From Thermoanaerobaculia bacterium (GTDB lineage: Bacteria; Acidobacteriota; Thermoanaerobaculia; Multivoradales; UBA5704), in assembly GCA_035536935.1 (NCBI GenBank), contig DATLNC010000143.1, forward strand, positions 2,240-66,239: 64,000 nt of DNA. Direction: 5' to 3'. The notes beneath the pieces were generated by a model, which was not told the origin of the DNA, did no database searches, and saw only the letters and a list, made by a program, of their open reading frames with translations. Each line of letters begins with the position of its first letter. Positions within the stretch are counted from its first letter, which is position 1. Positions 1 to 64,000 of this stretch are shown in pieces. The translations under genes and the position numbers were made by a program.

Positions 1-24
1 CTCCGTGTTGTAGGGAATCTCCAT
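1..24 (-). CDS. 5' end of an unidentified CDS running off the window (MEIPYNTE...)
   Basis: ATG at 24..22 lies 4 nt downstream of a GGAGAGGA Shine-Dalgarno and 13 nt downstream of the ctaD stop. Only 8 codons are visible, so the product cannot be called. Its position suggests another oxidase subunit. Confidence 0.3.
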
Positions 25-37
25 CGGGTCCTCTCCT

Positions 38-1801
38 CTAGCCCTCGTTCTGCGGCGTGAAGTCCCTGGGCGCGCCGGGCAGGCTGTAGTCATACGGCCC
101 GCGGACCACCGTCGGAACCGTGGCGAAGTTGCCATGGGCGAGCGGCGGCGAAGTCGTGGCCGACCACTCGAGCGTGGTGGCGTCCCAGTGGTTGTCGCCC
201 ACCCTCTTCCCCTTGGCCATGCTCCAGAAGAGGTTGATGATGAACGGGATCTGGGCGAGCGCCAGGCCCCAGGCCGAGTACGACATGAAGCGGTTCCACT
301 CCAGCACGCCCTGGGCATGGGCGTACGACTCGCCGCCGTCATAGAGGCGGCGCGACACGCCGGCCATGCCCTGGATGAACATCGGCATGAAGATGCCGTT
401 GATGAAGACGATCGAGAACCAGAAGTGGATCTTGCCCAGCGCGTCGCTCATCTTCTTGCCGGTGATCTTGGGGAACCAGTAGTAGATGCCGGCGAACATG
501 GCGAAGATCGTGCCCGGGGCCACCACGTAATGGAAATGCCCGATCACGTAGTAGGTGTCGTGCAGGTGGATGTCCGACGGGGCGAGGCCGAGCGGCAGGC
601 CGGTGAGGCCGCCGATGGCGAACATCGGCAGGAACGCCAGTGCGAACAGCATCGGCACCGTGAAGCGGATCGAGGCGCCCCAGAGCGAGATGATCAGCGC
701 CGTCAGCACGATGACCGAGGGAATCGAGATGATCATCGTCGTGGTCTGGAAGAAGGTGCTCATCACCGTGCCCATGCCGGTCATGAACATGTGGTGCGCC
801 CACACGATGAACGACATGAAACCGAGGAAGACCACCGAGTAGACCAGCGACTTGTAGCCCCACAGCGGCTTGCGCGTGTTGTTCGCGATCACCTCGGCGA
901 TGATGCCGAACGCCGGCAGGATCAGGACGTAGACCTCCGGGTGGGCCAGGAACCAGAACAGGTGCTGCCAGAGCAGCGGGTTGCCGCCGCCCGAGACCGC
1001 CATCTGCTGGCCCGAGACCACCAGGCCGCTGGGCAGGAAGAAGCTCGTCTTGGCGATCCGGTCCATGCCCTGGAGCACCGCCGCGGCCTGCAGGGCCGGG
1101 AAGGCGAGCAGCAGCAGGAACGAGGTCACGAACTGGGCCCAGACGAAGAACGGCAGGCGCATCCAGGTCAGGCCCGGAGCGCGGAGCTGCACGATCGTGA
1201 CGATGAAGTTCGTCGAGCCGAGAAGCGAGGACAGGATGAGGAAGAGCATGCCGAACAGCCACACCGTCTGGCCCTTGGGCGCGATGTCGGCGAGCGGCGG
1301 GTAGGAGGTCCAGCCCGACTGCGCCGCGCCGCCCTGCATGAAGAAGCTCGAGAGCATGATCATGCCGCCGACGAAGTAGAGCCAGTAGCTGGCCATGTTC
1401 AGCTTGGGGAAGGCCATGTCGGGCGCCCCGATCTGGAGCGGCACCAGGTAGTTGCCGAACGCGCCGACGGCGAGCGGCACGATCCCCAGGAACACCATGA
1501 TGGTGCCGTGCATGGCCCCGAGCTGGTTGTAGAACTCGGGCAGCATGATGCCGCCGGGCGCGTTGAGCTGCCCGAACAGCGCTCCCACCACGGGGATCGG
1601 CTTGCCCGGGAAGGCGAGCTGCCAGCGCATCAGCATCATCAGGGTGAATCCGAACAAGAGGAAGACGAGCGCGGTGAAGCCGTACTGGATGCCGATGACC
1701 TTGTGGTCCTGGGAGAACACGTACTTCCCCCAGAACCCCGGCTCGTGATGAGCATCGGCATGGCCGTGTGTATGAGCTGCGTGATCGTCGACTAATGCCA
1801 T
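38..1801 (-). CDS. ctaD: heme-copper (cytochrome c) oxidase subunit I
   Basis: 587-aa polytopic ORF with subunit I hallmarks: WFLAHPEVYVLILPAFG, VWAHHMF and GHFHYV. GGAGGA SD lies about 10 nt upstream of ATG 1801. Confidence 0.95.
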   Translation of the reverse strand: MALVDDHAAHTHGHADAHHEPGFWGKYVFSQDHKVIGIQYGFTALVFLLFGFTLMMLMRWQLAFPGKPIPVVGALFGQLNAPGGIMLPEFYNQLGAMHGTIMVFLGIVPLAVGAFGNYLVPLQIGAPDMAFPKLNMASYWLYFVGGMIMLSSFFMQGGAAQSGWTSYPPLADIAPKGQTVWLFGMLFLILSSLLGSTNFIVTIVQLRAPGLTWMRLPFFVWAQFVTSFLLLLAFPALQAAAVLQGMDRIAKTSFFLPSGLVVSGQQMAVSGGGNPLLWQHLFWFLAHPEVYVLILPAFGIIAEVIANNTRKPLWGYKSLVYSVVFLGFMSFIVWAHHMFMTGMGTVMSTFFQTTTMIISIPSVIVLTALIISLWGASIRFTVPMLFALAFLPMFAIGGLTGLPLGLAPSDIHLHDTYYVIGHFHYVVAPGTIFAMFAGIYYWFPKITGKKMSDALGKIHFWFSIVFINGIFMPMFIQGMAGVSRRLYDGGESYAHAQGVLEWNRFMSYSAWGLALAQIPFIINLFWSMAKGKRVGDNHWDATTLEWSATTSPPLAHGNFATVPTVVRGPYDYSLPGAPRDFTPQNEG

Positions 1802-1939
1802 CGTCTACTGTCCTCCGACCTCACGATCCGGACCGGCGAGCGTCGGCCACGCGCAGCACGCGCTTGACCCTGCTCGTCCGACTTTTTCTGCATCCAAAAA
1901 CGTCATGCGGAAGCGGCTGCCCGTGAAAGACGCCAGAGT

Positions 1940-2569
1940 TTACGACAGGGGCTTCGCCAGCCGCAACAGGTCCCTGCGCAGCTTCTCCGTCGAGGCCTCG
2001 TCGAACGCCTCGTAGTACCCCCGGATCTGCCCTTCGCCGTCCACCAGCACGAAGCGCGTGCTATGGAGAATGGGCTCGGGACCTGCCATCCCCGGCATCC
2101 CCGGCGGCGGGTCCATGTCGAGCCCCAGCTTGAAGCCCTCGATCGACAGGCGGCGGACGTCCTCCCTCTCCCCCGTGAGGAAGAGCCAGCGCTCCGGGGC
2201 CTTGAACTTCTTCGCGTAGCGCTCCAGGACCTCGGGCGTGTCGTACGCGGGGTCCACGCTGATGGAGACCAGGAGCACGTCCAGCTCCCGAGGGAGGCCG
2301 TGGTCCAGGCGGGCCATGCGCGCCGACATCATCGGGCAGGAAGCGGGGCAGCGCGTGAAGATGAAGTCCGCCACCCAGGGCGCGCCCGCCATGTCCTCCA
2401 GGCGGATCGTCCGGCCGTCCCGGTTGACCAGGGAGAACGCCGGGAGCTTGCCGTAGACAGGAAGCGGGTCGGGCTGGCGCAGCCACTGAATGAGGGTCGC
2501 GACGGCTACCGCCAACAGCACAGCAACCAGAAACGCCCAGAGGAGCCCCCTCCTGAGAGGGATCTTCAT
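1940..2569 (-). CDS. SCO1/SenC family copper chaperone (thioredoxin fold)
   Basis: 209-aa product with an N-terminal anchor (LLWAFLVAVLLAVAVA), a CPASC CxxxC motif and a conserved downstream His (ILHSTRFVLVD). Start ATG 2569 was chosen because the 477-aa extension of ORF 1940..3373 overlaps the ABC permease gene and is Arg/Gly/Pro junk. Confidence 0.9.
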   Translation of the reverse strand: MKIPLRRGLLWAFLVAVLLAVAVATLIQWLRQPDPLPVYGKLPAFSLVNRDGRTIRLEDMAGAPWVADFIFTRCPASCPMMSARMARLDHGLPRELDVLLVSISVDPAYDTPEVLERYAKKFKAPERWLFLTGEREDVRRLSIEGFKLGLDMDPPPGMPGMAGPEPILHSTRFVLVDGEGQIRGYYEAFDEASTEKLRRDLLRLAKPLS

Positions 2570-3336
2570 TCGGACGTCCCCCTCATGGCCAGCAGATCGA
2601 AACCGAACGCGACCGCCGCGGCCAGGATCGTCACCGCGACCGCGACTCCCGGGCCGGGAAGCCCGGTCCCGACCTCGGGGGCAGAGCCGTACAGCGCCCA
2701 GCGCAGCGCGGCCACACCGTAGGTGAGCGGGTTGGCCCTCATCAACGCCGCCAGCCAGCCCGGCGCGCCGGACGGCGGGAAGAACGCTCCCGACAGGAGC
2801 CACATGGGGACGAGCAGCAGGTTCATCACCGCGTGGAAGCCCTGGACCGAGTCGACCTTCCAGGCAAAGGCGAAGCCGACCGCGGTCAGCGCGATCCCGA
2901 GGACCGCGAGCACCCCGGCCGCGGCGAGGGCCGAGGAGAGCGTCAGACGGATCCCGGAGAGCGGCGCGAGCGCCAGGAAGATCACCGACTGGAGCCAGGC
3001 GATCGTGGCGCCGCCGAGGACCTTGCCGGCGGCGATCGACGCCCGCGGCACCGGCGCCACGAGCACCCCCTGCAGGAAGCCCTGGTTGCGGTCCTCGATG
3101 ACCGAGATCGTGGAGAAGATCGCGGCGAACAGGAGGGTCAGCACCATCGTGCCCGGAAAGAAATACTCCAGGTAGGTCAGGTTCGCCGGCCCGCCCGGCA
3201 GCCGGAACGAGCCGGAAAGCCCGCTGCCGATCAGCACCCAGAAGATCAGCGGCGATCCGGCCGCGCCCGCGATCCGGCTCGGCTGGCGGAAGAACCGCAC
3301 CAGCTCGCGCTTCCAGAGTGTAAACACGGCCATCAT
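2566..3336 (-). CDS. ABC-2 type transporter permease
   Basis: 256-aa, about 6-TM protein with the typical ABC-2 N-terminus (WKRELVRFFRQPSRI). 4-nt overlaps with the upstream ATPase and downstream SCO genes indicate an operon. Confidence 0.85.
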   Translation of the reverse strand: MMAVFTLWKRELVRFFRQPSRIAGAAGSPLIFWVLIGSGLSGSFRLPGGPANLTYLEYFFPGTMVLTLLFAAIFSTISVIEDRNQGFLQGVLVAPVPRASIAAGKVLGGATIAWLQSVIFLALAPLSGIRLTLSSALAAAGVLAVLGIALTAVGFAFAWKVDSVQGFHAVMNLLLVPMWLLSGAFFPPSGAPGWLAALMRANPLTYGVAALRWALYGSAPEVGTGLPGPGVAVAVTILAAAVAFGFDLLAMRGTSE

Positions 3337-4274
3337 TGATACAGCCGCCTTCCCGTGCGCTGAAGGAAGACATCCTCCAGGGTGGGACGGGCCACGGTCA
3401 CGGCATCCACCCGGCCGGGCAGCGCCTCGATCAACCGCGTCACCAGCTCGTGCCCCCGCTCGTGCTCGAGCCGGACGGTGCCGTCGCGGATCTCCGGCGC
3501 AATCTCCGGGAACCGGGTAGCCAAGTCGCGCACCAGCCCATCCGGGTCGGGTCCGGTCAGCGTGACCACGTCGCCGCCGATCTCCTCCTTGAGCGCGCCC
3601 GGGCTTCCCTCGGCGACCAGAGACCCGCGGTCGATCAGCGCCAGCCGGTCGCAGCGGTCCCCCTCCTCCATGAAATGGGTGGTGAGGAGGACGGTCACCC
3701 CTTCTTTTCGCAGCCCGTCGAGCGTGCTCCAGAGGTCGCGCCGCGCCCCGGGATCGAGCCCCGTGCTCGGCTCGTCGAGGAGCAGCAGCCGCGGTTTGTG
3801 GAGGAGGGATTTGGCGATCTCCACCCGGCGCCGCAGCCCGCCGGAGAGCTCCAGCGCCTTCTGATCCCGGCGCTCAGCCAGCCCGAACCGCTCCAGAGCC
3901 GCGTCGATCCGCTGGGAGAGATTCCCCCCGCTCAGCCCGTAAAGATGGCCCTGGTGGACCAGGTTCTCCCGCACGGTGAGGTGGATGTCGAGGCTCGGGT
4001 TCTGGAACACGACGCCCAGCAGGCGGCGCACGGCAGCAGGATTGTCCGTCCCGAACACGCGGACCTCTCCCCCCTGCGGGCGGGCGAGGGTGGCGAGGAT
4101 GCGGAAGAGAGTGGTCTTGCCGCCGCCGTTGGGTCCGAGAAAGCCGTAGATCTCGCCGGGGGCGACCTCGAAGCTCAGTCCCGCCAGTGCCTGGTGCACG
4201 CCCTTCCGGCTGCGGTAGGCGTACTCGACCCCTCGGGCCTCGACAGCCCCTCCGATGGAAGAATTAGGAGACAA
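3333..4274 (-). CDS. ABC transporter ATP-binding protein
   Basis: Walker A GPNGGGKTT, signature LSGGLRRR and Walker B LLLLDEP. 313 aa. Confidence 0.93.
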   Translation of the reverse strand: MSPNSSIGGAVEARGVEYAYRSRKGVHQALAGLSFEVAPGEIYGFLGPNGGGKTTLFRILATLARPQGGEVRVFGTDNPAAVRRLLGVVFQNPSLDIHLTVRENLVHQGHLYGLSGGNLSQRIDAALERFGLAERRDQKALELSGGLRRRVEIAKSLLHKPRLLLLDEPSTGLDPGARRDLWSTLDGLRKEGVTVLLTTHFMEEGDRCDRLALIDRGSLVAEGSPGALKEEIGGDVVTLTGPDPDGLVRDLATRFPEIAPEIRDGTVRLEHERGHELVTRLIEALPGRVDAVTVARPTLEDVFLQRTGRRLYQ

Positions 4275-5169
4275 CGCGGTCCACGAGCATCACCAGGAGG
4301 ACAGCCGGGAAATAGAGGATCGACGCCAGCATCAGCCAGCGGGCCCCGGGCGTGTTGCGGCTCCTGGCGAACGCGACGCCAAACCCCAAGTAGGCAAGGC
4401 CGAGGGCGAGCGCGCCGACGAAGTAGACGCTTCCCATCAGCCCGAGCAGCGACGGCATCAGGCTCACCGGCACCAGGACCGCGCCGTAGAGCAGGACCTG
4501 GCGCGCCGTGCGGAGCCCCTCCGGGTCCGACACCGTCAGCATGGGGAAGCCGGCCTCGCGGTAATCGTCGCGGCAGAGCCAGGCGATGGCCAGGAAGTGG
4601 GGCATCTGCCAGAAGAAGAGGATGCCGAAGAGCACCCAGGCCGCGAGGTCGATCTCGTTGCGCACCGCGCTCCATCCCATCATCGGAGGGATGGCGCCGG
4701 GAATCGCGCCGACGATGGTCGAGAGCGAGCTGACCCGCTTGAGCGGCGTGTAGACGAACACGTACCCGGCCAGGGCGACCGCACCGAGGAGAGCGGTCAG
4801 GAGGTTGACCCCGAGGGCCAGCTCCGCGAGCCCGGCGACCCCGAGCGCGACGCCGAAGAGCAGCGCGACGTCCGGATCCATCCTCCCCGCCGGCAGGGGA
4901 CGCTGAGCGGTCCGGCGCATGAGCGCGTCCGTCTCGCGCTCGACGACCTGGTTCAGGGCGGAGGCGCCCGCCGAGACCAGCGCGGTCCCGAGCAGCGTGT
5001 GGACAAGGAGAAGGAACGAGATCCCCTCCCGCTCCGCGAGCAGGAAGCCGAGCCCGGCCGTCAGGACCACCATCAAGGTGATACCCGGCTTGGTCAGCTC
5101 CTTGAGGTCGGCCAGCCGGATGGAAACCGGCAGGGCCGGCTCGGGAGTGAGTTCTTTGGTAATGCTCAT
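4264..5169 (-). CDS. ctaB: protoheme IX farnesyltransferase (heme O synthase)
   Basis: 301-aa UbiA-family polytopic protein with the typical CtaB/CyoE N-terminus (DLKELTKPGITLMVVLTA) and a DxxxD-type motif region (NQVVERETDALMRRT). Confidence 0.9.
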   Translation of the reverse strand: MSITKELTPEPALPVSIRLADLKELTKPGITLMVVLTAGLGFLLAEREGISFLLLVHTLLGTALVSAGASALNQVVERETDALMRRTAQRPLPAGRMDPDVALLFGVALGVAGLAELALGVNLLTALLGAVALAGYVFVYTPLKRVSSLSTIVGAIPGAIPPMMGWSAVRNEIDLAAWVLFGILFFWQMPHFLAIAWLCRDDYREAGFPMLTVSDPEGLRTARQVLLYGAVLVPVSLMPSLLGLMGSVYFVGALALGLAYLGFGVAFARSRNTPGARWLMLASILYFPAVLLVMLVDRVVS

Positions 5170-5205
5170 GTCGTGTCGGGACCTGCCGGGCAGATCCGGG
5201 GGAGT

Positions 5206-6240
5206 TTAGCAGGAGTCGTACCCCGCCGCCGCAATCCTTTCCAGGAGAGGACGCGCGCCCAGAGCTTCATAGGAAGTAACCGTCCCTGTAGCCTGCACGC
5301 TTCCCTCGTACAGTCCCCGGGCCACGAAGGCGGCAGGCAGGGCGGCCATGCGCTGGCCTTCCCGCGCGCCGCCGATCCAGGCGTCGGAGCGCTCTCCATC
5401 CGGCCCGGTGAGCTCCACCTTCACATATCCGCCCGAGTGGCCGAAGCGCGAGGCAAGCCGGGCCATCGGGGTGATCGCCCGGGCGAGCGTCACTCCCAGG
5501 CCCGGCCCCAGGTAGGACATCGCGGCGAGGCTCGCCGTGGCCATGCGGGACTCGAACCCCACCTTGACCCGCACCTCGCGAGCGCCGACGAGGTCCGGGA
5601 AGAGGTCCATCTCCGGGCTGTCGAAGTCGTAGACGCCGCGAGGTCCGAACGGCCGGGGCAGGTCCACCGCCTCGCGTCCGCGCAGCCCGATCAGGGTCCC
5701 CTGGGGAGCCTCGAACCGCCGGCCGAGCTGGCCCGCGGCCGACTCCACTGCCGCCGTCCCCTTGGGATTGGCGTTGCCGATGAAGAGAGTCACCCGGGCG
5801 CGGCGAACCTCCCGCAGCCGCTCGGCCGCGGCCAGGGCCAGGGCGCCGGAGATCCCCGGAAGCGTCGAGCAGCCGCAGGCCGCCGTCAGCCCCGCGGACC
5901 GGAAGCGGTCGCTCATCCCCCGCAGGCGGGAGAACCAGCCGCGGTCGTCCGCGATATCCACGTAGTGGACGCCCGCGGCGAGGCAGGCTTCCGGGAGAGC
6001 GAAGGTCAGGTCTCCGAAGGGTCCGGCGCAGGCGACGGCGACCCGGGCGCCCTCCAGGGCACGGGCGCAGGAGGCGGGATCGGAGACGTCCGCGGCCATC
6101 CCCGTTCCCCCGAGCGATTCGGCGAAGCGGGCGGCCCGGTCGCCGTCGCGCCCCGCGATCCGGAGCGGCAGGTCCGCCAGCTCCCTGGCGACGAGCGAGC
6201 CGAAAACACCATAGCCGCCGAAGACGACGATCATCTCCAT
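5206..6240 (-). CDS. saccharopine dehydrogenase-like NAD(P)-binding oxidoreductase
   Basis: 344 aa with an N-terminal Rossmann motif (VVFGGYGVFGSLVAREL). Overall family resemblance only; the substrate is unknown. Confidence 0.7.
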   Translation of the reverse strand: MEMIVVFGGYGVFGSLVARELADLPLRIAGRDGDRAARFAESLGGTGMAADVSDPASCARALEGARVAVACAGPFGDLTFALPEACLAAGVHYVDIADDRGWFSRLRGMSDRFRSAGLTAACGCSTLPGISGALALAAAERLREVRRARVTLFIGNANPKGTAAVESAAGQLGRRFEAPQGTLIGLRGREAVDLPRPFGPRGVYDFDSPEMDLFPDLVGAREVRVKVGFESRMATASLAAMSYLGPGLGVTLARAITPMARLASRFGHSGGYVKVELTGPDGERSDAWIGGAREGQRMAALPAAFVARGLYEGSVQATGTVTSYEALGARPLLERIAAAGYDSC

Positions 6241-6243
6241 CCC

Positions 6244-6440
6244 CCAACCAACCGTTTGAGCCAGCTACCCAATAGGTAGACCCCTCTACCCGCTCGTTGG
6301 AGCCAGCTACCCACTCGTTTGGGCGAGCTACCCACTCTTTGGAGCCGCCTACCCCAACGGGTACACCCCTCTACCCGCTCGTCGGAGCCAGCTACCCGGC
6401 GGTTGGACTCCTCTACCCGCTCGTTGGAGCCACCCACCTC
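6244..6440. repeat. degenerate tandem array, about 9 units of 21 bp ending in CTACCC
   Basis: The CTACCC anchor occurs at 6265, 6286, 6307, 6328, 6349, 6371, 6392 and 6413. Spacings are 21,21,21,21,22,21,21. The consensus is roughly GCTCGTTGGAGCCAGCTACCC. The last unit overlaps the 3' end of CDS 6413..7045. Confidence 0.85.
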
Positions 6441-7045
6441 GCCACCAGGATCGTCCAGAGGCTGTAGAACCCGATCGTCGGCCCGGTCGCGAGCTCCAGG
6501 AGCCGGGGCGAGGGGATCACCCCGGCGACGGCCATGGCCGCGCCAAAGACTACCGTGGCAAAACCTGCGAGCCGAGCCCCTGTCCCGATCCGCAGGCTCA
6601 GGGTGAAGATCAGCACGGCGGCGGTGTAGAGGCCGTTGGCCACCGTGGCTCCGCCGGTGAAGGCGACGGCCTCCAGGGAACGGAAGAGCGGCTCCGAGAC
6701 TGTAGCCAGAGGCAGCCCGCGGATCTGGATCACGTCACAGAACAGATCGACTCCCATGCCCGCCGCGGTCAGAGTCAAGGCCAGATCGGCCGCCAGTGAT
6801 CGCGCTGGCAGACAGCCGCGCAAGGCGGCAACATAGCCCAGGAGCAGGAGCGAGCACACCATCCAGACTCCCCATCCCCAGGTCCAGCCCGCGGGATGGC
6901 CAGACAGGTACGCCATACGCTCGGGAAGGGGGACCAGGGGGCTGCCCGGCCGCATGCCGAACAGCGCGAGCACCAGCCCCACGCCATGGAGGACGACATT
7001 GCCCCAGGCAAGCCCCCGGAGGAGCCGGTTCGAAGGAGGGATCAT
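6413..7045 (-). CDS. hypothetical polytopic membrane protein
   Basis: 210-aa ORF with about 6 hydrophobic helices and no recognisable motif. Confidence 0.6.
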   Translation of the reverse strand: MIPPSNRLLRGLAWGNVVLHGVGLVLALFGMRPGSPLVPLPERMAYLSGHPAGWTWGWGVWMVCSLLLLGYVAALRGCLPARSLAADLALTLTAAGMGVDLFCDVIQIRGLPLATVSEPLFRSLEAVAFTGGATVANGLYTAAVLIFTLSLRIGTGARLAGFATVVFGAAMAVAGVIPSPRLLELATGPTIGFYSLWTILVARWVAPTSG

Positions 7046-7083
7046 TTGGGGCCGATCATAACCCTTGCTACAGTGAGCGGCCC

Positions 7084-7836
7084 ATGGACCGGATCGATCT
7101 CGGGGCCTCCCATCTCGCCGTGCAGCTCGACGCCCCGCCAGGCGCCAGCGACTTCTGCCTCCTCTATCTCCATGGCTTCGGATCGGTGCAGACCGGCGAG
7201 AAGGCCGACTTCTTCCGGCAGAAGGCTCTGGAGAGCGGCTTCGCCTTCTGCTCTTTCGACTTCCAGGGTCACGGCCAGTCCGGCGGCACCATGCAAGGTC
7301 TCACCCTTTCCCGAAACCTCCAGGACGTGGCCCGGGTGCATGACTATGTGAGGGAGAGGGGCTACGACCGGGTCTGCCTGCTCGGCTCCTCGATGGGAGG
7401 AGGCACGGCCCTCTGGTACTCGGCGCTCCATCCGGACGAGGTCGTCGCCGGCCTCCACATCGCACCGGCTCTCCAGTTCGAGAGGAGCCTCACGGCCTGG
7501 GCCGGACCCGAGCGCTGCCGGACCTGGCAGGAGACCGGAACGATCCACTTCGAGAACGACCTCGTCTCCTGCGAGCTCGGCTGGGACCTGATCGAAGACC
7601 TCCGGCGCCACGCCTTCGAAGACCTACTTCACCAGTACCGGACCCCCGCCCTCCTCCTCCAGGGCAAGCTCGACACCTCCGTCCCCTGGAAGGATGTTGC
7701 CGACTTCGCCACTCGCTGCGCCTATCCCGGCATCGAGCTCCACCTCTTCGCCGACGGCGACCACCGCCTCACCGACCGCAAGGACCGGCTGTGGCAGCTC
7801 ATGCTGGAATTCCTGCGGGGACGCATGTTGCTCTAA
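7084..7836 (+). CDS. alpha/beta-fold hydrolase
   Basis: Nucleophile elbow GSSMGG and an HG-type oxyanion region (LYLHGFGS). Start ATG 7084 (MDRIDLG) was chosen because the longer ORF from 6796 overlaps the converging membrane-protein gene. Confidence 0.85.
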   Translation: MDRIDLGASHLAVQLDAPPGASDFCLLYLHGFGSVQTGEKADFFRQKALESGFAFCSFDFQGHGQSGGTMQGLTLSRNLQDVARVHDYVRERGYDRVCLLGSSMGGGTALWYSALHPDEVVAGLHIAPALQFERSLTAWAGPERCRTWQETGTIHFENDLVSCELGWDLIEDLRRHAFEDLLHQYRTPALLLQGKLDTSVPWKDVADFATRCAYPGIELHLFADGDHRLTDRKDRLWQLMLEFLRGRMLL

Positions 7837-7859
7837 TATCTTAAGCAGGTGCACTACCT

Positions 7860-9086
7860 ATGAAGTTTCATCCTCACGACCTTCTGCTTCTGGAAGCCTT
7901 CGGCTCTCTGTCCCGCGAGCAGCGTCGCCCGGTCATTGGACACCTTGAACAGTGCACGAGATGCCGGGAGAGGCTCAAAACTCTGCACCGCCAGAGAACG
8001 GGCGCGCTTTCCAAGAGGATTGCAGGCCTGACCAAGCCACCCGAATCGCCCGGCGATTATGACTCTGCCCTCGATCAAGCCATGCAACGCTTCCGATCTC
8101 GCCAAGCTGCCTTGGAACAGGAACGGAGCGAGGCCGTAGATCTCTTCGCGAAACTGCTGGAGGAGTCGCCAGAACAACGGGAAGTGCTCGTACAGAAGAG
8201 TCCAAAGTTCCGGACCTGGGGCCTTCTGGAGCTTGTCTTGGATGAGGGAAGGACGGCTACGCAGAAGGCCCCCACGAGCGGCGAGCCTTTGGTCCGGCTC
8301 GCCCTCACACTAGCGGACCATCTAGATGAAGCCTACTACGGCAGAGCACGGATCGACGATCTTCGGGCACGTGCCTGGTCAGTCCTCGGAAATACGCTCA
8401 GACTGAGATTCGAGCTCCCGAGTGCTGAAGCGGCATTTGAAACCGCCGAACGCCACCTCCGCAGAGGAACGGGTGACCCACTGGAACGAGCCGGCATTTC
8501 GGATTTTAGGGCGTCCCTGTGGAGAGCACAGGGTAAACTCGATCAGGCTATGCGGCTCCTAGAGCGTGCGTTTGCCATCTATACCGAAGCCGGGGATCGG
8601 CACAAAGCCGGCAAGGTCCTCCTCAACATGGACTTGGTGCACCATTCCGCTGGCCATCCCTTGGATGGCATCCCCTTACTTCATCGAGCTCTCGAACTCA
8701 TTCATCCTCTGCACAGCCCCACGTATCTGCTCAACGCCTGGCATAACCTAGCCAGCAATCTGACGAAAGCTGGACGTTACATGGAGGCGCAAGGTGCTTT
8801 CCTGAGAGCTCGCTCACTCTATGGCGGATACCCTGGCTACCCAGACCGAGCCTTGGTCTCGAAGAGTTTTTGGATTGAGGGTCGGCTCGCCTTGGGACGG
8901 GGTCAATTCAGGGAGGCACAAGAACTCCTCCGGAAAGCACAAGATGGACTAGCCGCTCATGGACTCCCATCCGCTACAGCACAAGTGGAGGAGGAAATGA
9001 GAGCCGTCCGCGCTGGGCAGGACCGGGAACGAGCCCGCAGACGGCGGCAGCCGGTTCCTGCCGATCCGAAAAGCGGCGTTCGGTAG
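7860..9086 (+). CDS. soluble TPR-like protein with N-terminal HxxxCxxC (zf-HC2 anti-sigma-type) motif
   Basis: 408 aa with no TM segment. HLEQCTRC is encoded at nt 7941-7964. It is a clear paralog of CDS 9663..10847 (shared blocks such as F.TWG, DLRARAW, RFEL, GIPLL and W.EG). Confidence 0.8.
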   Translation: MKFHPHDLLLLEAFGSLSREQRRPVIGHLEQCTRCRERLKTLHRQRTGALSKRIAGLTKPPESPGDYDSALDQAMQRFRSRQAALEQERSEAVDLFAKLLEESPEQREVLVQKSPKFRTWGLLELVLDEGRTATQKAPTSGEPLVRLALTLADHLDEAYYGRARIDDLRARAWSVLGNTLRLRFELPSAEAAFETAERHLRRGTGDPLERAGISDFRASLWRAQGKLDQAMRLLERAFAIYTEAGDRHKAGKVLLNMDLVHHSAGHPLDGIPLLHRALELIHPLHSPTYLLNAWHNLASNLTKAGRYMEAQGAFLRARSLYGGYPGYPDRALVSKSFWIEGRLALGRGQFREAQELLRKAQDGLAAHGLPSATAQVEEEMRAVRAGQDRERARRRRQPVPADPKSGVR

Positions 9087-9232
9087 CTTGCTTAGAGCTA
9101 GTGCGGGGCAAATCGCTGGCCTGAGAAGACCCCCCTTTCCCGCTTTTAGGGAAAAGTGCCACTCTTTCCAGTAGAGGGACGCCCGGCGGCCATCATGGCA
9201 CGCCATTTTGGCAGTCCAAAGGGGAGGATTTT

Positions 9233-9472
9233 ATGCTTCGAAAGGTCGGTTTTCTCGCTTTGGTCCTAGCTTTGATCCTGCTGGTTTCCGGTGGCGCCCA
9301 GGCGATGCCTCTGGCAGGGTCGGCACGGGCTGCCGAGTCCCATGGAATCCTGGATCGATTCTGGGACTGGTTCGGATCTCTCTTTCAGGGCCATTCAGCG
9401 TCGAACGGTCAGCCGCAAGCGATCTGGGCCCAGGACGGGAGCCATATCGATCCTAACGGCGGACCACACTAA
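9233..9472 (+). CDS. small secreted peptide precursor (79 aa, Trp/Phe-rich mature part)
   Basis: Strong SD (AAGGGGAGGA) lies 5 nt upstream of the ATG. Signal peptide is MLRKVGFLALVLALILLVSGGAQA. The mature region contains DRFWDWFGSLFQGH. A Rho-independent terminator follows directly. Confidence 0.65.
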   Translation: MLRKVGFLALVLALILLVSGGAQAMPLAGSARAAESHGILDRFWDWFGSLFQGHSASNGQPQAIWAQDGSHIDPNGGPH

Positions 9473-9481
9473 ATCTGTGTC

Positions 9482-9516
9482 GCGCCGGATTCGCTTCGCT
9501 TCCGGCGCACTTTTTT
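9482..9516 (+). terminator. Rho-independent terminator
   Basis: Stem GCGCCGGA (9482-9489) pairs with TCCGGCGC (9501-9508), with an 11-nt loop, followed by TTTTTT (9511-9516). It starts 10 nt after the peptide stop codon. Confidence 0.75.
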
Positions 9517-9662
9517 GTCCCGTTTTTCGCGTCCCAAGCATCTTTTCTTTTAGATGCCACTCTTGTACCTATCTCATACACCGTTCAGGCAGCACTTCCG
9601 CCGTAATCACGGCCGTTTGCGGGAGAACTGCATTCGATTGAAGACCTTTGGAGGGTTTAGCA

Positions 9663-10847
9663 ATGAGGACTCACCCCCCTGACTATGACGCAGCTCTGAG
9701 GATCAACGCCCGCCGCCTCAATGAGTTACAGGCGGCCTACCGAGAGGAGCGGGTGGCAGCAAAGGGGCTGGTTGCTGAGCTCGCGCGACACCCGGCGGTG
9801 AGGCAGCGCATCCTGATAGCCAACCATCCCCGGTTCCACACCTGGGGTGTATTCGAGCATCTGATCGAGACCAGTCGCGAAGAGACCTCAAAGAACCCGA
9901 AGGGCGCGGAGGAATTGGCAAAGCTCGCCCTGGACCTGTCGGAGCACCTTGACACCTCCGTTTACGGGGTCCAGGCAATAGAGGATCTGCGAGCCAGAGC
10001 CTGGGCCTATATCGGCAACGCGCACCGGGTCCGATTCGAGCTACAGGGGGCGCAGGATGCGCTCGACCGTGCACTCCTCCACCTGCGTAAAGGGACGCGG
10101 GAGCCCTGGGAGCTCGCCGTCTGGCTGGACCTCAAAGCTTCTCTGCTCCGAGCCCAAAGACGTTTCGACGAGGCCATGCGGCTGCTCAAACGCGCCCTGA
10201 TTCTCTTCCTGGCCGTCGGAGACCGCCAGCGAGCAGGGCGCACTCTGATCAGCATGGACAACGTTCTCCACCGTGCAGGACAACCCGAGAAAGGTATCCC
10301 CCTTCTGTACCAGGCCCTCGATCTCATCGATCCAGAACAGGACCCCAGGCTTCTCTTCAGCGCCAAGCACAACCTCATCGACAACCTTGTCGATGCTGGC
10401 CGGAACCTGGAGGCCCAGAGACTCCTGATGCAGGCTAGTTCCCTCTATCGTCGCTTTGACGAGCCCTCATTCCGCAACCGCCGTTGCTGGGTCGAGGGCA
10501 AGATTGCACATGGGGTCGGACAGCCGGAAAGGGCGGAGGAGCTTCTCTTAAGGGCCAGGACCGGGTTCCAAGAGCAGGACGCAGCGTATGAAATCGCCCT
10601 CGTCTCGCTCGAGCTCGCGGGCCTTTACGCCGAACAGGGGCGCACGGCCGAAATGAAGCAGCTCGCCGAGGAAATGGTCCCGATCTTCTCCTCCCGCCAG
10701 ATCCATCGTGAAGCCCTCGCCGCTCTCTCGCTGTGGTGCCAGGCCGTCCACACCGAGACGGCAGGTGCGGAGCTCGCAGCCCAGGTGGCCTGCGCGATCA
10801 GACGGAGCCGCGAGGAGCAGAGTCTTTCCGGTCAGGACGTCGTCTAG
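9663..10847 (+). CDS. soluble TPR-like protein, paralog of 7860..9086 lacking the zinc motif
   Basis: ATG 9663 lies 9 nt downstream of GGAGGG (the ORF track begins at TTG 9648). Collinear similarity to the upstream paralog runs through most of its length, and it has a longer C-terminus. Confidence 0.8.
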   Translation: MRTHPPDYDAALRINARRLNELQAAYREERVAAKGLVAELARHPAVRQRILIANHPRFHTWGVFEHLIETSREETSKNPKGAEELAKLALDLSEHLDTSVYGVQAIEDLRARAWAYIGNAHRVRFELQGAQDALDRALLHLRKGTREPWELAVWLDLKASLLRAQRRFDEAMRLLKRALILFLAVGDRQRAGRTLISMDNVLHRAGQPEKGIPLLYQALDLIDPEQDPRLLFSAKHNLIDNLVDAGRNLEAQRLLMQASSLYRRFDEPSFRNRRCWVEGKIAHGVGQPERAEELLLRARTGFQEQDAAYEIALVSLELAGLYAEQGRTAEMKQLAEEMVPIFSSRQIHREALAALSLWCQAVHTETAGAELAAQVACAIRRSREEQSLSGQDVV

Positions 10848-10874
10848 AGAATCCAGAAAGACCAACAGGACAAC

Positions 10875-10928
10875 AAGGACATCAAGGACTCCAAGGCTTC
10901 CGCGTCCTTGAAGTCCTTGATGTCCCTT
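10875..10928. repeat. long imperfect inverted repeat (hairpin) built from AAGGAC-like words
   Basis: AAGGACATCAAGGACT (10875-10890) is complementary to AGTCCTTGATGTCC(C)TT (10912-10928). Inner arms CCAAGG/CCTTGA extend the stem. It sits just after the stop of 9663..10847. Confidence 0.6.
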
Positions 10929-10950
10929 TGGTCCTTCCCCCAAAAACAAC

Positions 10951-10974
10951 AAGCCCCCCGTCGCCGGGGGGCTT
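10951..10974 (-). terminator. Rho-independent terminator for the cupredoxin-like lipoprotein gene
   Basis: 10-bp stem AAGCCCCCCG/CGGGGGGCTT with a 4-nt loop. On the minus strand it is followed by GTTGTTTTTG. Confidence 0.65.
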
Positions 10975-11002
10975 GCAACGACCCTCTGCTGACGGGCCGG
11001 TT

Positions 11003-11812
11003 TTAGCCGCCGGTCTTCGGCTGGAAGTCGAAGGTCACGTCGGCCGTCTGGTTGGCCGCCACCGTGACTTGCTGGGTCGCGGTGCCGAGCTCCTCGTGCC
11101 AGGCCTCCAGTGTGTAGGTCCCCGGAGGCAGCTTGTCGATCGAGAACGTGCCGTCCTCGCCGCTCACCGCGTAGTACGGGTGGTCCAGCACGCCCATGTA
11201 GGCGTTCATCCAGGGGTGGACGTCGCACTTGACCGGGACCATCACCTCGGCCTTGTCGAACGTCTTGTCGAACTCCATGTTCTGGATCGGCTGGCCCTGG
11301 TTGAACTCCTGGTTCGACTTCGGCATCGCGTGGATGTTGTGCAGCGTGGCGTCGCTGTTCTTGATCGACAGCGGCTGGCCCACCTGGATGCCCATCACGT
11401 GCGGATGGTACTGGCAGGCCTGCTGGTCCAGGACCTTCTTCTCGGTCGGCGTCGGGAAGCTCTTGCCCTCGAGGCCGGTCTTCACGTACACGAAGACGTT
11501 GCCGAGCTTGCCGTCCTTCATCAGGTACTTGCCCGTATCGACCGGGGTCGTGTGCAGGCTCGCGCAGGTCGGATCGGCGTTCATCGCGATCGGCGTGTCG
11601 CCATCCGGACCGCTGTAGTTGATCACACCCTTCACACCACCCGCGTTGGCCGTGTCCACGGCCGGCGCGGTATCGGCCGGAGCATCGGAGGACGCCTCAG
11701 GAACGTCGTCACCCTCGCCCGAACCCTCACCCTCGCCGCCACCACCGCAAGCGACCAGAAGCGCCAGCGAGCAACAGAGGACGAGTAGCATCCAGAATCG
11801 ATTCCTGCTCAT
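11003..11812 (-). CDS. lipoprotein with cupredoxin-like (putative type-1 Cu) domain and carboxypeptidase-regulatory-like beta-sandwich
   Basis: Lipobox LLVAC followed by a Gly/Glu/Asp linker. Candidate Cu ligands are HNIH and C-x2-H-x2-M (KCDVHPWM). The C-terminal motif DGTFSIDKLPPGTYTLEAWHE is typical of CarboxypepD_reg-like domains. Confidence 0.7.
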   Translation of the reverse strand: MSRNRFWMLLVLCCSLALLVACGGGGEGEGSGEGDDVPEASSDAPADTAPAVDTANAGGVKGVINYSGPDGDTPIAMNADPTCASLHTTPVDTGKYLMKDGKLGNVFVYVKTGLEGKSFPTPTEKKVLDQQACQYHPHVMGIQVGQPLSIKNSDATLHNIHAMPKSNQEFNQGQPIQNMEFDKTFDKAEVMVPVKCDVHPWMNAYMGVLDHPYYAVSGEDGTFSIDKLPPGTYTLEAWHEELGTATQQVTVAANQTADVTFDFQPKTGG

Positions 11813-11865
11813 TCACAAACCTCCTTGAAAGGATCTTTTAGATCGAGATACCGCCGGAGTGGGAA

Positions 11866-11899
11866 GACCGGCCGCTGGATTATGTCACAGCGGCCGGTC
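11866..11899 (-). terminator. intercistronic 12-bp perfect hairpin (attenuator or mRNA-stabilising element)
   Basis: GACCGGCCGCTG (11866-11877) pairs with CAGCGGCCGGTC (11888-11899) around a 10-nt loop. It lies between the octaheme cytochrome stop and the next gene. There is no clear T-tract, so its function is uncertain. Confidence 0.4.
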
Positions 11900-11918
11900 C
11901 TCGGCTCAAGCTGAACGA

Positions 11919-14900
11919 CTAACGCCCTCCCGCGGCCCCTGCCGAGACGGCCGGAGCCCCACCCCCGTCCACGGTCCCCGCCGTCGTCGTGGCCGGTCCC
12001 GGGACGGTGCCGCCGGAAAGCCGCCAGATATGGTCGCGGATCGCCGCCGTCACCTTGTCCGTATCGGCCAGATAGGCGTTCATCTCGGCCTCGGACGCGA
12101 AGTACGGCAGGATCTGCTGCCTCTGCGCGGCGTAGGCCGGGGAGGCCAGCGCCTGGGCCACCGGCGACATGAACTCGCCAGGCTTGGTCTCCGGGAAGAA
12201 CGACGGCATGCGCGTGCCCGGGATCCAGCCCTGCGGGTTCTTCACCCAGGACGGGACCCAGTCGTGGCGCAGCCGCTCCCCGGCGAGCAGCAGGGACGGC
12301 GCGAGGTCGCCCGCTGCCGCCGTGCCCCCTGCGACTACCGGACCGGACGGATGGCACTTGGCGCACTGGAACATGTCGAACACCATCTTGCCCACTGCCA
12401 GGTCGCGCGCATGGGCCGCCACCGGCCGCGACGCGAACGGCTTCTGCTTCTCCCGCGACGCGAAGTAGCCGACCAGGGTGTTGGCCTGCTCGTCCGTGAA
12501 CCCGAAGGTGGGCATGCGCGCCGTGAGCCACGGCCGCATCCTCACGCGGCTGGGATCGTGGAGGTAGGCGAACAGCCAGTCGCCCTGTACCCGCGCCCCT
12601 TCGGCCGCCAGGTTCGGCGGCAGCATGGCCGGATCCTTGATCACCTGCTGGATCGCGTGGCCCTGTCCCTCGATCAGGTGGCAGCCCTGGCAGTTGAAGC
12701 GCGTGATCAGCTTGCGCCCCTCGGCCATGGCGGCCATGCGGCTGCCGTCCGCGGAACCCGCCTTGCGCGTCGCCGCCGCCGTCTCCTTGGTGAAGCCGAC
12801 GATGTTGGCGGTGATCGCCTGGGCCTCGCGCTCGGACATGCCGAAGTTCGGCATCTTGAGCAGCTCGTTGTAGTCCTTGACCCGCTCCTTGCCCTCGTCC
12901 CAGATGCGCGGCCGCAGCACCTTGGTCCTCACCCAGTCGTGACGGGTGTGGGAGACGCTGTGCACGTGGCCGAAGTCGAACTGGTGCATCGGCTTCGAGC
13001 CCTCCTGGGTCAGCTCGGTGCCGATCGGCTTGGCCTTTTCGAAGCCCTTGATGTCGTGGCAGCTGTAGCAGCCGTACTTGGCGATCGTCTGCTCGCCCAG
13101 GTAGACGTTGCGCTCGGTCTGGGACATGGCGTTCAGCTTGGAACGGCTGGACTCCAGGGTGAACAGGTTCTGGAGGTAACCCAGCGCCAGCTCGTCGCGG
13201 ACCTTGGTGTCGACCTGCGGCAGAGGCACGTTTTCATACTTCGGGTCGCGGCTCGACGACAGATAGGCGACGACGTCGGACGCCTCCTGGTCGGTGAGCC
13301 GCAGGTTCGGCATGTTCGTGTCGGGGAAGTACTGCTTCGGGTTCTTCACCCAGGCGTAGAGCCAGCCCTTGCTCACCTTGCTGCCGGTGCGCACCAGGTT
13401 GGGACCGTGCAGGCGGTTGATCCTGGGGAAGAAATCGTCCCGCTTGGCCTTGGCGTCCAGGATGTGGCAGCCGGCGCAGCCCACGGACTCGAAGACCCTC
13501 CTGCCGTTGGCCGGATCGCCCGCCGGGGCCGGTCCGTACTGCGGCCGGTCCGAGTTCGCCCACAGGTAGTCGACGATGGCGCGGATCTCCGCCGCCTGCC
13601 GCTTCTTGTTCTCCGGCGTCTCGGTGTTCTCCTGGTAGAAGAAGTGCGGCATGAACGTCGTCGGATGGAAGCTCCGCGGCGCCTCGATCCACTTGTACGC
13701 CCAGCCGGGGTTGGTCTTGCCGGCGATGCGCGTCAGGTCCGGTCCCGCCTTGCGCATGTTCGTATAGGACGGGTAGTTGATCGGATGGCAGCCGTTGCAC
13801 CCCATGTGGGTGATCAGCTCGCGGCCCACGTCCTGCGTTTCCGCCTTGGGCGTCCAGACGCCTCCCGCGTGGCAGGTCGCGCAGCCCGCCTCGGTCATGC
13901 CGGCAGGCAGGATCGGGTACTCCAGGTAGGCCTGCTGCTTCCAGTTGTACTTGCGCTCCCACTCCTTGCGCTGCTCGTCCGATTTCGGGCTGTGGCCGGC
14001 GCGGGAGAAGTCGGTGGCGCGGTCAAGACCGCCGTGGCAGACGGTGCAGCCGAACTGGGTGTAGGGATGCGGCGAGCTGTCGCCGACGAACTCCGCGAGC
14101 CGCGGGTGGCTGCGGTAGGGCTCCTTCCACTCCACGTCCTTGGTCGCCGGATCGTCTTCGAAGCCCGGGCGGTTCGCGGCCACGTGACAGGTCACGCAGC
14201 GGTCCACCCGGTTGATCTCGGTGAAGTTGATGTTGTGCGTCAGGCCCGGCAGGATCACCTGCTGCACGGAGAGGGTGGGCTTGACGAAGTCCATCAGCGG
14301 AGCGTTGAGCACGAAGTAGGCGGGGTCCTTGTCCAGGGCGGCGGCGCGGGTCTCCAGGCTGTCGACACCCGCCCGCAGGGCGGCCAGCCTCTCCTCGGCG
14401 TCGGTCACGGCCTTGCGGCGCTGGGCGATCTCGGCCTGGACCGCATCGCGCTGTTTCCCGTACCCCTCCCTCTCCGCCTGGGCATCGGTCAGAGCCTTCT
14501 TCTCCTCCTGGACGCGGTCGCGCTTGTCCGGGTCGACAGCCCCGCCGGCCTGGATCGACTGGTCATAGAGGAAACGGGCTTCGTCGAGCCGCGCCTTGGC
14601 GCCGCGCCACTTCGAATCGGCCTGGCTCCACTTGGAGGACAGCTCCCGCACCTGATCCTCGAGCTTCGCGATCTCGTCGCGGTGCTTGCCCACGGCCTTC
14701 TCGGCCGTCCGGATCTCGGCCTGGAGCTGCTTGCTCTGACCCCCGATCTTGTCGCTCTCCTCCTTCAGCTCCTTGCGCAGCTGCTCCTTTTCCAGGTCGC
14801 GGAATTCGGCCTGGAACCGCTTCCAAGGCTGCGCGTAGTCGGCGACGACCATCCACAGGGTGGTCGCCAGCAGCGCCAGGGCGCTGATGGCGAACCACAT

Positions 14901-14963
14901 GTTCATGCGACCGAAGTTGTAGTGCCGGTCCGGTCGCTTTTCGGGCGGTGTGATCGGTGGCAA
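11919..14963 (-). CDS. membrane-anchored octaheme c-type cytochrome of the Rieske/cyt b complex operon
   Basis: 1014 aa. TTG start lies 6 nt downstream of an AAGGAG SD. It has an N-terminal TM helix, an about 200-aa coiled-coil-like charged region and eight CxxCH motifs (CVTCH, CTVCH, CATCH, CNGCH, CAGCH, CYSCH, CQGCH, CAKCH). Confidence 0.9.
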   Translation of the reverse strand: MPPITPPEKRPDRHYNFGRMNMWFAISALALLATTLWMVVADYAQPWKRFQAEFRDLEKEQLRKELKEESDKIGGQSKQLQAEIRTAEKAVGKHRDEIAKLEDQVRELSSKWSQADSKWRGAKARLDEARFLYDQSIQAGGAVDPDKRDRVQEEKKALTDAQAEREGYGKQRDAVQAEIAQRRKAVTDAEERLAALRAGVDSLETRAAALDKDPAYFVLNAPLMDFVKPTLSVQQVILPGLTHNINFTEINRVDRCVTCHVAANRPGFEDDPATKDVEWKEPYRSHPRLAEFVGDSSPHPYTQFGCTVCHGGLDRATDFSRAGHSPKSDEQRKEWERKYNWKQQAYLEYPILPAGMTEAGCATCHAGGVWTPKAETQDVGRELITHMGCNGCHPINYPSYTNMRKAGPDLTRIAGKTNPGWAYKWIEAPRSFHPTTFMPHFFYQENTETPENKKRQAAEIRAIVDYLWANSDRPQYGPAPAGDPANGRRVFESVGCAGCHILDAKAKRDDFFPRINRLHGPNLVRTGSKVSKGWLYAWVKNPKQYFPDTNMPNLRLTDQEASDVVAYLSSSRDPKYENVPLPQVDTKVRDELALGYLQNLFTLESSRSKLNAMSQTERNVYLGEQTIAKYGCYSCHDIKGFEKAKPIGTELTQEGSKPMHQFDFGHVHSVSHTRHDWVRTKVLRPRIWDEGKERVKDYNELLKMPNFGMSEREAQAITANIVGFTKETAAATRKAGSADGSRMAAMAEGRKLITRFNCQGCHLIEGQGHAIQQVIKDPAMLPPNLAAEGARVQGDWLFAYLHDPSRVRMRPWLTARMPTFGFTDEQANTLVGYFASREKQKPFASRPVAAHARDLAVGKMVFDMFQCAKCHPSGPVVAGGTAAAGDLAPSLLLAGERLRHDWVPSWVKNPQGWIPGTRMPSFFPETKPGEFMSPVAQALASPAYAAQRQQILPYFASEAEMNAYLADTDKVTAAIRDHIWRLSGGTVPGPATTTAGTVDGGGAPAVSAGAAGGR

Positions 14964-14978
14964 CTCAGGCTCCTTGCA

Positions 14979-16124
14979 CTAAATATTGAAGAAGTACTCC
15001 TGGATGTACACGAAGTACTTCAGGTTGAACAGCCAGCGGCAGTACATCTTGATCGGCAGCAGCATCATGAACAGGAACAGGGTGATGCCGGTGTAATAGC
15101 GCGCCGGCCCCATCTTCTCGAAGTAGGTCCGCACCCGCTTCGTCCGGCGCAGGAGCACCGGCAGGCCGAAGAAGTAGAACCCCATGAGCAGGATGCCGGG
15201 GAGCTCGCGGATGAACCAACTGCCGGGCAGGCCCATCCGCAGGAGCTTGATCCAGAAGTACTCCGAAAGGTTGACGTTGACCAGGGCCTCGACCTTGCCG
15301 GGATCCCAGTACTCGAAGGGGCCGAAGAAGTTCCAGTTCGGCCCGCGCAGGAAGGTGCCGATGACGATCATCTGGCTCCACAGGATCAGGAAGCCGAACA
15401 GGAACAGGCCGATCTCGACCCTGCGCTCGCGGAACGTGTAGTAGCCGTTCCCCTTGGGGTTCGTGTCGATGTAGGGGATCGCCATCAGCCCGACGATGAT
15501 CAGGCCGGGCAGCACCACGCCCGCCAGCCAGGGGTCGAAGTAGACCAGCATCTCCTGGAGGCCGAGGAAGTACCAGGGCGCTTTCGACGGGTTGGGGGCG
15601 AGCGCCGGGTTGGCCGGCTCTTCGAGCGGCGCCTTGAGGACGATCGACCAGATCACCATGCCGACCGTCAGGAGCACCATGCAGATGAACTCGGAGAAGA
15701 CCAGGTCGGGCCAGGTGAAGATGCGGTCCTCGACCTCGGTCGCCTCGTAGGTGGGCTGGCCCGCGGCGAGCCGGGCGTCGTTCTCCGTGGCCTTGTGCAT
15801 GGAGAACCAGATGAAGAAGCCGACCAGGAACACCATCATGACGATGGGCACGTTGTCCGGCTTGGCCACGATCGACTTGAAGTCGGGATCGAACAGCGAG
15901 AGCACGAAAAAGCCCACGCCGACCGCGAGCATGATCAGCCCCGCGCGCTTGGTCCACAGGGACCGGGAGCGCAGCATGAAATAGAAGGCGATCAGCGACA
16001 GCGTGAACGACCAGTAGGGATAGGCGAGGATGTCGACGAAGTGCTTGATGCCCTCCATCGGTCCCCCGCCTCCCCCTTCCGCAAACGCCAGCATCGATAG
16101 CATTGGCAGCATGGCCTCGATCAT
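14979..16124 (-). CDS. cytochrome b C-terminal-domain subunit (PetD/subunit IV-like) with extra N-terminal TM helices
   Basis: 381-aa polytopic protein containing the PEWY-equivalent motif (KAPWYFLGLQEM). It lies immediately downstream of the cytochrome b N-terminal subunit. Confidence 0.88.
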   Translation of the reverse strand: MIEAMLPMLSMLAFAEGGGGGPMEGIKHFVDILAYPYWSFTLSLIAFYFMLRSRSLWTKRAGLIMLAVGVGFFVLSLFDPDFKSIVAKPDNVPIVMMVFLVGFFIWFSMHKATENDARLAAGQPTYEATEVEDRIFTWPDLVFSEFICMVLLTVGMVIWSIVLKAPLEEPANPALAPNPSKAPWYFLGLQEMLVYFDPWLAGVVLPGLIIVGLMAIPYIDTNPKGNGYYTFRERRVEIGLFLFGFLILWSQMIVIGTFLRGPNWNFFGPFEYWDPGKVEALVNVNLSEYFWIKLLRMGLPGSWFIRELPGILLMGFYFFGLPVLLRRTKRVRTYFEKMGPARYYTGITLFLFMMLLPIKMYCRWLFNLKYFVYIQEYFFNI

Positions 16125-16134
16125 GTCATCCCCC

Positions 16135-16902
16135 TTAGCTGGGACCCGAGATGCCGCCGTCCTTGCGGACGCGCCAGAAGTGGACCGCCATGAGGAAGGC
16201 GGCGACGAGCGGGATGCCGACGCAGTGCAGCACGTAGAAGCGGATGAGCGTGGCGTTGCCGATGGTCCGCCCGCCGATCAGGGCGAAGCGGGCATCGCTG
16301 CCCACGTGGATCAACCGTTCGCCTCCCAATTTCAGGAAGGCAGCCCCTGGTCCCTCGTTGCCTAACAGGGGTGTCGCGCGGGCCATGTTCGATCCGACCG
16401 TGATCGCCCAGATCGCGAGCTGGTCCCACGGCAGGAGATAGCCGGTGAACGAGAGGAGCAGCGTCAGCACCAGGAGGATCACGCCGACGTTCCAGTTGAA
16501 CTCGCGGGGCGGCTTGTACGAGCCGGTCATGAACACGCGGAACATGTGGAGCCAGACCGAGATCACCATGGCGTGGGCGCCCCATCGGTGCAGCTCGCGC
16601 ATGATGCCGAACGCCGCGGCCTCGCGCAGGTCGACGATGTCGACGAAGGCGTACTCCACGGACGGACGGTAGTAGAACATCAGCAGCAGCCCGGTGATCG
16701 TCTCCACCAGGAACAGGAAGAAGGCCGTCCCGCCCATGCACCACGTGTAGCTCATGCGGATGCCGGACTTCTTGACCTTGATCGGGTGCAGGTGCAGCAC
16801 CACGTTGCCCAGCATGGCGAGCGCGCGCTTGCGGTTGTCGGTCGGGATGCCCACCCGGAAGATGGATTTCCAGACCTGTGTCTTGGTGATGCCTTTGAAC
16901 AT
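16135..16902 (-). CDS. cytochrome b N-terminal-domain subunit (cytochrome b6-like)
   Basis: 255 aa. Heme-ligand helices are present (NVVLHLHP, RELHRWGAHAMV, FTGYLLPWDQ). Confidence 0.92.
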   Translation of the reverse strand: MFKGITKTQVWKSIFRVGIPTDNRKRALAMLGNVVLHLHPIKVKKSGIRMSYTWCMGGTAFFLFLVETITGLLLMFYYRPSVEYAFVDIVDLREAAAFGIMRELHRWGAHAMVISVWLHMFRVFMTGSYKPPREFNWNVGVILLVLTLLLSFTGYLLPWDQLAIWAITVGSNMARATPLLGNEGPGAAFLKLGGERLIHVGSDARFALIGGRTIGNATLIRFYVLHCVGIPLVAAFLMAVHFWRVRKDGGISGPS

Positions 16903-16943
16903 GGCGCCTCTCTGGTCAGGTTTGACGTTCTAAGACGTTCTCG

Positions 16944-17867
16944 TCAAGCCAGGGAAATGAAGGAGTTGGGGTCCTCCCACTGGCCGAGCTCCTGCTGAAA
17001 CTTCTGAGCCTTGTCGACGACGATCTGGCCGTCGTCCGGGCTGAGGAAGATCCGCGCCCGCTCCAGGGGCCGCGGGGTCGGGCCCTCGAAGTTGACGCCG
17101 CTCTTGTAATAGCCGCTGCCGTGGCACGGGCACTTGAACTTGTTCTGCGTCTCCAGCCAGGCCGGCGGGCAGCCGAGGTGCGTGCAGATCGCGATCAGCG
17201 CGTAGAGCTTGCCCTCGTTGTTGACGATCCAGACCCCGTACTTGTCGACGAAGCGGGTGTCCACCACGCCGGCGCCGACATCCTGCGGGTAGCCGGCCTT
17301 GAAGGTCGTCGGGGGCTCGAACAGCACGTTGGGGAACATGAAGCGCCCCATGGCCGTGACGCAGCCGCCGATCGCCGCCGAGAAGCCGACCCAGGCCACC
17401 GCGGCCCAGGAGAAGAACCCGCGGCGGGACATGTCCTCGCCCTTGCCTGCCTTGGGAGCCGGAGCGGTCCCAGCCGCGGCCGGAGTGGCCGTGGCCTTGG
17501 CCGCGGCAGCCGCGGCGACGGGAGCCGGAGCGGGGGCCGGCTTGCCCTCGGCCGCCAGCTTGGCTGCATGAGCGGCGCGGGCGGCGGCGACCTTCTCGGC
17601 TTTCGCGTCGGCCGCCGCTTTTTCGGCGGCGTCCGGCCCTGGCGGCGGAACGACGGGAGCGTTGGTCCCGCCCGCCACGGCGGGAGCTTCCGCGGCAGCG
17701 GCCTCCGAGGGAGAAGCCTTGAACGTCTCGGAAGTGGCAGCAGCCTGCCTCTCCGGAACCGGAGCGGTATCGGTCTTGGCAGCCCCCGCCTCGGCGCGGG
17801 CGCCTTCCGTGGCCATCTTGGGCGGCCCCGGCTCGGACGCGGGACCGTCCTTCGTCTCGTCAGCCAT
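16944..17867 (-). CDS. Rieske 2Fe-2S subunit with long Ala/Pro-rich N-terminal extension
   Basis: Cluster boxes CTHLGC and CPCHGS are present. The twin-arginine motif SRRGFFSW appears only at residue about 147. An alternative start at ATG 17432 (MSRRGFF) would remove the extension. Confidence 0.9.
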   Translation of the reverse strand: MADETKDGPASEPGPPKMATEGARAEAGAAKTDTAPVPERQAAATSETFKASPSEAAAAEAPAVAGGTNAPVVPPPGPDAAEKAAADAKAEKVAAARAAHAAKLAAEGKPAPAPAPVAAAAAAKATATPAAAGTAPAPKAGKGEDMSRRGFFSWAAVAWVGFSAAIGGCVTAMGRFMFPNVLFEPPTTFKAGYPQDVGAGVVDTRFVDKYGVWIVNNEGKLYALIAICTHLGCPPAWLETQNKFKCPCHGSGYYKSGVNFEGPTPRPLERARIFLSPDDGQIVVDKAQKFQQELGQWEDPNSFISLA

Positions 17868-17929
17868 GTTGCCCCTTTCCTACTGCATTTCCATACGGGC
17901 CCTGGTGTCTACATCCTTTCGGGTGCCCC

Positions 17930-17959
17930 TTTCTAGCGAAAGGGGACAGGGGGTGTCAA
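17930..17959 (-). promoter_or_regulatory. candidate sigma70-type promoter upstream of the Rieske/cyt b operon
   Basis: Minus strand reads TTGACA (17959-17954), N18, TAGAAA (17935-17930). It is purely a motif match and overlaps a small hairpin. Confidence 0.25.
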
Positions 17960-18005
17960 CGCCGCATTGCGGCGCGGAGGTAAACCCCCTCCAAACCTGG
18001 AAAAA

Positions 18006-18917
18006 TCAGCGCCCAGAAGCCACCTTGCCTGCCTCGATGGCGGCTTGACGTACCTTGAGGCTCGGATCGTCCTTGGCGAGCCGGTCGAACAGAGCCCGAT
18101 GCCGCGGGTCGCGCAGGGCGGCGAGCGCCCGGATGGCGCTGAGCATGGCCTCTTCCTGCTGCTCGCGGGTGATGTCCGGCACCTGCGCGAGGAGCCGGCG
18201 GTCGAGCATGCTTTCGAGCACGGGCACGCCCTCGGCGCTCCCCAGGCGGGCCAGGGAAAGCGCGGCGTTCCAGCGCACGTCCGTGGCGGCGTCGTCGAGG
18301 AGCGGCCGGAGGCTGGGGACGACCGACCGGTCGTCGAGCTCGCCCAGGGCGAACGCCGCGATCTTGCGGATGCCGGGGTCCTTGTCGCCGAGAGCGGCGG
18401 CCAGAGGCTCGCGGGCCTGGGGATCGCCCAGCATGCCCAGCGACCAGAGCGCATAGATCCGGGTGCGCTCGTCCTCGCCGTTCAGGGCTTCGACGAGCAG
18501 GGGGAGCGCCTCGCGGTCGCCGGTGCGCCCCATCACGAGCGCCAGGTAGCGCTTCATCTCGGGATCGTCCGCCTCCTGGAAGAGCCGGCGGACCTGGCCC
18601 TTGGCCCCCTGTTCCTTCTCCAGCGCCTGGGGGTCCGACACCAGGATCTTGGACAGCTCGTAAGCCGCCTGCACCCGCCGCGGCTTCCACCCCGACTCGA
18701 GGTCGTTCAGGTAGTCCCGCGTGCTCTGCCGGTCGTAGGCGATCCACCCGAAGCCGATGAAGATGGCCACGCAGAGGATGACGACGAGCAGGGGTACGAC
18801 GAACAGCCCGAGGAAGGAGCGCAACGCGCCGCTGCCGGCAGGCTCTTCCTCCTCGGAGGGTTCGGCCGGCAAATCCTCCTCGGGAGGAACGTCCTGGGGG
18901 ATATCATGATCGGACAT
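18006..18917 (-). CDS. membrane-anchored HEAT-repeat protein
   Basis: 303 aa with an acidic N-terminus, one TM helix (FVVPLLVVILCVAIFIGFGWIAY) and repeated PBS-lyase/HEAT-like units (R..A..ALG.LGD..A...L). Confidence 0.8.
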   Translation of the reverse strand: MSDHDIPQDVPPEEDLPAEPSEEEEPAGSGALRSFLGLFVVPLLVVILCVAIFIGFGWIAYDRQSTRDYLNDLESGWKPRRVQAAYELSKILVSDPQALEKEQGAKGQVRRLFQEADDPEMKRYLALVMGRTGDREALPLLVEALNGEDERTRIYALWSLGMLGDPQAREPLAAALGDKDPGIRKIAAFALGELDDRSVVPSLRPLLDDAATDVRWNAALSLARLGSAEGVPVLESMLDRRLLAQVPDITREQQEEAMLSAIRALAALRDPRHRALFDRLAKDDPSLKVRQAAIEAGKVASGR

Positions 18918-19030
18918 CGGCTGCGGAGCATAGCGGAACGGCGGGCGGGCTGCCAGCCGGTGTTCGCCGGCAATTTGTGCCGCAACTTCGGCGTGTATAC
19001 GAGTATATACTTGGTCCGAAGGAGGAAGCC

Positions 19031-19270
19031 ATGTCCACCGCCAAAGTCTTCTGGAGTGGTAACAGTCAGGCCATCCGCCTGCCTAAGGACTTCCGCTTTC
19101 CGCCGGGCACCGAAGAGGTGGAGATCCGCCGGGAAGGAGAGCGGATCGTCCTCGAGCCGGTGCATGTCGAGGAGTGGCCGGAATCCTTTTGGCGAGCCTT
19201 CGAAGGCATGCCTGAGGATTTCGAGCGGCCTACCCAGGTGCGGCAGACACGCGAAAGCCTCGATTTGTGA
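19031..19270 (+). CDS. vapB: AbrB/SpoVT-fold antitoxin (VapB-type)
   Basis: 79 aa. GGAGGA SD precedes ATG 19031. The typical SGNSQAIRLPKDFRF swapped-hairpin motif is present. Its stop overlaps the vapC start (GTGA). Confidence 0.88.
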   Translation: MSTAKVFWSGNSQAIRLPKDFRFPPGTEEVEIRREGERIVLEPVHVEEWPESFWRAFEGMPEDFERPTQVRQTRESLDL

Positions 19271-19668
19271 GATATCTCCTCGACAGCAACATCTGCATCT
19301 ATGCCATGAAGAACCGGCCTTTGCAGGTGCTGAGGCGCTTGCAGAACGTCGGACGCGCGGTCGTGGCGGTGAGCGTCATCACTGTGCTCGAGTTGCGGCA
19401 AGGGGCAGAGAGGAGCCAGCAGCGAGAGTTGGCCCATGCTCGCCTGGACGACTTCTTCGGACCGATGGACGCCCTGTCCTTCGAGGCATCCGATGCCCTG
19501 GTCGCAGCGCGCATTCGCGCCCAACTCTTCCGAATCGGCCGTCCGATCGGCGACTTCGATAGCCTCATTGCCGCCCAGGCGCTCGCCAGGGATCTGATCG
19601 TAGTTACCAACAACGTCGAGGAGTTTGAGCGCGTGCCTGACTTGAGAATCGAGAACTGGGCTGAGTAG
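19267..19668 (+). CDS. vapC: PIN-domain toxin (VapC-type ribonuclease)
   Basis: 133 aa. Conserved acidic residues are present (LLDSN, LELRQGAE, DSLIAA, VTNN). GTG start overlaps the vapB stop. Confidence 0.9.
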   Translation: MRYLLDSNICIYAMKNRPLQVLRRLQNVGRAVVAVSVITVLELRQGAERSQQRELAHARLDDFFGPMDALSFEASDALVAARIRAQLFRIGRPIGDFDSLIAAQALARDLIVVTNNVEEFERVPDLRIENWAE

Positions 19669-19772
19669 GAGCCTCCTTGCCGCCCGTGTCCACGTGCCGG
19701 TGAGTGGACTGCGCGCTACGCCCACGACCCAGGATTCAGCCGCCCCGATCCCGCCACAGCGCGCCGGATTTC

Positions 19773-20040
19773 CCGCTAACGTGCCAAATTGCCTTTCAGA
19801 CCTCTGCAAAAACTTTTGACGTGCCAAATTGTCCGCGAGCATGCCAAAAATAAAAATGGCCGTGCCAAAACGCCTCGCAGACCTCTGCAGAAAAATTCAA
19901 CGTGCCAAATTGCCTCGCAGACCTCTAAAACTCCCGGTAACGCGCTAGATTTTTTTCTAGACCTCTAGATTTAAATTTAACGTGCCGAATTGGCGCCGCA
20001 TAGGGCTAAATTTTTTCGCAAAGCTCTGAATTCCACTTCA
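19773..20040. repeat. AT-rich degenerate tandem array, about 6-7 units of about 40 bp (ACGTGCCAAATTGCCTCGCAGACCTCTGCA...)
   Basis: CGTGCC-type anchors occur at 19780, 19820, 19840(CATGCC), 19861, 19901, 19941(CGCGCT) and 19981. AGACCTCT anchors occur at 19798, 19879, 19919 and 19959. G+C is much lower than in the flanks. It lies between two convergent TA modules. Confidence 0.8.
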
Positions 20041-20051
20041 GGCGGGAGAAA

Positions 20052-20096
20052 TCACTCCGGCGTCACATACGCCGCTGTGATCCCTCTATCGGTCAG
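20052..20096 (-). pseudogene. relic copy of the 3' end of an SDR gene (LTDRGITAAYVTPE*)
   Basis: 37 of 45 nt are identical to 20945-20989, the true 3' end of SDR gene 20945..21718 (LVDGGITAAYVTPE*), in the same orientation. Four of the eight differences are synonymous third-position changes. Confidence 0.65.
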
Positions 20097-20620
20097 ATCG
20101 GCTGCCGGTCCAGCAGTGCCAAGGCATGGTCGCAAAGATTGGCGCTGATCCAGATATCCGGGCGGTTCCGGAGAGCTTCGACGAGCTGGCTGGCTTCCTC
20201 TTTGGTGAGAGCTCCATCCTCCCTGGCCGCCACGATCACACCGAGGGTTCCCTTGATCTGGGCTTTGGATCCCGCGGCGGCAAAAGAGCTGAGAGCCGCC
20301 CGGCGGGCATCGAAATCGTCGATCAGGAGCCAGATGGCCTCCATCTCGATCGCCAACAGGATGCTCTCTTCCTCTCCGGCTCCCAGACGAGCCGGCGCCG
20401 ACGGAGGAGCATCCGGCGGAGACACAACAATCAACTCTCCAGACTCATAACGGTCCTGGATCAAGAACGCGTCAGGAGCGGCCAAGCGCAGCCCCTCGGT
20501 GATCAACTCGTGATGGACGGCAGGTGGCGTCAGGATCTTGGGGAAGATGCGGAAGAGAACATCGAGCGCGCCGATCTTGGCGAGGGCCATGAGAGGGCCC
20601 GCGTCAGAGACGACAGTCAC
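20093..20620 (-). CDS. DUF3368-type PIN-like toxin
   Basis: 175 aa with the typical N-terminus VVSDAGPLMALAKIGALDVL....ILTPPAVHHEL. A 4-nt overlap joins it to the upstream UPF0175 gene. Confidence 0.8.
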   Translation of the reverse strand: MTVVSDAGPLMALAKIGALDVLFRIFPKILTPPAVHHELITEGLRLAAPDAFLIQDRYESGELIVVSPPDAPPSAPARLGAGEEESILLAIEMEAIWLLIDDFDARRAALSSFAAAGSKAQIKGTLGVIVAAREDGALTKEEASQLVEALRNRPDIWISANLCDHALALLDRQPI

Positions 20621-20886
20621 AGGACAGGTTCGCCCGCTTCTTCGTCGTCGGTCTTGGGCACGAGGCCGTGGGCATAGGCCAGCGGGATCATCTCCCGCAG
20701 GGAGACACCCGCCTGGCGGGCCGCGTATCCCAGCGATCCCTCACCTCGCTTATAGGCGTCCAGCGCCTTCCGGATTCGCCACTCCCGGAGTCCGAGCACC
20801 AGCACTTCCTGCCGTTGCTCCGGGTCCGGCGGCAACTGGCTGGCCAGCTCGTCGGTGATGGCAATCGAGACAGTCGATCGTGGCAT
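20617..20886 (-). CDS. UPF0175-family antitoxin
   Basis: 89 aa. The C-terminal HTH-like region GEGSLGYAARQAGVSLREMIPLAYAHGL is typical of UPF0175 partners of DUF3368. Confidence 0.78.
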   Translation of the reverse strand: MPRSTVSIAITDELASQLPPDPEQRQEVLVLGLREWRIRKALDAYKRGEGSLGYAARQAGVSLREMIPLAYAHGLVPKTDDEEAGEPVL

Positions 20887-20944
20887 AAGGGATCTCCGTC
20901 CGGGATAATTCAGTTGTATCGCCCCTGACCATCATACCCGCAGC

Positions 20945-21718
20945 TCATTCCGGCGTCACGTACGCCGCCGTGATGCCCCCATCGACCAGGAAGGTCGCTC
21001 CCGTCGTAAAAGAGGACTCGTCCGAGGCCAGGAAGAGGACGGCGCGGGCGATCTCCTTCGCTTCTCCGAAGCGGCCCATGGGAATGTGGACCAGACGGCG
21101 CTGGCGCTTTTCCTCGGTGTCCAGGTATTTCATCAGCAGCTCGGTCTTGAGGGGGCCGGGGCAGAGGGCGTTGACCCGGATGTTCTCCCTCGCGTGGATC
21201 ACCGCCAGCTCCCTTGTCATGGCGAGGACTCCCCCCTTGCTCGCCGTGTAGGCGAGCTGCGGGGTGGCGGCTCCGAGGACCGCCACGAAGGAGGCCGTGT
21301 TGATGATCGAGCCTCCCCCCGCTCGCCTCAGGGCCGGGATGCCGTACTTGCAGCCGAGGAAGACGCCCTTGAGGTTGATGTTCATGGTGAGGTCCCAGAC
21401 CTCTTCCTCGGTGGTCACGGCGTCGTCGTCCTTGGGATGGGAGATGCCGGCGTTGTTGAACAGCACGTCGAGCCGGCCGAAGCTCGTTTCCGCGGCGCGG
21501 ATCATCAGCTCGGCCTCGGCGGCCTGCGAGACGTCGGCGTGGACGTAGACCGCCTCGCCTCCGCTCCTCCGTGCCTCCTCCGCGACCGCCTGGCCGCCGG
21601 CATCGTTCACGTCGACTACGACGACCCGGGCTCCTTCGCTGGCAAACAGCAGGGCCGTCTCCCGCCCGATCCCCGAGCCGGCTCCGGTGATGAGCGCGAC
21701 TTTGTCTTTCAATCGCAT
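20945..21718 (-). CDS. short-chain dehydrogenase/reductase (SDR)
   Basis: Cofactor motif TGAGSGIG, NNAG, and catalytic YTASK (YxxxK). 257 aa. Confidence 0.93.
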   Translation of the reverse strand: MRLKDKVALITGAGSGIGRETALLFASEGARVVVVDVNDAGGQAVAEEARRSGGEAVYVHADVSQAAEAELMIRAAETSFGRLDVLFNNAGISHPKDDDAVTTEEEVWDLTMNINLKGVFLGCKYGIPALRRAGGGSIINTASFVAVLGAATPQLAYTASKGGVLAMTRELAVIHARENIRVNALCPGPLKTELLMKYLDTEEKRQRRLVHIPMGRFGEAKEIARAVLFLASDESSFTTGATFLVDGGITAAYVTPE

Positions 21719-21775
21719 TTGATCCCGTTCCCCCTCTCCCCTACCCTCTCCCCCGTGCCGGGGGAGAGGGAGAAA

Positions 21776-23137
21776 TCAAGCCCTCTCGAAATATCGAGCC
21801 CGTTCCCAGCAGGTCACCACCTCGTCGAACTTCCGCTGCTCGGTGCGCAGGAAGTGGAGGTAGTGCTCGAACACGTCCTCGCCGAACGCCTCCTTTGCCA
21901 TGTCGCTCCGCTCCAGCTCCGAGATCGCTTCCCGCAGCGTACCGGGGACCTTCGGCAGCTCGGCGGCGGCGTAGAGGTCTCCCTGGAAGATCTCCGGCGG
22001 CTCGATCTTGTTGCGGATGCCGTCGAGCCCGGCGGCCAGGGCGGCGGCGTAGAGGATGTAGGGATTGGCGTCCGCTCCCGGGATGCGGCACTCGACCCTG
22101 AGCGACGGCCCGCGGCCCACCACCCGGAAGCCGGCGGTCCGGTTGTCATAGCTCCAGGCGATCGCGGTCGGCGCCCAGGAGCGCGCCTGGTATCTCTTGT
22201 AAGAGGCCACGTACGGCGCGTAGCAGGCGGTCACCGCCCGCGCGTGCTTGATCCAGCCGCCGAGGAACCAGCGGAACGTCTCACTTCCTTCGACTGGCCC
22301 GATCTTTTGATCGCCGGGGAAAACGTTTCTTCCATCCTCGTTCCAGAGGCTGACGTGGACATGCGCGCTGGAGCCGGTGTGCTTCTCGTCCCACTTCGCC
22401 ATGAAGGTGACGGACTTTCCCTGCGCCCAGGCGATCTCCTTGGCCGCGTGCTTGTAAATAACATTTCGGTCGGCCTGAATCAGCGCCTCGCTGTAGCGCA
22501 GGTTGATCTCCTGCTGCCCCAGCCCCGCCTCCCCCTTGCTGAACTCGATCGGCACGCCGCTGTTGTCCAGATCGCGCCGGATCGCGCCGACGAGCTCCTC
22601 CTCCTTCGTGCCCTGGAAGATGTGGTAGTCCTCGTTGTACGTCCCCATCGGCCGCAGGCCGTGATAGTTCTTGGAGCGCGCCTCGGCGAAGCTGTCGTCG
22701 AAGACATAGAGCTCGATCTCCGTGCCGCCCATCACCGTGAAGCCCGCCTCCTTCGCCCGTTCCAACTGGCGCTGGAGCATCCTGCGCGGCGAGACCTCGA
22801 CCGGCTTTTCGTGATGATCGAAAAGATCGCAGATCACGAGCGCGGTCTTCGGCAGCCAGGCGGCGCGCCGCAGCGTCGAAAGATCGGGGACGCAGTGAAA
22901 GTCGCCGTACCCGGTCTCCCAGCTCGTGTACTTGTAGCCCGGGATCACGTCCATCTCCATGTCGCAGGCGAGCAGGTAGTCGCAGGCGTGCATCCCGCCG
23001 TCCGCGATCTGTTCGAGGAAGAACCCGGCATTGATCCGTTTTCCCATCAGGCGGCCGTACATGTCGGGGAAGACGGAGAGCACCGTCTCGATCTCGCCGC
23101 GCTCGACGAGCTCCGCCAGTTGCTCGCGATTCAGCAT
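21776..23137 (-). CDS. glutamine synthetase family protein (gamma-glutamyl-amine ligase-like)
   Basis: 453 aa with GS catalytic-domain blocks (EFSKGEAGLGQQEINL, HTGSSAHVHVSLW, NRTAGFRV). It is the PuuA/GlnA3-like type rather than canonical GlnA. Confidence 0.88.
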   Translation of the reverse strand: MLNREQLAELVERGEIETVLSVFPDMYGRLMGKRINAGFFLEQIADGGMHACDYLLACDMEMDVIPGYKYTSWETGYGDFHCVPDLSTLRRAAWLPKTALVICDLFDHHEKPVEVSPRRMLQRQLERAKEAGFTVMGGTEIELYVFDDSFAEARSKNYHGLRPMGTYNEDYHIFQGTKEEELVGAIRRDLDNSGVPIEFSKGEAGLGQQEINLRYSEALIQADRNVIYKHAAKEIAWAQGKSVTFMAKWDEKHTGSSAHVHVSLWNEDGRNVFPGDQKIGPVEGSETFRWFLGGWIKHARAVTACYAPYVASYKRYQARSWAPTAIAWSYDNRTAGFRVVGRGPSLRVECRIPGADANPYILYAAALAAGLDGIRNKIEPPEIFQGDLYAAAELPKVPGTLREAISELERSDMAKEAFGEDVFEHYLHFLRTEQRKFDEVVTCWERARYFERA

Positions 23138-23139
23138 CG

Positions 23140-24528
23140 CTACTCCTCCGATATGAACACGCTCTTCTGCTCGCTGTAGTGATCGAGGGCCGAGGGGCCC
23201 AGCTCGCGTCCGACGCCGCTTCTCTTGACGCCGCCGAACGGCATTTCCAGGTGGACGCTCCAGCCCGAGTTGACCGAGATGACGCCGGTTTCGACCGCCC
23301 GCACAACACGCAGGGCTCTGCCGATATCGCGCGTCCAGACCGAGCCGGAGAGGCCGTAGACCGAGGCATTCGCAAGCCGGATCGCCTCTTCCTCGCTGTC
23401 GAACGGCAGCAGGGCCACGACCGGGCCGAAGATCTCCTCCTGCGCGATGACCATGTCGGGAGACACGTCGCGGAAGACCGCGGGCTCGTAGAAGCTGCCC
23501 CGGCCTTCCATGGCCCGGCCTCCGGTGCAGAGCCTCGCTCCCTGATCGATTCCGCGCCGCACGTAGCCGTCGACCTTGTCGCGATGCGCGGGGGAGATCA
23601 GCGAGCCGATCCGGGTCTTCTCGTCGAGCGGATCGCCGACGCGGAGCGCTCGGGTGTGCTCGACGAAACGCTCCACGACCTCTTCATAGATGGATCGCTC
23701 GATCAGGACCCGGCTGCGGGCGCAGCAATCCTGGCCGGCGTTGCCGAACGAGCTGGAGATCGAGGCCCCGGCCTTTTCGAGGTCCGCATCCGCGAAGATC
23801 AGGCTGGCCGACTTGCCGCCCAGCTCCAGGGAGACGCGCTTCACGTCGCCCGCCGCCAGACGCATCACCTCGCTGCCGACCTCGGTCGAGCCGGTGAAGG
23901 CGATCTTGCGCACGTCCGGATGCCGGGCGAGGGCCGATCCGGCCGCGCCGCCCGGTCCGGTCACGATGTTGAGTGTTCCCGCCGGCAGACCGGCGTCCGC
24001 GGCCAGCTCGGCCAGGCGCAGGGCCGTCAAGGGCGTGGCCGACGCGGGCTTGACCACCACGGAGTTGCCCAGCGCCAGGGCGGGCGCGACCTTCCATGTA
24101 GTGATCGCGAAGGGGAAGTTCCAGGGGACGATCAGGCCGCAGACTCCGACCGGCTCGCGGAAGGTGAGGCCCGTGCCGGGCGCGCCGACCGGGAGCGTCT
24201 GTCCGCCGAACGCGGGGATCAGGCCGGCGTAGTACTGGAAGCAGGCGGCCCCCATCTCGATCTCGCCGCAGGCTTCCTGGATGGGCTTGCCCACGTTGCG
24301 CGACTCCAGTGTGGCGAGCGCCTCGGCCTCCGCCCGGATCCGCTCGGCCAGACGGAGCAGCACCCGCGCCCGCTCCATGGCCGGGGTGCGGCGCCAATCT
24401 CCCTGCTCGAAGGACCGGCGGGCCGCGGCGACCGCGGCTCCCACGTCCTCGATCCCGCCCTCGGCTACATGGGCGAGGACCTCGCCGGTGGCGGGATTCA
24501 GGACGGGGGTGGAGCGGTGGTCGGCCAT
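23140..24528 (-). CDS. NAD(P)-dependent aldehyde dehydrogenase
   Basis: 462 aa. ELGGKSA and GQDCCARSR (catalytic Cys region) are present, plus FTGSTEVG. Confidence 0.93.
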   Translation of the reverse strand: MADHRSTPVLNPATGEVLAHVAEGGIEDVGAAVAAARRSFEQGDWRRTPAMERARVLLRLAERIRAEAEALATLESRNVGKPIQEACGEIEMGAACFQYYAGLIPAFGGQTLPVGAPGTGLTFREPVGVCGLIVPWNFPFAITTWKVAPALALGNSVVVKPASATPLTALRLAELAADAGLPAGTLNIVTGPGGAAGSALARHPDVRKIAFTGSTEVGSEVMRLAAGDVKRVSLELGGKSASLIFADADLEKAGASISSSFGNAGQDCCARSRVLIERSIYEEVVERFVEHTRALRVGDPLDEKTRIGSLISPAHRDKVDGYVRRGIDQGARLCTGGRAMEGRGSFYEPAVFRDVSPDMVIAQEEIFGPVVALLPFDSEEEAIRLANASVYGLSGSVWTRDIGRALRVVRAVETGVISVNSGWSVHLEMPFGGVKRSGVGRELGPSALDHYSEQKSVFISEE

Positions 24529-24558
24529 GGAGGCCGATGATACATCCGAGCGTTGATC

Positions 24559-25044
24559 TCAGGGCTTGGGAAAGCGGACTACCTTGATGTCGCTGATGGG
24601 AATCGAGACGGGGCGGGAACGCTCGCCCGGGGTGCGCGAGACACCCGAAAGGCGCTCTCCCAGCCAGTGCCAGGAATTCGTGCGGGCCTCGGTCTCGGTG
24701 CCCGTGACGATGACGACCGGATAGAAGAGAAGGTCCCCGGAGGTGGACTTGAGCTTCAGCGGCGCGTCGGCGATGCGGATCTCCCGCAGCCGGCCGGTCT
24801 CCTTGGTCTTCGGCCCGAGGGCGATCTCGTACCAGGCGATCTCCTCCGGCGTGGATTCGAGCTTCTTCGTGAAGAGCAGCGAGCCGCTTCTCGGGGAGGG
24901 CGCGACCTCCCGCAGCTCGAGCTTCACCACGTCGTTGTTCTGGGTCAGAACCTCCACCACCGCTCCCTTCGGCTCCCGCGAATCCGCGACGTTCGGGAGC
25001 AGCAGGGCGGCCAGCAACAGGCAGGCGAGGGACATACGGCGCAT
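24559..25044 (-). CDS. secreted hypothetical protein
   Basis: 161 aa with a signal peptide (MRRMSLACLLLAALLLPNVADS). No recognisable domain. Confidence 0.6.
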   Translation of the reverse strand: MRRMSLACLLLAALLLPNVADSREPKGAVVEVLTQNNDVVKLELREVAPSPRSGSLLFTKKLESTPEEIAWYEIALGPKTKETGRLREIRIADAPLKLKSTSGDLLFYPVVIVTGTETEARTNSWHWLGERLSGVSRTPGERSRPVSIPISDIKVVRFPKP

Positions 25045-25065
25045 CTGGTTCTTCTCCTGATCTAT

Positions 25066-25104
25066 CTCAAAGAAAGCCCGGCCGGAGGAAACAACCGGCC
25101 GGGC
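25066..25104 (-). terminator. Rho-independent terminator after the di-heme gene
   Basis: 10-bp GC stem GCCCGGCCGG (25076-25085) pairs with CCGGCCGGGC (25095-25104). On the minus strand it is followed by TTTCTTTGAG. Confidence 0.55.
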
Positions 25105-25111
25105 CTCGGGA

Positions 25112-26335
25112 TCAAAGCGAGTTCAGGAACGTGATGAGCTGGTTCTTCTGAGTCGTGCTCAGGTTGATGTAGTTCTGGATGATCGGCTCGGACTCGTTCG
25201 TGTGACGCAGGATGGCATTGTTGCGCGTTGTGTTCTCGCCATCGTGCATGAAGCGGAGGCGCGTGCGGAAACCCCAGAGCGGCGGAGTGCGCAGCTTGTT
25301 GCGCGTGCTCGAGCCGCCGTTCTGGATGATGCCGTCGCCCGTGCCCACGTCGTGCAGCATGAAGTCGCTGTACGGATGGATGATCTTGTCGCCGAGGGCG
25401 GCCGTGATGGTGAGCTTGCCGCCGTTGACGACGGTGCCCACCGGAGCGGTCGTGATGCTCGTCGTGTGGCAGATGTTGCAACCGATCGAGTTGAACAGGT
25501 TCGCGCCGGTGATGGCGTCCGCGGTGGCGGCCAGGGCCGTGTCGCGCGGCGGCACCTTGCTGGAGCGCATGAAGCGGGCGAAGGCCTCGACGTCGGGGCC
25601 GAACGGATTGGCCGGTGTCGCCGCCTCCTCGGGATCGGGGACCGTGTCAAAGGCTGCGACCGAGGAGCCGTAGGAAGTGTTCTCGGTGGGCTGGAGCGGG
25701 CTGGTGATGCCCATCTCGTTCAGGTAGGCGTCGGCCGAGAACGAGAGCAGGCTGGCGTGCTGGTTCTTCCAGCCGAAGCGGGCGACCCGCGTCGTCCCCG
25801 GGGACTCCAGGACCGGCACGTTGATGATCTGCCCCTTCATGCCGCTGGGCTGGGCATTTCTGATGGTCGTGAACGTGCTGTCGGCGATCGCCTCGACGAA
25901 ACCGTCGCCGAGCGTGTTGAGCGAAGCGCGGAAGGTCAGGACGTTGTCAGCCCCGCCTGCCCGCTCCTGGATCCTGGCGTCGATCGCGCGGTCGTTGAAC
26001 AGCGAGCCGCCCGGAGGATCCTGGTAGGTGAACCCGTCGAATCGGGCCCCGCGCAGCTCGGTGACCTGGCTGGTGGCGCCGCTCACCGGGTTCTGATGGC
26101 ACTCGCGGCAGGCCTGGGCGTTGTAGAGCGGACCCAGTCCGTCGTCGATGACCTCGAACTCGTCGAAGACGTCGCGGTCGAGGTCGAACGTGGCCTGCGG
26201 AGTAAAGCCGTTGGTCAGGTTGTCGAACCCGGCAGGCGCTTCCGTCGCGGCCCATACCAGCGGCGCGCTCAAGAGCAACAGCAAGAGCCCGTCCGTGATC
26301 AGGAGTCGATGCAGCCGCCCCTTGATCCTGCTCAT
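25112..26335 (-). CDS. di-heme oxidoreductase (DUF1111 family, putative peroxidase)
   Basis: Signal peptide and two CxxCH motifs (CRECH, CNICH). The conserved C-terminal LRTPPLWG block is present. ATG 26335 lies 7 nt downstream of an AGGAG SD and is preferred to the TTG at 26356. Confidence 0.85.
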   Translation of the reverse strand: MSRIKGRLHRLLITDGLLLLLLSAPLVWAATEAPAGFDNLTNGFTPQATFDLDRDVFDEFEVIDDGLGPLYNAQACRECHQNPVSGATSQVTELRGARFDGFTYQDPPGGSLFNDRAIDARIQERAGGADNVLTFRASLNTLGDGFVEAIADSTFTTIRNAQPSGMKGQIINVPVLESPGTTRVARFGWKNQHASLLSFSADAYLNEMGITSPLQPTENTSYGSSVAAFDTVPDPEEAATPANPFGPDVEAFARFMRSSKVPPRDTALAATADAITGANLFNSIGCNICHTTSITTAPVGTVVNGGKLTITAALGDKIIHPYSDFMLHDVGTGDGIIQNGGSSTRNKLRTPPLWGFRTRLRFMHDGENTTRNNAILRHTNESEPIIQNYINLSTTQKNQLITFLNSL

Positions 26336-26628
26336 CTTCCGTCTCCTCTCCCTCAACCGAGGGATTAAAGGACCGTGGCTCTTCGGGCCCAGGAAACCGC
26401 CCCTGGCCCCCGTCTGCGAGCTACGACCCCGAATTCACCATCACGACGAAGCCGGTCAAGCACACCTCCGGCATGGATGTCTGAAGACGGAGCTCTTTTG
26501 AAGTCCTGCCTGTAAGAAAGAATCTGGCTCCTACTAAAGCTTGGTACAGGAGAGGGGGCGAAGCGAGCCGGTCCGCGAAAAATTCCCCGGAATATTTTTC
26601 GAGACCCCCGGAGAGTAAGATCCCGCCC

Positions 26629-28026
26629 ATGAGACACAGGCCATGGGTCGCCAGCGTGGTCATGACGATCGCGCTCGTGGGGTCGGGTGCCGAGCTGGGA
26701 GCGCTGGACGTCTCCGAAATCGACCGCCTCATCGAGCGCAACGTCCAGGAGGGGCATCTCGTCGGCCTCTCCGTCGCAGTGATGCATCAAGGCCGGATCG
26801 TGCTGGCCAAGGGCTACGGCGTCCGCTCCCTGGAGACGCGTGAGCCGGTCACGCCCGACACCCTGTTCGCCGCCGGCTCCCTCACCAAGCAGTTCACCTG
26901 CGCCGCCGCCCTCCTCCTGGCCGAGGAAGGGAAGCTCTCGCTGGACGACCGGGTCGCCAAGTACGAGCCCGGGCTAACCCGCGCTGCCGACATCACGCTG
27001 CTCGACCTCGGCCAGCACGTCGCCGGCTACCGCGACTACTACCCCCTGGACTTCGTGGACCGGCCCATGGCCCAGGCGAGGCCCACGGACGGAATCATTC
27101 AGGAATTCGCGAAAAGACCGCTCGACTTCGAGCCGGGCACGCGCTGGTCCTACAGCAACACGGGCTACCTGATCCTCGGCCGGGTCGTGGAAAAAGTCTC
27201 CGGCGAGCCATTCGGGAGCTTTCTCGGCCGGCGGATCCTCCAACCGCTGGGCATGAGTCACACCCGGTACGAGCCGAAGAGGGACGAGCCCGGTCTCGCG
27301 GAGGGCTACACCTCTTTCGGACTGGGCGCGCCCCAACCGGCCGTCCCCGAGGGGGAAGGCTGGCTCGCCATGGCGGCCGGCCTCTGGTCCACCCCCAAGG
27401 ACCTGCTCGCCTGGGACCTCGCCCTGATGGACGGGAAGATCCTTTCCGAAGCCTCTTACCGGACGATGACCACGCCGCGCCGGCTCGCGGACGGACGCGC
27501 CACCAACTACGGCTGTGGCCAGTTCGTCCGCGACCGGGACGCCGCGCTCGTCCTCACCCACGAGGGGATCGTGGGCGGCTTCAACGCCTGGAACGCGATC
27601 GTGCCGGCCACGAGGTCCGGGGTCGTCCTCCTGGCGAATGCGGACTTCGGAGTGAGCCGTCCGCTTCGGGAAGCCATCCTCGCGAAGCTGCTCCCGCCGC
27701 CGGCGGAGGACATCCCCGCCATAAAGGGGCTGCCGGCCAAGGAAGCCGCGATGGCGCTCCTGCGCCAGCTCCGGGCAGGCAAGGTCGACCGCGCCACTCT
27801 CGGGGAGGAGTACGACGCCTGGCTGACTCCGGAGAGGATGGCCTCCGCCCTCCCGGAGAAGGGCGAAGTGAGCGAAATGGAAGTGGCCGACGTCTACGAG
27901 CGGGGCGGCATGGAAGTGGCGAAGCTCCGCTTCCGGATCGGGAGCGTGCCGGCCGAGGCCCTGATGTACCGGACGCCGGACGGCAAGATCCAGGAGTTCT
28001 TGTTCTACCCGCGGGAGCCTCTGTAA
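26629..28026 (+). CDS. serine hydrolase, beta-lactamase/transpeptidase-like family
   Basis: 465 aa with a signal peptide, an SxxK motif (SLTKQF) and a YSN motif (WSYSNTGY). Confidence 0.88.
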   Translation: MRHRPWVASVVMTIALVGSGAELGALDVSEIDRLIERNVQEGHLVGLSVAVMHQGRIVLAKGYGVRSLETREPVTPDTLFAAGSLTKQFTCAAALLLAEEGKLSLDDRVAKYEPGLTRAADITLLDLGQHVAGYRDYYPLDFVDRPMAQARPTDGIIQEFAKRPLDFEPGTRWSYSNTGYLILGRVVEKVSGEPFGSFLGRRILQPLGMSHTRYEPKRDEPGLAEGYTSFGLGAPQPAVPEGEGWLAMAAGLWSTPKDLLAWDLALMDGKILSEASYRTMTTPRRLADGRATNYGCGQFVRDRDAALVLTHEGIVGGFNAWNAIVPATRSGVVLLANADFGVSRPLREAILAKLLPPPAEDIPAIKGLPAKEAAMALLRQLRAGKVDRATLGEEYDAWLTPERMASALPEKGEVSEMEVADVYERGGMEVAKLRFRIGSVPAEALMYRTPDGKIQEFLFYPREPL

Positions 28027-28090
28027 CAAAGGCGGCCGGTTCGCGTCATCACTTATCAAGAGTTTCCTCTGTGCCGAGATCTCTATTTCG

Positions 28091-28119
28091 TTGACCCTCG
28101 GGAAAGCCACTCCTAGCAT
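28091..28119 (+). promoter_or_regulatory. candidate sigma70-type promoter of the CHASE2-caspase-CHAT operon
   Basis: TTGACC (28091-28096), N17, TAGCAT (28114-28119), about 60 nt upstream of ATG 28180. Motif match only. Confidence 0.3.
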
Positions 28120-28179
28120 CATGAGAGCTTGGGTTCATTCAGGACCGGCCTCTTTTTGCATTGCGGCGGGGAATCGTTG

Positions 28180-29616
28180 ATGTCTGTCCGGCGGTCGAAG
28201 TCGAAGTCCCGATCCTCTGCCGCTGGCGCCAGTGCGCGGCGCAAGGCTCGCCCGAACAACGTCCCGGTCCCTCCCTCCGTACCGGAGCCGGCGCGCTCTC
28301 GGCAAAAGGTCTCGAGGGCGTTCCTCCGGGGCTTCGCGGCGAGCCTGGCTATCGCTCTGGGCATCGAGGCCGCCCTCCACCTCCTCCACCATCACTACTC
28401 GCAGATCCAGGAGATCGAGGATCGGGCTCTCGACTGGACGGTTGCTCTCTCCCGGGGAATGGCGCCTTCCCGCAAGGACCCGGTGCCATTCACCTTCCTG
28501 GACATCGACGAGCGAACCTACCGGGACTGGAACGAGCCGGCGCTGGTCCCCCGGGACAAGCTGCGCAGGATGATCGAGACGGTGGCATCGGCATGCCCCC
28601 GGGTTCTGGTGGTGGACGTGGATTTGACGCGGAGCGTGGACCCGGCCGCGGACGCAGCCCTTCTCCGCTCGCTGCGCAAGGCGGCATTCCCGCCTCACGG
28701 CTGCAAATCCCTGCCGCTCCTCATCTTCCCGGCCGCCCTACGGAACCCGGCCGGGGAGAGCGGCTCTCTCTTCGTGCGACCCTCATTCCTCGAGGCCTCT
28801 CTGGCCGGGATCCCCAACATCGTTTGGGCCTCACCGCTGTTCGACCGGGCGTCCGACTGGCAGATCCGCCGTTGGCGGCTCTGGGAGAGGATCCCCCCGA
28901 AACGGGATGGATCTCCCGAGGTGATGCCTTCAATCCAGATCCTCGTCGCGGCTGCGGTCCTCGAGCCCGAGACTCCGCTTCCCCAGATCATGGAGCGGAT
29001 CCGCTCGGCGGTGCTGGAAGAGAAACCGGAGGTGCGCATCGGCAGGCTGGAGCTGTCGGTGAAGCCGTCCCGGCTCAACCAGAGGATCGCCTACCGGTAT
29101 CCCGCGGAGCTGCGGGAGGGCGAGGCCTACCCCAGAGACCCGGCGACCGGCCGCGAGCTGTTGAGCGTGATCCCGGCTTACCCTCTGCTCCGGCGGGAGC
29201 AGGTGAGCCCGGATCTGTTCCGCGGCCGGATCGTGGTGATCGGCGGGAGTTTCGAGGAGGGGCGCGACGTCTACCGGACGCCGCTCGGCCCCATGCCGGG
29301 AGCCCTGATCCTGATCAACTCCATGGACTCGCTGCTGGAGCACGGCGAGATCGGGCTGCCGCCGCCAACCCTGCGATACGGTCTTCTCGCCGCTTCGGTG
29401 CTGGTCATGAGCCTGATCTTCTCCTCGTTCCCGCCCCGCAAGGCTGCCCTGATCGCCGCCGCCGTGTTGATCCTGGGGCTTCTCCCTCTCAGCGTGTTCC
29501 TGTTCCGGGGTGGATACTGGCTCGACTTCGCCGTGCCTGCAATCGCCGTCTTCCTGCACCGGCTGGCGGCGGACGTCGAAGGCATTTTCCATCGCAAGCA
29601 TGCGGAGACTCATTGA
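28180..29616 (+). CDS. stand-alone CHASE2 sensor-domain membrane protein (no output domain)
   Basis: It has a basic N-terminus and one TM helix (FAASLAIALGIEAAL). A CHASE2-type periplasmic region contains LVVDVDL and RIVVIGGSFEEGRDVYRTPLGPMPGALILINSMDSLL. Three C-terminal TM helices follow, then about 20 residues and the stop. ATG 28180 is preferred to TTG 28129. Confidence 0.8.
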   Translation: MSVRRSKSKSRSSAAGASARRKARPNNVPVPPSVPEPARSRQKVSRAFLRGFAASLAIALGIEAALHLLHHHYSQIQEIEDRALDWTVALSRGMAPSRKDPVPFTFLDIDERTYRDWNEPALVPRDKLRRMIETVASACPRVLVVDVDLTRSVDPAADAALLRSLRKAAFPPHGCKSLPLLIFPAALRNPAGESGSLFVRPSFLEASLAGIPNIVWASPLFDRASDWQIRRWRLWERIPPKRDGSPEVMPSIQILVAAAVLEPETPLPQIMERIRSAVLEEKPEVRIGRLELSVKPSRLNQRIAYRYPAELREGEAYPRDPATGRELLSVIPAYPLLRREQVSPDLFRGRIVVIGGSFEEGRDVYRTPLGPMPGALILINSMDSLLEHGEIGLPPPTLRYGLLAASVLVMSLIFSSFPPRKAALIAAAVLILGLLPLSVFLFRGGYWLDFAVPAIAVFLHRLAADVEGIFHRKHAETH

Positions 29617-32579
29617 TGCGCCACCCTCTCGTCCTCCTGGCTCTGGCCCTCTGGTCGGCCCGCGCTGTCGCTGCCGGCCTGCACGTGTGCAATGTGGAGG
29701 ATGTGACGGGCCAGGGCGCCAAAGTCCAGAGGGTGGACGGTCGCACCGATCCCCTCCTCCCCTATACACCCCTGGTGAACGGCGACCGTATCGTGATCCA
29801 GGGCTCCGCCCAGGTGACGGTGCGCTGCGGCAGCCAGACGCATGTCCTGACCCAGGACAAGGACCCGGTCTGGACAGCCCACAGCGGAGACGCTCCCCCC
29901 GGCCGTATCGCAAACCTGATGGCCTGGATCAATGAGCTCTTCAGCACGGCGGAGCAGCACGGCGCTTCGGTCGCCAGCCTGCACATCCGCGGCGACAAGG
30001 AACCGCCATCGCTCCCACTGCTCGCCGGCGCGGACGGCGCGTTCGCCGCGGGCCGGACCTCCCTGGCCCTGGCTTGGACCGGCGGCGCTGCTCCCTACTC
30101 CGTCCGGGTTTACCGTGCCGCCGACGGTCTCACGGTGCTCGCCGCCGAGCAGGTCTCTGAGCTCCGGACCCTCCTCCGCGGGAAGGAGCCGGTCGCCCCC
30201 GGCCGCTATGAGCTGGAGGTCCGCGACTCGCTCGGCAGGACCGCCGGCGCCCCCCTGGAGGCTCTGAGGTCCGAGGCCCTGCCCGAGGTACCCGCGGCCT
30301 TCGCTCCCAACGGTGAGAAGGACCTCGTCGGCCGCACGATCGAGGCGGCCTGGCTGGCGGCGCACGCGGACGGGCGTCTGGCTCTGGAGGCCTATCAGCG
30401 GGTGGCGGAGATGGCGCTCTCGCACGACGCCGCCCGCCGTCTGCGGGACGCCTTCGAGGCCGGGCTGCGTCCCACCCCTCCGCCGCCGCTGCCGGATGAG
30501 GGTCGCGCCCCCGGACGCGCCCTCCTGATCGGCTGTACCCGCTATCCCAACCTGGACCCGAAGCGGTGGCTGGAGGGGGGCGAGAACGACGCGCTCCTGA
30601 TGCGGGATCTCCTGACCGGCAGATCCTTCCGCTTCGATCCGGCGAAGGTCTCGGTTCTGGCGGGATGGCCGGCCGATCCCCGGTTGCGGCCGACGCGCGA
30701 GAACATCGTCAGGCAGATCGAGCGGCTGACCTCGGCCGTGATTCCCGGGGAGATCGTCGTCCTGTTCCTGGCCGGACACGGCAGCCAGGAGCCTTCGGAT
30801 GGATCGCCGGACGACCCTGAGCCCGACGGCTTGGATGAGATCTTCCTGCCGGCCGACGTCAAGGGTTGGAACGGGCGACAGGGACAGGTCGAGAATGCCA
30901 TCCGCGACGACGAGATCCGCCATTGGGTTGAGGCGCTCCGCGGCCGCGGGGCGCTCGTCTGGCTCCTGGCCGACGCCTGCCATTCGGGGACTCTGCTGCG
31001 CGGAGCCCCGGCCGAGGTGGAGCGGGAGAGGCGGCTCCCACCGGATCTCCTGGTGCCGCCAGAGGTGCTTGCCGTGGCCCGGAGGCACATTTTAAACGAC
31101 GCCCCGGTAGACTCGGGTGTCTTGGACGTCCCGACCGGAGCCGGGAACATCGTCGCCCTCTACGCCTCCCGGCCGGAAGAGACGACGCCAGAGATGCGCC
31201 TGCCCGATCCGGAGAGCCCCTGGCACGGCCTCCTGACGTGGACGGTGGCCGAGACCCTCAGCCAGAGCGAGAGCCCGCTGACCTACCGCGAGCTCGCCGA
31301 AAGGGTCACCGCCCGCTACCGGGCCATGCCCCGCTTCTCACCGAATCCCATGATCGTGGGAGACCTGGACCGCAAGGTTCTCGGGCTCGAGTCGTGGCCG
31401 GAGAGGCCGAGGATCCTTCTCGCCGGCGAAGCTCCGGAAGCGCCGGGCAAGCTCCGCGTCCGCGCCGGAAGCCTGCTTGGTATACGCCCCGGAAGCGTGC
31501 TCCGGGTCTACCCTCCCGCGGGGGCGCCCCAGGCCGACCGTGCTCTCGGGCATGTTCGGATCGTGAGCGCCGGAGCGCTGGAGGCACTGGCGGAACCCGT
31601 CTCCTTTGATGGGCTGCCGGCGCCTGCCTCGCTGCCCCCAGGCTCACGGAGCTCGCCGGTGTTCCTGGACTACGGCGATCTGACCCTGAAGGTGGCCGTC
31701 CAGGTCCAGGAGCCCGCGCCGCCAGGGAGAGTCGGGCCGGAGCCGGTCACCCAGGTCCCGGGGGCTGGACCATCCGAGATCGAGGCGGCGCTGGCGGGTA
31801 TGCCGCGCCTGGTGGAACGGGTCGCCGATCCCGCGAGGGCGGACTGGTTCGTGCGCCAGCGCGGCACGGAGATCCTCCTGGTCCCGGCCTCAGGCTGGCC
31901 GGGCATGGTGGAGCCCCAGGGATTTGCGGTCGGCCTCGCCGGCAACGCGGCTCGGGAGCTTTCCGGCGCTCTCCAGAGGATCGCCCGCGCTCACGCCCTT
32001 CTCGCGGTCGCCGGAGAGGCTCTGCGCGGCGGCGGCCGTGCGGAGCGTGCGGAGGAGGTTGGCGTTCGCCTCGACCTCCTCCGTTTCCCGAAGGATGGAA
32101 GCGGACCAGGCGAGTCCGTCTCTTTCGAGAGGAACGGGCGCATCCTCCGGCTCGGCGACCGCGTGGCCTTCCGGATCGCCAATCCATACCTTCATCCCGT
32201 GGACGTGACGCTCCTCTTCATCGACAGCACCTACGGCATCGAGCCTTTCTATCCCCGGGCCGGCGAATACAACCGGCTGGGTCCGGGCGACTCGAGCCTC
32301 ACCGAAGTCTTCCGCGTCGAGAGGAAGGCCGCGGGGCCGGAGCAGGTGGTCGCCATCGCCGTGCGGAGCGGGAACGGCCAGCCCGTCGACTTCAGCTACC
32401 TGGCGCAGCCGGCGCTCGACCCGGCGCGGACGCGGGAGAGCAACGGCAGCGTCTCCGCGCTGGCGCAGCTCCTCGAAAGCGCCCTGTTCGGAACGGGACA
32501 GGCCCGGTCGCCGAAGGTCATGGAAGCAGAGGGATATTCGATCTCCCTCCTGAGCTGGACCACGGAGGCCGCGCCATGA
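29616..32579 (+). CDS. secreted caspase-family (peptidase C14) protein with large N- and C-terminal extensions
   Basis: ATG 29616 overlaps the CHASE2 stop (TGATG). Signal peptide is MRHPLVLLALALWSARAVAAG. Catalytic His is in FLAGHGSQ and catalytic Cys in LLADACHSG. The C-terminal beta-rich part resembles DUF4384-type caspase appendages. The portion of ORF 28161..32579 upstream of 29616 was rejected because it overlaps the CHASE2 gene out of frame. Confidence 0.88.
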   Translation: MRHPLVLLALALWSARAVAAGLHVCNVEDVTGQGAKVQRVDGRTDPLLPYTPLVNGDRIVIQGSAQVTVRCGSQTHVLTQDKDPVWTAHSGDAPPGRIANLMAWINELFSTAEQHGASVASLHIRGDKEPPSLPLLAGADGAFAAGRTSLALAWTGGAAPYSVRVYRAADGLTVLAAEQVSELRTLLRGKEPVAPGRYELEVRDSLGRTAGAPLEALRSEALPEVPAAFAPNGEKDLVGRTIEAAWLAAHADGRLALEAYQRVAEMALSHDAARRLRDAFEAGLRPTPPPPLPDEGRAPGRALLIGCTRYPNLDPKRWLEGGENDALLMRDLLTGRSFRFDPAKVSVLAGWPADPRLRPTRENIVRQIERLTSAVIPGEIVVLFLAGHGSQEPSDGSPDDPEPDGLDEIFLPADVKGWNGRQGQVENAIRDDEIRHWVEALRGRGALVWLLADACHSGTLLRGAPAEVERERRLPPDLLVPPEVLAVARRHILNDAPVDSGVLDVPTGAGNIVALYASRPEETTPEMRLPDPESPWHGLLTWTVAETLSQSESPLTYRELAERVTARYRAMPRFSPNPMIVGDLDRKVLGLESWPERPRILLAGEAPEAPGKLRVRAGSLLGIRPGSVLRVYPPAGAPQADRALGHVRIVSAGALEALAEPVSFDGLPAPASLPPGSRSSPVFLDYGDLTLKVAVQVQEPAPPGRVGPEPVTQVPGAGPSEIEAALAGMPRLVERVADPARADWFVRQRGTEILLVPASGWPGMVEPQGFAVGLAGNAARELSGALQRIARAHALLAVAGEALRGGGRAERAEEVGVRLDLLRFPKDGSGPGESVSFERNGRILRLGDRVAFRIANPYLHPVDVTLLFIDSTYGIEPFYPRAGEYNRLGPGDSSLTEVFRVERKAAGPEQVVAIAVRSGNGQPVDFSYLAQPALDPARTRESNGSVSALAQLLESALFGTGQARSPKVMEAEGYSISLLSWTTEAAP

Positions 32580-35500
32580 GGAGAACGCTCGTCCTCCTGC
32601 TGGCCGGCTCGTTCCTGCTCTCCTGCCGTCCGGTCCAGCCGCCGGCTCCACCGGGCATCCCGCCTGAAGCCCGTGCTCGGCGGGCGGACGATCTCGACGC
32701 CGAGCTGACCCGTCTCCTGGAGGGCGGCGGCCTCGCCTCGGCCGTGGAACGCTACCCCGCGGCCGTGGCCGCCCGGGAGGAGCTGCTGGCCGGCCGGCCC
32801 CTGGAGCTGGCCAGCTATCTCGACGACCTCACCGGCCGCTTCTATTTCGCGCCGGGAGCGACGCCGGAGGTCCGGAAGGTCGCGGAAACGCTGCTCTGGC
32901 GCGCGTACGAGCTGCGCCGGGCAGTCCCGGGAGAGGGGGAGCTGGCCGCGGCCTCCACTCTCTCGGACCTCGCCACCTTCTATTACGACAACGGCCAGTG
33001 GCAGCGCGCAGAGGAGCTGGAGAATCAGGCGCTGCAGATCCGCAGGGACAAGCTCCCGGCGAACGATCCCCTGGTGGCGAAGAGCCTCGGCGAACTCGGA
33101 GCCATCTACTACCGCCAGGGGCTTTACGCCAAGGCGGAGCCTCTTCTCGCAGATGCCGTCAGGATCCGGAGGCAGGCGGAGCCGCCCGATCCGCTCGCCC
33201 TGGCGGAAGCGCTCAATACGCTCGCCGAGGTCTATCGCGCGCGGGACCGCTACGGCGACGCCGAGGAGCTCTTCCGGGAAGCTCTGACGCTGGCCCGGCC
33301 GGCGGAGGGCGACGAAGCCCCGCTCGTCGCCGAGATCCTGAACAACCTGGCCGGGGTATACAGAGACCAGAGCCGCTACGAGGAGGTCGAGCCGCTCCTC
33401 GCCCAGACCCTGGCGATCCGGGAGCGCCATGCCGGCGACGACCCTGTGAGCCTGGTCCTCGCCTACCTGAATCAGGCGGACATCTTCCGTCTCCAGGGCC
33501 GCTATACCGAGGCCGAGAGCCTCTCCGTGCAGGCTCTGGAGAGGGGCCGCGAGCTCCTCTCTCCCGACGATCCCAATCTCGCCTGGTACCTCGACCAGGT
33601 CGGGCAGGCCTACGCCGAGGCCGGCCGGTACGACAAAGCCGAGCCGCTCTACAAAGAGGCGATAGTCGTGGTCGAGCGCACCCTGCCGCCGGACCATCCG
33701 CTGACCGCGCAGGTTCTGAACGACTTCGCCCGCATGCTCCGCCTCGCCGGGCGCTGGCACGAGGCCGAGCAGCACTACCTGCGAGCGCTCGGCATCCGCC
33801 AGCGGGCCCTCGGCGATCATCCCGAGACCGCCACGACCATGACCCAGCTCGCCCGCTGCCTCTTCCTGGAGAACGACGACGGCCGCGCCATGGAGCTGGC
33901 CGAGAAGGCTCTCGGGGTCCTGACGAAGACCAGCGCCTATCCCGAGGCCCGGGTCGACGCCCAGGCGCTGAAGGCGGAGATCCTGAAGCGCCGCGGAGAT
34001 GCCGGTTCCGCCATCGCCGCCCTGGCCGATGCCCTGTCCGGCGTGGAGGACCTGCGCCCGCACACCGGCGGCGACGAGCGGCTCCGGGCCGAGTTCCTGG
34101 GCCGCTATCTCGGCTACTTCAACGAGATGGTGGCCTGGCAGGTCGAGGCCGGAGATCCGGCCCGGGCTCTGGAGTACGCGGAGCGCGCCCGCGCCCGGGT
34201 GCTGCTCGACCAGCTCGCCGCCGGGCGCGTGGACCTGCTGCGCGGGATTCCGGCCGAGGTGCTCCAGCCTCTGGAGCGGCGCCGGTCGGAGCTGCGCGCC
34301 GTGCTCGCCGAGCACCAGCGGCGCCTCACCCTGCTCTCGTCGCGGACGGACCTCTCCGAGGAAGAACGGCTGCGCCAGACCGCGGAGCTGGAGAGGCAGA
34401 TCGACGAGGCGAGCCGCGAGCACCAGCGGGTGCTCAACGAGATCCGCAACGCCAGCCCCCTGTGGAGCGAGGTGATCACCGCCGGCGGCCAGCCGGTGCC
34501 CATTCCGGCCCTGCAGCGCGAGCTGACGCCGCCCGGGGGACAGTTGCTCCTCTATCAGGTCGGGGCCGAACAGAGCTTCCTGTTCGCGGTCCCGCCTCCT
34601 CCAGGCGAGATCCGTTCGTGGTCTCTGGAAGTCTCTCCGGAAGCGGCGCAGAGCCTCGGCGTTCCGGCCGGCCACCTCACCTCGGACAAGCTCGACGAAG
34701 TCCTCACGGGCAGCCGTGGCGCCGGCGCCAGCCTGGTCCAGATCCTGGGGACCAGCCGCGGCAGCCTGGAGCCGGAGAAGCCGTTCCCGGCGGCCGAGGA
34801 GATCCTGACCCGGCGCCTGCACGCGCTCTGGAGAGTCCTCGTTCCTGCGGACCTGTGGCCGCAGCTGCGGCGAGCCTCGGAAGTGGTCCTCGTTCCGGAC
34901 GGAGGGCTGCATCGCCTGCCGTTCGAAGCGCTGGTCGTCTCGCCGGGTTCGGGCGCGGTCCGCTACTGGCTGGACGACGGCCCGGTCGTGCGCTATGCCC
35001 CCTCGGCCACCGCCCTCTACAACGTCCGCAGGAAGGAGAACCGGAGCGCCGGCGGCGAGCGGCCCCGACTCCTGCTCATCTCGAACCCGGTCTTCGATCT
35101 GAAGGAGCTGGCGGCCGTCGAAGCTCCCTCCCGGACCCGCTACGCGCGGGCCGGCGGGAGCCTGGAGCGGCTTCCGGGTACGGCGCGGGAGGCGGAGGCC
35201 ATCCAGGGAGTCCTGCGCGGCGGAGTGGAGTCCCTCGCGGGGCTCGCCGCCACGGAATCCAGAGTGAGGGAGGCTCTCCGCGGAAACCCGAGATACCTCC
35301 ACTTCGCCACCCACGGGCTGGTCGACGAGGGGCGGAGCGAGCTTCTGGCAGCCCTCGCGCTGACGCCGCCGCCGGGAGAGGCCCCGGCCGCCGAAGACGA
35401 CGGGCTCCTCCAGCTCTTCGAAATCTACGAGCTGGACCTGGACAGCGACCTCGCGGTCCTCTCGGCGTGCAAGACCCACGCGGGCCGCCAGCTCGCAGGC

Positions 35501-35758
35501 GAGGGGGTCTTCGCCCTCTCCCGCGGCTTCCTCGCCGCCGGAGCGCGGCGGGTGGTCGCCAGCCTCTGGCCCGTCAACGACGAGTCGACCGCGGTCCTCA
35601 TGGGCAACTTCTACGGCCGGATCGCCGAGGCGGAGAGCTCCGGCCGCCGGCCGGACTACGCCCGTGCCCTGCGGGACGCGCGCCGAGCCCTGCGCAAGGA
35701 ACCGCGCTGGTCCGCTCCCTACCACTGGGCCCCCTTCGTCCTCTCCGGGGAACCGTGA
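32576..35758 (+). CDS. TPR-repeat CHAT-domain protease, predicted lipoprotein
   Basis: ATGA overlap with the caspase stop. Lipoprotein-like signal is MRRTLVLLLAGSFLLSC. About 10 TPR units (LNNLAGVYRDQSRYEEVEPL and similar) and a coiled-coil segment follow. The CHAT core carries RYLHFATHG and DLAVLSACKT. Confidence 0.9.
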   Translation: MRRTLVLLLAGSFLLSCRPVQPPAPPGIPPEARARRADDLDAELTRLLEGGGLASAVERYPAAVAAREELLAGRPLELASYLDDLTGRFYFAPGATPEVRKVAETLLWRAYELRRAVPGEGELAAASTLSDLATFYYDNGQWQRAEELENQALQIRRDKLPANDPLVAKSLGELGAIYYRQGLYAKAEPLLADAVRIRRQAEPPDPLALAEALNTLAEVYRARDRYGDAEELFREALTLARPAEGDEAPLVAEILNNLAGVYRDQSRYEEVEPLLAQTLAIRERHAGDDPVSLVLAYLNQADIFRLQGRYTEAESLSVQALERGRELLSPDDPNLAWYLDQVGQAYAEAGRYDKAEPLYKEAIVVVERTLPPDHPLTAQVLNDFARMLRLAGRWHEAEQHYLRALGIRQRALGDHPETATTMTQLARCLFLENDDGRAMELAEKALGVLTKTSAYPEARVDAQALKAEILKRRGDAGSAIAALADALSGVEDLRPHTGGDERLRAEFLGRYLGYFNEMVAWQVEAGDPARALEYAERARARVLLDQLAAGRVDLLRGIPAEVLQPLERRRSELRAVLAEHQRRLTLLSSRTDLSEEERLRQTAELERQIDEASREHQRVLNEIRNASPLWSEVITAGGQPVPIPALQRELTPPGGQLLLYQVGAEQSFLFAVPPPPGEIRSWSLEVSPEAAQSLGVPAGHLTSDKLDEVLTGSRGAGASLVQILGTSRGSLEPEKPFPAAEEILTRRLHALWRVLVPADLWPQLRRASEVVLVPDGGLHRLPFEALVVSPGSGAVRYWLDDGPVVRYAPSATALYNVRRKENRSAGGERPRLLLISNPVFDLKELAAVEAPSRTRYARAGGSLERLPGTAREAEAIQGVLRGGVESLAGLAATESRVREALRGNPRYLHFATHGLVDEGRSELLAALALTPPPGEAPAAEDDGLLQLFEIYELDLDSDLAVLSACKTHAGRQLAGEGVFALSRGFLAAGARRVVASLWPVNDESTAVLMGNFYGRIAEAESSGRRPDYARALRDARRALRKEPRWSAPYHWAPFVLSGEP

Positions 35759-35837
35759 GGTCAGGTCCGTCCAATGTAGATGTGGCTATTGGACACCTCG
35801 ATTCCGGCCCCATAGGCTTTAGAAAAAAGAGGCTGTC

Positions 35838-37220
35838 ATGAGAAGGAACTGGTACTTGCTCGCTTTGAATCTCGTGCTGCTGGCCATGCCCGCCGGAGCG
35901 GACGTGCTGGGCAGTAAAAAGGTATCCAGGATCTATGAGACCGCTGGAGCCTGGTGCCAGATCCCCTACAGCAATCGTAGCGACTTCGGCGGGCCAGTGG
36001 TACAACCCGTTTCGGAGCTCTTGGTCTTCGAGGCTACCGGGACGGCCGCGACGATCGTTCTCGAGGCGAAAAACCTGACCAACAATGGCGCATGGCAGGC
36101 CAATGCGATCGACAACTTCGTGGTGGCCAGGAGCGACGTCTTCCCAATCGATACGCTCTGGCAGGACGGAGGATGCTTCTCCAGCCTGCCGGTGTACTTC
36201 AACTTCCCCCAGCTCGAAAACGATCCGCGGATTCACTTCGCCGACCCTTTCATCAACGCTCCCCGGCCGGAATGGACGGGGCTCGGAGCCCCGGGACCCC
36301 ATTGGGTCCTTGCTTCGTCCAACCTGCCGTACTTTTCTCTCCACCCCAATCAGGAGAACGGCGCGCTGCGCTTTGCCGATAGCAACGGCCCCGCCATCCC
36401 TTCGACCAGCATAACCCTGACGGATCTCATTCCGGGTGAAGAATACGGGATCTCTTTCTGGTGGTACACGTCAATACCCGAACCGGGCTCGCGGCCCGAG
36501 ATCTCCATCCTGGTTTTGGACACTCCCCGCCTCACGGGCAGCCCACGGTCCGACACGATCACCGCACCGGCGGGTCTCCAGGCATGGGACTACTTCTATG
36601 TCGACGTTCCCGAAGGTGCAGAGAATCTGCAGGTCGACCTCTATGGCCTGTCTGCGGACGCCGACCTCTACATGCGCTATGGGGACAGGCCCGGTCCTGG
36701 TCTACCGATGGACTGCGCTTCCCTGGAAGGGAGAACGGAAAAGGACCAGTGTTGGTTTTCTCTTCCCGCACCGGGACGTTGGTGGATCGGAGTGACCAAC
36801 TTCGATTCAGGATCGATCAATTATACGATTCAGGCGACCTGGAAAGAGAGCGGCGGCTTCTACACGATCCGGCCCTGCCGGCTCGAGGACACTCGCACCG
36901 AGTCGGGATTCCCTCTCCAATCGGGGAACGTCCACTTCCTCGAGGTCGCAGGACTGTGTCAGGTTCCCGTGTCCGCCAAAGCCGTTTCCCTGAACATCAC
37001 CGCCGTGAGTCCCTCAGGTTCCGGAGATCTGAGGTTCTGGGAAAGCGGTGTACCCGAACCTCCGACCAGCACGATCAGCTTCGCTGCCGGACAGAACCGG
37101 GGCAACAACGCGATCCTGGGGCTGCCTGCAAACGGGGCAAGGACCTTGTTGGTGAGGCCTTTCGTGACAGGCAACGGCACGGTCCACCTGATCGTCGACG
37201 TGAACGGGTATTTCCAGTAG
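35838..37220 (+). CDS. secreted protein with pre-peptidase C-terminal (PPC) domain and C-terminal CR..DTR-type beta domain
   Basis: Signal peptide MRRNWYLLALNLVLLAMPAGA. PPC-like block WDYFYVDVPEGAENLQVDLYGLSADADLYMRYG...GRWWIGVTNFDSGSINYTIQ. C-terminal PCRLEDTR...VDVNGYF. AAGAGG SD precedes the start. Confidence 0.8.
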   Translation: MRRNWYLLALNLVLLAMPAGADVLGSKKVSRIYETAGAWCQIPYSNRSDFGGPVVQPVSELLVFEATGTAATIVLEAKNLTNNGAWQANAIDNFVVARSDVFPIDTLWQDGGCFSSLPVYFNFPQLENDPRIHFADPFINAPRPEWTGLGAPGPHWVLASSNLPYFSLHPNQENGALRFADSNGPAIPSTSITLTDLIPGEEYGISFWWYTSIPEPGSRPEISILVLDTPRLTGSPRSDTITAPAGLQAWDYFYVDVPEGAENLQVDLYGLSADADLYMRYGDRPGPGLPMDCASLEGRTEKDQCWFSLPAPGRWWIGVTNFDSGSINYTIQATWKESGGFYTIRPCRLEDTRTESGFPLQSGNVHFLEVAGLCQVPVSAKAVSLNITAVSPSGSGDLRFWESGVPEPPTSTISFAAGQNRGNNAILGLPANGARTLLVRPFVTGNGTVHLIVDVNGYFQ

Positions 37221-37231
37221 GCTCTGAGCCC

Positions 37232-37690
37232 ATGAGACACGGAAAGGCATGGACTCTGGCGCTGGCGCTCCTCCTCCTGGGCGGATGCGCGGGCACACGG
37301 GGGCGCGGTCCCGGCGTGCCCCTGATCACCGAGGAGGAGGCCGCGATGCCTGACGCTCCCGAGGAGCGCGACCGTCAGGTCTGCGGACCTCCGGAGATCC
37401 AGATCCGGAGCCCACTGAACGGAAGGACCTACCCGCCGCCTGTGCCGGTCGAAGTCCGGTTCATCCCGTCCAGCGGTGCCCGGATCGACCCCTCAACCAT
37501 CCGCATCGGGCTCATCAAGCTAGGGATGAAAATCGACCTTACGGAGAGAGCCCACGAGTACATCTCGGCGTCAGGGATCTCGCTGCCGAGAGCGGAGATT
37601 CCCACGGGAAGATACCGCGTTCAGGTCACCGTGGGAGACAGTTCCGGGAGGAAATGCTCGGAGACGGTCCAGTTCACTGTGGCTCCCTGA
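37232..37690 (+). CDS. small lipoprotein, hypothetical
   Basis: 152 aa with lipobox LLLGGC. The start is 11 nt after the preceding stop. Confidence 0.7.
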   Translation: MRHGKAWTLALALLLLGGCAGTRGRGPGVPLITEEEAAMPDAPEERDRQVCGPPEIQIRSPLNGRTYPPPVPVEVRFIPSSGARIDPSTIRIGLIKLGMKIDLTERAHEYISASGISLPRAEIPTGRYRVQVTVGDSSGRKCSETVQFTVAP

Positions 37691-37696
37691 GACAAT

Positions 37697-38130
37697 CCAG
37701 ACGGAGCCGCTCTGAAGATTTGCGCCGGTCTGAGCCGCTTTGATCCGCCCTGAGCTTGCTGGATCGGCTCCAAACTTTTCAGATCCGCCCCAAACTTTTT
37801 AGATCGGCCCCGAGATTCTTAGACCCGGGCTAAGAACCTTAGATCGGGCCAAATCTTCTTAGATCCAGTCCTTTGGATCTTGGAACCGATCTAAGAACTT
37901 TGGATCGGATTCAAGCCGCTCAGATCGGATCCAAGCTTCTTAGACCGGTCCCAAGAACCTCAGATCGCATCTAAAGCTTCTTAGAACCAATCTTTCGGAT
38001 TTTGGGCCGTTCAGAAAGTCCTGGATCGGATTCGAGCCGCTTGGAGCGGATCCAAGACTTTTCGGATGGGTCGAAGACTTTCCCGCCAGCTCGGAACCAT
38101 TCGGTTGGCTTCAGAGTGGCTCCAACTCTG
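37697..38130. repeat. degenerate tandem array, about 20 units of 20 bp (consensus near AGATCGGATCCAAGCTTCTT)
   Basis: AGATC/GGATC-type anchors occur at 37741, 37761, 37781, 37801, 37821, 37841, 37861, 37882, 37902, 37922, 37942, 37962, 37983, about 38003, 38023, 38043 and 38064. Spacings are 20-21. Core words occur in both orientations (CTTAGATC / GATCTAAG). The boundaries are approximate. Confidence 0.85.
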
Positions 38131-38229
38131 TCAGAAACGCCCTGGACGGCTCAGAGGCGTCCCTCGCCGCTCAGAATGGCGCCCGCCCCCCCAGCCACCC
38201 AGGGAGCCGGACTCCATGCCATGTCGCCT

Positions 38230-38589
38230 TCAGCGAACCCGGCAGTTGAGCGTGGGGGGCCAGTACCTCCCAAGCTGGCGCGGCCGGCCGGGAAGCGTCT
38301 TCGGGGCCGACGCCCGCTCACTGTTCGCGAAAGTCATCCGGGAGTCCGGGAGCCGCGACGCCCGTTCGGTCGGGAGCTGCCCTGCGCCGACAGGGACGAC
38401 CTCCGGTTGGCCGAAAGCCTCGCGCCAGAGGTCCAGGGCTTCGCAGGCCGACCCGGCGCGGCAGGCCGGCGATTGCGCGATGCGCCTCGCCAGCTCGCAC
38501 GGGTCCTCGGCCGGTTGCGGCCGGTCCGGCGCGGCGGTCGCGGTGAGAGTCGTGGTCAGCAGGAGTGCGAGAAGGAGCTTGGCTGTCAT
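38230..38589 (-). CDS. small secreted Cys-containing hypothetical protein
   Basis: Strong SD (GAGGAGGA) lies 5 nt upstream of ATG 38589. Signal peptide MTAKLLLALLLTTTLTATA. The C-terminal third runs toward the repeat array and looks non-protein-like, so the true functional length is uncertain. Confidence 0.5.
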   Translation of the reverse strand: MTAKLLLALLLTTTLTATAAPDRPQPAEDPCELARRIAQSPACRAGSACEALDLWREAFGQPEVVPVGAGQLPTERASRLPDSRMTFANSERASAPKTLPGRPRQLGRYWPPTLNCRVR

Positions 38590-38622
38590 CGTATCCTCCT
38601 CTTTGATCTGCCGGGTATTCTA

Positions 38623-39516
38623 TCAAACCTCCCGCGAAGCGAGCTTCTGGGCCGACTGAATCAACTCTTCGGCCTTTGCGGCGCTCACGGCTTCGCGGCC
38701 CTTGGCCTCGGCCGATTTCGGCCGGCTGGCGGCGGCGGCGGCGACGGTGGCGGAGGAGCTGGCCGCGAGGTCCGCCAAGCCACGGAACCCGGCTTCGGAC
38801 AGGACCCGGGCCACGGGAGGGGTGAGCCCGGGGACCGACAACAGCTCCGCCTGCGCGAGGCAGAGGCCCAGCCGCTCGCGCTCCTCCCCGAGCAGGCGCC
38901 GGAGCTCGACCCGGCTGCGCACGCGCGTCCCGGCCGACAGGAAGTCCTGGACGGAGAAGATCTGATTTTCGTGCAGCACGCGCCGCGCCTCCTGGGTCAG
39001 GCCTTCGATTGAATCCAGGCCGAGGGTCGAGAGCGGGACGCAGGCGGGCGGCGGCCCGTCCGAGCTTGGCTTCGGCAGCGGCACGAGGTCGAGCGTCAGA
39101 CGGCTGAGCGCCTCGTTTTCCCCCGGCCGGGCGAAGCGGTATCCGATCTGGCCGAGCGCATTGACGTCGACCCGCACCTGGGCCTCCAGGCGGAACTCCT
39201 TGACGGCGAAGTTGCTGACCGGGTTGTCGAGCGACGAGAGCCGGCCCTGCAGCGAGTCGACCGCTCCCTGAAGGGCGGAGGCAAGGTCGTCCGGCGAGCT
39301 CGGCGGCCGCTCGGTCGTCTCGAGCTTTTTCTTGAGCTGGAGGTTCTCCTCCGTGAGCCGCACCACCTCCCGCCGCAGCGCCGCCAGCTCCTCGCTTCCC
39401 GTCCCGGGCTCCGGCAGCAGCTCTCCATCCTTGCCCAGGGGCACGAAGATGCCGGGCCGCCCTTCGTGGACGATGAAGAAGTCCTGGAGATGCAGGTCCT
39501 TCGACAGTTCAGTCAT
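38623..39516 (-). CDS. coiled-coil protein with tandem helix-hairpin-helix (DUF4332-like) C-terminal region
   Basis: Start at ATG 39516 (MTELSKDL) rather than 39570. Coiled coil is LAALRREVVRLTEENLQLKKKLE. HhH-like units are IEGLTQEARRVLHENQIFSVQDFL and SVPGLTPPVARVLSEAGFRGLADLA. Confidence 0.65.
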   Translation of the reverse strand: MTELSKDLHLQDFFIVHEGRPGIFVPLGKDGELLPEPGTGSEELAALRREVVRLTEENLQLKKKLETTERPPSSPDDLASALQGAVDSLQGRLSSLDNPVSNFAVKEFRLEAQVRVDVNALGQIGYRFARPGENEALSRLTLDLVPLPKPSSDGPPPACVPLSTLGLDSIEGLTQEARRVLHENQIFSVQDFLSAGTRVRSRVELRRLLGEERERLGLCLAQAELLSVPGLTPPVARVLSEAGFRGLADLAASSSATVAAAAASRPKSAEAKGREAVSAAKAEELIQSAQKLASREV

Positions 39517-39526
39517 CCCGCCGGAT

Positions 39527-39706
39527 CTAGCCACCGGTGCCCTCCGAATCTGTCGTGCCCTCCTTGGCATGGCGCACGGGGAGCGACCGGGGGGTCAGCA
39601 CCAGGCGTACCCGCAGGCCGCTCGACGCCTGATAGCCGTAGAGGCCGACGCTGCCCGGATCGAGGGTCCGGCAGAGCAGCCGCGAGCCGGCGACGCTCGC
39701 CGACAT
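39527..39706 (-). CDS. possible 59-aa ORF upstream of the DUF4332-like gene
   Basis: ATG 39706 to TAG 39527-39529 (MSASVAGSRLLCRTLDPGSVGLYGYQASSGLRVRLVLTPRS...). It ends 10 nt before the next start. There is no convincing SD and it is below the ORF-track cutoff. Confidence 0.2.
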   Translation of the reverse strand: MSASVAGSRLLCRTLDPGSVGLYGYQASSGLRVRLVLTPRSLPVRHAKEGTTDSEGTGG

Positions 39707-40004
39707 CTCGATTTCGAGCGCGACGTTGGTGAACGTGTTAGTGGTCCGACGTGGCGCTCTCGATGGATTTCAGCGTCGGCGCCATGGATGCCACCAGCGG
39801 CCTGGTCTTCAACAAGACCCAATGGAGCAACAACGTCAGCGGCAGCGTTTTCTGGGGCTTCGGCGGCTGGTTCCATCAGGGCGACAGCCACATCGACAAT
39901 TCGCTGACGGTCGGAACCTCGCAACAGCAGTCGGGAGACAATCATGGCTATCGGCGATCTCAAGGATGCCAACGTCACCGGCGAGCCCGTGTTAAGGTGG
40001 TGCC

Positions 40005-41099
40005 ATGGCTACCAATGAAGCCTCCGCAGAGCGCGACCAGACGGACGAGAGCCTGCGCACCGAACGGCAAAAGACCGATCGGGCGCTGGCCGAGAGGCAC
40101 GTGGCCGAAGAGGAGGATTTGGACCTGGTGCTCGCCCGTGCCCGGGAGAGCGCGGACGCCGTCCTCACCGAGGCGCGCGCCAAGGCGGATCAGCGGCTGA
40201 ATGCGCCTTTGTCACAGACCGAGGCGACGAGCACCCTCGCCGAGGAGCGAGTGCTGGAGGACGAAGCCCTGCAGGAAGAGCGGGCCTCCGCGGATGAAAT
40301 CCTCCGCCGCGAACGCTACGAGAATGCCCGTGTCCTGTCGCGGCTGCTGCCGCTGGAGCGAGAGAAGACCGACCGATTCCTGCTGACGGAACGCGCCCGC
40401 TCCGATGACGCGCTCGCGAACCGGGACAACTTCCTCGGCCTCGTCAGCCACGACCTGCGCAATCTGCTCAGCGGAATCGTCTTGAACGCGGAGCTGCTCG
40501 CGGCGAGGGCCCCCGAAAACGAGGACGGGAGGCAGACCCTCGCCGCGACGGCGCGCATTCAACGCTACGCCGCCCGCATGAACCGGCTCATCGGAGACCT
40601 GGTCGACGTCGCCAGCATCGACGCCGGCAAGCTCGCCCTGACGCCGGCTCCCGGCGATGCGACTGCGCTGATCGCCGAGGCGATAGAGACGTTCCAAGCC
40701 GCCGCGTCAGCCAAGAGCATCTCCCTGCAGTCGGAGATGGTCGAATGCCCTCTCATGGCAGAGTTCGATCACGACCGCATGCTTCAGGTGCTGGCCAATG
40801 TCATCACGAATGCAATCAAGTTCACCCCTGAAGGCGGCAGCATCCGGATTCGTTGCGGATGCGCCGGAGAGGAGCTTCGCTTCTCCATCAGTGACACCGG
40901 ATCGGGTATCCCTTCCAACATGCTGGAGGCCATCTTCGAGCGCTTCTGGCAGGTGGGGAAGGATGATCGGAGAGGCGTGGGCCTCGGCCTCTTCATCTCC
41001 AGGTGCATCGTCGAAGCCCATGGCGGAAAGATCTGGGCGGAGAGCAAGCTCGGCGAGGGCAGCAGGATCTCCTTCACGCTCCCCGCTGCCCCGCGATAG
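40005..41099 (+). CDS. cytoplasmic sensor histidine kinase with repeated ER..TD..L N-terminal motifs
   Basis: H-box SHDLRNLL, N-box [10 protein letters not shown]1 DTGSGI, G2 GLGLFI. No TM helix. The N-terminal 140 aa contain five ER-x2-(T/S)D-x2-L-like repeats. Confidence 0.9.
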
Positions 41100-41105
41100 C
41101 CTTTA

Positions 41106-41852
41106 CTAGTCGTCGTCATCATGACCGTGGTGCAGGTCGAAATCCTCCAGCAGGGCGTCGTTGTCCTGCACCAGGCCGATTCCCGGGCAGTACCTCTTCA
41201 GGCTTTCGTGCCCCGGCTCCAGGGGAGAGGTCTCGATCACTTCGACGCAGTTGTGGAAGGTGCCGGCAGGGGTCGTGACCGTCAGGCCCATGGCGGTGTG
41301 CTCGCCGCGGTCCATGGCCCCGGGGGCCCTCTCCTGGAAGTAGCGCGCGCCGAGCATGTAGCTGCCCGGCATGATGACGCCGGGCTGGGCCCCGGCGATC
41401 CCGGCCAGCCAGGCGCCCTCGTGGCTCACGATCTCGTCGTCCTCGTAGATATCGACCGCCTCGCCGAAGTAGAAGATGTCGCCGGTCTGATCGCAGCGGG
41501 CGAAGTAGTTCCGGGAGACTTCGACCAGCTCGTCGTCCACCCACTCGCGCTCCTCCACCACCCGCGTCTTGACGCGCAGCGCCTTGCCCTTGTCGGTCGT
41601 GAAGGTGATGGTGCGCTTCTGCTTGAGCACGGTGATCTGGACGACGACCTCCTCCCCGTCGTCCTCGCCTGACAGCACGAGCTGGTCGCCCGGCACGAGG
41701 CTGAAGTAGGCGTTGCGCCCGTCGGCTTCGAGCTCGCAGTCCTCGATCCGGAAGTCGGTGGTGAAGGGCGGCTCCTGGCCTCGGGCCGGGGCGGAAGTCA
41801 GAGAGGCGCACAGGGCCGCGGCAAAGATGGCTGTTCCGATTGTTCTCTTCAT
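41106..41852 (-). CDS. secreted hypothetical protein with His/Asp-rich C-terminus
   Basis: 248 aa. AGGAGG SD precedes the start. Signal peptide MKRTIGTAIFAAALCASLTSAPARG. The C-terminus ends HHGHDDDD. Confidence 0.7.
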   Translation of the reverse strand: MKRTIGTAIFAAALCASLTSAPARGQEPPFTTDFRIEDCELEADGRNAYFSLVPGDQLVLSGEDDGEEVVVQITVLKQKRTITFTTDKGKALRVKTRVVEEREWVDDELVEVSRNYFARCDQTGDIFYFGEAVDIYEDDEIVSHEGAWLAGIAGAQPGVIMPGSYMLGARYFQERAPGAMDRGEHTAMGLTVTTPAGTFHNCVEVIETSPLEPGHESLKRYCPGIGLVQDNDALLEDFDLHHGHDDDD

Positions 41853-41869
41853 CTCGTATCCTCCTTCTG

Positions 41870-44167
41870 ATGTCTACGATGCGCGAGGCAGGGAAATCCT
41901 TCGCCGGAGCGTTGCTTCTGGTCCTGGCGCTCGCCGGGACGGCGTATGCATCGTGGCTCGGCCGCCCTCTGGACGGCGTGCTGCGCGAGCTGCAGTCGCG
42001 AGGGCTCAGGATCGTCTTCACCAGCCAGCTCGTGCGGCCGGAGATGGAGGTTGAGGCCGAGCCTGTCTCCGGCGACCCGCGGCGCATCCTCGACGAAATC
42101 CTTGCCCCGCATGGCCTGAAGGCCGAGGAGAGCGTGGGCGGCACGCTCGTGATCGTGCGCGCGCCAAAACAGCTCTCCCCCTCGACGGACGAGCCCGAGC
42201 CGCTTCCCATGCCTTACATCCACGACGAGATCGTGGTGCGCTCGAGCGAGCTGTCGCTGCTCGACGAGCAGCCGGTGGCGCCTTTGTCCCTCTCGCGCGG
42301 CGACATCGAAACCCTGCCCCACCTGGCGGGGGACCTGTTCCGCGCCCTTTCGCTCCTGCCCGGAGCAGCCGCCAACGACATCACCGCTCAGTTCCAGATT
42401 CATGGCGGGCGGCGCGACGAGGTCCTGATCCTCCTCGACGGGCAGGAGCTGTACGAGGCGTACCACCTCCAGGAATTCGACCGGGCGATCAGCGTCGTCG
42501 AAGCCGGCTCGCTGAGCGGCGCCAGCCTCTCGACCGGCGCCTTCCCGGCCAGCCATGGCGACCGCATGAGCGGCGTCCTCGACATGACCACCGACGTGCC
42601 TGCAGGTCCTCGCCAGACACGCTTGAGCCTGAGCCTCATCACGGCTCTCGCCGCGAGCGGCGGCTCCTTCGATGGGGACCGCGGGTCGTGGCTGGCTTCC
42701 GCGCGCCGCGGCTCCATCGACCTGGCGAGCCGGTTCCTGGGGCACGAGGACCCCGCCTTCTGGGACCTCTTCGGCAAGGTCGGCTATCGCTTCGGCGACC
42801 GCAACAGCCTCCGCGCCCACCTCCTTCACGCCGGCGATGCAATGAATTTCGAGGACGCCGTGGGCGGCGAACAGAAACGTTTCAATACCGACTACGACAC
42901 GTCATACCTGTGGCTGACGCATCAGGCCGCGCTCGGCGACCGGCTGCTGGTCGAGACCACCGCCTCCGCGACCGAGCTCAGCCGCGACCGCCTCGGTGCC
43001 GAGGACGAGGAGGAGCAGAGCTTCGAGATCGTCGACCGCCGGGACATGGACGTCCTGTCGCTGGGCCAGTCCTGGAACATCCAGGCGACGGAGCACACGC
43101 TCAAGGGAGGATTCGAGGCGCGGCGCTACGAGGCGATGTACGACTACTTCAGCCGCCTCGATCCCGACTTCGCGCTGTTCCCCGATCTGGGCGAGCCCCG
43201 CGCCGGCCTGACCCGCTTCAGGAAAAGCTTCAGCGGCGACCACCTCGGCGCCTATGTGACCGATCAGTTTTCACCGCGCGAGCCGTTGACGGTCGAGCTG
43301 GGCCTGCGCTACGACCGCCACACGCTCACCGGGGACACCCTGGCCAGCCCGCGGGTCAGCCTCGCATGGCGCCTGGGAGACAACGGCGTCGTGCGCGCCT
43401 CGTGGGGGCACTTCCACCAGAGCCAGCGCCCGTACGAGCTGCAGGTGGAGGACGGCGAGACCCGCTTCTCTCCGGCCGAGCGCTCCGAGCATCGGGTGCT
43501 CGGTTATGAGCGTGTGATCGGCCAAGGCTTCCTGCGCGCCCTGCGCGTCGAGGCCTACCAGCGGGAGATCCGCGACCCCAGGCCGCGCCATGAAAACATT
43601 TTCGAGCCGGTCAACCCCTTTCCCGAAGCCGAGGCCGACCGGTTCCGCATCTCTCCCGAGAGCAGCCGCGCCGAAGGGATCGAGCTGATGCTTCGGGGAG
43701 CCGTGGGCCCCCGGACCAACTGGTGGGTCAACTACGCCCTGGCCTCGACCGAGGACCAGATCCGCGGCGCGGAGATCCGGCGCCAGACGGATCAGCCCCA
43801 CACGTTCAACCTGTACGCGGACACGCTCCTTGGGAAAAACTGGAGCCTGAGCGCGGCGTGGCGCTATCACACGGGCTGGCCGACCACCCGGGTGTTCGCG
43901 GAAACGGATGAGGACGGAGAGCTGGTTCCCATGCTCGGAAAGCTCAACGGCGAGCGGCTCCCGAGCTACCACCGGCTCGATCTGCGGGCGAGCCGCGACT
44001 GGCAGCTCCGCTCCAGCCGGCTCACCTTCTTCGTCGACCTGCAAAACGTTTACAACCGCAAGAACATCGCCGGCTTCGACCTGGAAGTCGACGAGGATGC
44101 GATCGTCGCCCAGCCGGAGACGTGGCCCGGCTTCTTCCCTTCGATCGGGATCAGTTGGGAGCTTTGA
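41870..44167 (+). CDS. TonB-dependent receptor with N-terminal STN signalling domain
   Basis: It has an STN-like region (LDGVLRELQSRGLRIVFTSQLV...GTLVIV), a plug (IVVRSS...GDIETLP...LPG) and a beta-barrel. The start is ambiguous (ATG 41870 or 41879; the track gives TTG 41840). The 3' end overlaps the convergent fecR-like gene by 17 nt. Confidence 0.85.
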   Translation: MSTMREAGKSFAGALLLVLALAGTAYASWLGRPLDGVLRELQSRGLRIVFTSQLVRPEMEVEAEPVSGDPRRILDEILAPHGLKAEESVGGTLVIVRAPKQLSPSTDEPEPLPMPYIHDEIVVRSSELSLLDEQPVAPLSLSRGDIETLPHLAGDLFRALSLLPGAAANDITAQFQIHGGRRDEVLILLDGQELYEAYHLQEFDRAISVVEAGSLSGASLSTGAFPASHGDRMSGVLDMTTDVPAGPRQTRLSLSLITALAASGGSFDGDRGSWLASARRGSIDLASRFLGHEDPAFWDLFGKVGYRFGDRNSLRAHLLHAGDAMNFEDAVGGEQKRFNTDYDTSYLWLTHQAALGDRLLVETTASATELSRDRLGAEDEEEQSFEIVDRRDMDVLSLGQSWNIQATEHTLKGGFEARRYEAMYDYFSRLDPDFALFPDLGEPRAGLTRFRKSFSGDHLGAYVTDQFSPREPLTVELGLRYDRHTLTGDTLASPRVSLAWRLGDNGVVRASWGHFHQSQRPYELQVEDGETRFSPAERSEHRVLGYERVIGQGFLRALRVEAYQREIRDPRPRHENIFEPVNPFPEAEADRFRISPESSRAEGIELMLRGAVGPRTNWWVNYALASTEDQIRGAEIRRQTDQPHTFNLYADTLLGKNWSLSAAWRYHTGWPTTRVFAETDEDGELVPMLGKLNGERLPSYHRLDLRASRDWQLRSSRLTFFVDLQNVYNRKNIAGFDLEVDEDAIVAQPETWPGFFPSIGISWEL

Positions 44168-45032
44168 GGATCAGGACGCCGTCGACGACCCGGTGATCGA
44201 GCCCGGCCCCCGGCAGGACGACTTCCAACGCCTGGTCCGGCGCGAGATGGCCGACGTCGCCGTGCACAACGATCTCGCCCGCGGAGGCCGCCACGCGGGG
44301 GTCCTCGTAGCGGACTGTCCAACCGGTCTCCCGGACGACCCGTTTCAGAACCTCTTCGAGCGTCATCCCCTCGATTGGAACAGGCGGAGCCGCTTTCAGG
44401 ACCCAGTTCCACGGCGGGCCATAGGAGGCGATATGGCTCCGGGTCACCGAGCCGTCGGCTTGCAGGGTCAGCTCCGTCCCCGCCTCTACCCGGTGCGATG
44501 CAACGCCTACCGCTCCCTCGCGGACCCGGACGCGCACAGCCGATCCGAGCAGCCGGACTTCGAACTGCGTCCCCAACTCTGTCACCGTCCCGAGTGGAGT
44601 ATGGACCGCGACCGTACCAGTCCCCTGGGAGTCCAGGTAGACCGCGCCGCGCTCGAGCCGCACTTCGGACGCCGAGATCAGGCGAACAAGGCTGCCGGCG
44701 TCGAGGCGGAGAGAAGGTCCGCCCTCCAGCCGAACTGCCGCCGGAGCCTCGTGGGCCTCCAGCTTGGCGCCCGCAATGATCGTTTCTCCTGAGGTCTCGA
44801 CGCGCGCCACCGGCCCCGAAGACGCCGGCCAAAGCCACCAGCCGAGTCCGATCATGAGGAGGACCGAGGCCGCGAGCAGCCACAGCCGCCGATCGGGAGA
44901 GCGGCGCTGCCGGACGTGCTCCTGCCACTCGGCGCGGAAGGCCGCCTTGATCCTGGCCATGTCTTCAGGCGGGACCTCTGGACGAGGACCGGCCTCTTCC
45001 AGAAGATGCCGCACCTGTTCCTCCTCGCTCAC
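44151..45032 (-). CDS. FecR-family anti-sigma factor / signal transducer
   Basis: GTG 45032 lies 8 nt downstream of an AAGGAGG SD and overlaps the sigma-factor stop (GTGA). It has one TM helix (LWLLAASVLLMIGLGWWLW) and a FecR-like periplasmic beta domain. Confidence 0.82.
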   Translation of the reverse strand: MSEEEQVRHLLEEAGPRPEVPPEDMARIKAAFRAEWQEHVRQRRSPDRRLWLLAASVLLMIGLGWWLWPASSGPVARVETSGETIIAGAKLEAHEAPAAVRLEGGPSLRLDAGSLVRLISASEVRLERGAVYLDSQGTGTVAVHTPLGTVTELGTQFEVRLLGSAVRVRVREGAVGVASHRVEAGTELTLQADGSVTRSHIASYGPPWNWVLKAAPPVPIEGMTLEEVLKRVVRETGWTVRYEDPRVAASAGEIVVHGDVGHLAPDQALEVVLPGAGLDHRVVDGVLILKAPN

Positions 45033-45649
45033 GGTTCCAACCTCCTTTTCGGTCCGAGCCTCACCTGCTCGTATCCTTCCCGAAACGCCTGCCGCGACCG
45101 GGTGAGCAGCGATTCGGCCGCCTTCGCTCCCACCCGGAGGCGCTCGGCGATCTCCTTGACGGAAACCCGCTCGACATACTTCCACTCCAGGGCGCGGGCG
45201 TAGCGCGGAGGGAGGAGGTCGAGGGCGGCGTGAACGAGCCGGACTTCCTCCTTGCGCGCCAGGGCTCCCTCCGGCGGGTCCCTGTCGGAGGCGATGTCCT
45301 CCTCCAGCTCGACCACTCTCGGCTGCCGCTTCTTCGATCGAAAACCCATCCGGATCTCATTGCGGCAGCAAGCGCAGAGCCATCCGAGCAGAGGCGCCTC
45401 GCCGCGGAAGGTCCCCAGCTTCGCGAGTGCCTTGCACACCGTGGTCTGCACGACCTCGCGGGCGAGCTCGGTGTCACCACCAAGGCGCGACAAGGCGAAG
45501 CGGTAGAGGCCGGGGAAGTACTCGTCCGCGAACTCCTCCATCGCCGCCTCGTCGCCGGCGAGCATGCGCTCGACCAGGGCCTTCTCTTCGAGCCTCAGGT
45601 CAGAATCGGAAACCGATTCCGAGATGCCCGCCGAGGGCAAGATAGTCAT
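45029..45649 (-). CDS. ECF (sigma-70 family) RNA polymerase sigma factor
   Basis: Region 2 is LVERMLAGDEAAMEEFADEYFPGLYRFAL. Region 4 is LPPRYARALEWKYVERVSVKEIAERL. The annotated start overlaps the upstream OMP gene by 50 nt, so the exact start is uncertain. Confidence 0.88.
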   Translation of the reverse strand: MTILPSAGISESVSDSDLRLEEKALVERMLAGDEAAMEEFADEYFPGLYRFALSRLGGDTELAREVVQTTVCKALAKLGTFRGEAPLLGWLCACCRNEIRMGFRSKKRQPRVVELEEDIASDRDPPEGALARKEEVRLVHAALDLLPPRYARALEWKYVERVSVKEIAERLRVGAKAAESLLTRSRQAFREGYEQVRLGPKRRLEP

Positions 45650-46229
45650 CCACGGCCCCCTTGACGCCGGAAACCCGGTCCGTCAGCTTCCAGTCGGCGA
45701 AATGCTGGTCGGCCCGGAGGGCAAACTCGAAGAACCATCGCTCGCCGAGTCTACGGTGAAGGCCGCCGAGGAGAGAAACGATGGACTCGGAACCCGCATC
45801 CGTGCTGATGTCGAACGTGCCTCCGCCGGCCAGGGGACCCGCCGCATCCGGTACGTCGATCGAGGCGAAGCCGAGCCCCGCTCCCCAGAACCAGTCCAGG
45901 CGGCCTCCCGGGCGCGGGTAGGTGCGCTCGATCCAGGCACTGAGGACCGTGGCCTCCGCCAGCACGTCCACGGGATCGACGCCAGGGTCCTGGCGCAGAC
46001 CCACGAAGAGCGCCGGCTCCTCGAAGTCGTACTCCGTCTGATCGACCGCGAAGCCGAGCGACCATCTATCGCTCATCCGCCAGTGCCCGAACACCCCGTA
46101 ACCGGGGATGTCGTTGGCCGGCTCGCCGTCGGAAGCCGTAATGATCCCCCTTACGCCGAGGTCGTGAGCCAAGACCGGGGATTGGAGGAAAACCAGGACC
46201 ACCGCTCCGGCAAGACAGATCGTTCTCAT
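45600..46229 (-). CDS. outer-membrane beta-barrel protein (OmpW/OmpA-beta-barrel-like)
   Basis: 209 aa from ATG 46229 (MRTICLAGAVVLVFLQSPVLA signal). Alternating beta-strand pattern with a C-terminal GIGFRF. The upstream part of ORF 45600..46868 was rejected as a high-GC extension. Confidence 0.78.
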   Translation of the reverse strand: MRTICLAGAVVLVFLQSPVLAHDLGVRGIITASDGEPANDIPGYGVFGHWRMSDRWSLGFAVDQTEYDFEEPALFVGLRQDPGVDPVDVLAEATVLSAWIERTYPRPGGRLDWFWGAGLGFASIDVPDAAGPLAGGGTFDISTDAGSESIVSLLGGLHRRLGERWFFEFALRADQHFADWKLTDRVSGVKGAVDDYLALGGHLGIGFRF

Positions 46230-46325
46230 CTCGTCTCCTTTCTCGCCTTCCTGAGCGGATAGATGCCTGCCTCGCGGAAATCCTTCGCAGTATTGCCTTC
46301 GGAGGCTGATACCATCGCCGGACCC

Positions 46326-47105
46326 ATGCTGCGCACCGTCTTCGCCACCCGCTACGTCACTCCCCTCCGCGAATGCGGCTCCCTGCCCGCCATCGTGGAG
46401 GCGGATGACCTGGGCCTCTACGTGCTCAAGTTCCGGGGCGCGGGGCAAGGCGCCCGCGCCTTGGTCTCCGAGCTGATTGCCGGCGAGATCGGCCGGGAGC
46501 TGGGGCTGAAGGTGCCGGAGTTGGTGCTGGTGGAGGTGGACTCGGCGCTCGGGCGCAACGAGCCCGACTGGGAGATCCGCGATCTGCTCAAGGGCAGCGT
46601 GGGGCTGAACCTGGCGCTCGACTATCTCCCGGGCTCCGTCATGTTCGACCCCGCCGCCAAGGATGTGGTGGACGCCGACCTGGCCTCGCAGGCCGTCTGG
46701 TTCGATGCCTTTGTCACCAATGTCGACCGGACCCCGCGCAACCCGAACCTTCTGTACTGGCACAGGACGCTCTACTTCATCGATCACGGCGCGGCGCTCT
46801 ATTTCCATCACAACTGGCAGAACGTGGAGCAGGCGGCGCGGAGCCCGTTCGCCGCGATCCGCGATCACGTGCTGCTGCCCTGGGCGGACCGCATCCGGGA
46901 GGCCGACGCCCTGCTGCGTCCGCGGCTCACGGAGGCGGTGTTCGAGCGCGTGCTCGCGATGGTCCCGGACGATTGGCTGCTGCCCGAGCCTGGGATCTCG
47001 ACTCCATCCGAAAAGCGGGCGGCCTACGTGACCTGGCTGATGCAGAGGCTCGAAGCCGCTCCCCTTTTCCTCGAGGAGGCCGTGCGTGCCCGCGCCCAGC
47101 TTTGA
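46326..47105 (+). CDS. HipA-like (PI3/4-kinase-fold) putative kinase
   Basis: The start MLRTVFATRYVTPLRECGSLPAIVEADD at ATG 46326 is preferred to 46263. Catalytic-loop-like FVTNVDRTPRNPNLL and FIDHG are present. It overlaps the downstream DUF3037 gene by 20 nt. Confidence 0.75.
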   Translation: MLRTVFATRYVTPLRECGSLPAIVEADDLGLYVLKFRGAGQGARALVSELIAGEIGRELGLKVPELVLVEVDSALGRNEPDWEIRDLLKGSVGLNLALDYLPGSVMFDPAAKDVVDADLASQAVWFDAFVTNVDRTPRNPNLLYWHRTLYFIDHGAALYFHHNWQNVEQAARSPFAAIRDHVLLPWADRIREADALLRPRLTEAVFERVLAMVPDDWLLPEPGISTPSEKRAAYVTWLMQRLEAAPLFLEEAVRARAQL

Positions 47106-47514
47106 CTATGCCGTGATCCGGGTGGTGCCTCGGGTGGACCGCGAGGAGTTCCTCAACGCCGGGGTCATCCTCTTCTGCCTTCAGAAAGATTTTCTCGCGG
47201 CGCGCGTCGAAGTGGACGAGGCGCGCCTGCGCGCGCTCTGGCCCGAGGTGGACGTGGATCTCATCCGGCAGCACCTGGAGACCATCCCGCGCATCTGCGC
47301 CGGAGATGCGGACGCCGGCCCTATCGCCAGGCTCTCGATCCGGGAGCGCTTCCACTGGCTCGTGTCCCCGCGGAGCACGATGATCCAGGTCTCACCCGTC
47401 CACACCGGTCTGTGCGAGCACCCCGAGCGCGCCCTCGACGATCTCTTCCAGCGGATGGTTCAGTTGGCGGGACCTCTGGCGGGAAAGACCGCCCCTTCGC
47501 GTATCCCTTCATGA
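47086..47514 (+). CDS. DUF3037-family protein
   Basis: GTG 47086 lies 6 nt downstream of a GAGGAGG SD. The N-terminus FDYAVIRVVPRVDREEFLNAGVILF is typical of DUF3037. 142 aa. Confidence 0.8.
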   Translation: MPAPSFDYAVIRVVPRVDREEFLNAGVILFCLQKDFLAARVEVDEARLRALWPEVDVDLIRQHLETIPRICAGDADAGPIARLSIRERFHWLVSPRSTMIQVSPVHTGLCEHPERALDDLFQRMVQLAGPLAGKTAPSRIPS

Positions 47515-47556
47515 CGAACGTTGTACAAACCTTTACGTCAAGAAAGGACGCGAGTC

Positions 47557-47619
47557 ATGAATAGCAAGAGCCGCATCATCAGCAATCACAACCAGACACT
47601 GGTCCGCAAGGCCGGCTGA
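47557..47619 (+). CDS. possible 20-aa micro-ORF (MNSKSRIISNHNQTLVRKAG)
   Basis: ATG 47557 lies 9 nt downstream of GAAAGGA, in a lower-G+C spacer after the DUF3037 gene. No other support. Confidence 0.15.
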   Translation: MNSKSRIISNHNQTLVRKAG

Positions 47620-47661
47620 GACTCTTCCTACGGAGGGTTCTGGCGCGTTCAGCTCACGGTA

Positions 47662-49773
47662 TCAGCTTACGGATAGCCACTGCACAGGGCCGGCGATGAG
47701 GTTGCCCGCGGCCACGCTCTCGAGAGGGCCCGCGAAGAAATAACCCTGGCCGTATTGACAGGAAAGGCCGCGCACCCGGGAGACCTGGTCCGCGGTCTCC
47801 AACCCCTCTGCCGCGACGCTCATGCCGAGCGTGCGCGCGAGCGTCACGATCGTGCTGACGATCTCGGCCCGCTCATCCCGTCCCTGCATGCCGCTGATGA
47901 AAGAGCGGTCGATCTTCAAGGTGTCCATCGGCAGCCGGTGCAGATAGCTGAGCGAGGAGTAGCCGGTCCCGAAGTCGTCGATGTGGAGCTGGATGTTCAG
48001 CTCGCGCAGCTCCAGGAGCTTGGCCACGGCTTCGCTGGCATGCTCCATGATCGTGCTCTCCGTGATCTCCAGGCGCAGGCTGCAGGGCTCGACCCGGGTC
48101 TCCTGCAGGATCCACCGCACCCGCTTGACCAGGTCGGCCTGGAGGAACTGCTTGCAGGACAGGTTCACGCTGATCGAGAGCGGATGGGCGAACGGATAGA
48201 GCGACTGCCACTCGCCGAGCTGGCGGCAGGCCTGCTGCAGCACCCACCAGCCCATCGGCACGATCAGGCCGGTCTCTTCCGCCACCGGGATGAACTGGTC
48301 GGGATGGAGGAGGCCGCGCCGCGGATGGTTCCAGCGCACCAGCGCCTCGAACGCGTCGATCCGGCCGTTGGCAAGCGAGATGATCGGCTGGTAGAACAGC
48401 TCGAACTCGTCGCGCTCGATCGCCCGGCGCAGGTCGTTCTCGAGCGCCAGGACGGCGACCGCGTTGGCGTGCATCTCGCGGTCGAAGACGGCGTGCCTCG
48501 CCTTGCCGGACGCCTTGGCCCGGTACATGGCGGTGTCCGCGTCGCGCAGCACCTCTTCCGGATGCTCGTAACCGCCCCGGGAGCTGAGGGTGATCCCCAG
48601 GCTGGCACTGGTGAACACCTCGTGGCCGCCGAGGTTGAAGGGGAGCGCCAGCTCGCGGTGGATCCGATGCGCCACGCGCGTCGCCTGGGTGGCGCCGGCG
48701 ACGTCGTCGAGCAGGATCGCGAACTCGTCGCCGCCGAGGCGGGCGACCGTGTCGCCGGGGCGCAGCAGCAGCTCCAGGCGCTTGGCCAGGGCGACCAGAA
48801 GCGCGTCTCCGGCGCTGTGGCCCAGGCTGTCGTTGATGTTCTTGAACCGGTCGAGGTCGAGGAAGAAGACGGCGAACATGTAATCGGTCCGCCGCCAGGT
48901 GTGAGCGATCGCGAGGCCGAGCCTGTCCAGGAAGAGCGCGCGGTTGGGCAGGCCCGTCAGGGTGTCGTGGAGGGCGTTGTGCTGCAGCCGCTCCTCGGCC
49001 GCCTTGCGGGTGGTGATGTCCGACTGCGAGCCCGCCATGCGGTAGGCCTGGCCGGTCCTGTCCCGCACCGCGATGCCCCGGTTCTGCACCCAGCGGTAGT
49101 TGCCGTCCTGCTGCCGGATGCGGTGCTCGCTCTCGAAATGCGGCGTGCGGCCCTCCAGATGGGCGGCGAGGGCGCCGCGCACAGCCAGGATGTCTTCGGG
49201 ATGAATCCGGCCGAGCCACTCCTCGGGATCCTCGCGGACCTCCTCGTCATGGAGCCCGAGCATGGCCTTCCAGCGCGGTGAAAAGTAGATCTGCCCGGTC
49301 GAGAGGCGCCAGTCCCATAGCCCGTCGTTGGCCCCGCGGACCGCCAGGGCGTAGCGCTCCTCGCTCTCCCGCAGCTCCTCTTCGGCCTGCTTGCGCCCGA
49401 TGGCATAGCGGATCGAGCGCACCAGGAGATCGCGTTCGACCTGGCGCTTGATCAGGTAGTCCTGCGCCCCTTCGCGCACCGCCCGGACGGCCAGCTCCTC
49501 GTCCTCGATGCCGGTCAGCAGGATGACGGGGACCTTCGGCGCCCGGTCCTGGATGCGGGCCAGCGAATCGAGCTCGGGGCCGCGGCTGTCCGGCAGCGTC
49601 ACGTCGAGCAGGATGACCTCGATCTCGTGGCCGGTCTCGAGACAGTCCAGGGCTTTGGCGACCCGGTCGACCGTGGTGAGATGGAAGCCGCCTCCGCCCA
49701 GGAGCCGGCGCAGTAGCATGGCATCGCCGTGGTTGTCCTCCACGACCAGGACCCGGATTACCCTGTCGCTCAT
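47662..49773 (-). CDS. response regulator receiver - PAS - GGDEF - EAL protein (c-di-GMP turnover)
   Basis: REC ([10 protein letters not shown]...LLDVTLPD), PAS ([16 protein letters not shown]), GGDEF ([10 protein letters not shown]) and EAL ([10 protein letters not shown] ... DDFGTGYSS). ATG 49773 is preferred to TTG 49797. Confidence 0.93.
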
Positions 49774-49845
49774 CCTCGAAGCTCCGGTGGACTGCAATTT
49801 ATCTCCGAACAGCGGGGGGATTTTACTTTATGTTGCATTGAAAGG

Positions 49846-50946
49846 TCAATTTTCCGCGGGAAAGGTGAAGAAGAACGTCGAGCCCTGCCCTGGTTGCGAT
49901 TCGACCCAGATGCGCCCGCCGTGCCGCTCCACGATCTTGCGGCAGAGGGCGAGGCCGACGCCGCTTCCCGGCACTTCCGGACGGAGGCGCGCGAACAGGG
50001 CGAAGATCGTCTGCGCGTCCTCGGGGGCCATGCCGACGCCGTTGTCCTGCACGGCGAAGACCCATTCCCCGCGCATCCGGGTGGCCGAGAGGTGGACCCG
50101 GGGAGGATCGCCGCCGCCGAACTTCAAGGCGTTGCCGAGCAGGTTGCGCAGCAGCTGGACGATCTGCCCGGGGTCGGCCTCGATCGCCGGCAGGGAATCA
50201 TGAGTGATTCGGGCGCCGCTCTCCGCGATCGACGGCCCGAGGTCCGCCAGCGCCCGCTGCAGCAGATCCGCGCTTTCGACCCGCTGGAACGGCTTGCCCG
50301 AGCCATCCAGGCGCGAGAAGGCGAGCAGGCCGTCGATCAGGTCCTGGAGCCGCCGCGCGCCTTCATGGGCGAATCCGAGGAGCTCGTCGGCCGGGCCGTC
50401 GAGCCGGCCCTTGTAGTCCTCGGCCAGGATGCGGGTGTACCGCTCGACCATCCGGACCGGCTCCTGCAGCTCGTGCGCGGCCATCGCGGCAAGCTGCTGG
50501 AAGTCGGAGTCGGCGCTGGAGTGCTTCGGAGGTTCTTCGGCGGGAGGCGTCCGGGAGCGGGCCTGCTCGAGAGTCCCGAGGACGGCCAGCGACAGGTTGA
50601 CGAAGCCGCCCGGGCTCTTGAGCAGGAAGTCGTCGGCCCCCAGCTTCGCCGCCCGCACTCCGAGCTCCTCCCCGCCGCGGTCCGTGAGCAGGATCACCGG
50701 CTGGGCCGGCCAGCGCCCCTTGAGGGCATGGAGCACCGCCAGCCCGTCGGCCCAGGACAATCGGGGATCGAGGATCACCAGCTCGAAATCGGCTCTGCCG
50801 AAGGCCTCGGCGAACGACACGGCGTCGGCGATGTCCTCCAAAATGAGGTGGGGAAGCTCCTGCCTGAGCACCAACCGTACGAGAGCACGGCTGTCGGGGT
50901 CATCGTCGATAAGGAGGATGCGCGGGCCGGTCTCGGGCACGAACAC
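49846..50946 (-). CDS. hybrid protein: N-terminal receiver domain fused to histidine kinase core
   Basis: REC (RILLIDDDPDS...VILDPRLSWADG), H-box AHELQEPVR, and G-boxes DNGVGM and GVGLALC. GTG start. Confidence 0.9.
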   Translation of the reverse strand: MFVPETGPRILLIDDDPDSRALVRLVLRQELPHLILEDIADAVSFAEAFGRADFELVILDPRLSWADGLAVLHALKGRWPAQPVILLTDRGGEELGVRAAKLGADDFLLKSPGGFVNLSLAVLGTLEQARSRTPPAEEPPKHSSADSDFQQLAAMAAHELQEPVRMVERYTRILAEDYKGRLDGPADELLGFAHEGARRLQDLIDGLLAFSRLDGSGKPFQRVESADLLQRALADLGPSIAESGARITHDSLPAIEADPGQIVQLLRNLLGNALKFGGGDPPRVHLSATRMRGEWVFAVQDNGVGMAPEDAQTIFALFARLRPEVPGSGVGLALCRKIVERHGGRIWVESQPGQGSTFFFTFPAEN

Positions 50947-51070
50947 CTCAGCGTTGAGGGAACATCAGGTACCTCCTGGGACTTCGGACTTCCGGACGCG
51001 ACCCATTCTATGTGCGGAGCGCGCGGGAATGAAGAAGGAGCGCGGCTATATTTGAATAATTCTATTCGTC

Positions 51071-51427
51071 GAGAGTCTCGTCGAACGTGACGAGCCTCTC
51101 GTTGAGTTTGATGAGAGGCCGAAAAGGTCCGATGAGAAGCCGAAAAGGTCCGACGAGAGGCTCGAAAGGTTCTGCGAGGCTCTCGAAAGGTCCGACGAGA
51201 GGCTCGAAGACCTTATCGAGGCTCGCAAAGACTCTTTTGAGAGGCTCATCGAAGTTATCGAGAGGCTCGAAAGGTTCCACGAGAGGCTCGAAAGCCCTCT
51301 TGAGCCTCTGAAAAGGTTCTACGAGAGGTTCGTTGAGGTCAACGAGAGGCTGGAAAGGTCCCGCGAGCCTCTCAAAAGGTCTGACGAGAGGCTCGAAAGG
51401 TTTCGCGAGAGGCTCATTGCCGCCCCC
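51071..51427. repeat. 17 perfectly phased 21-bp degenerate tandem repeats (core GAGAGGCTC / inverted GAGCCTCTC)
   Basis: The GAG anchor occurs at 51071, 51092, 51113 and so on to 51407, every spacing exactly 21 bp. The consensus is near GACGAGAGGCTCGAAAGGTCC. Three units carry the reverse-complemented core. The last unit overlaps the HtrA stop codon. Confidence 0.9.
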
Positions 51428-52583
51428 GCGCCGGTGGGGCATCGAGCCGGACCTGGACCTCCTGCTTGCGGCCATCGCGGAGGATGCCTACTCTCACCAC
51501 GTCGCCGGCCTTCCTCTCCTCCAGGACGAGGAGCAGGTCCCCGGTCGAGGTAACGGGCTTGCCGTTTACGGACTGGATCACGTCACCCAGGATGACGCGC
51601 CGGCCACGGCTCTGCTGCAGCGGCCTCAGGCCCGCCCGGTCCGCTCCGCTGCCGGGCTCCACCCTCACGATCACTGCCCCTTGGACCTCGAGCTGACGGT
51701 TCCACCCCTCCGGGGCGAGCTCCACTCCGAGCGTCGGACGGTTCACGCGGCCGTAGCGGATCAGATCGGGCACCACCCAGCGCACCGAGTGCTCCGGGAT
51801 CGCGAAGCCGATCCCCGCGTAAGCTCCCGACGGGCTGTAGATCGCCGTGTTCACCCCGATCAGACGGCCGGCGCTGTCCAGCAGCGGCCCGCCCGAGTTG
51901 CCGGGATTGATCGCCGCGTCGGTCTGGACCACGTCGCGGATCGGCGTCCCGGCCACCGACTGGATCTCCCTCCCCAGCGCGCTCACCACTCCGGTCGTGA
52001 GCGTCTGGTCCAGGCCGAAGGGGTTGCCGATGGCGAACACGGCCTGCCCGACCCGCAGGTTGTCCGAGTTGCCCAGGGGTAGCGGGGGCAGGCGGTTCTG
52101 CGGAGCCTTGATCTGCAGGACGGCGAGGTCCTTCTCCGGGGCGTACCCCACCACCTCCGCGTCCCAGTTCGACTGGTCGGAGAGGGTCACCTGCCAGTTG
52201 CTGCCGCCCTCGATGACGTGGAAGTTGGTGACCACGTGCCCCTGCCGGTCCCAGATGAAGCCCGAGCCGCTGCCCTGGGGAATCTCCTGGACGTTCATGC
52301 TGAAGAAGTCGCGCTGGCGCGCCAGGGAGGTCACGTAGACGACCGACGGGGAGGCCCGCTCGAAGAGCGAGATCGTGGCCCGCTCCTCCTCTGCCAGCTC
52401 CGGTCTCGGCACGGGCCGGGCCTGCCCCTGCGCCGCGGGCCGGATCGCCCCATCGGGCGTGGTTGCGCGCTCGGCCTGGGCCAGCGCCGTCCCCTCTTCC
52501 GGGATCCGGGGGCACGAAATCCCCGCCATGAATCCCAACCCCGCGATCGCCGCTGCCAGCAAGATGCGACTGTACGAGCTCAT
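51414..52583 (-). CDS. HtrA/DegP-family serine protease with PDZ domain
   Basis: ATG 52583 (MSSYSRILLAAAIAGLG) follows a GAGGAGG SD. The catalytic triad context is TNFHV, DLAVL and GNSGGPL. A PDZ domain is present (GAVIVRVEPGSGADRAGL). The upstream extension of ORF 51414..52805 was rejected. Confidence 0.92.
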   Translation of the reverse strand: MSSYSRILLAAAIAGLGFMAGISCPRIPEEGTALAQAERATTPDGAIRPAAQGQARPVPRPELAEEERATISLFERASPSVVYVTSLARQRDFFSMNVQEIPQGSGSGFIWDRQGHVVTNFHVIEGGSNWQVTLSDQSNWDAEVVGYAPEKDLAVLQIKAPQNRLPPLPLGNSDNLRVGQAVFAIGNPFGLDQTLTTGVVSALGREIQSVAGTPIRDVVQTDAAINPGNSGGPLLDSAGRLIGVNTAIYSPSGAYAGIGFAIPEHSVRWVVPDLIRYGRVNRPTLGVELAPEGWNRQLEVQGAVIVRVEPGSGADRAGLRPLQQSRGRRVILGDVIQSVNGKPVTSTGDLLLVLEERKAGDVVRVGILRDGRKQEVQVRLDAPPARGRQ

Positions 52584-52680
52584 CCTTCTCGCCTCCTCAC
52601 GAAATGGCAAACGCCCCGAAGGGGCTGCCGCCTTCCCAAGTTTACACAGGGGGTCGGGTAGATTTGACGCCAGCAAGGGC

Positions 52681-53022
52681 TCAGTGAGCGACCAGCTCGC
52701 GAGGCGCCTCGACCGGAGGAGCCCAGGTGGCGAGCGCCTGCGACCGGATCTCCTCGATCTTCCGGTTCGCCTTCTCCGACTCCTCCCGCGCGGCCTGGAC
52801 GTCACCGTAGAGCCAGAGCAGCAACGCGTAGCGGAACGACGAGAGCGCCTGCATCCAGAGCCGCTCCAGGTCCGCGCCCTGGCCCTCGAAAGCGCCGAGC
52901 GGGAGGGCGTTGATCGACAGGAGCAGCTCGTCGCACCGGGTCTTGCTGACCTTCCGGCGCTTCATGTCTTGGGTGGCCTCGATCAGGGGCAGAACCAGGG
53001 CGAGAGCATGCGAGGAGTTCAT
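52681..53022 (-). CDS. hypothetical small helical protein
   Basis: 113 aa from ATG 53022, which lies 2 nt downstream of a GGGAGGA SD. No recognisable motif. The rest of the 412-aa ORF 52681..53919 is antisense to actA and was rejected. Confidence 0.55.
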   Translation of the reverse strand: MNSSHALALVLPLIEATQDMKRRKVSKTRCDELLLSINALPLGAFEGQGADLERLWMQALSSFRYALLLWLYGDVQAAREESEKANRKIEEIRSQALATWAPPVEAPRELVAH

Positions 53023-53113
53023 ATCCTCCCTGACAGCAAGGGTTGTGCCTGGGGAGAGGGGATCAGATTGGTCCCCCGCTTGCACGGCTTCCGCCGTTTG
53101 GGTAGGATCGCGC

Positions 53114-53131
53114 TTGTGACGACTTTCACAA
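53114..53131. promoter_or_regulatory. perfect CRP/FNR-superfamily-type palindrome TTGTGA-N6-TCACAA upstream of actA
   Basis: TTGTGA (53114-53119), CGACTT, TCACAA (53126-53131), 72 nt upstream of the actA ATG. It matches the TGTGA-N6-TCACA consensus exactly. I noticed no second copy in the window. Confidence 0.4.
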
Positions 53132-53202
53132 AGTCCCCCGCAACCCAGGATGGAGTCATGACGAAGCCGGAGCCGGGTGGCTGAGGGAGAGGCTCTTCTA
53201 AA

Positions 53203-53925
53203 ATGCAGATCTTCCATCGCAGCACGAACACCCTCGCCAAGGTGAGCATCTTCGGGGCGGTCTTCTTCATCGCCTTTTTCGCGTGGATCTTCTCCACGCT
53301 CCTGCGCTCCTCCTACGTCACCGGCCAGGGGATCGTCCTCAAGCAGCCGGTGCCGTTCAGCCACGACCACCACGTGGCCGGCCTCGGCATCGACTGCCGG
53401 TACTGCCATACGGCCGTGGAGGTGTCGAGCTCCGCCGGCATGCCCTCGACCGAGACCTGCATGAACTGCCACCGTCAGATCTGGACCAATGCCGACCTGC
53501 TGGAGCCGGTGCGGTCGAGCTTCGCCAACAACACCCCCATCGTCTGGCAGCGGGTGCACGACCTGCCCGACTTCGTCTACTTCAACCACAGCGTCCACGT
53601 GGCCAAGGGGATCGGCTGCGAGACCTGCCACGGCGAGGTGGACAGGATGCCCCTGATGTTCCAGCAGGCCTCTCTCCATATGGAGTGGTGCCTGGAATGC
53701 CACCGCGACCCCGGCAAGTACGTGCGGCCCCGCGAGGAGGTCTTCAACCTCAACTGGGAGCCGACGGACGCGGAGAGCTACAAAAGGTACATGCAGCCGC
53801 TGCCGGCCAGGGCCTCGGAACCGGAGTGGAAGCCATCCAAGGCGGACGTGCAGGCCCTCCAGGCCCATCTGGTCAAGGAATACAAGATCCAATCTCTCAC
53901 CAGTTGCTCGACGTGCCACCGCTAG
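53203..53925 (+). CDS. actA: alternative complex III subunit ActA (pentaheme cytochrome c)
   Basis: 240 aa with an N-terminal TM helix and five CxxCH motifs (CRYCH, CMNCH, CETCH, CLECH, CSTCH). Confidence 0.93.
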   Translation: MQIFHRSTNTLAKVSIFGAVFFIAFFAWIFSTLLRSSYVTGQGIVLKQPVPFSHDHHVAGLGIDCRYCHTAVEVSSSAGMPSTETCMNCHRQIWTNADLLEPVRSSFANNTPIVWQRVHDLPDFVYFNHSVHVAKGIGCETCHGEVDRMPLMFQQASLHMEWCLECHRDPGKYVRPREEVFNLNWEPTDAESYKRYMQPLPARASEPEWKPSKADVQALQAHLVKEYKIQSLTSCSTCHR

Positions 53926-53936
53926 GGCACGGAAGG

Positions 53937-56900
53937 ATGGAGAGCGTGAACGACAGCAAAGGCAAGTGTGGCGCGGAGGCTTCCGCGCAGCCGCAGCCGG
54001 TCCGGCTGGACCTGGCCGAGGTGCGCGAGAAGCTGCGCCGGCAACGCGGCCCGGAGGTCTGGCGGAGCCTCGAGGAGCTGGCCGAGACGCCGGAGTTCGA
54101 GGAGCTCCTCCACCGCGAGTTCCCGCGCCAGGCTTCCGAGTTGCTTCTGGATGGAGGATCAGATGGCGTATCGCGGCGAGGCTTCATGCAGCTCGCCGGC
54201 GCCTCTCTCGCTCTCGCCGGATTGACCGGCTGCACCAAGCAGCCGCCCGAGGGGATCGTCCCGTACGTCAAGCAGCCGGAGTACATCGTCCCGGGGCGGC
54301 CGCTCTTCTTCGCCACCACCCTTCTGCACAGCGGCTACGCGCACGGCGTGCTCGCCGAGAGCCACATGGGGCGGCCGACCAAGATCGAGGGCAACCCGGA
54401 CCATCCGGCGAGCCTCGGCGCCACCGACGTGTTCGCCCAGGCCGCGGTCCTGACCCTGTACGACCCGGAGCGCTCGCAGTCGGTCCTCCACAACGGGCGC
54501 ATCTCCACCTGGGGCGCCTTCGTGGCCGACCTCGGCAACCGGCTGCGCGCCCTGCAGGGGCTCGGCGGCGAAGGGGTCCGCATCCTCACCGGGACCGTGA
54601 CCTCCCCGACGCTCGCAGCCCAGATGCAGGACCTCCTGACGCGCTTCCCCCGTGCCCGGTGGCATCAGTGGGAGGCCGCGGGCGGACATCACGGCCGTGC
54701 CGCCGCGGCCCGCGCCTTCGGCCAGCCGCTGGAGACCCGCTACGACTTCTCCGCGGCGCGCGTGGTGCTGGCGATCGACTCGGACGTCCTCACCCAGGGG
54801 CCCGGCAATGTCCGCTACCAGCGCGACTTCGCCCGCACCCGCCGGGTGCGCAAGGGAAACCTCCAGATGAGCCGGCTCTACGCGGTCGAGAGCATCCCGA
54901 CCAACACCGGCACCCTCGCGGACCACCGCCTCCCCCTGCCCGCGGCCGAGATCGAGGCGTTCACCCTCGCCCTGGCGCAAGCGGTTGGAGCTGCAGGCCC
55001 GGCGGGAACCGCCGGTGTGGGGGATGTATTGACCGATGCCCGCGCGCGGAAGTTCGTGCAGGCGATCGCCCAGGACCTGCGCGCCAACGCCGGGGCCTCG
55101 ATCGTGGCGGCCGACGAGTACTCCTCGCCCGCGGTGCAGGTGCTGGTCCATGGGATCAACCAGGCGCTCGGCAACGTCGGGCGGACGGTGTTCCAGACCG
55201 CTCCGGTGGAAGCCGCTCCAATCGACCAGGTGGCCTCGATGCGCCAGCTCGTGGCCGACATGAACGCCGGCCGCGTCGAGCTGCTCCTGATGCTCGGCGG
55301 GGTCAACCCGGTCTACACGGCTCCGGTGGACCTCAACTTCGCGCAGGCGCTTCAGAAAGTCCCGCTGCGCGCCCATCACGGCCTTTACGAGAACGAGACC
55401 TCCGAGTATTGCCAGTGGCACATCCCGGCCGCCCACGAGCTCGAGAGCTGGGGAGACGCCCGCTCCTTCGACGGCACGGTCAGCCTGATGCAGCCTCTGA
55501 TCGAGCCGCTCTACGACGGCAAGACCGGGCAGGAGGTCATCGCCGCCGCCTTCGCGAGCCGCGCCGACGCCACCAGCTTCGAGCTGGTGCAGGAGCATTG
55601 GAAGAGTTTCTTGGTCGGCAACTTCGAGGAGGCCTGGCGCAAGGTCGTGCACGACGGGATCGTTCCCGCCACCCAGCTCCCGCCGGCCGGCGCCTCGGTC
55701 AACGGCGGCGCGGTCCAGCAGGCGGCAGCCGAGATCGCGGCCTCTCTGCAGCGGGCTCGCTCCGAGGCCGGCTCCAACAAAGTGACCCTGAAGCTGCGTC
55801 CCGATCCCACTGTCTGGGACGGCAGCCTGGCGCAGAACGTCTGGCTCCAGGAGCTGCCCAAGCCGCTCTCCAAGCTGACCTGGGACAACGCGCTGATGAT
55901 CGGCCCGGCCACGTCCGAGCGCCTGAACGTGAGCCACGAGGAGACGGCCGAAATCTCGTGGAACGGCCGCAAGGTCCAGGCCGCGGTCTGGGTGCTCCCG
56001 GGCATTGCCGAGGGCACCGCCACGCTGACCCTCGGCTACGGCCGGCGGCGGGCGGGCCGTGCCACCGGGCTCGGCTTCAACGCCTACGAGCTGCGCACCT
56101 CGCAGAATTTGTGGACCCTTCCCGGGGCCGAGATCCGCGGCCTGGGCGGGCGCTTCGACTTCGCCTGCACCCAGAACCATCATGTGCTGCCCAGCGGCAA
56201 GCGGCAGCCCGGGATGGGACCCGACGGGGAGATCCCGCTCGCGGGCAAGGAGGCCGAGCGCCGCCACCTGGTGATGACCGGCACGCTGGAGGAATTCCGC
56301 CGCGATCCGGACTTCGTCCAGCACGAGCGCGAGGCGCCGGAAGTGGACGAGACGCTCTATCCGCGCTGGAAGTACGACGGGCACGCCTGGGGCATGGCGA
56401 TCGACCTCAACGTCTGCACCGGTTGCAGCTCCTGCGTCATCGCCTGCCAGGCGGAGAACAACATCCCGGTGGTGGGCAAGGAGCAGGTGATGCGCGGGCG
56501 GGAGATGCACTGGATCCGGGTGGACCGCTACTACGCCGGCAACATGGACGATCCGCGCATCCACAACCAGCCGGTGCCCTGCATGCACTGCGAGTACGCC
56601 CCCTGCGAGGTGGTCTGCCCGGTGGCGGCCACGGCGCACAGCGACGAGGGGCTGAACGACATGGTCTACAACCGTTGCGTGGGCACGCGCTACTGCTCGA
56701 ACAACTGCCCCTACAAGGTACGGCGGTTCAACTTCCTGCGCTACAGCGACAAGGAGACGCCGGTGCTCGCGCTGCTCCAGAACCCGGACGTGACCGTGCG
56801 CATGCGCGGCGTCATGGAGAAGTGCACCTACTGCGTGCAGCGCATCGAGCAGGCCAAGATCGAGTCGAAAGTCGAAAATCGGCCGATTCCGGTCAACACG

Positions 56901-57125
56901 CTCCAGACCGCCTGCCAGCAGGCGTGCCCGACGCAGGCCATCGTGTTCGGCGACATCAACGACCCGGACTGGGAAGTGTCGAAGTGGAAGTCCGACCCGC
57001 TCAACTACGGGCTGCTCGAGTTTCTCAACACCCGGCCGCGCACCACGTACCTCGCGAAGATCACCAATCCGAACCCCGCGCTGCCTTCCGAGCAGGCACA
57101 CCCGGAGCACGAGGAAAGGACGTAG
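53937..57125 (+). CDS. actB: alternative complex III subunit ActB (molybdopterin-oxidoreductase-like domain fused to 4Fe-4S ferredoxin domain)
   Basis: ATG 53937 follows a GGAAGG SD. Tat motif SRRGFMQLAG. Fe-S motifs are CTGCSSCVIAC, CMHCEYAPCEVVCP, CVGTRYCSNNCP and CTYCVQR. 1062 aa. Confidence 0.93.
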   Translation: MESVNDSKGKCGAEASAQPQPVRLDLAEVREKLRRQRGPEVWRSLEELAETPEFEELLHREFPRQASELLLDGGSDGVSRRGFMQLAGASLALAGLTGCTKQPPEGIVPYVKQPEYIVPGRPLFFATTLLHSGYAHGVLAESHMGRPTKIEGNPDHPASLGATDVFAQAAVLTLYDPERSQSVLHNGRISTWGAFVADLGNRLRALQGLGGEGVRILTGTVTSPTLAAQMQDLLTRFPRARWHQWEAAGGHHGRAAAARAFGQPLETRYDFSAARVVLAIDSDVLTQGPGNVRYQRDFARTRRVRKGNLQMSRLYAVESIPTNTGTLADHRLPLPAAEIEAFTLALAQAVGAAGPAGTAGVGDVLTDARARKFVQAIAQDLRANAGASIVAADEYSSPAVQVLVHGINQALGNVGRTVFQTAPVEAAPIDQVASMRQLVADMNAGRVELLLMLGGVNPVYTAPVDLNFAQALQKVPLRAHHGLYENETSEYCQWHIPAAHELESWGDARSFDGTVSLMQPLIEPLYDGKTGQEVIAAAFASRADATSFELVQEHWKSFLVGNFEEAWRKVVHDGIVPATQLPPAGASVNGGAVQQAAAEIAASLQRARSEAGSNKVTLKLRPDPTVWDGSLAQNVWLQELPKPLSKLTWDNALMIGPATSERLNVSHEETAEISWNGRKVQAAVWVLPGIAEGTATLTLGYGRRRAGRATGLGFNAYELRTSQNLWTLPGAEIRGLGGRFDFACTQNHHVLPSGKRQPGMGPDGEIPLAGKEAERRHLVMTGTLEEFRRDPDFVQHEREAPEVDETLYPRWKYDGHAWGMAIDLNVCTGCSSCVIACQAENNIPVVGKEQVMRGREMHWIRVDRYYAGNMDDPRIHNQPVPCMHCEYAPCEVVCPVAATAHSDEGLNDMVYNRCVGTRYCSNNCPYKVRRFNFLRYSDKETPVLALLQNPDVTVRMRGVMEKCTYCVQRIEQAKIESKVENRPIPVNTLQTACQQACPTQAIVFGDINDPDWEVSKWKSDPLNYGLLEFLNTRPRTTYLAKITNPNPALPSEQAHPEHEERT

Positions 57126-57126
57126 G

Positions 57127-58541
<1,415 letters not shown>

Positions 58542-58545
<4 letters not shown>

Positions 58546-59078
58546 AGCGACCACCGATCTACGGCCTCATGGCCGAGTTCCACGATTCCGGCGAGTTGAT
58601 CGAGGCGGCGTACCGCGTCCGCGACGCGGGCTACACGCGGCTCGACGCCTACACGCCCTTCCCGATCGAGGAGGTCGCGGAGGCCACCGGCCATCACCAT
58701 TCGAAGCTGCCGCTGATCGTTCTGATCGGCGGCATCGTCGGCGCCCTCGCCGGCTACGGGCTGCAGTACTGGGCGGCGGTGATCGAGTATCCGATCAACA
58801 GCGGCGGCCGGCCGCTCCATAGCTGGCCGGCGTTCATCGTCCCGACGTTCGAGATGACCATCCTGTTCGCGGCGCTCTCGGCCGTGTTCGGCATGTTCTT
58901 CCTCAACGGGCTGCCGCAGCCGTACCACCCCGTCTTCAACGTGCCGCGCTTCGCCCTGGCGTCGCGCGACCGTTACTTCCTTTTGATCGACGCGCGCGAC
59001 CCTCTCTTCGACCGCGAGGGGACACGGCGCTTCCTGGCGGAGCTGAACCCGACCGAGGTGAACGAAGTTGAGCACTAG
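58542..59078 (+). CDS. actD: alternative complex III subunit ActD (DUF3341)
   Basis: 178 aa with the typical N-terminus IYGLMAEFHDSGELIEAAYRVRDAGY and two TM helices. A 4-nt overlap joins it to actC. Confidence 0.88.
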
Positions 59079-59085
59079 AACACCA

Positions 59086-59787
59086 ATGCTCATTGCGCTC
59101 TGCCTGGTCGGTATCGCCGCGGGCGGCTGCCGGCAGAACATGCACAACCAGCACAAGGTGGAGCCGTACGAGTCGAGCGACTTCTTCACCGACGGCCAGG
59201 CCTCGCGCCAGCTTCCGGCGGGGACCGTGCCGCGCGGCGTCTACGGCCAGAACATCGCGCCCTACACCGGGCTGGCCGAGCCCGGCCCGCCGACGTCCCT
59301 GCCCGTCCAGGGCCAGCCCCAGGGCCAGCCCCAGGGTATGCCATCGCAGGTGACCCTGGCGATGATCCAGCGCGGCCAGCAGCGGTACAACGTCTTCTGC
59401 TCCCCCTGTCACGACCGGGTGGGCAACGGCCGGGGCATGATCGTGCTGCGCGGCTTCAAGCAGCCCCCCTCTTTCCACGAAGCCCGCCTGCGCAGCATGC
59501 CGGCCGCGTACTTCGTCCAGGTGATGACCGAGGGCTACGGCGTCATGCCGGCCTACGCCGAGGAGGTTTCGCTGCAGGACCGCTGGGCGATCGCCGCCTA
59601 CATGCGCGCGCTCCAGTACAGCCAGAACGCCCGTCTCGCCGAGATCCCGGCCGACCGCCGTCAGGCCTTGGATGCCGAGATCCGCGAGGGCGTCACCACC
59701 AACCGAGGGTCCGGAGCCCGGGGCGTCACCCGCCCGGACGCCGTACAGGACTATGACCGCCGGCCCGATCCGACGGAGGTGCCATGA
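59086..59787 (+). CDS. actE: alternative complex III subunit ActE (monoheme cytochrome c lipoprotein)
   Basis: Lipobox (LVGIAAGGC) and a single CSPCH with downstream Met (GYGVMPAY). ATG 59086 is preferred. The TTG at 59068 in the ORF track is possible. Confidence 0.85.
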   Translation: MLIALCLVGIAAGGCRQNMHNQHKVEPYESSDFFTDGQASRQLPAGTVPRGVYGQNIAPYTGLAEPGPPTSLPVQGQPQGQPQGMPSQVTLAMIQRGQQRYNVFCSPCHDRVGNGRGMIVLRGFKQPPSFHEARLRSMPAAYFVQVMTEGYGVMPAYAEEVSLQDRWAIAAYMRALQYSQNARLAEIPADRRQALDAEIREGVTTNRGSGARGVTRPDAVQDYDRRPDPTEVP

Positions 59788-60989
59788 GGCGCGAGGCAGT
59801 ACGTGAACCTTTGACGCTTCGCGAGGCCGGGGAGGTCAACCTTCCGGCGGGCGCCGACCGGCTCCAGTCCCTCGCCCTGATCGTGGGCGGAGTCGGCGTG
59901 CTCTTGACCCTGGCAGCTCTGGCGTTCGATCCCCGGTACTTCTTCCGCGCCTGGCTCGTGGGCTGGGTCTATTGGGTCGGCGTGGCGCTCGGCTGCCTGG
60001 CCCTCTCCCTGCTCCACCACCTGACCCACGGCGACTGGGGGATCGTTCTGCGGCGCGTCATGGAGGCGGCCACGCGCACCCTGCCCTGGATGCTCCTCGG
60101 ATTCCTGCCGCTGATCCCGGGCATTCAATCGCTTTACGAATGGGCACGGCCCGAGGCGGCGGAGCACGAGCTGCTCAAGGCCAAGGCGGCCTACCTGAAC
60201 GTGCCGTTCTTCCTCGGCCGGCAGGTCGCCTACTTCCTGATCTGGAGCGCCGCGGCCTATCTGATCAGCCGCATGTCCGCGCGGCAGGACCGCGGCGAGG
60301 ACCCGGGCATCACCCGGCGCATGCAGATCCTCGCCGGACCGAGCCTCGCCGGCTACTGCCTGGCGGTCACGTTCGCCTCGGTGGACTGGCTGATGTCGCT
60401 CCAGCCCGAGTGGTACTCGACGATCTACGGCGTCTACCTGATGGGCAGCCAGGCGCTGACCGCGCTGGCGTTCCTGATCACCTTCGGCCTCTGGCTGGCG
60501 CGCCGCGAGCCGCTCGACCGCGTGCTCCACCCGCGGCTCTTCCACGACTATGGCAAGCTTTTCTTCGCCTTCGTGATGCTGTGGGCCTACTTCTCGTTCT
60601 CCCAGTACCTGATCATGTGGTCGGGCAACCTGCCGGAGGAGATCAGCTTCTACCTGAAGCGCTTCCACCACGGCTGGGGCGTGGTGGCGCTGCTCCTGGT
60701 GGTGTTCCACTTCGCGCTGCCGTTCGTTTTCCTGCTGTCGCGCGACCTCAAGCGCAACGCCCGCCGGCTGGTCTGGATCGCGGGGCTGATGCTCGTCATG
60801 CGCTGGATCGACCTGCTCTGGCAGGTGGAGCCAGCCTTCCAGGTGCAGAACCCGGCGATGTACTGGGCCTACCTGACGGCGCCGGTCGGCATCGGCGGCC
60901 TCTGGCTCTTCCTCTTCCTGCGCGAGCTGCGCAAGGCGCCGCTGCTGCCGGTCAACGATCCCTATCTCGCGGAGGCGCTGGTGCCATGA
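59784..60989 (+). CDS. actF: alternative complex III subunit ActF (second NrfD-like membrane subunit)
   Basis: 401-aa polytopic protein with a 4-nt overlap with actE. Position and character match ActF. Confidence 0.85.
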   Translation: MRREAVREPLTLREAGEVNLPAGADRLQSLALIVGGVGVLLTLAALAFDPRYFFRAWLVGWVYWVGVALGCLALSLLHHLTHGDWGIVLRRVMEAATRTLPWMLLGFLPLIPGIQSLYEWARPEAAEHELLKAKAAYLNVPFFLGRQVAYFLIWSAAAYLISRMSARQDRGEDPGITRRMQILAGPSLAGYCLAVTFASVDWLMSLQPEWYSTIYGVYLMGSQALTALAFLITFGLWLARREPLDRVLHPRLFHDYGKLFFAFVMLWAYFSFSQYLIMWSGNLPEEISFYLKRFHHGWGVVALLLVVFHFALPFVFLLSRDLKRNARRLVWIAGLMLVMRWIDLLWQVEPAFQVQNPAMYWAYLTAPVGIGGLWLFLFLRELRKAPLLPVNDPYLAEALVP

Positions 60990-61570
60990 GCAAGATCCAC
61001 ATCGGACCGCACACTCATCACGAGGAAGTGGATCCGCATCCGGCTTCGCAGACGTTCGACCGCGAGGTCAACCTGAAGGCGATCGCATGGACGATCGCCC
61101 TCCTGGTCGGCGTCGCTCTCGTGGTGCACGTGATCATCTATGGCCTGATCGTGGGCTTCAACCGCTTCGACGACAAACGCGAGCCGCGGCCGTCGCCGCT
61201 GGAGGCGGCCAACAAGCAGCCGCCGCCGCCCCTGCCCCGCCTCCAGACCACCCCGGAAGGGGACCTGAAGCAATACCGGGAGGACGAGGACCGGATCCTC
61301 GGCAAGGCGCAGTGGCTGGACCAAAGGCAGGGCCGGGTGCGCATCCCCATCGACCTCGCCATGGAGATCGTCGCCGGCCGGGGCCTCGGACCCGAGGTGG
61401 TCGGCGGCACGCCGGGCACCCCGGTGCAGCAGATTCCCGGCCAGGGCCGCACGCCCCCCGACGAGAAACAGGCCGGAGCCCTGGTCCAGATGAGCCGGCA
61501 GCCCGCGCAATCCCAGACGGCCCAACAGCCGCAGGCGGGGCAGACACCCCCGCCGCAAGAAAGAAGGTAA
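60986..61570 (+). CDS. single-TM membrane protein in the ActG position, Pro/Gln-rich C-terminal tail
   Basis: ATGA overlap with the actF stop. It has a His-rich N-terminus, a TM helix IAWTIALLVGVALVVHVIIYGLIVGF and a low-complexity tail. 194 aa. It was extracted from the out-of-frame long ORF 59972..61570. Confidence 0.7.
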   Translation: MSKIHIGPHTHHEEVDPHPASQTFDREVNLKAIAWTIALLVGVALVVHVIIYGLIVGFNRFDDKREPRPSPLEAANKQPPPPLPRLQTTPEGDLKQYREDEDRILGKAQWLDQRQGRVRIPIDLAMEIVAGRGLGPEVVGGTPGTPVQQIPGQGRTPPDEKQAGALVQMSRQPAQSQTAQQPQAGQTPPPQERR

Positions 61571-61574
61571 CGAG

Positions 61575-62456
61575 TTGTTCCGTACTATTTCGACGATGGC
61601 CCTTTCGGCGGCTCTCCTTGCGGGCTCGGCCTTCGCCATGCCCAGCCGCAGCGGAGTCGGCGACCGGAACCCTTCGATCATGCCGGCGACCACGATGCCC
61701 GGCCCGCTGCGCGAGGTCGGCTACGACCAGCGCATCGGCCAGCAGGTGCCACTCGACCTCGCCTTCCGCGACGAGGCCGGCCGCAACGTGCGCCTCGGCG
61801 AATATTTCGAACCCGGCGGACACCGGCCGGTCATCCTGGTGCTCGCCTACTATCACTGCCCCATGCTCTGCGACATGGTCCTGCAGGGGGTGGTCACCAC
61901 CCTCAAGCCGCTGACCTTCGACGCGGGCAAGGAGTTCGACGTGGTGGTCGCGAGCATCGATCCGGACGAGACGCCGGAGATGGCCGCCGAGCAGGAGCGG
62001 GAGATCCTGGCCCGCTACGGCCGGGCGGGCGCCAAGGAGGGTTTCCACTTCCTGACCGGCCCGCAGGCCTCGATCGACGCCCTGACCCGCGCCGTCGGTT
62101 TCCGCTACGTCTATGAAAAGGAGCGCGACGAGTACGCGCATCCCGCGGGCCTGGTCATGCTGACCCCGGGAGGCCGGGTGTCGCGCTACCTGTTCGGCAT
62201 CGACTTCCCGCCGCGCGACGTCCGGCTGGGGTTGATCGAATCCACCCAGGACAAGCTCGGGACGGTCGTCGATTCGCTGCTCCTCTACTGCTATCACTAC
62301 AACCCGGCGATCGGCCGCTACAGCACCGTGGTGTTCAACATCCTGCGCCTGGCCGCGGGCGCGACGCTGATCGGGCTCGTGACCCTGGTCGTCATGCTGC
62401 GGCGGCGGGAGAGCCGGCAAGCTGCTCAGCCTGCGGGACCGGTGGGGGCCGCCTGA
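61575..62456 (+). CDS. SCO1/SenC family copper chaperone with C-terminal membrane anchor
   Basis: CPMLC CxxxC motif and a conserved His (EYAHPAGLVMLTP). C-terminal TM helix is AAGATLIGLVTLVVML. TTG 61575 or ATG 61596 could be the start. Confidence 0.88.
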   Translation: MFRTISTMALSAALLAGSAFAMPSRSGVGDRNPSIMPATTMPGPLREVGYDQRIGQQVPLDLAFRDEAGRNVRLGEYFEPGGHRPVILVLAYYHCPMLCDMVLQGVVTTLKPLTFDAGKEFDVVVASIDPDETPEMAAEQEREILARYGRAGAKEGFHFLTGPQASIDALTRAVGFRYVYEKERDEYAHPAGLVMLTPGGRVSRYLFGIDFPPRDVRLGLIESTQDKLGTVVDSLLLYCYHYNPAIGRYSTVVFNILRLAAGATLIGLVTLVVMLRRRESRQAAQPAGPVGAA

Positions 62457-62457
62457 T

Positions 62458-63528
<1,071 letters not shown>

Positions 63529-63530
63529 AC

Positions 63531-64000
63531 ATGAATACGAGCAACACCCTTCAGCACGAGATTCCCCCGCCGGCCGACTTCGTCGACCGGCCCAACTATC
63601 TCAATGTGGCCTACGGCCTGAAGTCGTGGCTCCTCACCCGGGACCACAAGCGGATCGCGATCCTCTACATGATCTCGGTCACGGTCTTCTTCGCCCTGGG
63701 GAGCCTGTTCGCCCTGCTGATCCGTCTCGAGCTGCTGACGCCCGAGGGCGACCTGATGCAGCCGGACACCTACAACCGCGTCTTCACCATGCACGGCGTG
63801 GTGATGGTCTTCTTCTTCCTGATCCCGGCGATCCCGGCGGTGCTGGGCAACTTCCTCGTGCCGCTGATGATCGGCGCCAAGGACCTCGCCTTCCCCAAGC
63901 TCAACCTGGCGAGCTGGTACGTCTACAACCTGGGCGGCATCTTCACTTTGTGGGCGATCTTCAACGGCGGCGTGGACACGGGCTGGACCTTCTACACGCC
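63531..64000 (+). CDS. ctaD: cytochrome c oxidase subunit I, 5' partial (continues beyond window)
   Basis: It is not in the ORF track because there is no stop in the window. My translation from ATG 63531 gives [47 protein letters not shown]...[39 protein letters not shown], which is typical of subunit I. It starts 2 nt after the coxB stop. Confidence 0.9.

Follow-up and report, generated by a model that had tools for sequence, protein, structure and literature searches.

Three genes occupy the locus, all on the forward strand of the window (the whole stretch of 64,000 nucleotides analysed here, from a Thermoanaerobaculia bacterium): two TPR paralogs, hereafter TPR-A and TPR-B, and, between them, a small gene for a putative pro-peptide (Table 1). 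The intergenic gaps are of 146 nt (TPR-A to peptide gene) and 190 nt (peptide gene to TPR-B), the latter gene having an alternative TTG start at 9648. TPR-A and TPR-B can be aligned collinearly (43% identity across 328 aa, E=4e-82), including the blocks F.TWG, DLRARAW, RFEL, GIPLL and W.EG, and both exceed the gathering threshold of the Pfam family TPR_12 (47.6 and 35.7 bits; threshold 30.1). The maximum Kyte–Doolittle mean over 19 residues is 0.56 for TPR-A, 1.07 for TPR-B and 2.24 for the N-terminus of the peptide, so neither paralog has a transmembrane segment. Every sequence feature on which a sequence-only reading of this DNA had relied was found again in place, i.e., these paralogs and their common blocks, the HLEQCTRC zinc motif of TPR-A, a small gene with a strong Shine–Dalgarno sequence (SD) and a signal-peptide-like N-terminus ending in AQA, its own Rho-independent terminator (hairpin and T-run), and a G+C content lower than that of the flanks (GC3: 0.60 for TPR-A, 0.63 for the peptide gene and 0.74 for TPR-B vs. 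0.87–0.90 for the flanking genes). The same reading had noted that no sigma factor gene is adjacent, and the closest Sigma70_r2 match in the window indeed lies about 34 kb away (45326–45526, minus strand). Purifying selection acts on each of the three genes (dN/dS: 0.20–0.26 for TPR-A, 0.22–0.44 for the peptide and 0.10–0.19 for TPR-B).

Table 1. Genes and sequence elements of the locus, in coordinates of the window.
Feature	Position (nt)	Strand	Basis or description
TPR-A (ZAS-TPR protein)	7860–9086	+	ORF, 408 aa
Zinc-ligand set of the TPR-A head	7869–7964	+	H4 (7869–7871); H28, C32 and C35 in HLEQCTRC (7941–7964)
Conserved 5' region of the peptide gene	9158–9232	+	Footprint in 22–25 orthologous loci
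Box (T)GCCACTCTT	9158–9166		
Tiered hairpin	~9176–9217		Apex CGGCC-AUCAU-GGC
SD of the peptide gene	9221–9228		GGGGAGGA
Pro-peptide gene	9233–9472	+	ORF, 79 aa, SD upstream
Trp-rich amphipathic segment D41–G53	9353–9391		DRFWDWFGSLFQG
C-terminal unit G69–G76	9437–9460		GSHIDPNG
Intrinsic terminator of the peptide gene	9482–9516	+	GCGCCGG…CCGGCGC, then T-run
Putative promoter/leader region of TPR-B	9517–9662	+	Orthologous spacer alignment, genome-wide box listing
Second copy of TGCCACTCTT	9555–9564		
TPR-B (TPR paralog without head)	9663–10847	+	ORF, 394 aa
Long near-perfect hairpin	10856–10937		Directly 3' of the TPR-B stop codon, convergent intergenic region

The first 24 residues of the peptide resemble a signal peptide (…GGAQA/MP), and Sec export is suggested by the basic n-region, by the hydrophobic core and by an A-x-A site (A24) that hardly varies. 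The peptide matched no family in Pfam or NCBIfam, while a profile HMM of its own family recovers 25 paralogs in this genome and the family amounts to 3,343 clusters in public data. In its members, usually of 73–144 aa, a signal peptide is combined with an amphipathic Trp-rich helix and with one to five copies of the unit G-x-x-(I/L/M)-D-P-(N/D)-G, the number of DPNG units reaching about 30 in some long polyproteins (e.g., P0025). Nearly all the paralogs checked have a GGAGG-type SD ahead of their ATG start, and pairs of Cys are present in some of them.

Upstream of the peptide gene, the conserved region features a CACTCTT box that is invariant or nearly so in the 22–25 orthologous loci, followed by a tiered hairpin. 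The same hairpin folds in every orthologue and, on a by-eye reading, its outer arms vary on both sides between lineages. This leader matched no Rfam family; the five best hits of covariance model R1 across the genome include the leaders of three further peptide paralogs. Downstream, the terminator hairpin (9482–9508; −16.8 kcal/mol) has a counterpart, also with a T-run, in 23 of 24 orthologues, at most 150 nt away from the stop codon of the peptide gene. The region preceding TPR-B holds a conserved TTGTCCCG element in addition to the second copy of TGCCACTCTT. Finally, the long hairpin behind TPR-B (−43.3 kcal/mol, z = −7.0) is probably a bidirectional terminator or insulator; Rfam also returned miRNA-like matches for it on both strands, which were rejected as spurious.

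TPR-A consists of an N-terminal three-helix domain resembling zinc anti-sigma (ZAS) factors and of a TPR solenoid, which stops about 60 aa short of the usual C-terminus of the family (the C-terminal cap) and ends in an Arg/Lys-rich tail. The head carries both the H-x3-C-x2-C motif of ZAS proteins (H28-x3-C32-x2-C35) and the upstream fourth ligand (H4), and these four residues are nearly invariant in 25–31 family members. The absence of the motif from orthologues had been named as a refutation of the idea, but the ligands are identical in three orthologues of TPR-A (L066, L067 and L069), orthologues being 64–79% identical to it and found in the same synteny. The Pfam profile zf-HC2 remains below its gathering threshold of 22.2 bits on TPR-A (16.2 bits for the whole protein, 21.3 bits for the isolated N-terminus); it is found in 12 of 25 family members, with a best E-value of 8.9e-7. 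When a profile of the family N-terminus was searched against the PDB, the top matches were RslA (4.4e-5), ChrR (9.4e-5), DdvA (3e-4) and RsiW (0.012), and the alignment with ChrR is in register from ChrR residue 1. As judged from these profile comparisons, the head of TPR-A appears to be a true ZAS-type, ChrR-like domain; it is conserved in orthologues.

TPR-B was correctly described as lacking the zinc motif, because its zinc core has been deleted: comparison with the N-termini of two relatives (L022 and L023) locates an in-frame deletion of 41 residues (MRTHPPD/YDAAL). The additional C-terminal extension attributed to TPR-B is real (helices 308–387 in the model), but it corresponds to the normal C-terminus of the family and TPR-A is the paralog missing it. 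The split layout, with the peptide gene between TPR-A and TPR-B, is kept in L066, L067, L068 and L069, and in at least three metagenomic lineages; this bracket of two paralogs is the derived state of one genus-level clade, resulting from a duplication followed by complementary losses. The receptor/pro-peptide-like arrangement recognized from the sequence stands as a real, selected and recurrent unit, but the unit shared across the family is a peptide gene with a single TPR gene.

Within one class of soil Acidobacteriota, genomes carry dozens of copies of this gene pair, and the locus is one of them. Besides the 25 peptide genes, this genome harbours about 38 TPR paralogs, of which 20 have the zinc motif; 24 of the 25 peptide genes adjoin a TPR paralog, and 20 lie directly upstream of a TPR gene on the same strand (gaps of 39–379 nt). 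As to the synteny check that had been suggested for related genomes, the small signal-peptide ORF precedes the TPR-B orthologue in every one of the 26 loci (42–95% identity). The family occurs only in Thermoanaerobaculia, and genomes from the host's own taxonomic family contain between 27 and at least 56 copies; we found no published description of such a peptide and ZAS-TPR family. Peptide gene and TPR gene have been inherited and duplicated as a pair, even in the case of six “sensor-only” TPR paralogs of this genome, which have no output domain and retain their cognate peptide gene. Nevertheless, the joint duplication of operon genes is in itself no proof that their products interact physically.

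The link to sigma factors comes from other copies. A distinct subfamily of ECF sigma factors has seven members in this genome, of which five adjoin ZAS-TPR genes (contigs C82, C141 and C254); on C141 and C82 the peptide gene comes first, followed by the sigma and then the ZAS-TPR gene, and the latter two overlap by 8 nt on C141. An ECF sigma gene also adjoins the ZAS-TPR gene in five distant relatives (L059, L062, L063, L064 and L065). In distant families of the class, a small signal-peptide ORF is located just 3' of the ZAS-TPR gene in five of seven loci, three of which have the ECF sigma gene directly upstream (L062, L063 and L065). From these distant members, the ancestral operon was likely ordered as ECF sigma, ZAS-TPR and small secreted peptide. 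Since relatives occur in operons with a dedicated sigma subfamily, the output gap at our locus is filled in principle. With seven such sigma factors for about 38 TPR paralogs (20 with zinc motif), we infer that one-to-one specificity cannot reside in promoters, which would leave peptide–TPR recognition as its simplest seat.

Both TPR proteins were modelled by AF2 as continuous, soluble helical solenoids (TPR-A: all-helical, mean pLDDT 91.2; TPR-B: mean pLDDT 90.1, pTM 0.84), and their best structural matches are peptide-binding TPR solenoids. Using Foldseek with TPR-B, the best match overall is LGN (2e-7) and the best bacterial one is Rap-CSF (4gyo; 9e-6, TM 0.56–0.61), the bacterial matches being led by Rap receptors, including Rap–pheromone complexes. 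Sequence searches return RapF (5e-6) amid generic TPR proteins. As the eukaryotic proteins LGN and KLC outscore Rap, the likeness is to peptide-binding TPR proteins in general, and common descent with the RRNPP receptors is not established.

The published computational signature of RRNPP systems comprises five criteria (PMC10075063): a pro-peptide of 10–100 aa, exported by Sec, and a receptor of 250–500 aa, containing TPRs and encoded in the direct neighbourhood. As far as sequence and models can tell, the present locus conforms to all five (peptide of 79 aa, TPR receptors of 408 and 394 aa, adjacent genes), Sec export being suggested by the signal-peptide-like features. Among these systems (Rap-Phr above all, but also NprR-NprX, PlcR-PapR and AimR-AimP), further points in common are a conserved unit at the C-terminus of the precursor, present in several copies in some precursors, the many diverging paralogous pairs per genome and, for Rap-Phr, the rank of Rap proteins among the structural matches of TPR-B. 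This genome also encodes HTH-TPR variants with neighbouring peptide genes, on contigs C55 and C64. In contrast, the host is a diderm acidobacterium instead of a member of Bacillota, the output is a zinc anti-sigma head or none where RRNPP receptors have an HTH domain or the three-helix bundle of Rap, and the precursors are longer, with a conserved Trp-rich helix and a D-P-x-G core common to all paralogs. TPR-A and TPR-B do not qualify as Rap, NprR, PlcR, Rgg or AimR homologues bearing the output domains of these receptors. The earlier proposal of an RRNPP-style, peptide-responsive anti-sigma module is partly supported, namely by the layout, the ZAS head and the sigma-linked relatives.

Regarding ZAS factors such as ChrR, RslA and RsrA, the family resembles them in the N-terminal helices carrying H…H-x3(4)-C-x2-C, in its solubility (as for RsrA and ChrR) and in the translational coupling of some paralogs and distant relatives to an ECF sigma gene. 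It differs from them in its sensor, a TPR solenoid of about 330 aa where ChrR has a cupin and RsrA has none, in the lack of an adjoining sigma gene for most copies (this locus included), and in the small secreted peptide gene that travels with the anti-sigma gene. [quoted passage not shown] In spite of the match between its head and our N-terminal profile, DdvA has no associated peptide gene, while TPR-A and TPR-B have neither a CHAT domain nor a transmembrane segment; their hydropathy and their continuous soluble solenoids rule out a DdvA-type transmembrane anti-sigma factor. In its overall logic, the system may be compared with ComRS-SigX, the competence control of streptococci. There, a cytoplasmic TPR receptor responds to a peptide that has been exported and taken up again, and that often has a Trp-Trp motif, and an alternative sigma factor is switched on as a result. 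The resemblance is one of analogy only (peptide, TPR, sigma), and whereas ComR is an HTH activator of sigX transcription, the TPR protein would here hold the sigma factor directly, by means of its anti-sigma head.

Altogether, the gene pair resembles the peptide signalling of Gram-positive bacteria transposed onto a sigma/anti-sigma framework, at least as far as sequence and predicted structure can tell. The most likely explanation, to which we give about even odds, is that the locus is a cassette of a Thermoanaerobaculia-specific signalling family in which a soluble anti-sigma factor is combined with an ECF sigma factor and a Sec-exported peptide; the latter would be the ligand recognized by its own TPR sensor, through which the sigma factor is controlled. 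Under this signalling hypothesis, the 79-aa precursor would be exported and cut by signal peptidase after AQA, and a fragment would return to the cytoplasm, probably one that includes the G-x-x-(I/L/M)-D-P-(N/D)-G unit of the C-terminus and perhaps the Trp-rich helix as well. It would then dock in the concave groove of the cognate TPR protein, altering the hold of the ZAS head on an ECF sigma factor encoded elsewhere. In a diderm cell, such a peptide would need processing and re-import, and signalling between cells would also require crossing the outer membrane; the genome contains four genes for OppA-type binding proteins (SBP_bac_5), which is compatible with peptide import. Given the ratio of sigma factors to TPR paralogs, many peptide channels would converge on few sigma factors. 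As for the split receptor, TPR-A would provide the sigma-binding head and most of the solenoid, whereas TPR-B, with its full solenoid and cap, might act as a co-receptor or as a decoy buffering the peptide. One feature runs against expectation: the D-P-x-G core is common to all peptide paralogs, which is the reverse of what an orthogonal pheromone core should look like, so that specificity would have to sit in two or three flanking positions or in the Trp-rich helix. Also on the negative side are the lack of a sigma gene near this locus, the headless TPR-B, the sub-threshold zf-HC2 score of TPR-A and the better fold scores of LGN and KLC.

All ORFs within 5 kb of the ~38 cassettes were clustered. 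XRE-type HTH proteins, the subfamily sigma factors, one unrelated ABC ATPase and a few small uncharacterised ORFs recur, while no immunity gene, exporter, modifying enzyme or dedicated secretion system does. The foremost alternative, unlikely but to be taken seriously, is that the peptide is an output, i.e., a secreted Trp-rich amphipathic effector (antimicrobial, surface-active or adhesion-type) whose gene is controlled by the sigma/anti-sigma pair or shares its operon, the TPR domain sensing some other cytoplasmic cue or protein. Conserved ECF operons frequently include their own target genes, and the mature peptide has the amphipathic Trp-rich helix typical of membrane-active peptides, a gene fit for high output (strong SD, 5' hairpin, own terminator) and a faster evolution than its neighbours; moreover, the polyproteins of about 30 DPNG units suggest a structural role more than that of a pheromone. 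Against this reading, no immunity gene, exporter or modifying enzyme recurs beside the cassettes, the six output-less TPR paralogs retain a cognate peptide gene, and a regulator-target scheme leaves the strict one-to-one linkage of peptide and TPR genes unexplained when there are so few sigma factors.

Secretion-coupled sensing, which we regard as improbable, would have the TPR protein bind the unexported precursor, so that anti-sigma activity reports on precursor awaiting export. The TPR class-II chaperones of type III secretion, IpgC and LcrH, bind their substrates, the export of FlgM follows a kindred logic, and TPR grooves are known to accommodate amphipathic helices (IpgC, PcrH). This scheme has the merit that both partners meet in the cytoplasm, which dispenses with re-import, and the Trp-rich helix is the second conserved element of the peptides. 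Yet, it does not explain why a genome should carry dozens of diverging copies in parallel, the tandem C-terminal units (one to five, up to about 30) suggest a processed product instead of a handle on the precursor, and the cassettes show no linkage to a dedicated secretion system. Finally, a RiPP-type locus, where the small ORF would be a precursor modified by, e.g., Trp cross-links and the TPR protein a scaffold or recognition element, is very improbable: despite the Trp-rich core, the Cys pairs of some paralogs and weak, partial NCBIfam matches of the TPR region to the cyclophane-RiPP TPR protein HaaT (E=5.6e-6), the HaaT match (24.7 bits) is far under the cut-off of 1125 and involves generic TPRs only, the N-terminus has the classical layout of a Sec signal, A-x-A site included, and not that of a leader peptide, and genes for radical-SAM enzymes, cyclases, proteases or exporters do not recur by the ~38 loci.

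The sequence-only reading proposed that two TPR paralogs bracketing a secreted Trp-rich peptide could form an RRNPP-style, peptide-responsive anti-sigma or regulatory module; its observations are confirmed and its interpretation is partly supported. All three open reading frames (ORFs) are present as described (see the table). TPR-A, the protein bearing a zinc-binding anti-sigma (ZAS) head, and its head-less paralog TPR-B are collinear (43% identity across 328 residues, E=4e-82), share every block that had been named, reach the Pfam gathering score for TPR_12 and, as claimed, are devoid of any hydrophobic segment fitting a membrane helix, unlike the small ORF, which has such a segment at its N-terminus. 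The latter is preceded by a strong Shine-Dalgarno (SD) sequence (GGGGAGGA, four bases 5' of the ATG), begins with a signal-peptide-like stretch ending in AQA, and is followed by its own Rho-independent terminator, all as first read. The suspected compositional anomaly is also borne out, with GC3 values of 0.60 (TPR-A), 0.63 (peptide) and 0.74 (TPR-B) against 0.87–0.90 in flanking genes and a mean of 0.84 in the other family members of the same genome. Finally, no sigma factor gene is adjacent, the nearest one of the sigma-70 family lying about 34 kb away.

Features of the peptide/TPR locus (window coordinates)
Feature	Position	Strand	Description
TPR-A	7860-9086	+	ORF, 408 aa
Small peptide ORF	9233-9472	+	79 aa
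TPR-B	9663-10847	+	ORF, 394 aa; in-frame TTG upstream at 9648
Intrinsic terminator of the peptide gene	9482-9516	+	GC-rich hairpin followed by a T-run

Four potential zinc ligands (TPR-A numbering: H4, H28, C32 and C35) barely vary among paralogs and orthologues, and the HxxxCxxC motif on which the anti-sigma assignment had been founded is retained in the orthologues of TPR-A, where the whole zinc head is almost unchanged. When the first ~60 residues are used as a profile, the top PDB matches are all anti-sigma factors (RslA, 4.4e-5; ChrR, 9.4e-5; DdvA, 3e-4; RsiW, 0.012), the alignment of ChrR to the N-terminal profile of the family starting at residue 1 with the ligands in register. TPR-A alone falls just below the cut-off of the Pfam model zf-HC2, which matches 12 of 25 family members (best E-value 8.9e-7). 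By motif, and apparently by profile too, TPR-A qualifies as a ZAS-type protein, its binding to a sigma factor being putative. The genome encodes seven ECF sigma factors of a distinct subfamily, five of which adjoin ZAS-TPR genes; the order peptide, sigma, ZAS-TPR is seen on two of its contigs (C141 and C82), with an 8-nt overlap between the sigma and TPR genes on C141. In other families of the class (one to four copies each), most loci show an ECF sigma gene immediately 5' of the ZAS-TPR gene, and a small signal-peptide ORF, with an amphipathic helix, a C-terminal motif that contains Pro, and no DPNG, lies 3' of the TPR gene in five of seven. Because of these distant operons, a module made of a sigma factor, a soluble ZAS-TPR protein and a secreted peptide looks ancestral; in the expanded lineage, the peptide gene looks to have moved to the upstream side and the sigma gene to have been lost in most cases.

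Other genes also occur around the cassettes, i.e., the pairs of peptide and TPR genes. Members of a small XRE-type HTH family are enriched beside them (6 of 16 within 1.5 kb of a TPR gene, about 0.4 expected), these six genes of ~150 codons (C180:6318-6812, C46:4346-4807, C81:44347-44805, and one each on C189, C63 and C224) lying immediately 3' of ZAS-TPR genes and converging with them. Their product may be a fourth component of the module. Two distant relatives (L063 and L065) show an HTH-like segment ahead of the sigma gene. Besides, a ~100-codon ORF separates the peptide and TPR genes in three related loci (L033, L039 and L042) and once in the window's own genome (C296:54248-54625); inspected by eye, it is similar to just the sigma-2 half of the ECF subfamily linked to the TPR genes (…GISEARAQAIVEDACLTLASKRRLRLQNPEGWLLRTIIDACRR) and may be a decaying or minimal sigma remnant.

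The window genome, a 6.39-Mb metagenome-assembled genome of the class Thermoanaerobaculia (Acidobacteriota), contains about 38–41 TPR paralogs, of which 20 (out of ~38) bear the zinc motif. Using a profile built from 16 small ORFs located upstream of TPR paralogs, we retrieved 25 peptide genes at E<1e-3: 20 immediately preceding a TPR paralog encoded in the same direction (gaps of 39–379 nt), four convergent with TPR paralogs in which the N-terminus lacks the zinc motif and, by eye, resembles an XRE-type HTH, and one at a contig end. At C55:846-5253 and C64:349-2439, TPR paralogs in which such an HTH-like segment replaces the zinc head, a PlcR-like arrangement, are paired with convergent genes for Cys-rich peptides bearing repeated EGCHIDPDGRC units. 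Six sensor-only TPR paralogs of the genome retain their own peptide gene. The peptides share a common anatomy, in which a Sec-type signal bearing an A-x-A site is followed by an amphipathic segment rich in Trp (e.g., DRFWDWFGSLFQG, LERLWNWVEHLWSG, AWDWLGRLWSG) and a linker rich in Pro and Gly, and the motif G-x-x-(I/L/M)-D-P-(N/D)-G occurs once to several times at the C-terminus or close to it. Among the 19 paralogs with an assignable start, nearly all have a GGAGG-type SD 5' of the ATG. None of 29 family members matches a Pfam or NCBIfam model, PADLOC returns no match for the peptides, and our full-text literature searches found neither a description of the peptide/TPR family nor a paper joining RRNPP with Acidobacteria or Thermoanaerobaculia with sigma factors.

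Searching 1.84 billion public cluster representatives with the peptide profile yielded 3,343 members at E<=1e-3 (301 at <=1e-10), mostly of 73–144 aa, with a few polyproteins of up to about 30 units. Among these, P0025 (731 aa), P0027 and P0147 are long secreted proteins with ~8–30 tandem G-x-G-(I/L)-D-P-N-G-(R/K) units, which are the units of the small peptides; basic residues stand between them, an arrangement known from multi-copy hormone precursors. The TPR family has 46 to at least 56 copies in all ten genomes of the same genus, 27 to at least 56 in those of the same family and 0–29 in those of the same order; across 121 Acidobacteriota genomes, only five have a copy at E<=1e-40, all five from Thermoanaerobaculia.

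The peptide gene has a conserved leader. A CACTCTT(C/T) box is almost invariant in the orthologous 5' regions, about 65–75 nt ahead of the ATG (invariant or nearly so in 22–25 orthologues), and recurs ahead of the TPR gene in L021 and L022 alone, the closest relatives. The GCCACTCTT box was considered as a sigma-54 or a standard -35/-10 promoter and rejected, since the spacings do not fit and the box could be assigned to no sigma-factor consensus. The 10-mer TGCCACTCTT is found upstream of both the peptide gene (9158-9166) and TPR-B (9556-9564), but it was rejected as a cassette-specific operator: the repeat is confined to the window cassette, and unrelated pairs of cassettes share 11-mers by chance. 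Following the box is a tiered hairpin that ends just 5' of the SD, with a conserved apex (CGGCC-AUGGN-GGCCG) and, in our reading of individual folds, an outer stem varying on both arms between lineages (GGGAC/GUCC, GGUGGUCC/GGACCGCC, ACGGGUC/GACCCGU). No Rfam family matches this leader. When a covariance model built from the orthologous leaders is run over the genome, its five best matches include the leaders of three other peptide paralogs; folding energy did not establish the hairpin as a family-wide feature, paralog leaders being not significantly different from control 5' regions of this GC-rich genome (p=0.086). As such a feature, the proposed hairpin is backed only by the orthologous set and the covariance-model matches. 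A canonical intrinsic terminator stands right after the peptide stop codon in 23 of 24 orthologues and a conserved element of its own precedes the TPR gene, so that the peptide gene forms a compact, separately terminated transcription unit.

What the window newly contributes is the conserved split of the receptor into head-bearing and head-less halves flanking the peptide gene. In sister lineages (L022–L025), a single full-length ZAS-TPR protein of 434–440 aa is encoded downstream of the peptide gene, with no counterpart of TPR-A. Relative to L022, TPR-B has lost the zinc core in frame (MRTHPPD joined to YDAAL vs. MKTHPPDQLLRRFLRSSGDRMPPILEHLETCSKCLQKLEVFREQRSAAYDAAL); TPR-A has an N-terminus very close to that of the full-length relatives (MKFHPHDLLLLEAFGSLSREQ…HLEQCTRC) and is missing the last ~60 residues of the family. 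An initial pointer suggested that TPR-A was a private, truncated insertion: L021, the closest genome locus (flanks at 92–94% DNA identity), lacks exactly 7822-9101, between two copies of TGCGGGG (7-bp microhomology), and no protein of 41 family genomes matches TPR-A above 46% identity. This was rejected, as nine metagenome proteins of 375–408 aa are 62–79% identical to TPR-A, and four contigs share the synteny, keeping the order hydrolase, TPR-A, peptide, ZAS-less TPR-B, lipoprotein, cytochrome. Since TPR-A-bearing contigs are more distant from the window (TPR-B identities of 92% and 85%) than L021 (95%), which is nested in the clade, L021 lost TPR-A secondarily, by deletion. Values of dN/dS (TPR-A, 0.20–0.26; peptide, 0.22–0.44; TPR-B, 0.10–0.19) indicate purifying selection on all three genes. 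The dS of TPR-A (0.84–1.02 over two relatives, L066 and L067) is more than twice that of its neighbours (0.30–0.38) against L066 and again the highest against L067 (neighbours, 0.44–0.80); along with its low GC3, this could reflect allelic replacement or recombination at TPR-A.

AlphaFold2 models (mean pLDDT of 91.2 for TPR-A; 90.1 for TPR-B, pTM 0.84) predict three N-terminal helices, a long connector helix and a TPR solenoid for TPR-A, and a solenoid with two extra helical hairpins for TPR-B. Foldseek searches against the PDB retrieve peptide-binding TPR solenoids. TPR-A best matches BtubC, kinesin light chain and LGN (~1e-5), with Rap proteins at ~1e-4. For TPR-B, LGN comes first (2e-7) and the highest-ranking bacterial structure is the Rap-pheromone complex 4gyo (9e-6, TM 0.56/0.61, 327 aligned columns), followed by RapH, RapF, RapI, pheromone-bound phage Raps and MalT domain III. 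These predicted folds support a function akin to that of peptide-binding TPR receptors but do not support descent from RRNPP receptors. Of the computational signature published for RRNPP systems (PMC10075063), the window locus appears to display all five traits, Sec export of the pro-peptide being predicted from its N-terminus, but it departs from RRNPP systems in receptor homology and output domain and is therefore not classed as a member. The layout and the ZAS head first proposed are borne out, and relatives lie in operons with a dedicated ECF sigma subfamily; the locus is best described as a candidate peptide/TPR-receptor pair with a putative anti-sigma output in a diderm phylum.

How would such a pair work? 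The peptide would be exported and processed, and a fragment of it would reach the groove of the cytoplasmic TPR protein and modulate the anti-sigma head. We give this signalling reading roughly an even chance, mainly because the one-to-one linkage between a peptide gene and its own TPR gene is both strict and ancient. With only seven subfamily sigmas for ~38 TPR paralogs (20 with the zinc motif), pair specificity is most simply attributed to protein-peptide recognition, and import is possible, since the genome encodes four OppA-type binding proteins. Counting against signalling are the D-P-x-G core common to all paralogs, the diderm cell envelope and the lack of a sigma gene near the window cassette. 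The main rival, to which we grant a clearly smaller chance, sees in the peptide a secreted effector that is merely part of the regulon. Sensing of the precursor coupled to its secretion is improbable, and a RiPP locus highly so; both fit less well than signalling, and genes for secretion or modification are not recurrent neighbours of the cassettes.

Extended to the whole genome, the signalling reading would imply dozens of parallel peptide-pheromone channels per cell, a picture we hold tentatively, at somewhat less than an even chance. Each pro-peptide, exported by Sec and bearing repeats, would have a cytoplasmic TPR receptor of its own to read it, with an anti-sigma head as output, many extracellular signals being integrated onto a handful of ECF sigma factors; in the window, TPR-A would act as the sigma-holding half and TPR-B as the ligand-holding half, the two working together. 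Signalling by exported pro-peptides and intracellular TPR receptors is regarded as a hallmark of Gram-positive Bacillota, and ECF sigma/anti-sigma pairs as stress sensors, not pheromone receivers; a family joining the two would alter both pictures. If true, a diderm phylum would have its first case of RRNPP-like peptide signalling, and anti-sigma factors their first peptide-gated example. The family, which counts 27 to at least 56 copies per genome in this dominant, barely cultured soil lineage, would also supply many candidate orthogonal peptide-sensor-sigma switches of natural origin. The split receptor offers a natural dissection of sensor and output functions, and the components are small and soluble, so that the signalling hypothesis is directly testable in E. 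coli.

Two further features flank the window cassette. Upstream, 7084-7836 encodes a cytoplasmic alpha/beta hydrolase (Pfam Hydrolase_4/S33, with weaker matches to prolyl-oligopeptidase S9 and X-Pro dipeptidyl-peptidase S15), which ends 23 nt before TPR-A with no terminator between them; it flanks window-type cassettes in all orthologous loci examined (conserved 3' end in L021–L025, gene calls in L066–L069) and does not recur at other cassettes. Directly 3' of the TPR-B stop codon, 10856-10937 forms a near-perfect hairpin of ~36 bp (-43.3 kcal/mol, z = -7.0), which neighbours the lipoprotein gene's own terminator (10949-10976, minus strand) and yields spurious miRNA-like Rfam matches on both strands.

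Follow-up and report, generated by a model that had tools for sequence, protein, structure and literature searches.

CHASE2 is among the commonest extracytoplasmic sensor domains of bacteria, and bacterial caspase and CHAT proteases are currently viewed as executioners that act in the cytoplasm under the control of NTPases or CRISPR effectors. What, then, might be the function of a locus in which a CHASE2 protein lacks any output domain and its neighbors are proteases bearing export signals? Such a locus occurs in a MAG of Thermoanaerobaculia (Acidobacteriota), within a 64,000-nucleotide stretch of contig DATLNC010000143.1 (hereafter, the window). We lean toward reading this five-gene, + strand operon as a lineage-specific version of a widespread module that would comprise a CHASE2 protein, a partner domain termed X, and an exported caspase-fold protease, with a complex of CHASE2 and X both tethering and gating the protease. 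The features of the operon are:

28091..28119, + strand: match to a sigma-70-like promoter ahead of the CHASE2 gene, a possible operon promoter on weak evidence
28180..29616, + strand: output-less CHASE2 membrane protein, 478 aa (Pfam CHASE2 7.7e-21, hydropathy, AlphaFold model)
29616..30494, + strand: X domain, residues 1-293 of the caspase protein, with a signal peptide at 1-20 (family search, AlphaFold model)
30495..31385, + strand: Peptidase C14 (metacaspase/orthocaspase-type) catalytic domain (Pfam Peptidase_C14 2.4e-14, residues 300-585)
31386..32579, + strand: C-terminal tail of the caspase, ~400 aa, without Pfam match
32576..35758, + strand: TPR-CHAT protease, predicted to be exported, 1060 aa (Pfam CHAT 5.2e-63, TPR_12 2e-63)
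35838..37220, + strand: PPC-domain protein, predicted to be secreted, 460 aa, accessory (Pfam PPC 1.5e-9)
37232..37690, + strand: small predicted lipoprotein, 152 aa, accessory (lipobox LGGC at Cys19, by motif)

The operon and its CHASE2 protein

The five ORFs (28180-29616, 29616-32579, 32576-35758, 35838-37220, and 37232-37690, all + strand) are matched on the same contig by independent JGI gene calls of 478, 987, 1060, 460, and 152 aa. ORF calls, Pfam, and hydropathy recover the genes, domains, overlaps, and export signals described in the initial annotation, with signal peptides and lipoboxes judged throughout from hydrophobicity and motif only. The CHASE2 and caspase genes overlap in TGATG (29614-29618) and the caspase and CHAT genes in ATGA (32576-32579), overlaps through which translation of the three genes may be coupled. 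Core genes have a G+C of 0.67-0.72 and a GC3 of 0.83-0.89, compared with 0.603 and 0.74 in the PPC gene, in keeping with the lower G+C previously remarked upon for the latter. The promoter match is the sole promoter-like site in 27800-38200; shuffled sequence averages 0.8, so the match is not above chance.

The CHASE2 profile (PF05226) matches residues 70-398 of the first protein (E 7.7e-21; 75 bits against a cutoff of 26.3). Hydropathy and an AlphaFold model (pLDDT 86, pTM 0.83) portray a basic cytoplasmic N-tail, TM1, a periplasmic CHASE2 domain, and three C-terminal TM helices, with helices at 46-72, 396-416, 419-443, and 451-477; the basic tail suggests an N-in orientation. We found no solved CHASE2 structure, and the fold matched no solved structure of any kind. 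After the last TM helix there are only roughly 10-20 cytoplasmic residues and no output domain, the three helices reaching the C-terminus. Fusion of a cytoplasmic output after the third C-terminal helix, as in canonical kinase, cyclase, and GGDEF/EAL receptors, was found neither in the window protein nor in 23 aligned, near-full-length homologs (436-527 aa), all of which end just past that helix, bearing out the proposed absence of a kinase, cyclase, or GGDEF output. Nor is the gene a truncated remnant of a fused homolog: all 26 database homologs (293-589 aa) stand alone, and relatives are encoded in 18 further genome loci.

The caspase-fold proteases

The predicted dyad of the C14 domain consists of His388 (FLAGHGSQ, nt 30777) and Cys455 (ADACHSG, nt 30978). 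Alignment to the solved metacaspases 6w8s and 4f6o brings GHG and CHSG into register with the identical motifs there, which hold the catalytic His-Cys dyad, placing both residues in catalytic positions. The C-terminal tail is present as first described, but is ~400 aa long rather than ~500 aa. It has no Pfam match at E<=1, is strongly conserved in related loci L007 and L026, and shows weak similarity (phmmer 6e-05) to the tail of L010 15175-17274, a C14-DUF4384 caspase with a signal peptide that is located beside another CHASE2-X pair.

The TPR-CHAT protein comprises a signal peptide, a possible lipobox (LLSC, Cys17), a TPR array at ~130-490 with ~6 TPR_12 units, and a CHAT domain at 746-1059 that covers positions 2-289 of the profile (PF12770). 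His913 (nt 35312) and Cys965 (nt 35468) are invariant in 12/12 system-associated CHAT proteins, while the lipobox Cys is missing in the close relative L007. The same order of domains, a TPR array followed by a CHAT protease, is found in Csx29 of the type III-E CRISPR "Craspase", which is cytoplasmic and gated by Cas7-11 with target RNA. The resemblance to Csx29 noted in the initial annotation is sound as architecture, but extends no further: the window protein carries an export signal, the operon shows no CRISPR effector gene, and a sequence search with the CHAT domain matched no solved structure at E<=0.01, Csx29 included.

Architecture nevertheless invites the reading that this is a usual cytoplasmic conflict system, a caspase-like effector gated in the manner of Csx29/Craspase or by an NTPase, with hydrophobic N-termini that are not true export signals. 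As might be expected under such a reading, AAA_21, Abi_alpha, and HEPN-Toprim genes adjoin one related locus, L004. We consider it very improbable, as signal-like N-termini occur in nearly all partner proteins, some loci feature TPS/ShlB secretion, X bears its own signal and is placed on the CHASE2-domain side of the membrane, and Pfam and PADLOC searches detected neither an NTPase nor a CRISPR effector gene, whether in the operon or conserved nearby. Similarly, no Cas protein turned up when the operon's five genes and five ORFs flanking it were searched with Pfam and PADLOC. No defined anti-phage system in PADLOC-DB 2.0 was matched: only generic caspase (2e-10), TPR, and weak BovA matches were returned, with zero for the CHASE2, PPC, and lipoprotein genes.

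The X domain and its genomic company

The N-terminal domain of the caspase, initially left unassigned at ~330 aa, does exist, but spans ~290 aa and belongs to a conserved family, X. Its predicted layout is a small beta domain, a long helix, a loop with a near-invariant Arg125-Gly (nt 29988), an Ig-like sandwich, and a three-helix bundle; the model is confident (pLDDT 92, pTM 0.87) and yields Ig-like fold matches. Neither the window domain nor 82 family members have a Pfam or NCBIfam model, and those members that were looked up carry the name "hypothetical protein" or none. At E<=1e-3 the family numbers 508 cluster representatives; most are stand-alone proteins 280-320 aa long, and ~90% of the representatives have an N-terminal hydrophobic, signal-like segment. 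The window X is homologous to ~300-aa genes adjoining CHASE2 elsewhere. Because CHASE2-X fusions retain a fifth hydrophobic segment ahead of X, X would reside on the CHASE2-domain side of the membrane. Judged by sequence, X is a distinct, previously unnamed family of predicted periplasmic adaptors tying CHASE2 to a protease. Position 125 is R or K in 81 of 82 sequences and falls in a lower-confidence loop of the model, making Arg125-Gly a candidate site of self-cleavage or activation for a protease that cuts after basic residues; Arg125 could also be a structural residue instead. None of the 82 members matches LysM, DUF928, or, at E<=1, FecR (PF04773). By eye, the N-terminal beta domain shows a FecR-like G-D-x-I pattern.

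X adjoins an output-less CHASE2 in every related locus with enough contig (L001, L003-L014, L016-L023, L025-L027, L030, and L031), and these loci span Acidobacteriota, Gamma- and Alphaproteobacteria, Desulfuromonas, Nitrospira, and others. In 22 of 27 independent loci, the window included, a CHAT or C14 protein that is predicted to be exported is encoded no more than 7 kb away, so the association first suspected from this operon recurs across phyla. The other five have no protease in the available sequence: three are truncated where the contig ends, a fourth encodes a WD40 protein, and the fifth offers nothing but an X-PDZ-TPR fusion that itself runs off its contig. Most loci carry a single protease, with C14 and CHAT found together only in the close relatives of the window; the two-protease cascade from caspase to CHAT that was initially proposed is therefore not conserved. 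Fusions are diverse. CHASE2-X fusions have five representatives, one of them a cluster of three members on contigs of different size; X is joined to C14 in the window, P0027, L007, and L026, to TPR-CHAT in P0029 of L030 (a two-gene system), to WD40 in P0091, and to PDZ-TPR in L014. WD40 variants of the module occur in L010, L020, and L023. Flanking genes are not conserved across loci.

Together, the whole family of stand-alone homologs and the conserved co-occurrence indicate, at the level of sequence comparison, that output-less CHASE2 is a real family rather than a remnant. Chance juxtaposition, or a decayed CHASE2 kinase or cyclase left beside unrelated proteases, is thus scarcely credible; synteny in more than 25 loci from several phyla, with fusions in every combination, contradicts it.

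In nearly all loci, the partner CHAT, C14, and WD40 proteins have signal-peptide-like N-termini by hydropathy, and in L001 and L005 TPS domains, whether in a TPS-domain CHAT protein or in a separate TPS protein, lie beside a ShlB/POTRA outer-membrane transporter. The soluble parts of the module are accordingly all predicted to be extracytoplasmic. An envelope location for the protease system, without cytoplasmic output, as originally put forward, is supported by these N-termini and the TPS/ShlB genes, and the reading fits because CHASE2 is not a remnant, co-occurrence is conserved, and the partners' N-termini are signal-like.

Proteolysis might also signal inward. The FecR family is known for regulated proteolysis. 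FecR-type partners of other CHASE2 receptors (pairing: PMC5192318) fall within that family, the window CHASE2 has a 45-residue, highly basic N-tail predicted to be cytoplasmic, and the three C-terminal TM helices and a G-x-W-L-D loop are well conserved among its homologs. One could thus envisage a periplasmic protease cutting CHASE2 or X, such that a membrane stub or the basic N-tail signals via regulated intramembrane proteolysis or a pore formed by the TM bundle. We judge this improbable: the N-tail varies widely among homologs in sequence and length, some having little or none of it; the module has no conserved neighbor that is a sigma factor, transcription factor, or site-2 protease; and FecR matches none of the 82 X members.

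Precedents and proposed mechanism

We found no paper describing the triad of output-less CHASE2, X, and exported caspase-fold protease, although individual elements have precedents. CHASE2 histidine-kinase operons with a secreted LysM-FecR partner are known from Burkholderia ("BiofilmReg"), and P. aeruginosa PAO1 has a related operon that pairs such a partner with a kinase (PMC5192318). As in the module, a CHASE2 gene lies beside a dedicated periplasmic partner with a signal peptide, providing a precedent for the CHASE2-X pairing; in contrast to the module, CHASE2 is there fused to PAS, HisKA, and HATPase domains in the cytoplasm and acts with a response regulator (PMC5192318), whereas X has neither FecR nor LysM matches and the associated activity is predicted to be an exported caspase-fold protease. 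A CHASE2 link to C14 caspases is likewise documented, in a Trichodesmium erythraeum metacaspase-CHASE2 protein (PMC3501461, PMC2853523) and in EACC2-caspases with a C-terminal CHASE2 (PMC8195603). There, the caspase precedes TM1 and is predicted to lie in the cytoplasm, CHASE2 serving as the sensor on the outside; in the module, the caspase is separate, predicted to be exported to the same side of the membrane as CHASE2, and joined through X. A Nostoc punctiforme cluster (PMC5587647) in which two WD40 proteins and a hypothetical protein accompany a CHASE2 sensor and a DUF928 protein recalls the WD40 variants in combining CHASE2, a small unknown protein, and repeat scaffolds, but was mentioned in passing as species-specific, without a link to a protease, and its DUF928 partner has no counterpart among X members. 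Finally, the Sinorhizobium meliloti CHASE2 adenylate cyclases CyaD1, CyaD2, and CyaK, which act with the outer-membrane protein NsrA, resemble the proposed module in that a proteinaceous signal reaches CHASE2 by way of an envelope partner, yet their output is cytoplasmic cAMP, and they have neither a protease nor an X domain (PMC13001267).

The module we favor would have three core parts: a four-TM CHASE2 protein without cytoplasmic output, a periplasmic X domain of ~290 aa, and at least one exported caspase-fold protease (CHAT or C14), usually on a TPR or WD40 scaffold. In the window, X is supplied as a fusion to the N-terminus of the C14 caspase, followed by the TPR-CHAT protein. X may bind the periplasmic CHASE2 domain and so tether the protease at the outer face of the cytoplasmic membrane, where a ligand or protein perceived by CHASE2, X, or the repeat scaffold would switch the protease on; the output would be proteolysis of envelope or incoming proteins rather than a cytoplasmic signal. 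We infer binding of X to CHASE2 and to the protease from synteny and fusions, and the direction of control, with the sensor gating the protease, and the substrates are likewise conjectural. Our leading guess as to biological role is envelope defense or programmed cell death, while PADLOC and the flanking genes reveal no link to phage defense. More tentatively, CHASE2 and X could form a periplasmic activation platform, loosely apoptosome-like, of an envelope-resident caspase system that detects a breach or foreign protein and releases caspase or CHAT activity, with a cut in X at Arg125 as the switch and destruction of the envelope or inactivation of the invader as the outcome. Were this so, X would be a new adaptor family through which a classical sensory domain is coupled straight to proteolysis, bypassing second messengers and phosphorelays.

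The module implies a direct, assayable output for CHASE2, namely proteolysis, as well as a defined protein partner, and would extend caspase-type regulated proteolysis to the bacterial envelope. A profile of X can serve to find and annotate such systems.

CHASE2 and X need not constitute a sensor. They may instead dock the proteases at the membrane, or keep them latent, until these are handed on to the surface or medium, with external targets in nutrition, surface remodeling, or antagonism of neighbors. The TPS genes beside a ShlB/POTRA transporter in L001 and L005 are consistent with such a secretion or maturation platform, as are the lipoprotein-like signals of the window CHAT and the small downstream protein, and the presence of a secreted PPC-domain protein, the PPC domain being typical of secreted peptidases. 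However, most loci lack an outer-membrane secretion gene, and Pfam identified no TPS domain or adjacent ShlB/FhaC-type transporter for the window proteins. TPR and WD40 scaffolds on caspase-fold domains typify regulated more than bulk digestive proteases, and elsewhere CHASE2 is known solely from receptors. We regard this alternative as unlikely, if somewhat less so than inward signaling.

Comparison across loci shows that the PPC protein and small lipoprotein are clade-specific accessories; a core role for either, such as the substrate or effector role initially suggested, finds no general support. The lipoprotein has no family above threshold in Pfam or NCBIfam and was detected in no locus other than L007, the nearest relative with enough contig, which encodes a 64% identical homolog at the same position. 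L007 has lost the PPC gene by deletion, retaining only its last ~13 codons. Over its N-terminal ~210 aa, the PPC protein weakly resembles (E 1e-4) a secreted protein whose gene lies upstream of CHASE2 in L026 and L027.

The operon and its products

The operon sits on a contig of ~67% G+C from a Thermoanaerobaculia (Acidobacteriota) MAG. The five co-directional genes described in the initial annotation agree exactly with the JGI calls for this contig, and the overlaps said to couple the first three, TGATG (29614-29618) and ATGA (32576-32579), were both verified in the sequence. The domains assigned there by eye (CHASE2, C14, TPR-CHAT and PPC) are all matched by Pfam, while the small lipoprotein has no Pfam match.

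Genes of the operon, with supporting evidence
28180-29616, +, output-less CHASE2 gene (Pfam CHASE2, 7.7e-21)
29616-32579, +, X-C14 caspase gene (Pfam Peptidase_C14, 2.4e-14, residues 300-585)
32576-35758, +, TPR-CHAT gene (Pfam TPR array and CHAT, 5e-63)
35838-37220, +, PPC-domain gene (Pfam PPC, 1.5e-9)
37232-37690, +, small lipoprotein gene (lipobox-like N-terminus)

The CHASE2 protein begins with a basic tail and a single TM helix; the CHASE2 domain follows, and three further TM helices extend to the C-terminus. The idea that it might be a pseudo-caspase, or adopt another known fold, was dropped: its AlphaFold model (pLDDT 86) returned no Foldseek match in the PDB below E 0.1, and there was no sequence match. 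Both proteases retain their catalytic residues in place, as had been proposed. When the C14 domain is aligned with solved metacaspases, its His388 and Cys455 coincide with their GHG and CHSG motifs; in the CHAT domain, His913 and Cys965 are invariant among the 12 related proteins compared. Judged from hydrophobicity and motif, the caspase, CHAT, PPC, and small proteins all bear signal-like N-terminal segments, with plausible lipoboxes (by motif) in two of the four. An upstream beta-lactamase-family gene (26629-28026) was considered as a component of the system and rejected, as it is not conserved in relatives.

Domain X and its family

The N-terminal ~290 residues of the caspase matched no Pfam or NCBIfam model. 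In the neighborhoods of CHASE2 homologues, an unannotated gene encoding ~300 aa lies directly downstream of CHASE2, and its product aligns with this caspase N-domain through the common motifs W-x-G-G-x-x-P-Y/F and L-E-A-Y-Q. We refer to the domain, residues 1-293 of the caspase protein, as X. An exhaustive HMMER search recovered 508 cluster representatives at E<=1e-3, the majority of which are stand-alone proteins of 280-320 aa, and ~90% of the representatives carry an N-terminal hydrophobic segment.

The AlphaFold model of X (pLDDT 92, pTM 0.87) opens with a signal helix and a small beta domain; a long helix then leads into a loop of lower confidence, after which come an Ig-like sandwich and a three-helix bundle. 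Arg125 sits in the lower-confidence loop; 81 of 82 sequences have R or K there, usually with Gly next, and the residue is a candidate site of cleavage or activation for a basic-residue-specific protease. Partners of other kinds have been described for CHASE2 proteins: some CHASE2 receptors have a secreted LysM-FecR protein as their partner (PMC5192318), and a Nostoc punctiforme cluster of WD40, CHASE2, and DUF928 genes has been mentioned in passing (PMC5587647). Identification of X with FecR or DUF928 was considered and dropped, as none of 82 members matched either family at E<=1. Its weak matches are confined to BiPBP_C (8/82 members, best 1.4e-3) and Ig-like structures.

A conserved association of CHASE2, X, and proteases

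One concern about an output-less sensor is that it may be the truncated remnant of a kinase- or cyclase-fused receptor, a possibility raised in the initial annotation. This is contradicted by its relatives: homologues of the window CHASE2 protein are stand-alone in 26 of 26 cases, and the 23 near-full-length examples (436-527 aa) stop just past the third C-terminal TM helix. We conclude that the window gene did not arise by truncation of a kinase or cyclase.

Scanning one genome per species yielded 18 CHASE2-relative loci, hosted by Gammaproteobacteria (Parabeggiatoa, Thiodiazotropha, Thiotrichaceae), Alphaproteobacteria, Desulfuromonas, Nitrospira, Acidobacteriota, and others; synteny was assessed by local profile searches of these and of metagenomic loci. 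X adjoins CHASE2 in every locus with enough contig. Co-occurrence was counted over approximately 27 loci, all found by starting from CHASE2; 22 of the 27 independent loci (window included) encode a CHAT or C14 protease no more than 7 kb away. The proposed co-occurrence of output-less CHASE2 with exported C14/CHAT proteases thus extends across several phyla. Of the other five loci, three are contig-limited, one encodes a WD40 protein, and one only an X-PDZ-TPR fusion cut by the contig end.

Gene fusions join the same parts in several arrangements. CHASE2-X fusions have five representatives, with one cluster containing three members on contigs of differing length. X is fused to C14 in the window and its close relatives, to TPR-CHAT in the cluster representative P0029, to WD40 in the representative P0091, and to PDZ-TPR at locus L014. 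P0029 pairs with CHASE2 as a two-gene system at locus L030, and locus L031 provides the converse, in which a CHASE2-X fusion accompanies a signal-peptide C14 protein.

Stand-alone X proteins bear predicted signal peptides, and the CHASE2-X fusions have a basic linker ahead of X, together with a fifth hydrophobic segment. Because this extra segment precedes X, we place X on the CHASE2-domain side of the membrane, in the periplasm. Signal-like N-termini are found on nearly all partner CHAT, C14, and WD40 proteins, and the cytoplasmic tails of CHASE2 are short and poorly conserved; as predicted from sequence, those tails are the sole cytoplasmic part of the module. Two loci display two-partner secretion variants. 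At L001 (1901-9208), a TPS-TPR-CHAT protein, with its TPS domain on the CHAT protein itself, is encoded beside a ShlB/POTRA transporter gene, with an unannotated 675-aa protein encoded between the two; at L005 (462-7708), the TPS protein is separate (1060 aa), and its gene and one for a ShlB/POTRA transporter adjoin the CHAT gene.

The core idea of the initial annotation, that an output-less CHASE2 protein acts in the envelope together with exported caspase-fold proteases, is supported by these comparative data. X would serve as an adaptor linking the CHASE2 ectodomain to the protease, such that CHASE2 and X together may tether and gate the protease on the outer face of the inner membrane, with proteolysis in the envelope as the presumed output. 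Such a module could function in defense or cell death, in surface processing, or in signaling. It builds on two known kinds of system, CHASE2 sensing and the bacterial caspase/CHAT systems, with X as a putative new adaptor family and an unusual logic that appears wholly extracytoplasmic. Among published systems, CHASE2 cyclases perceive a protein signal via an outer-membrane protein (PMC13001267), and caspase-CHASE2 fusions are predicted to keep their caspase in the cytoplasm (PMC3501461, PMC2853523, PMC8195603). Full-text literature searches found no description of the triad of CHASE2, X, and exported protease, nor any literature linking CHASE2 with the CHAT domain or the CHAT domain with two-partner secretion.

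Accessory genes and genomic setting

A cascade from caspase to CHAT does not hold up as a conserved feature: the window shares the order X-C14 then TPR-CHAT only with its close relatives L007 and L026, and probably L027. The comparison likewise gives no support to the PPC protein or the lipoprotein, suggested earlier as substrate or effector, in such a role across the module. Profile searches did not detect the accessory genes (PPC, small lipoprotein, and a PPC-like upstream gene) in the remaining loci. The small lipoprotein has a counterpart in L007 that is 64% identical.

The PPC gene does have the lower G+C first noted by eye (0.603 vs 0.67-0.72 in core genes), which prompted consideration of a recent insertion. 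That reading was rejected: L007 has no PPC gene, and the last ~13 PPC codons remain in the spacer between its CHAT and lipoprotein genes (L007 8456-8530, TVHLLVDVTGYFQ, vs window 37180-37220, TVHLIVDVNGYFQ). Loss by deletion in L007 appears the better reading of the two sequences. As L007 keeps these 3' codons, the PPC gene is ancestral to this small clade and dispensable. In L026 (1094-1966) and L027 (4085-4948), the gene directly upstream of CHASE2 encodes a secreted protein of ~290 aa that matches no Pfam family; it shows weak similarity (E 1e-4, 24% identity) to the window PPC protein over the latter's N-terminal ~210 residues.

PADLOC matched no defined defense system. The contexts of three loci hint, anecdotally, at a mobility or defense setting. 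A CHAT/CHASE2/X locus at L004 (2330-6444) lies right beside AAA_21/AAA_15, Abi_alpha, and HEPN_Toprim_N genes in a defense-island-like arrangement, with a second TPR-CHAT gene further upstream. At L019, a CHASE2-X pair has a gene for a large serine recombinase with Resolvase and Recombinase domains (5797-7542) ~3 kb away; no protease turned up in the sequence available for this pair. At L030, lactate-permease genes or fragments (3408-5095 and 12510-13981) occupy both flanks of the minimal CHASE2 and X-TPR-CHAT system, and part of the permease C-terminus, YVFWHSIALASLV, recurs on either flank, which suggests cassette insertion or duplication.

Downstream of the window operon, long ORFs at 38002-39012 (+) and 38623-39570 (-) overlap on opposite strands. 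Of the pair, the minus-strand ORF alone matches a family (DUF4332/HHH_5), with JGI calling a shorter form, and the plus-strand ORF is probably spurious. Just 3' of the small lipoprotein gene, the intergenic interval 37697-38080 contains a degenerate tandem array of period ~20 nt, with a unit of roughly T[A/G]GATCGGnnCCAAGnnCTT, at least 8-12 units, several inverted-repeat pairs, and a local G+C of 0.52.
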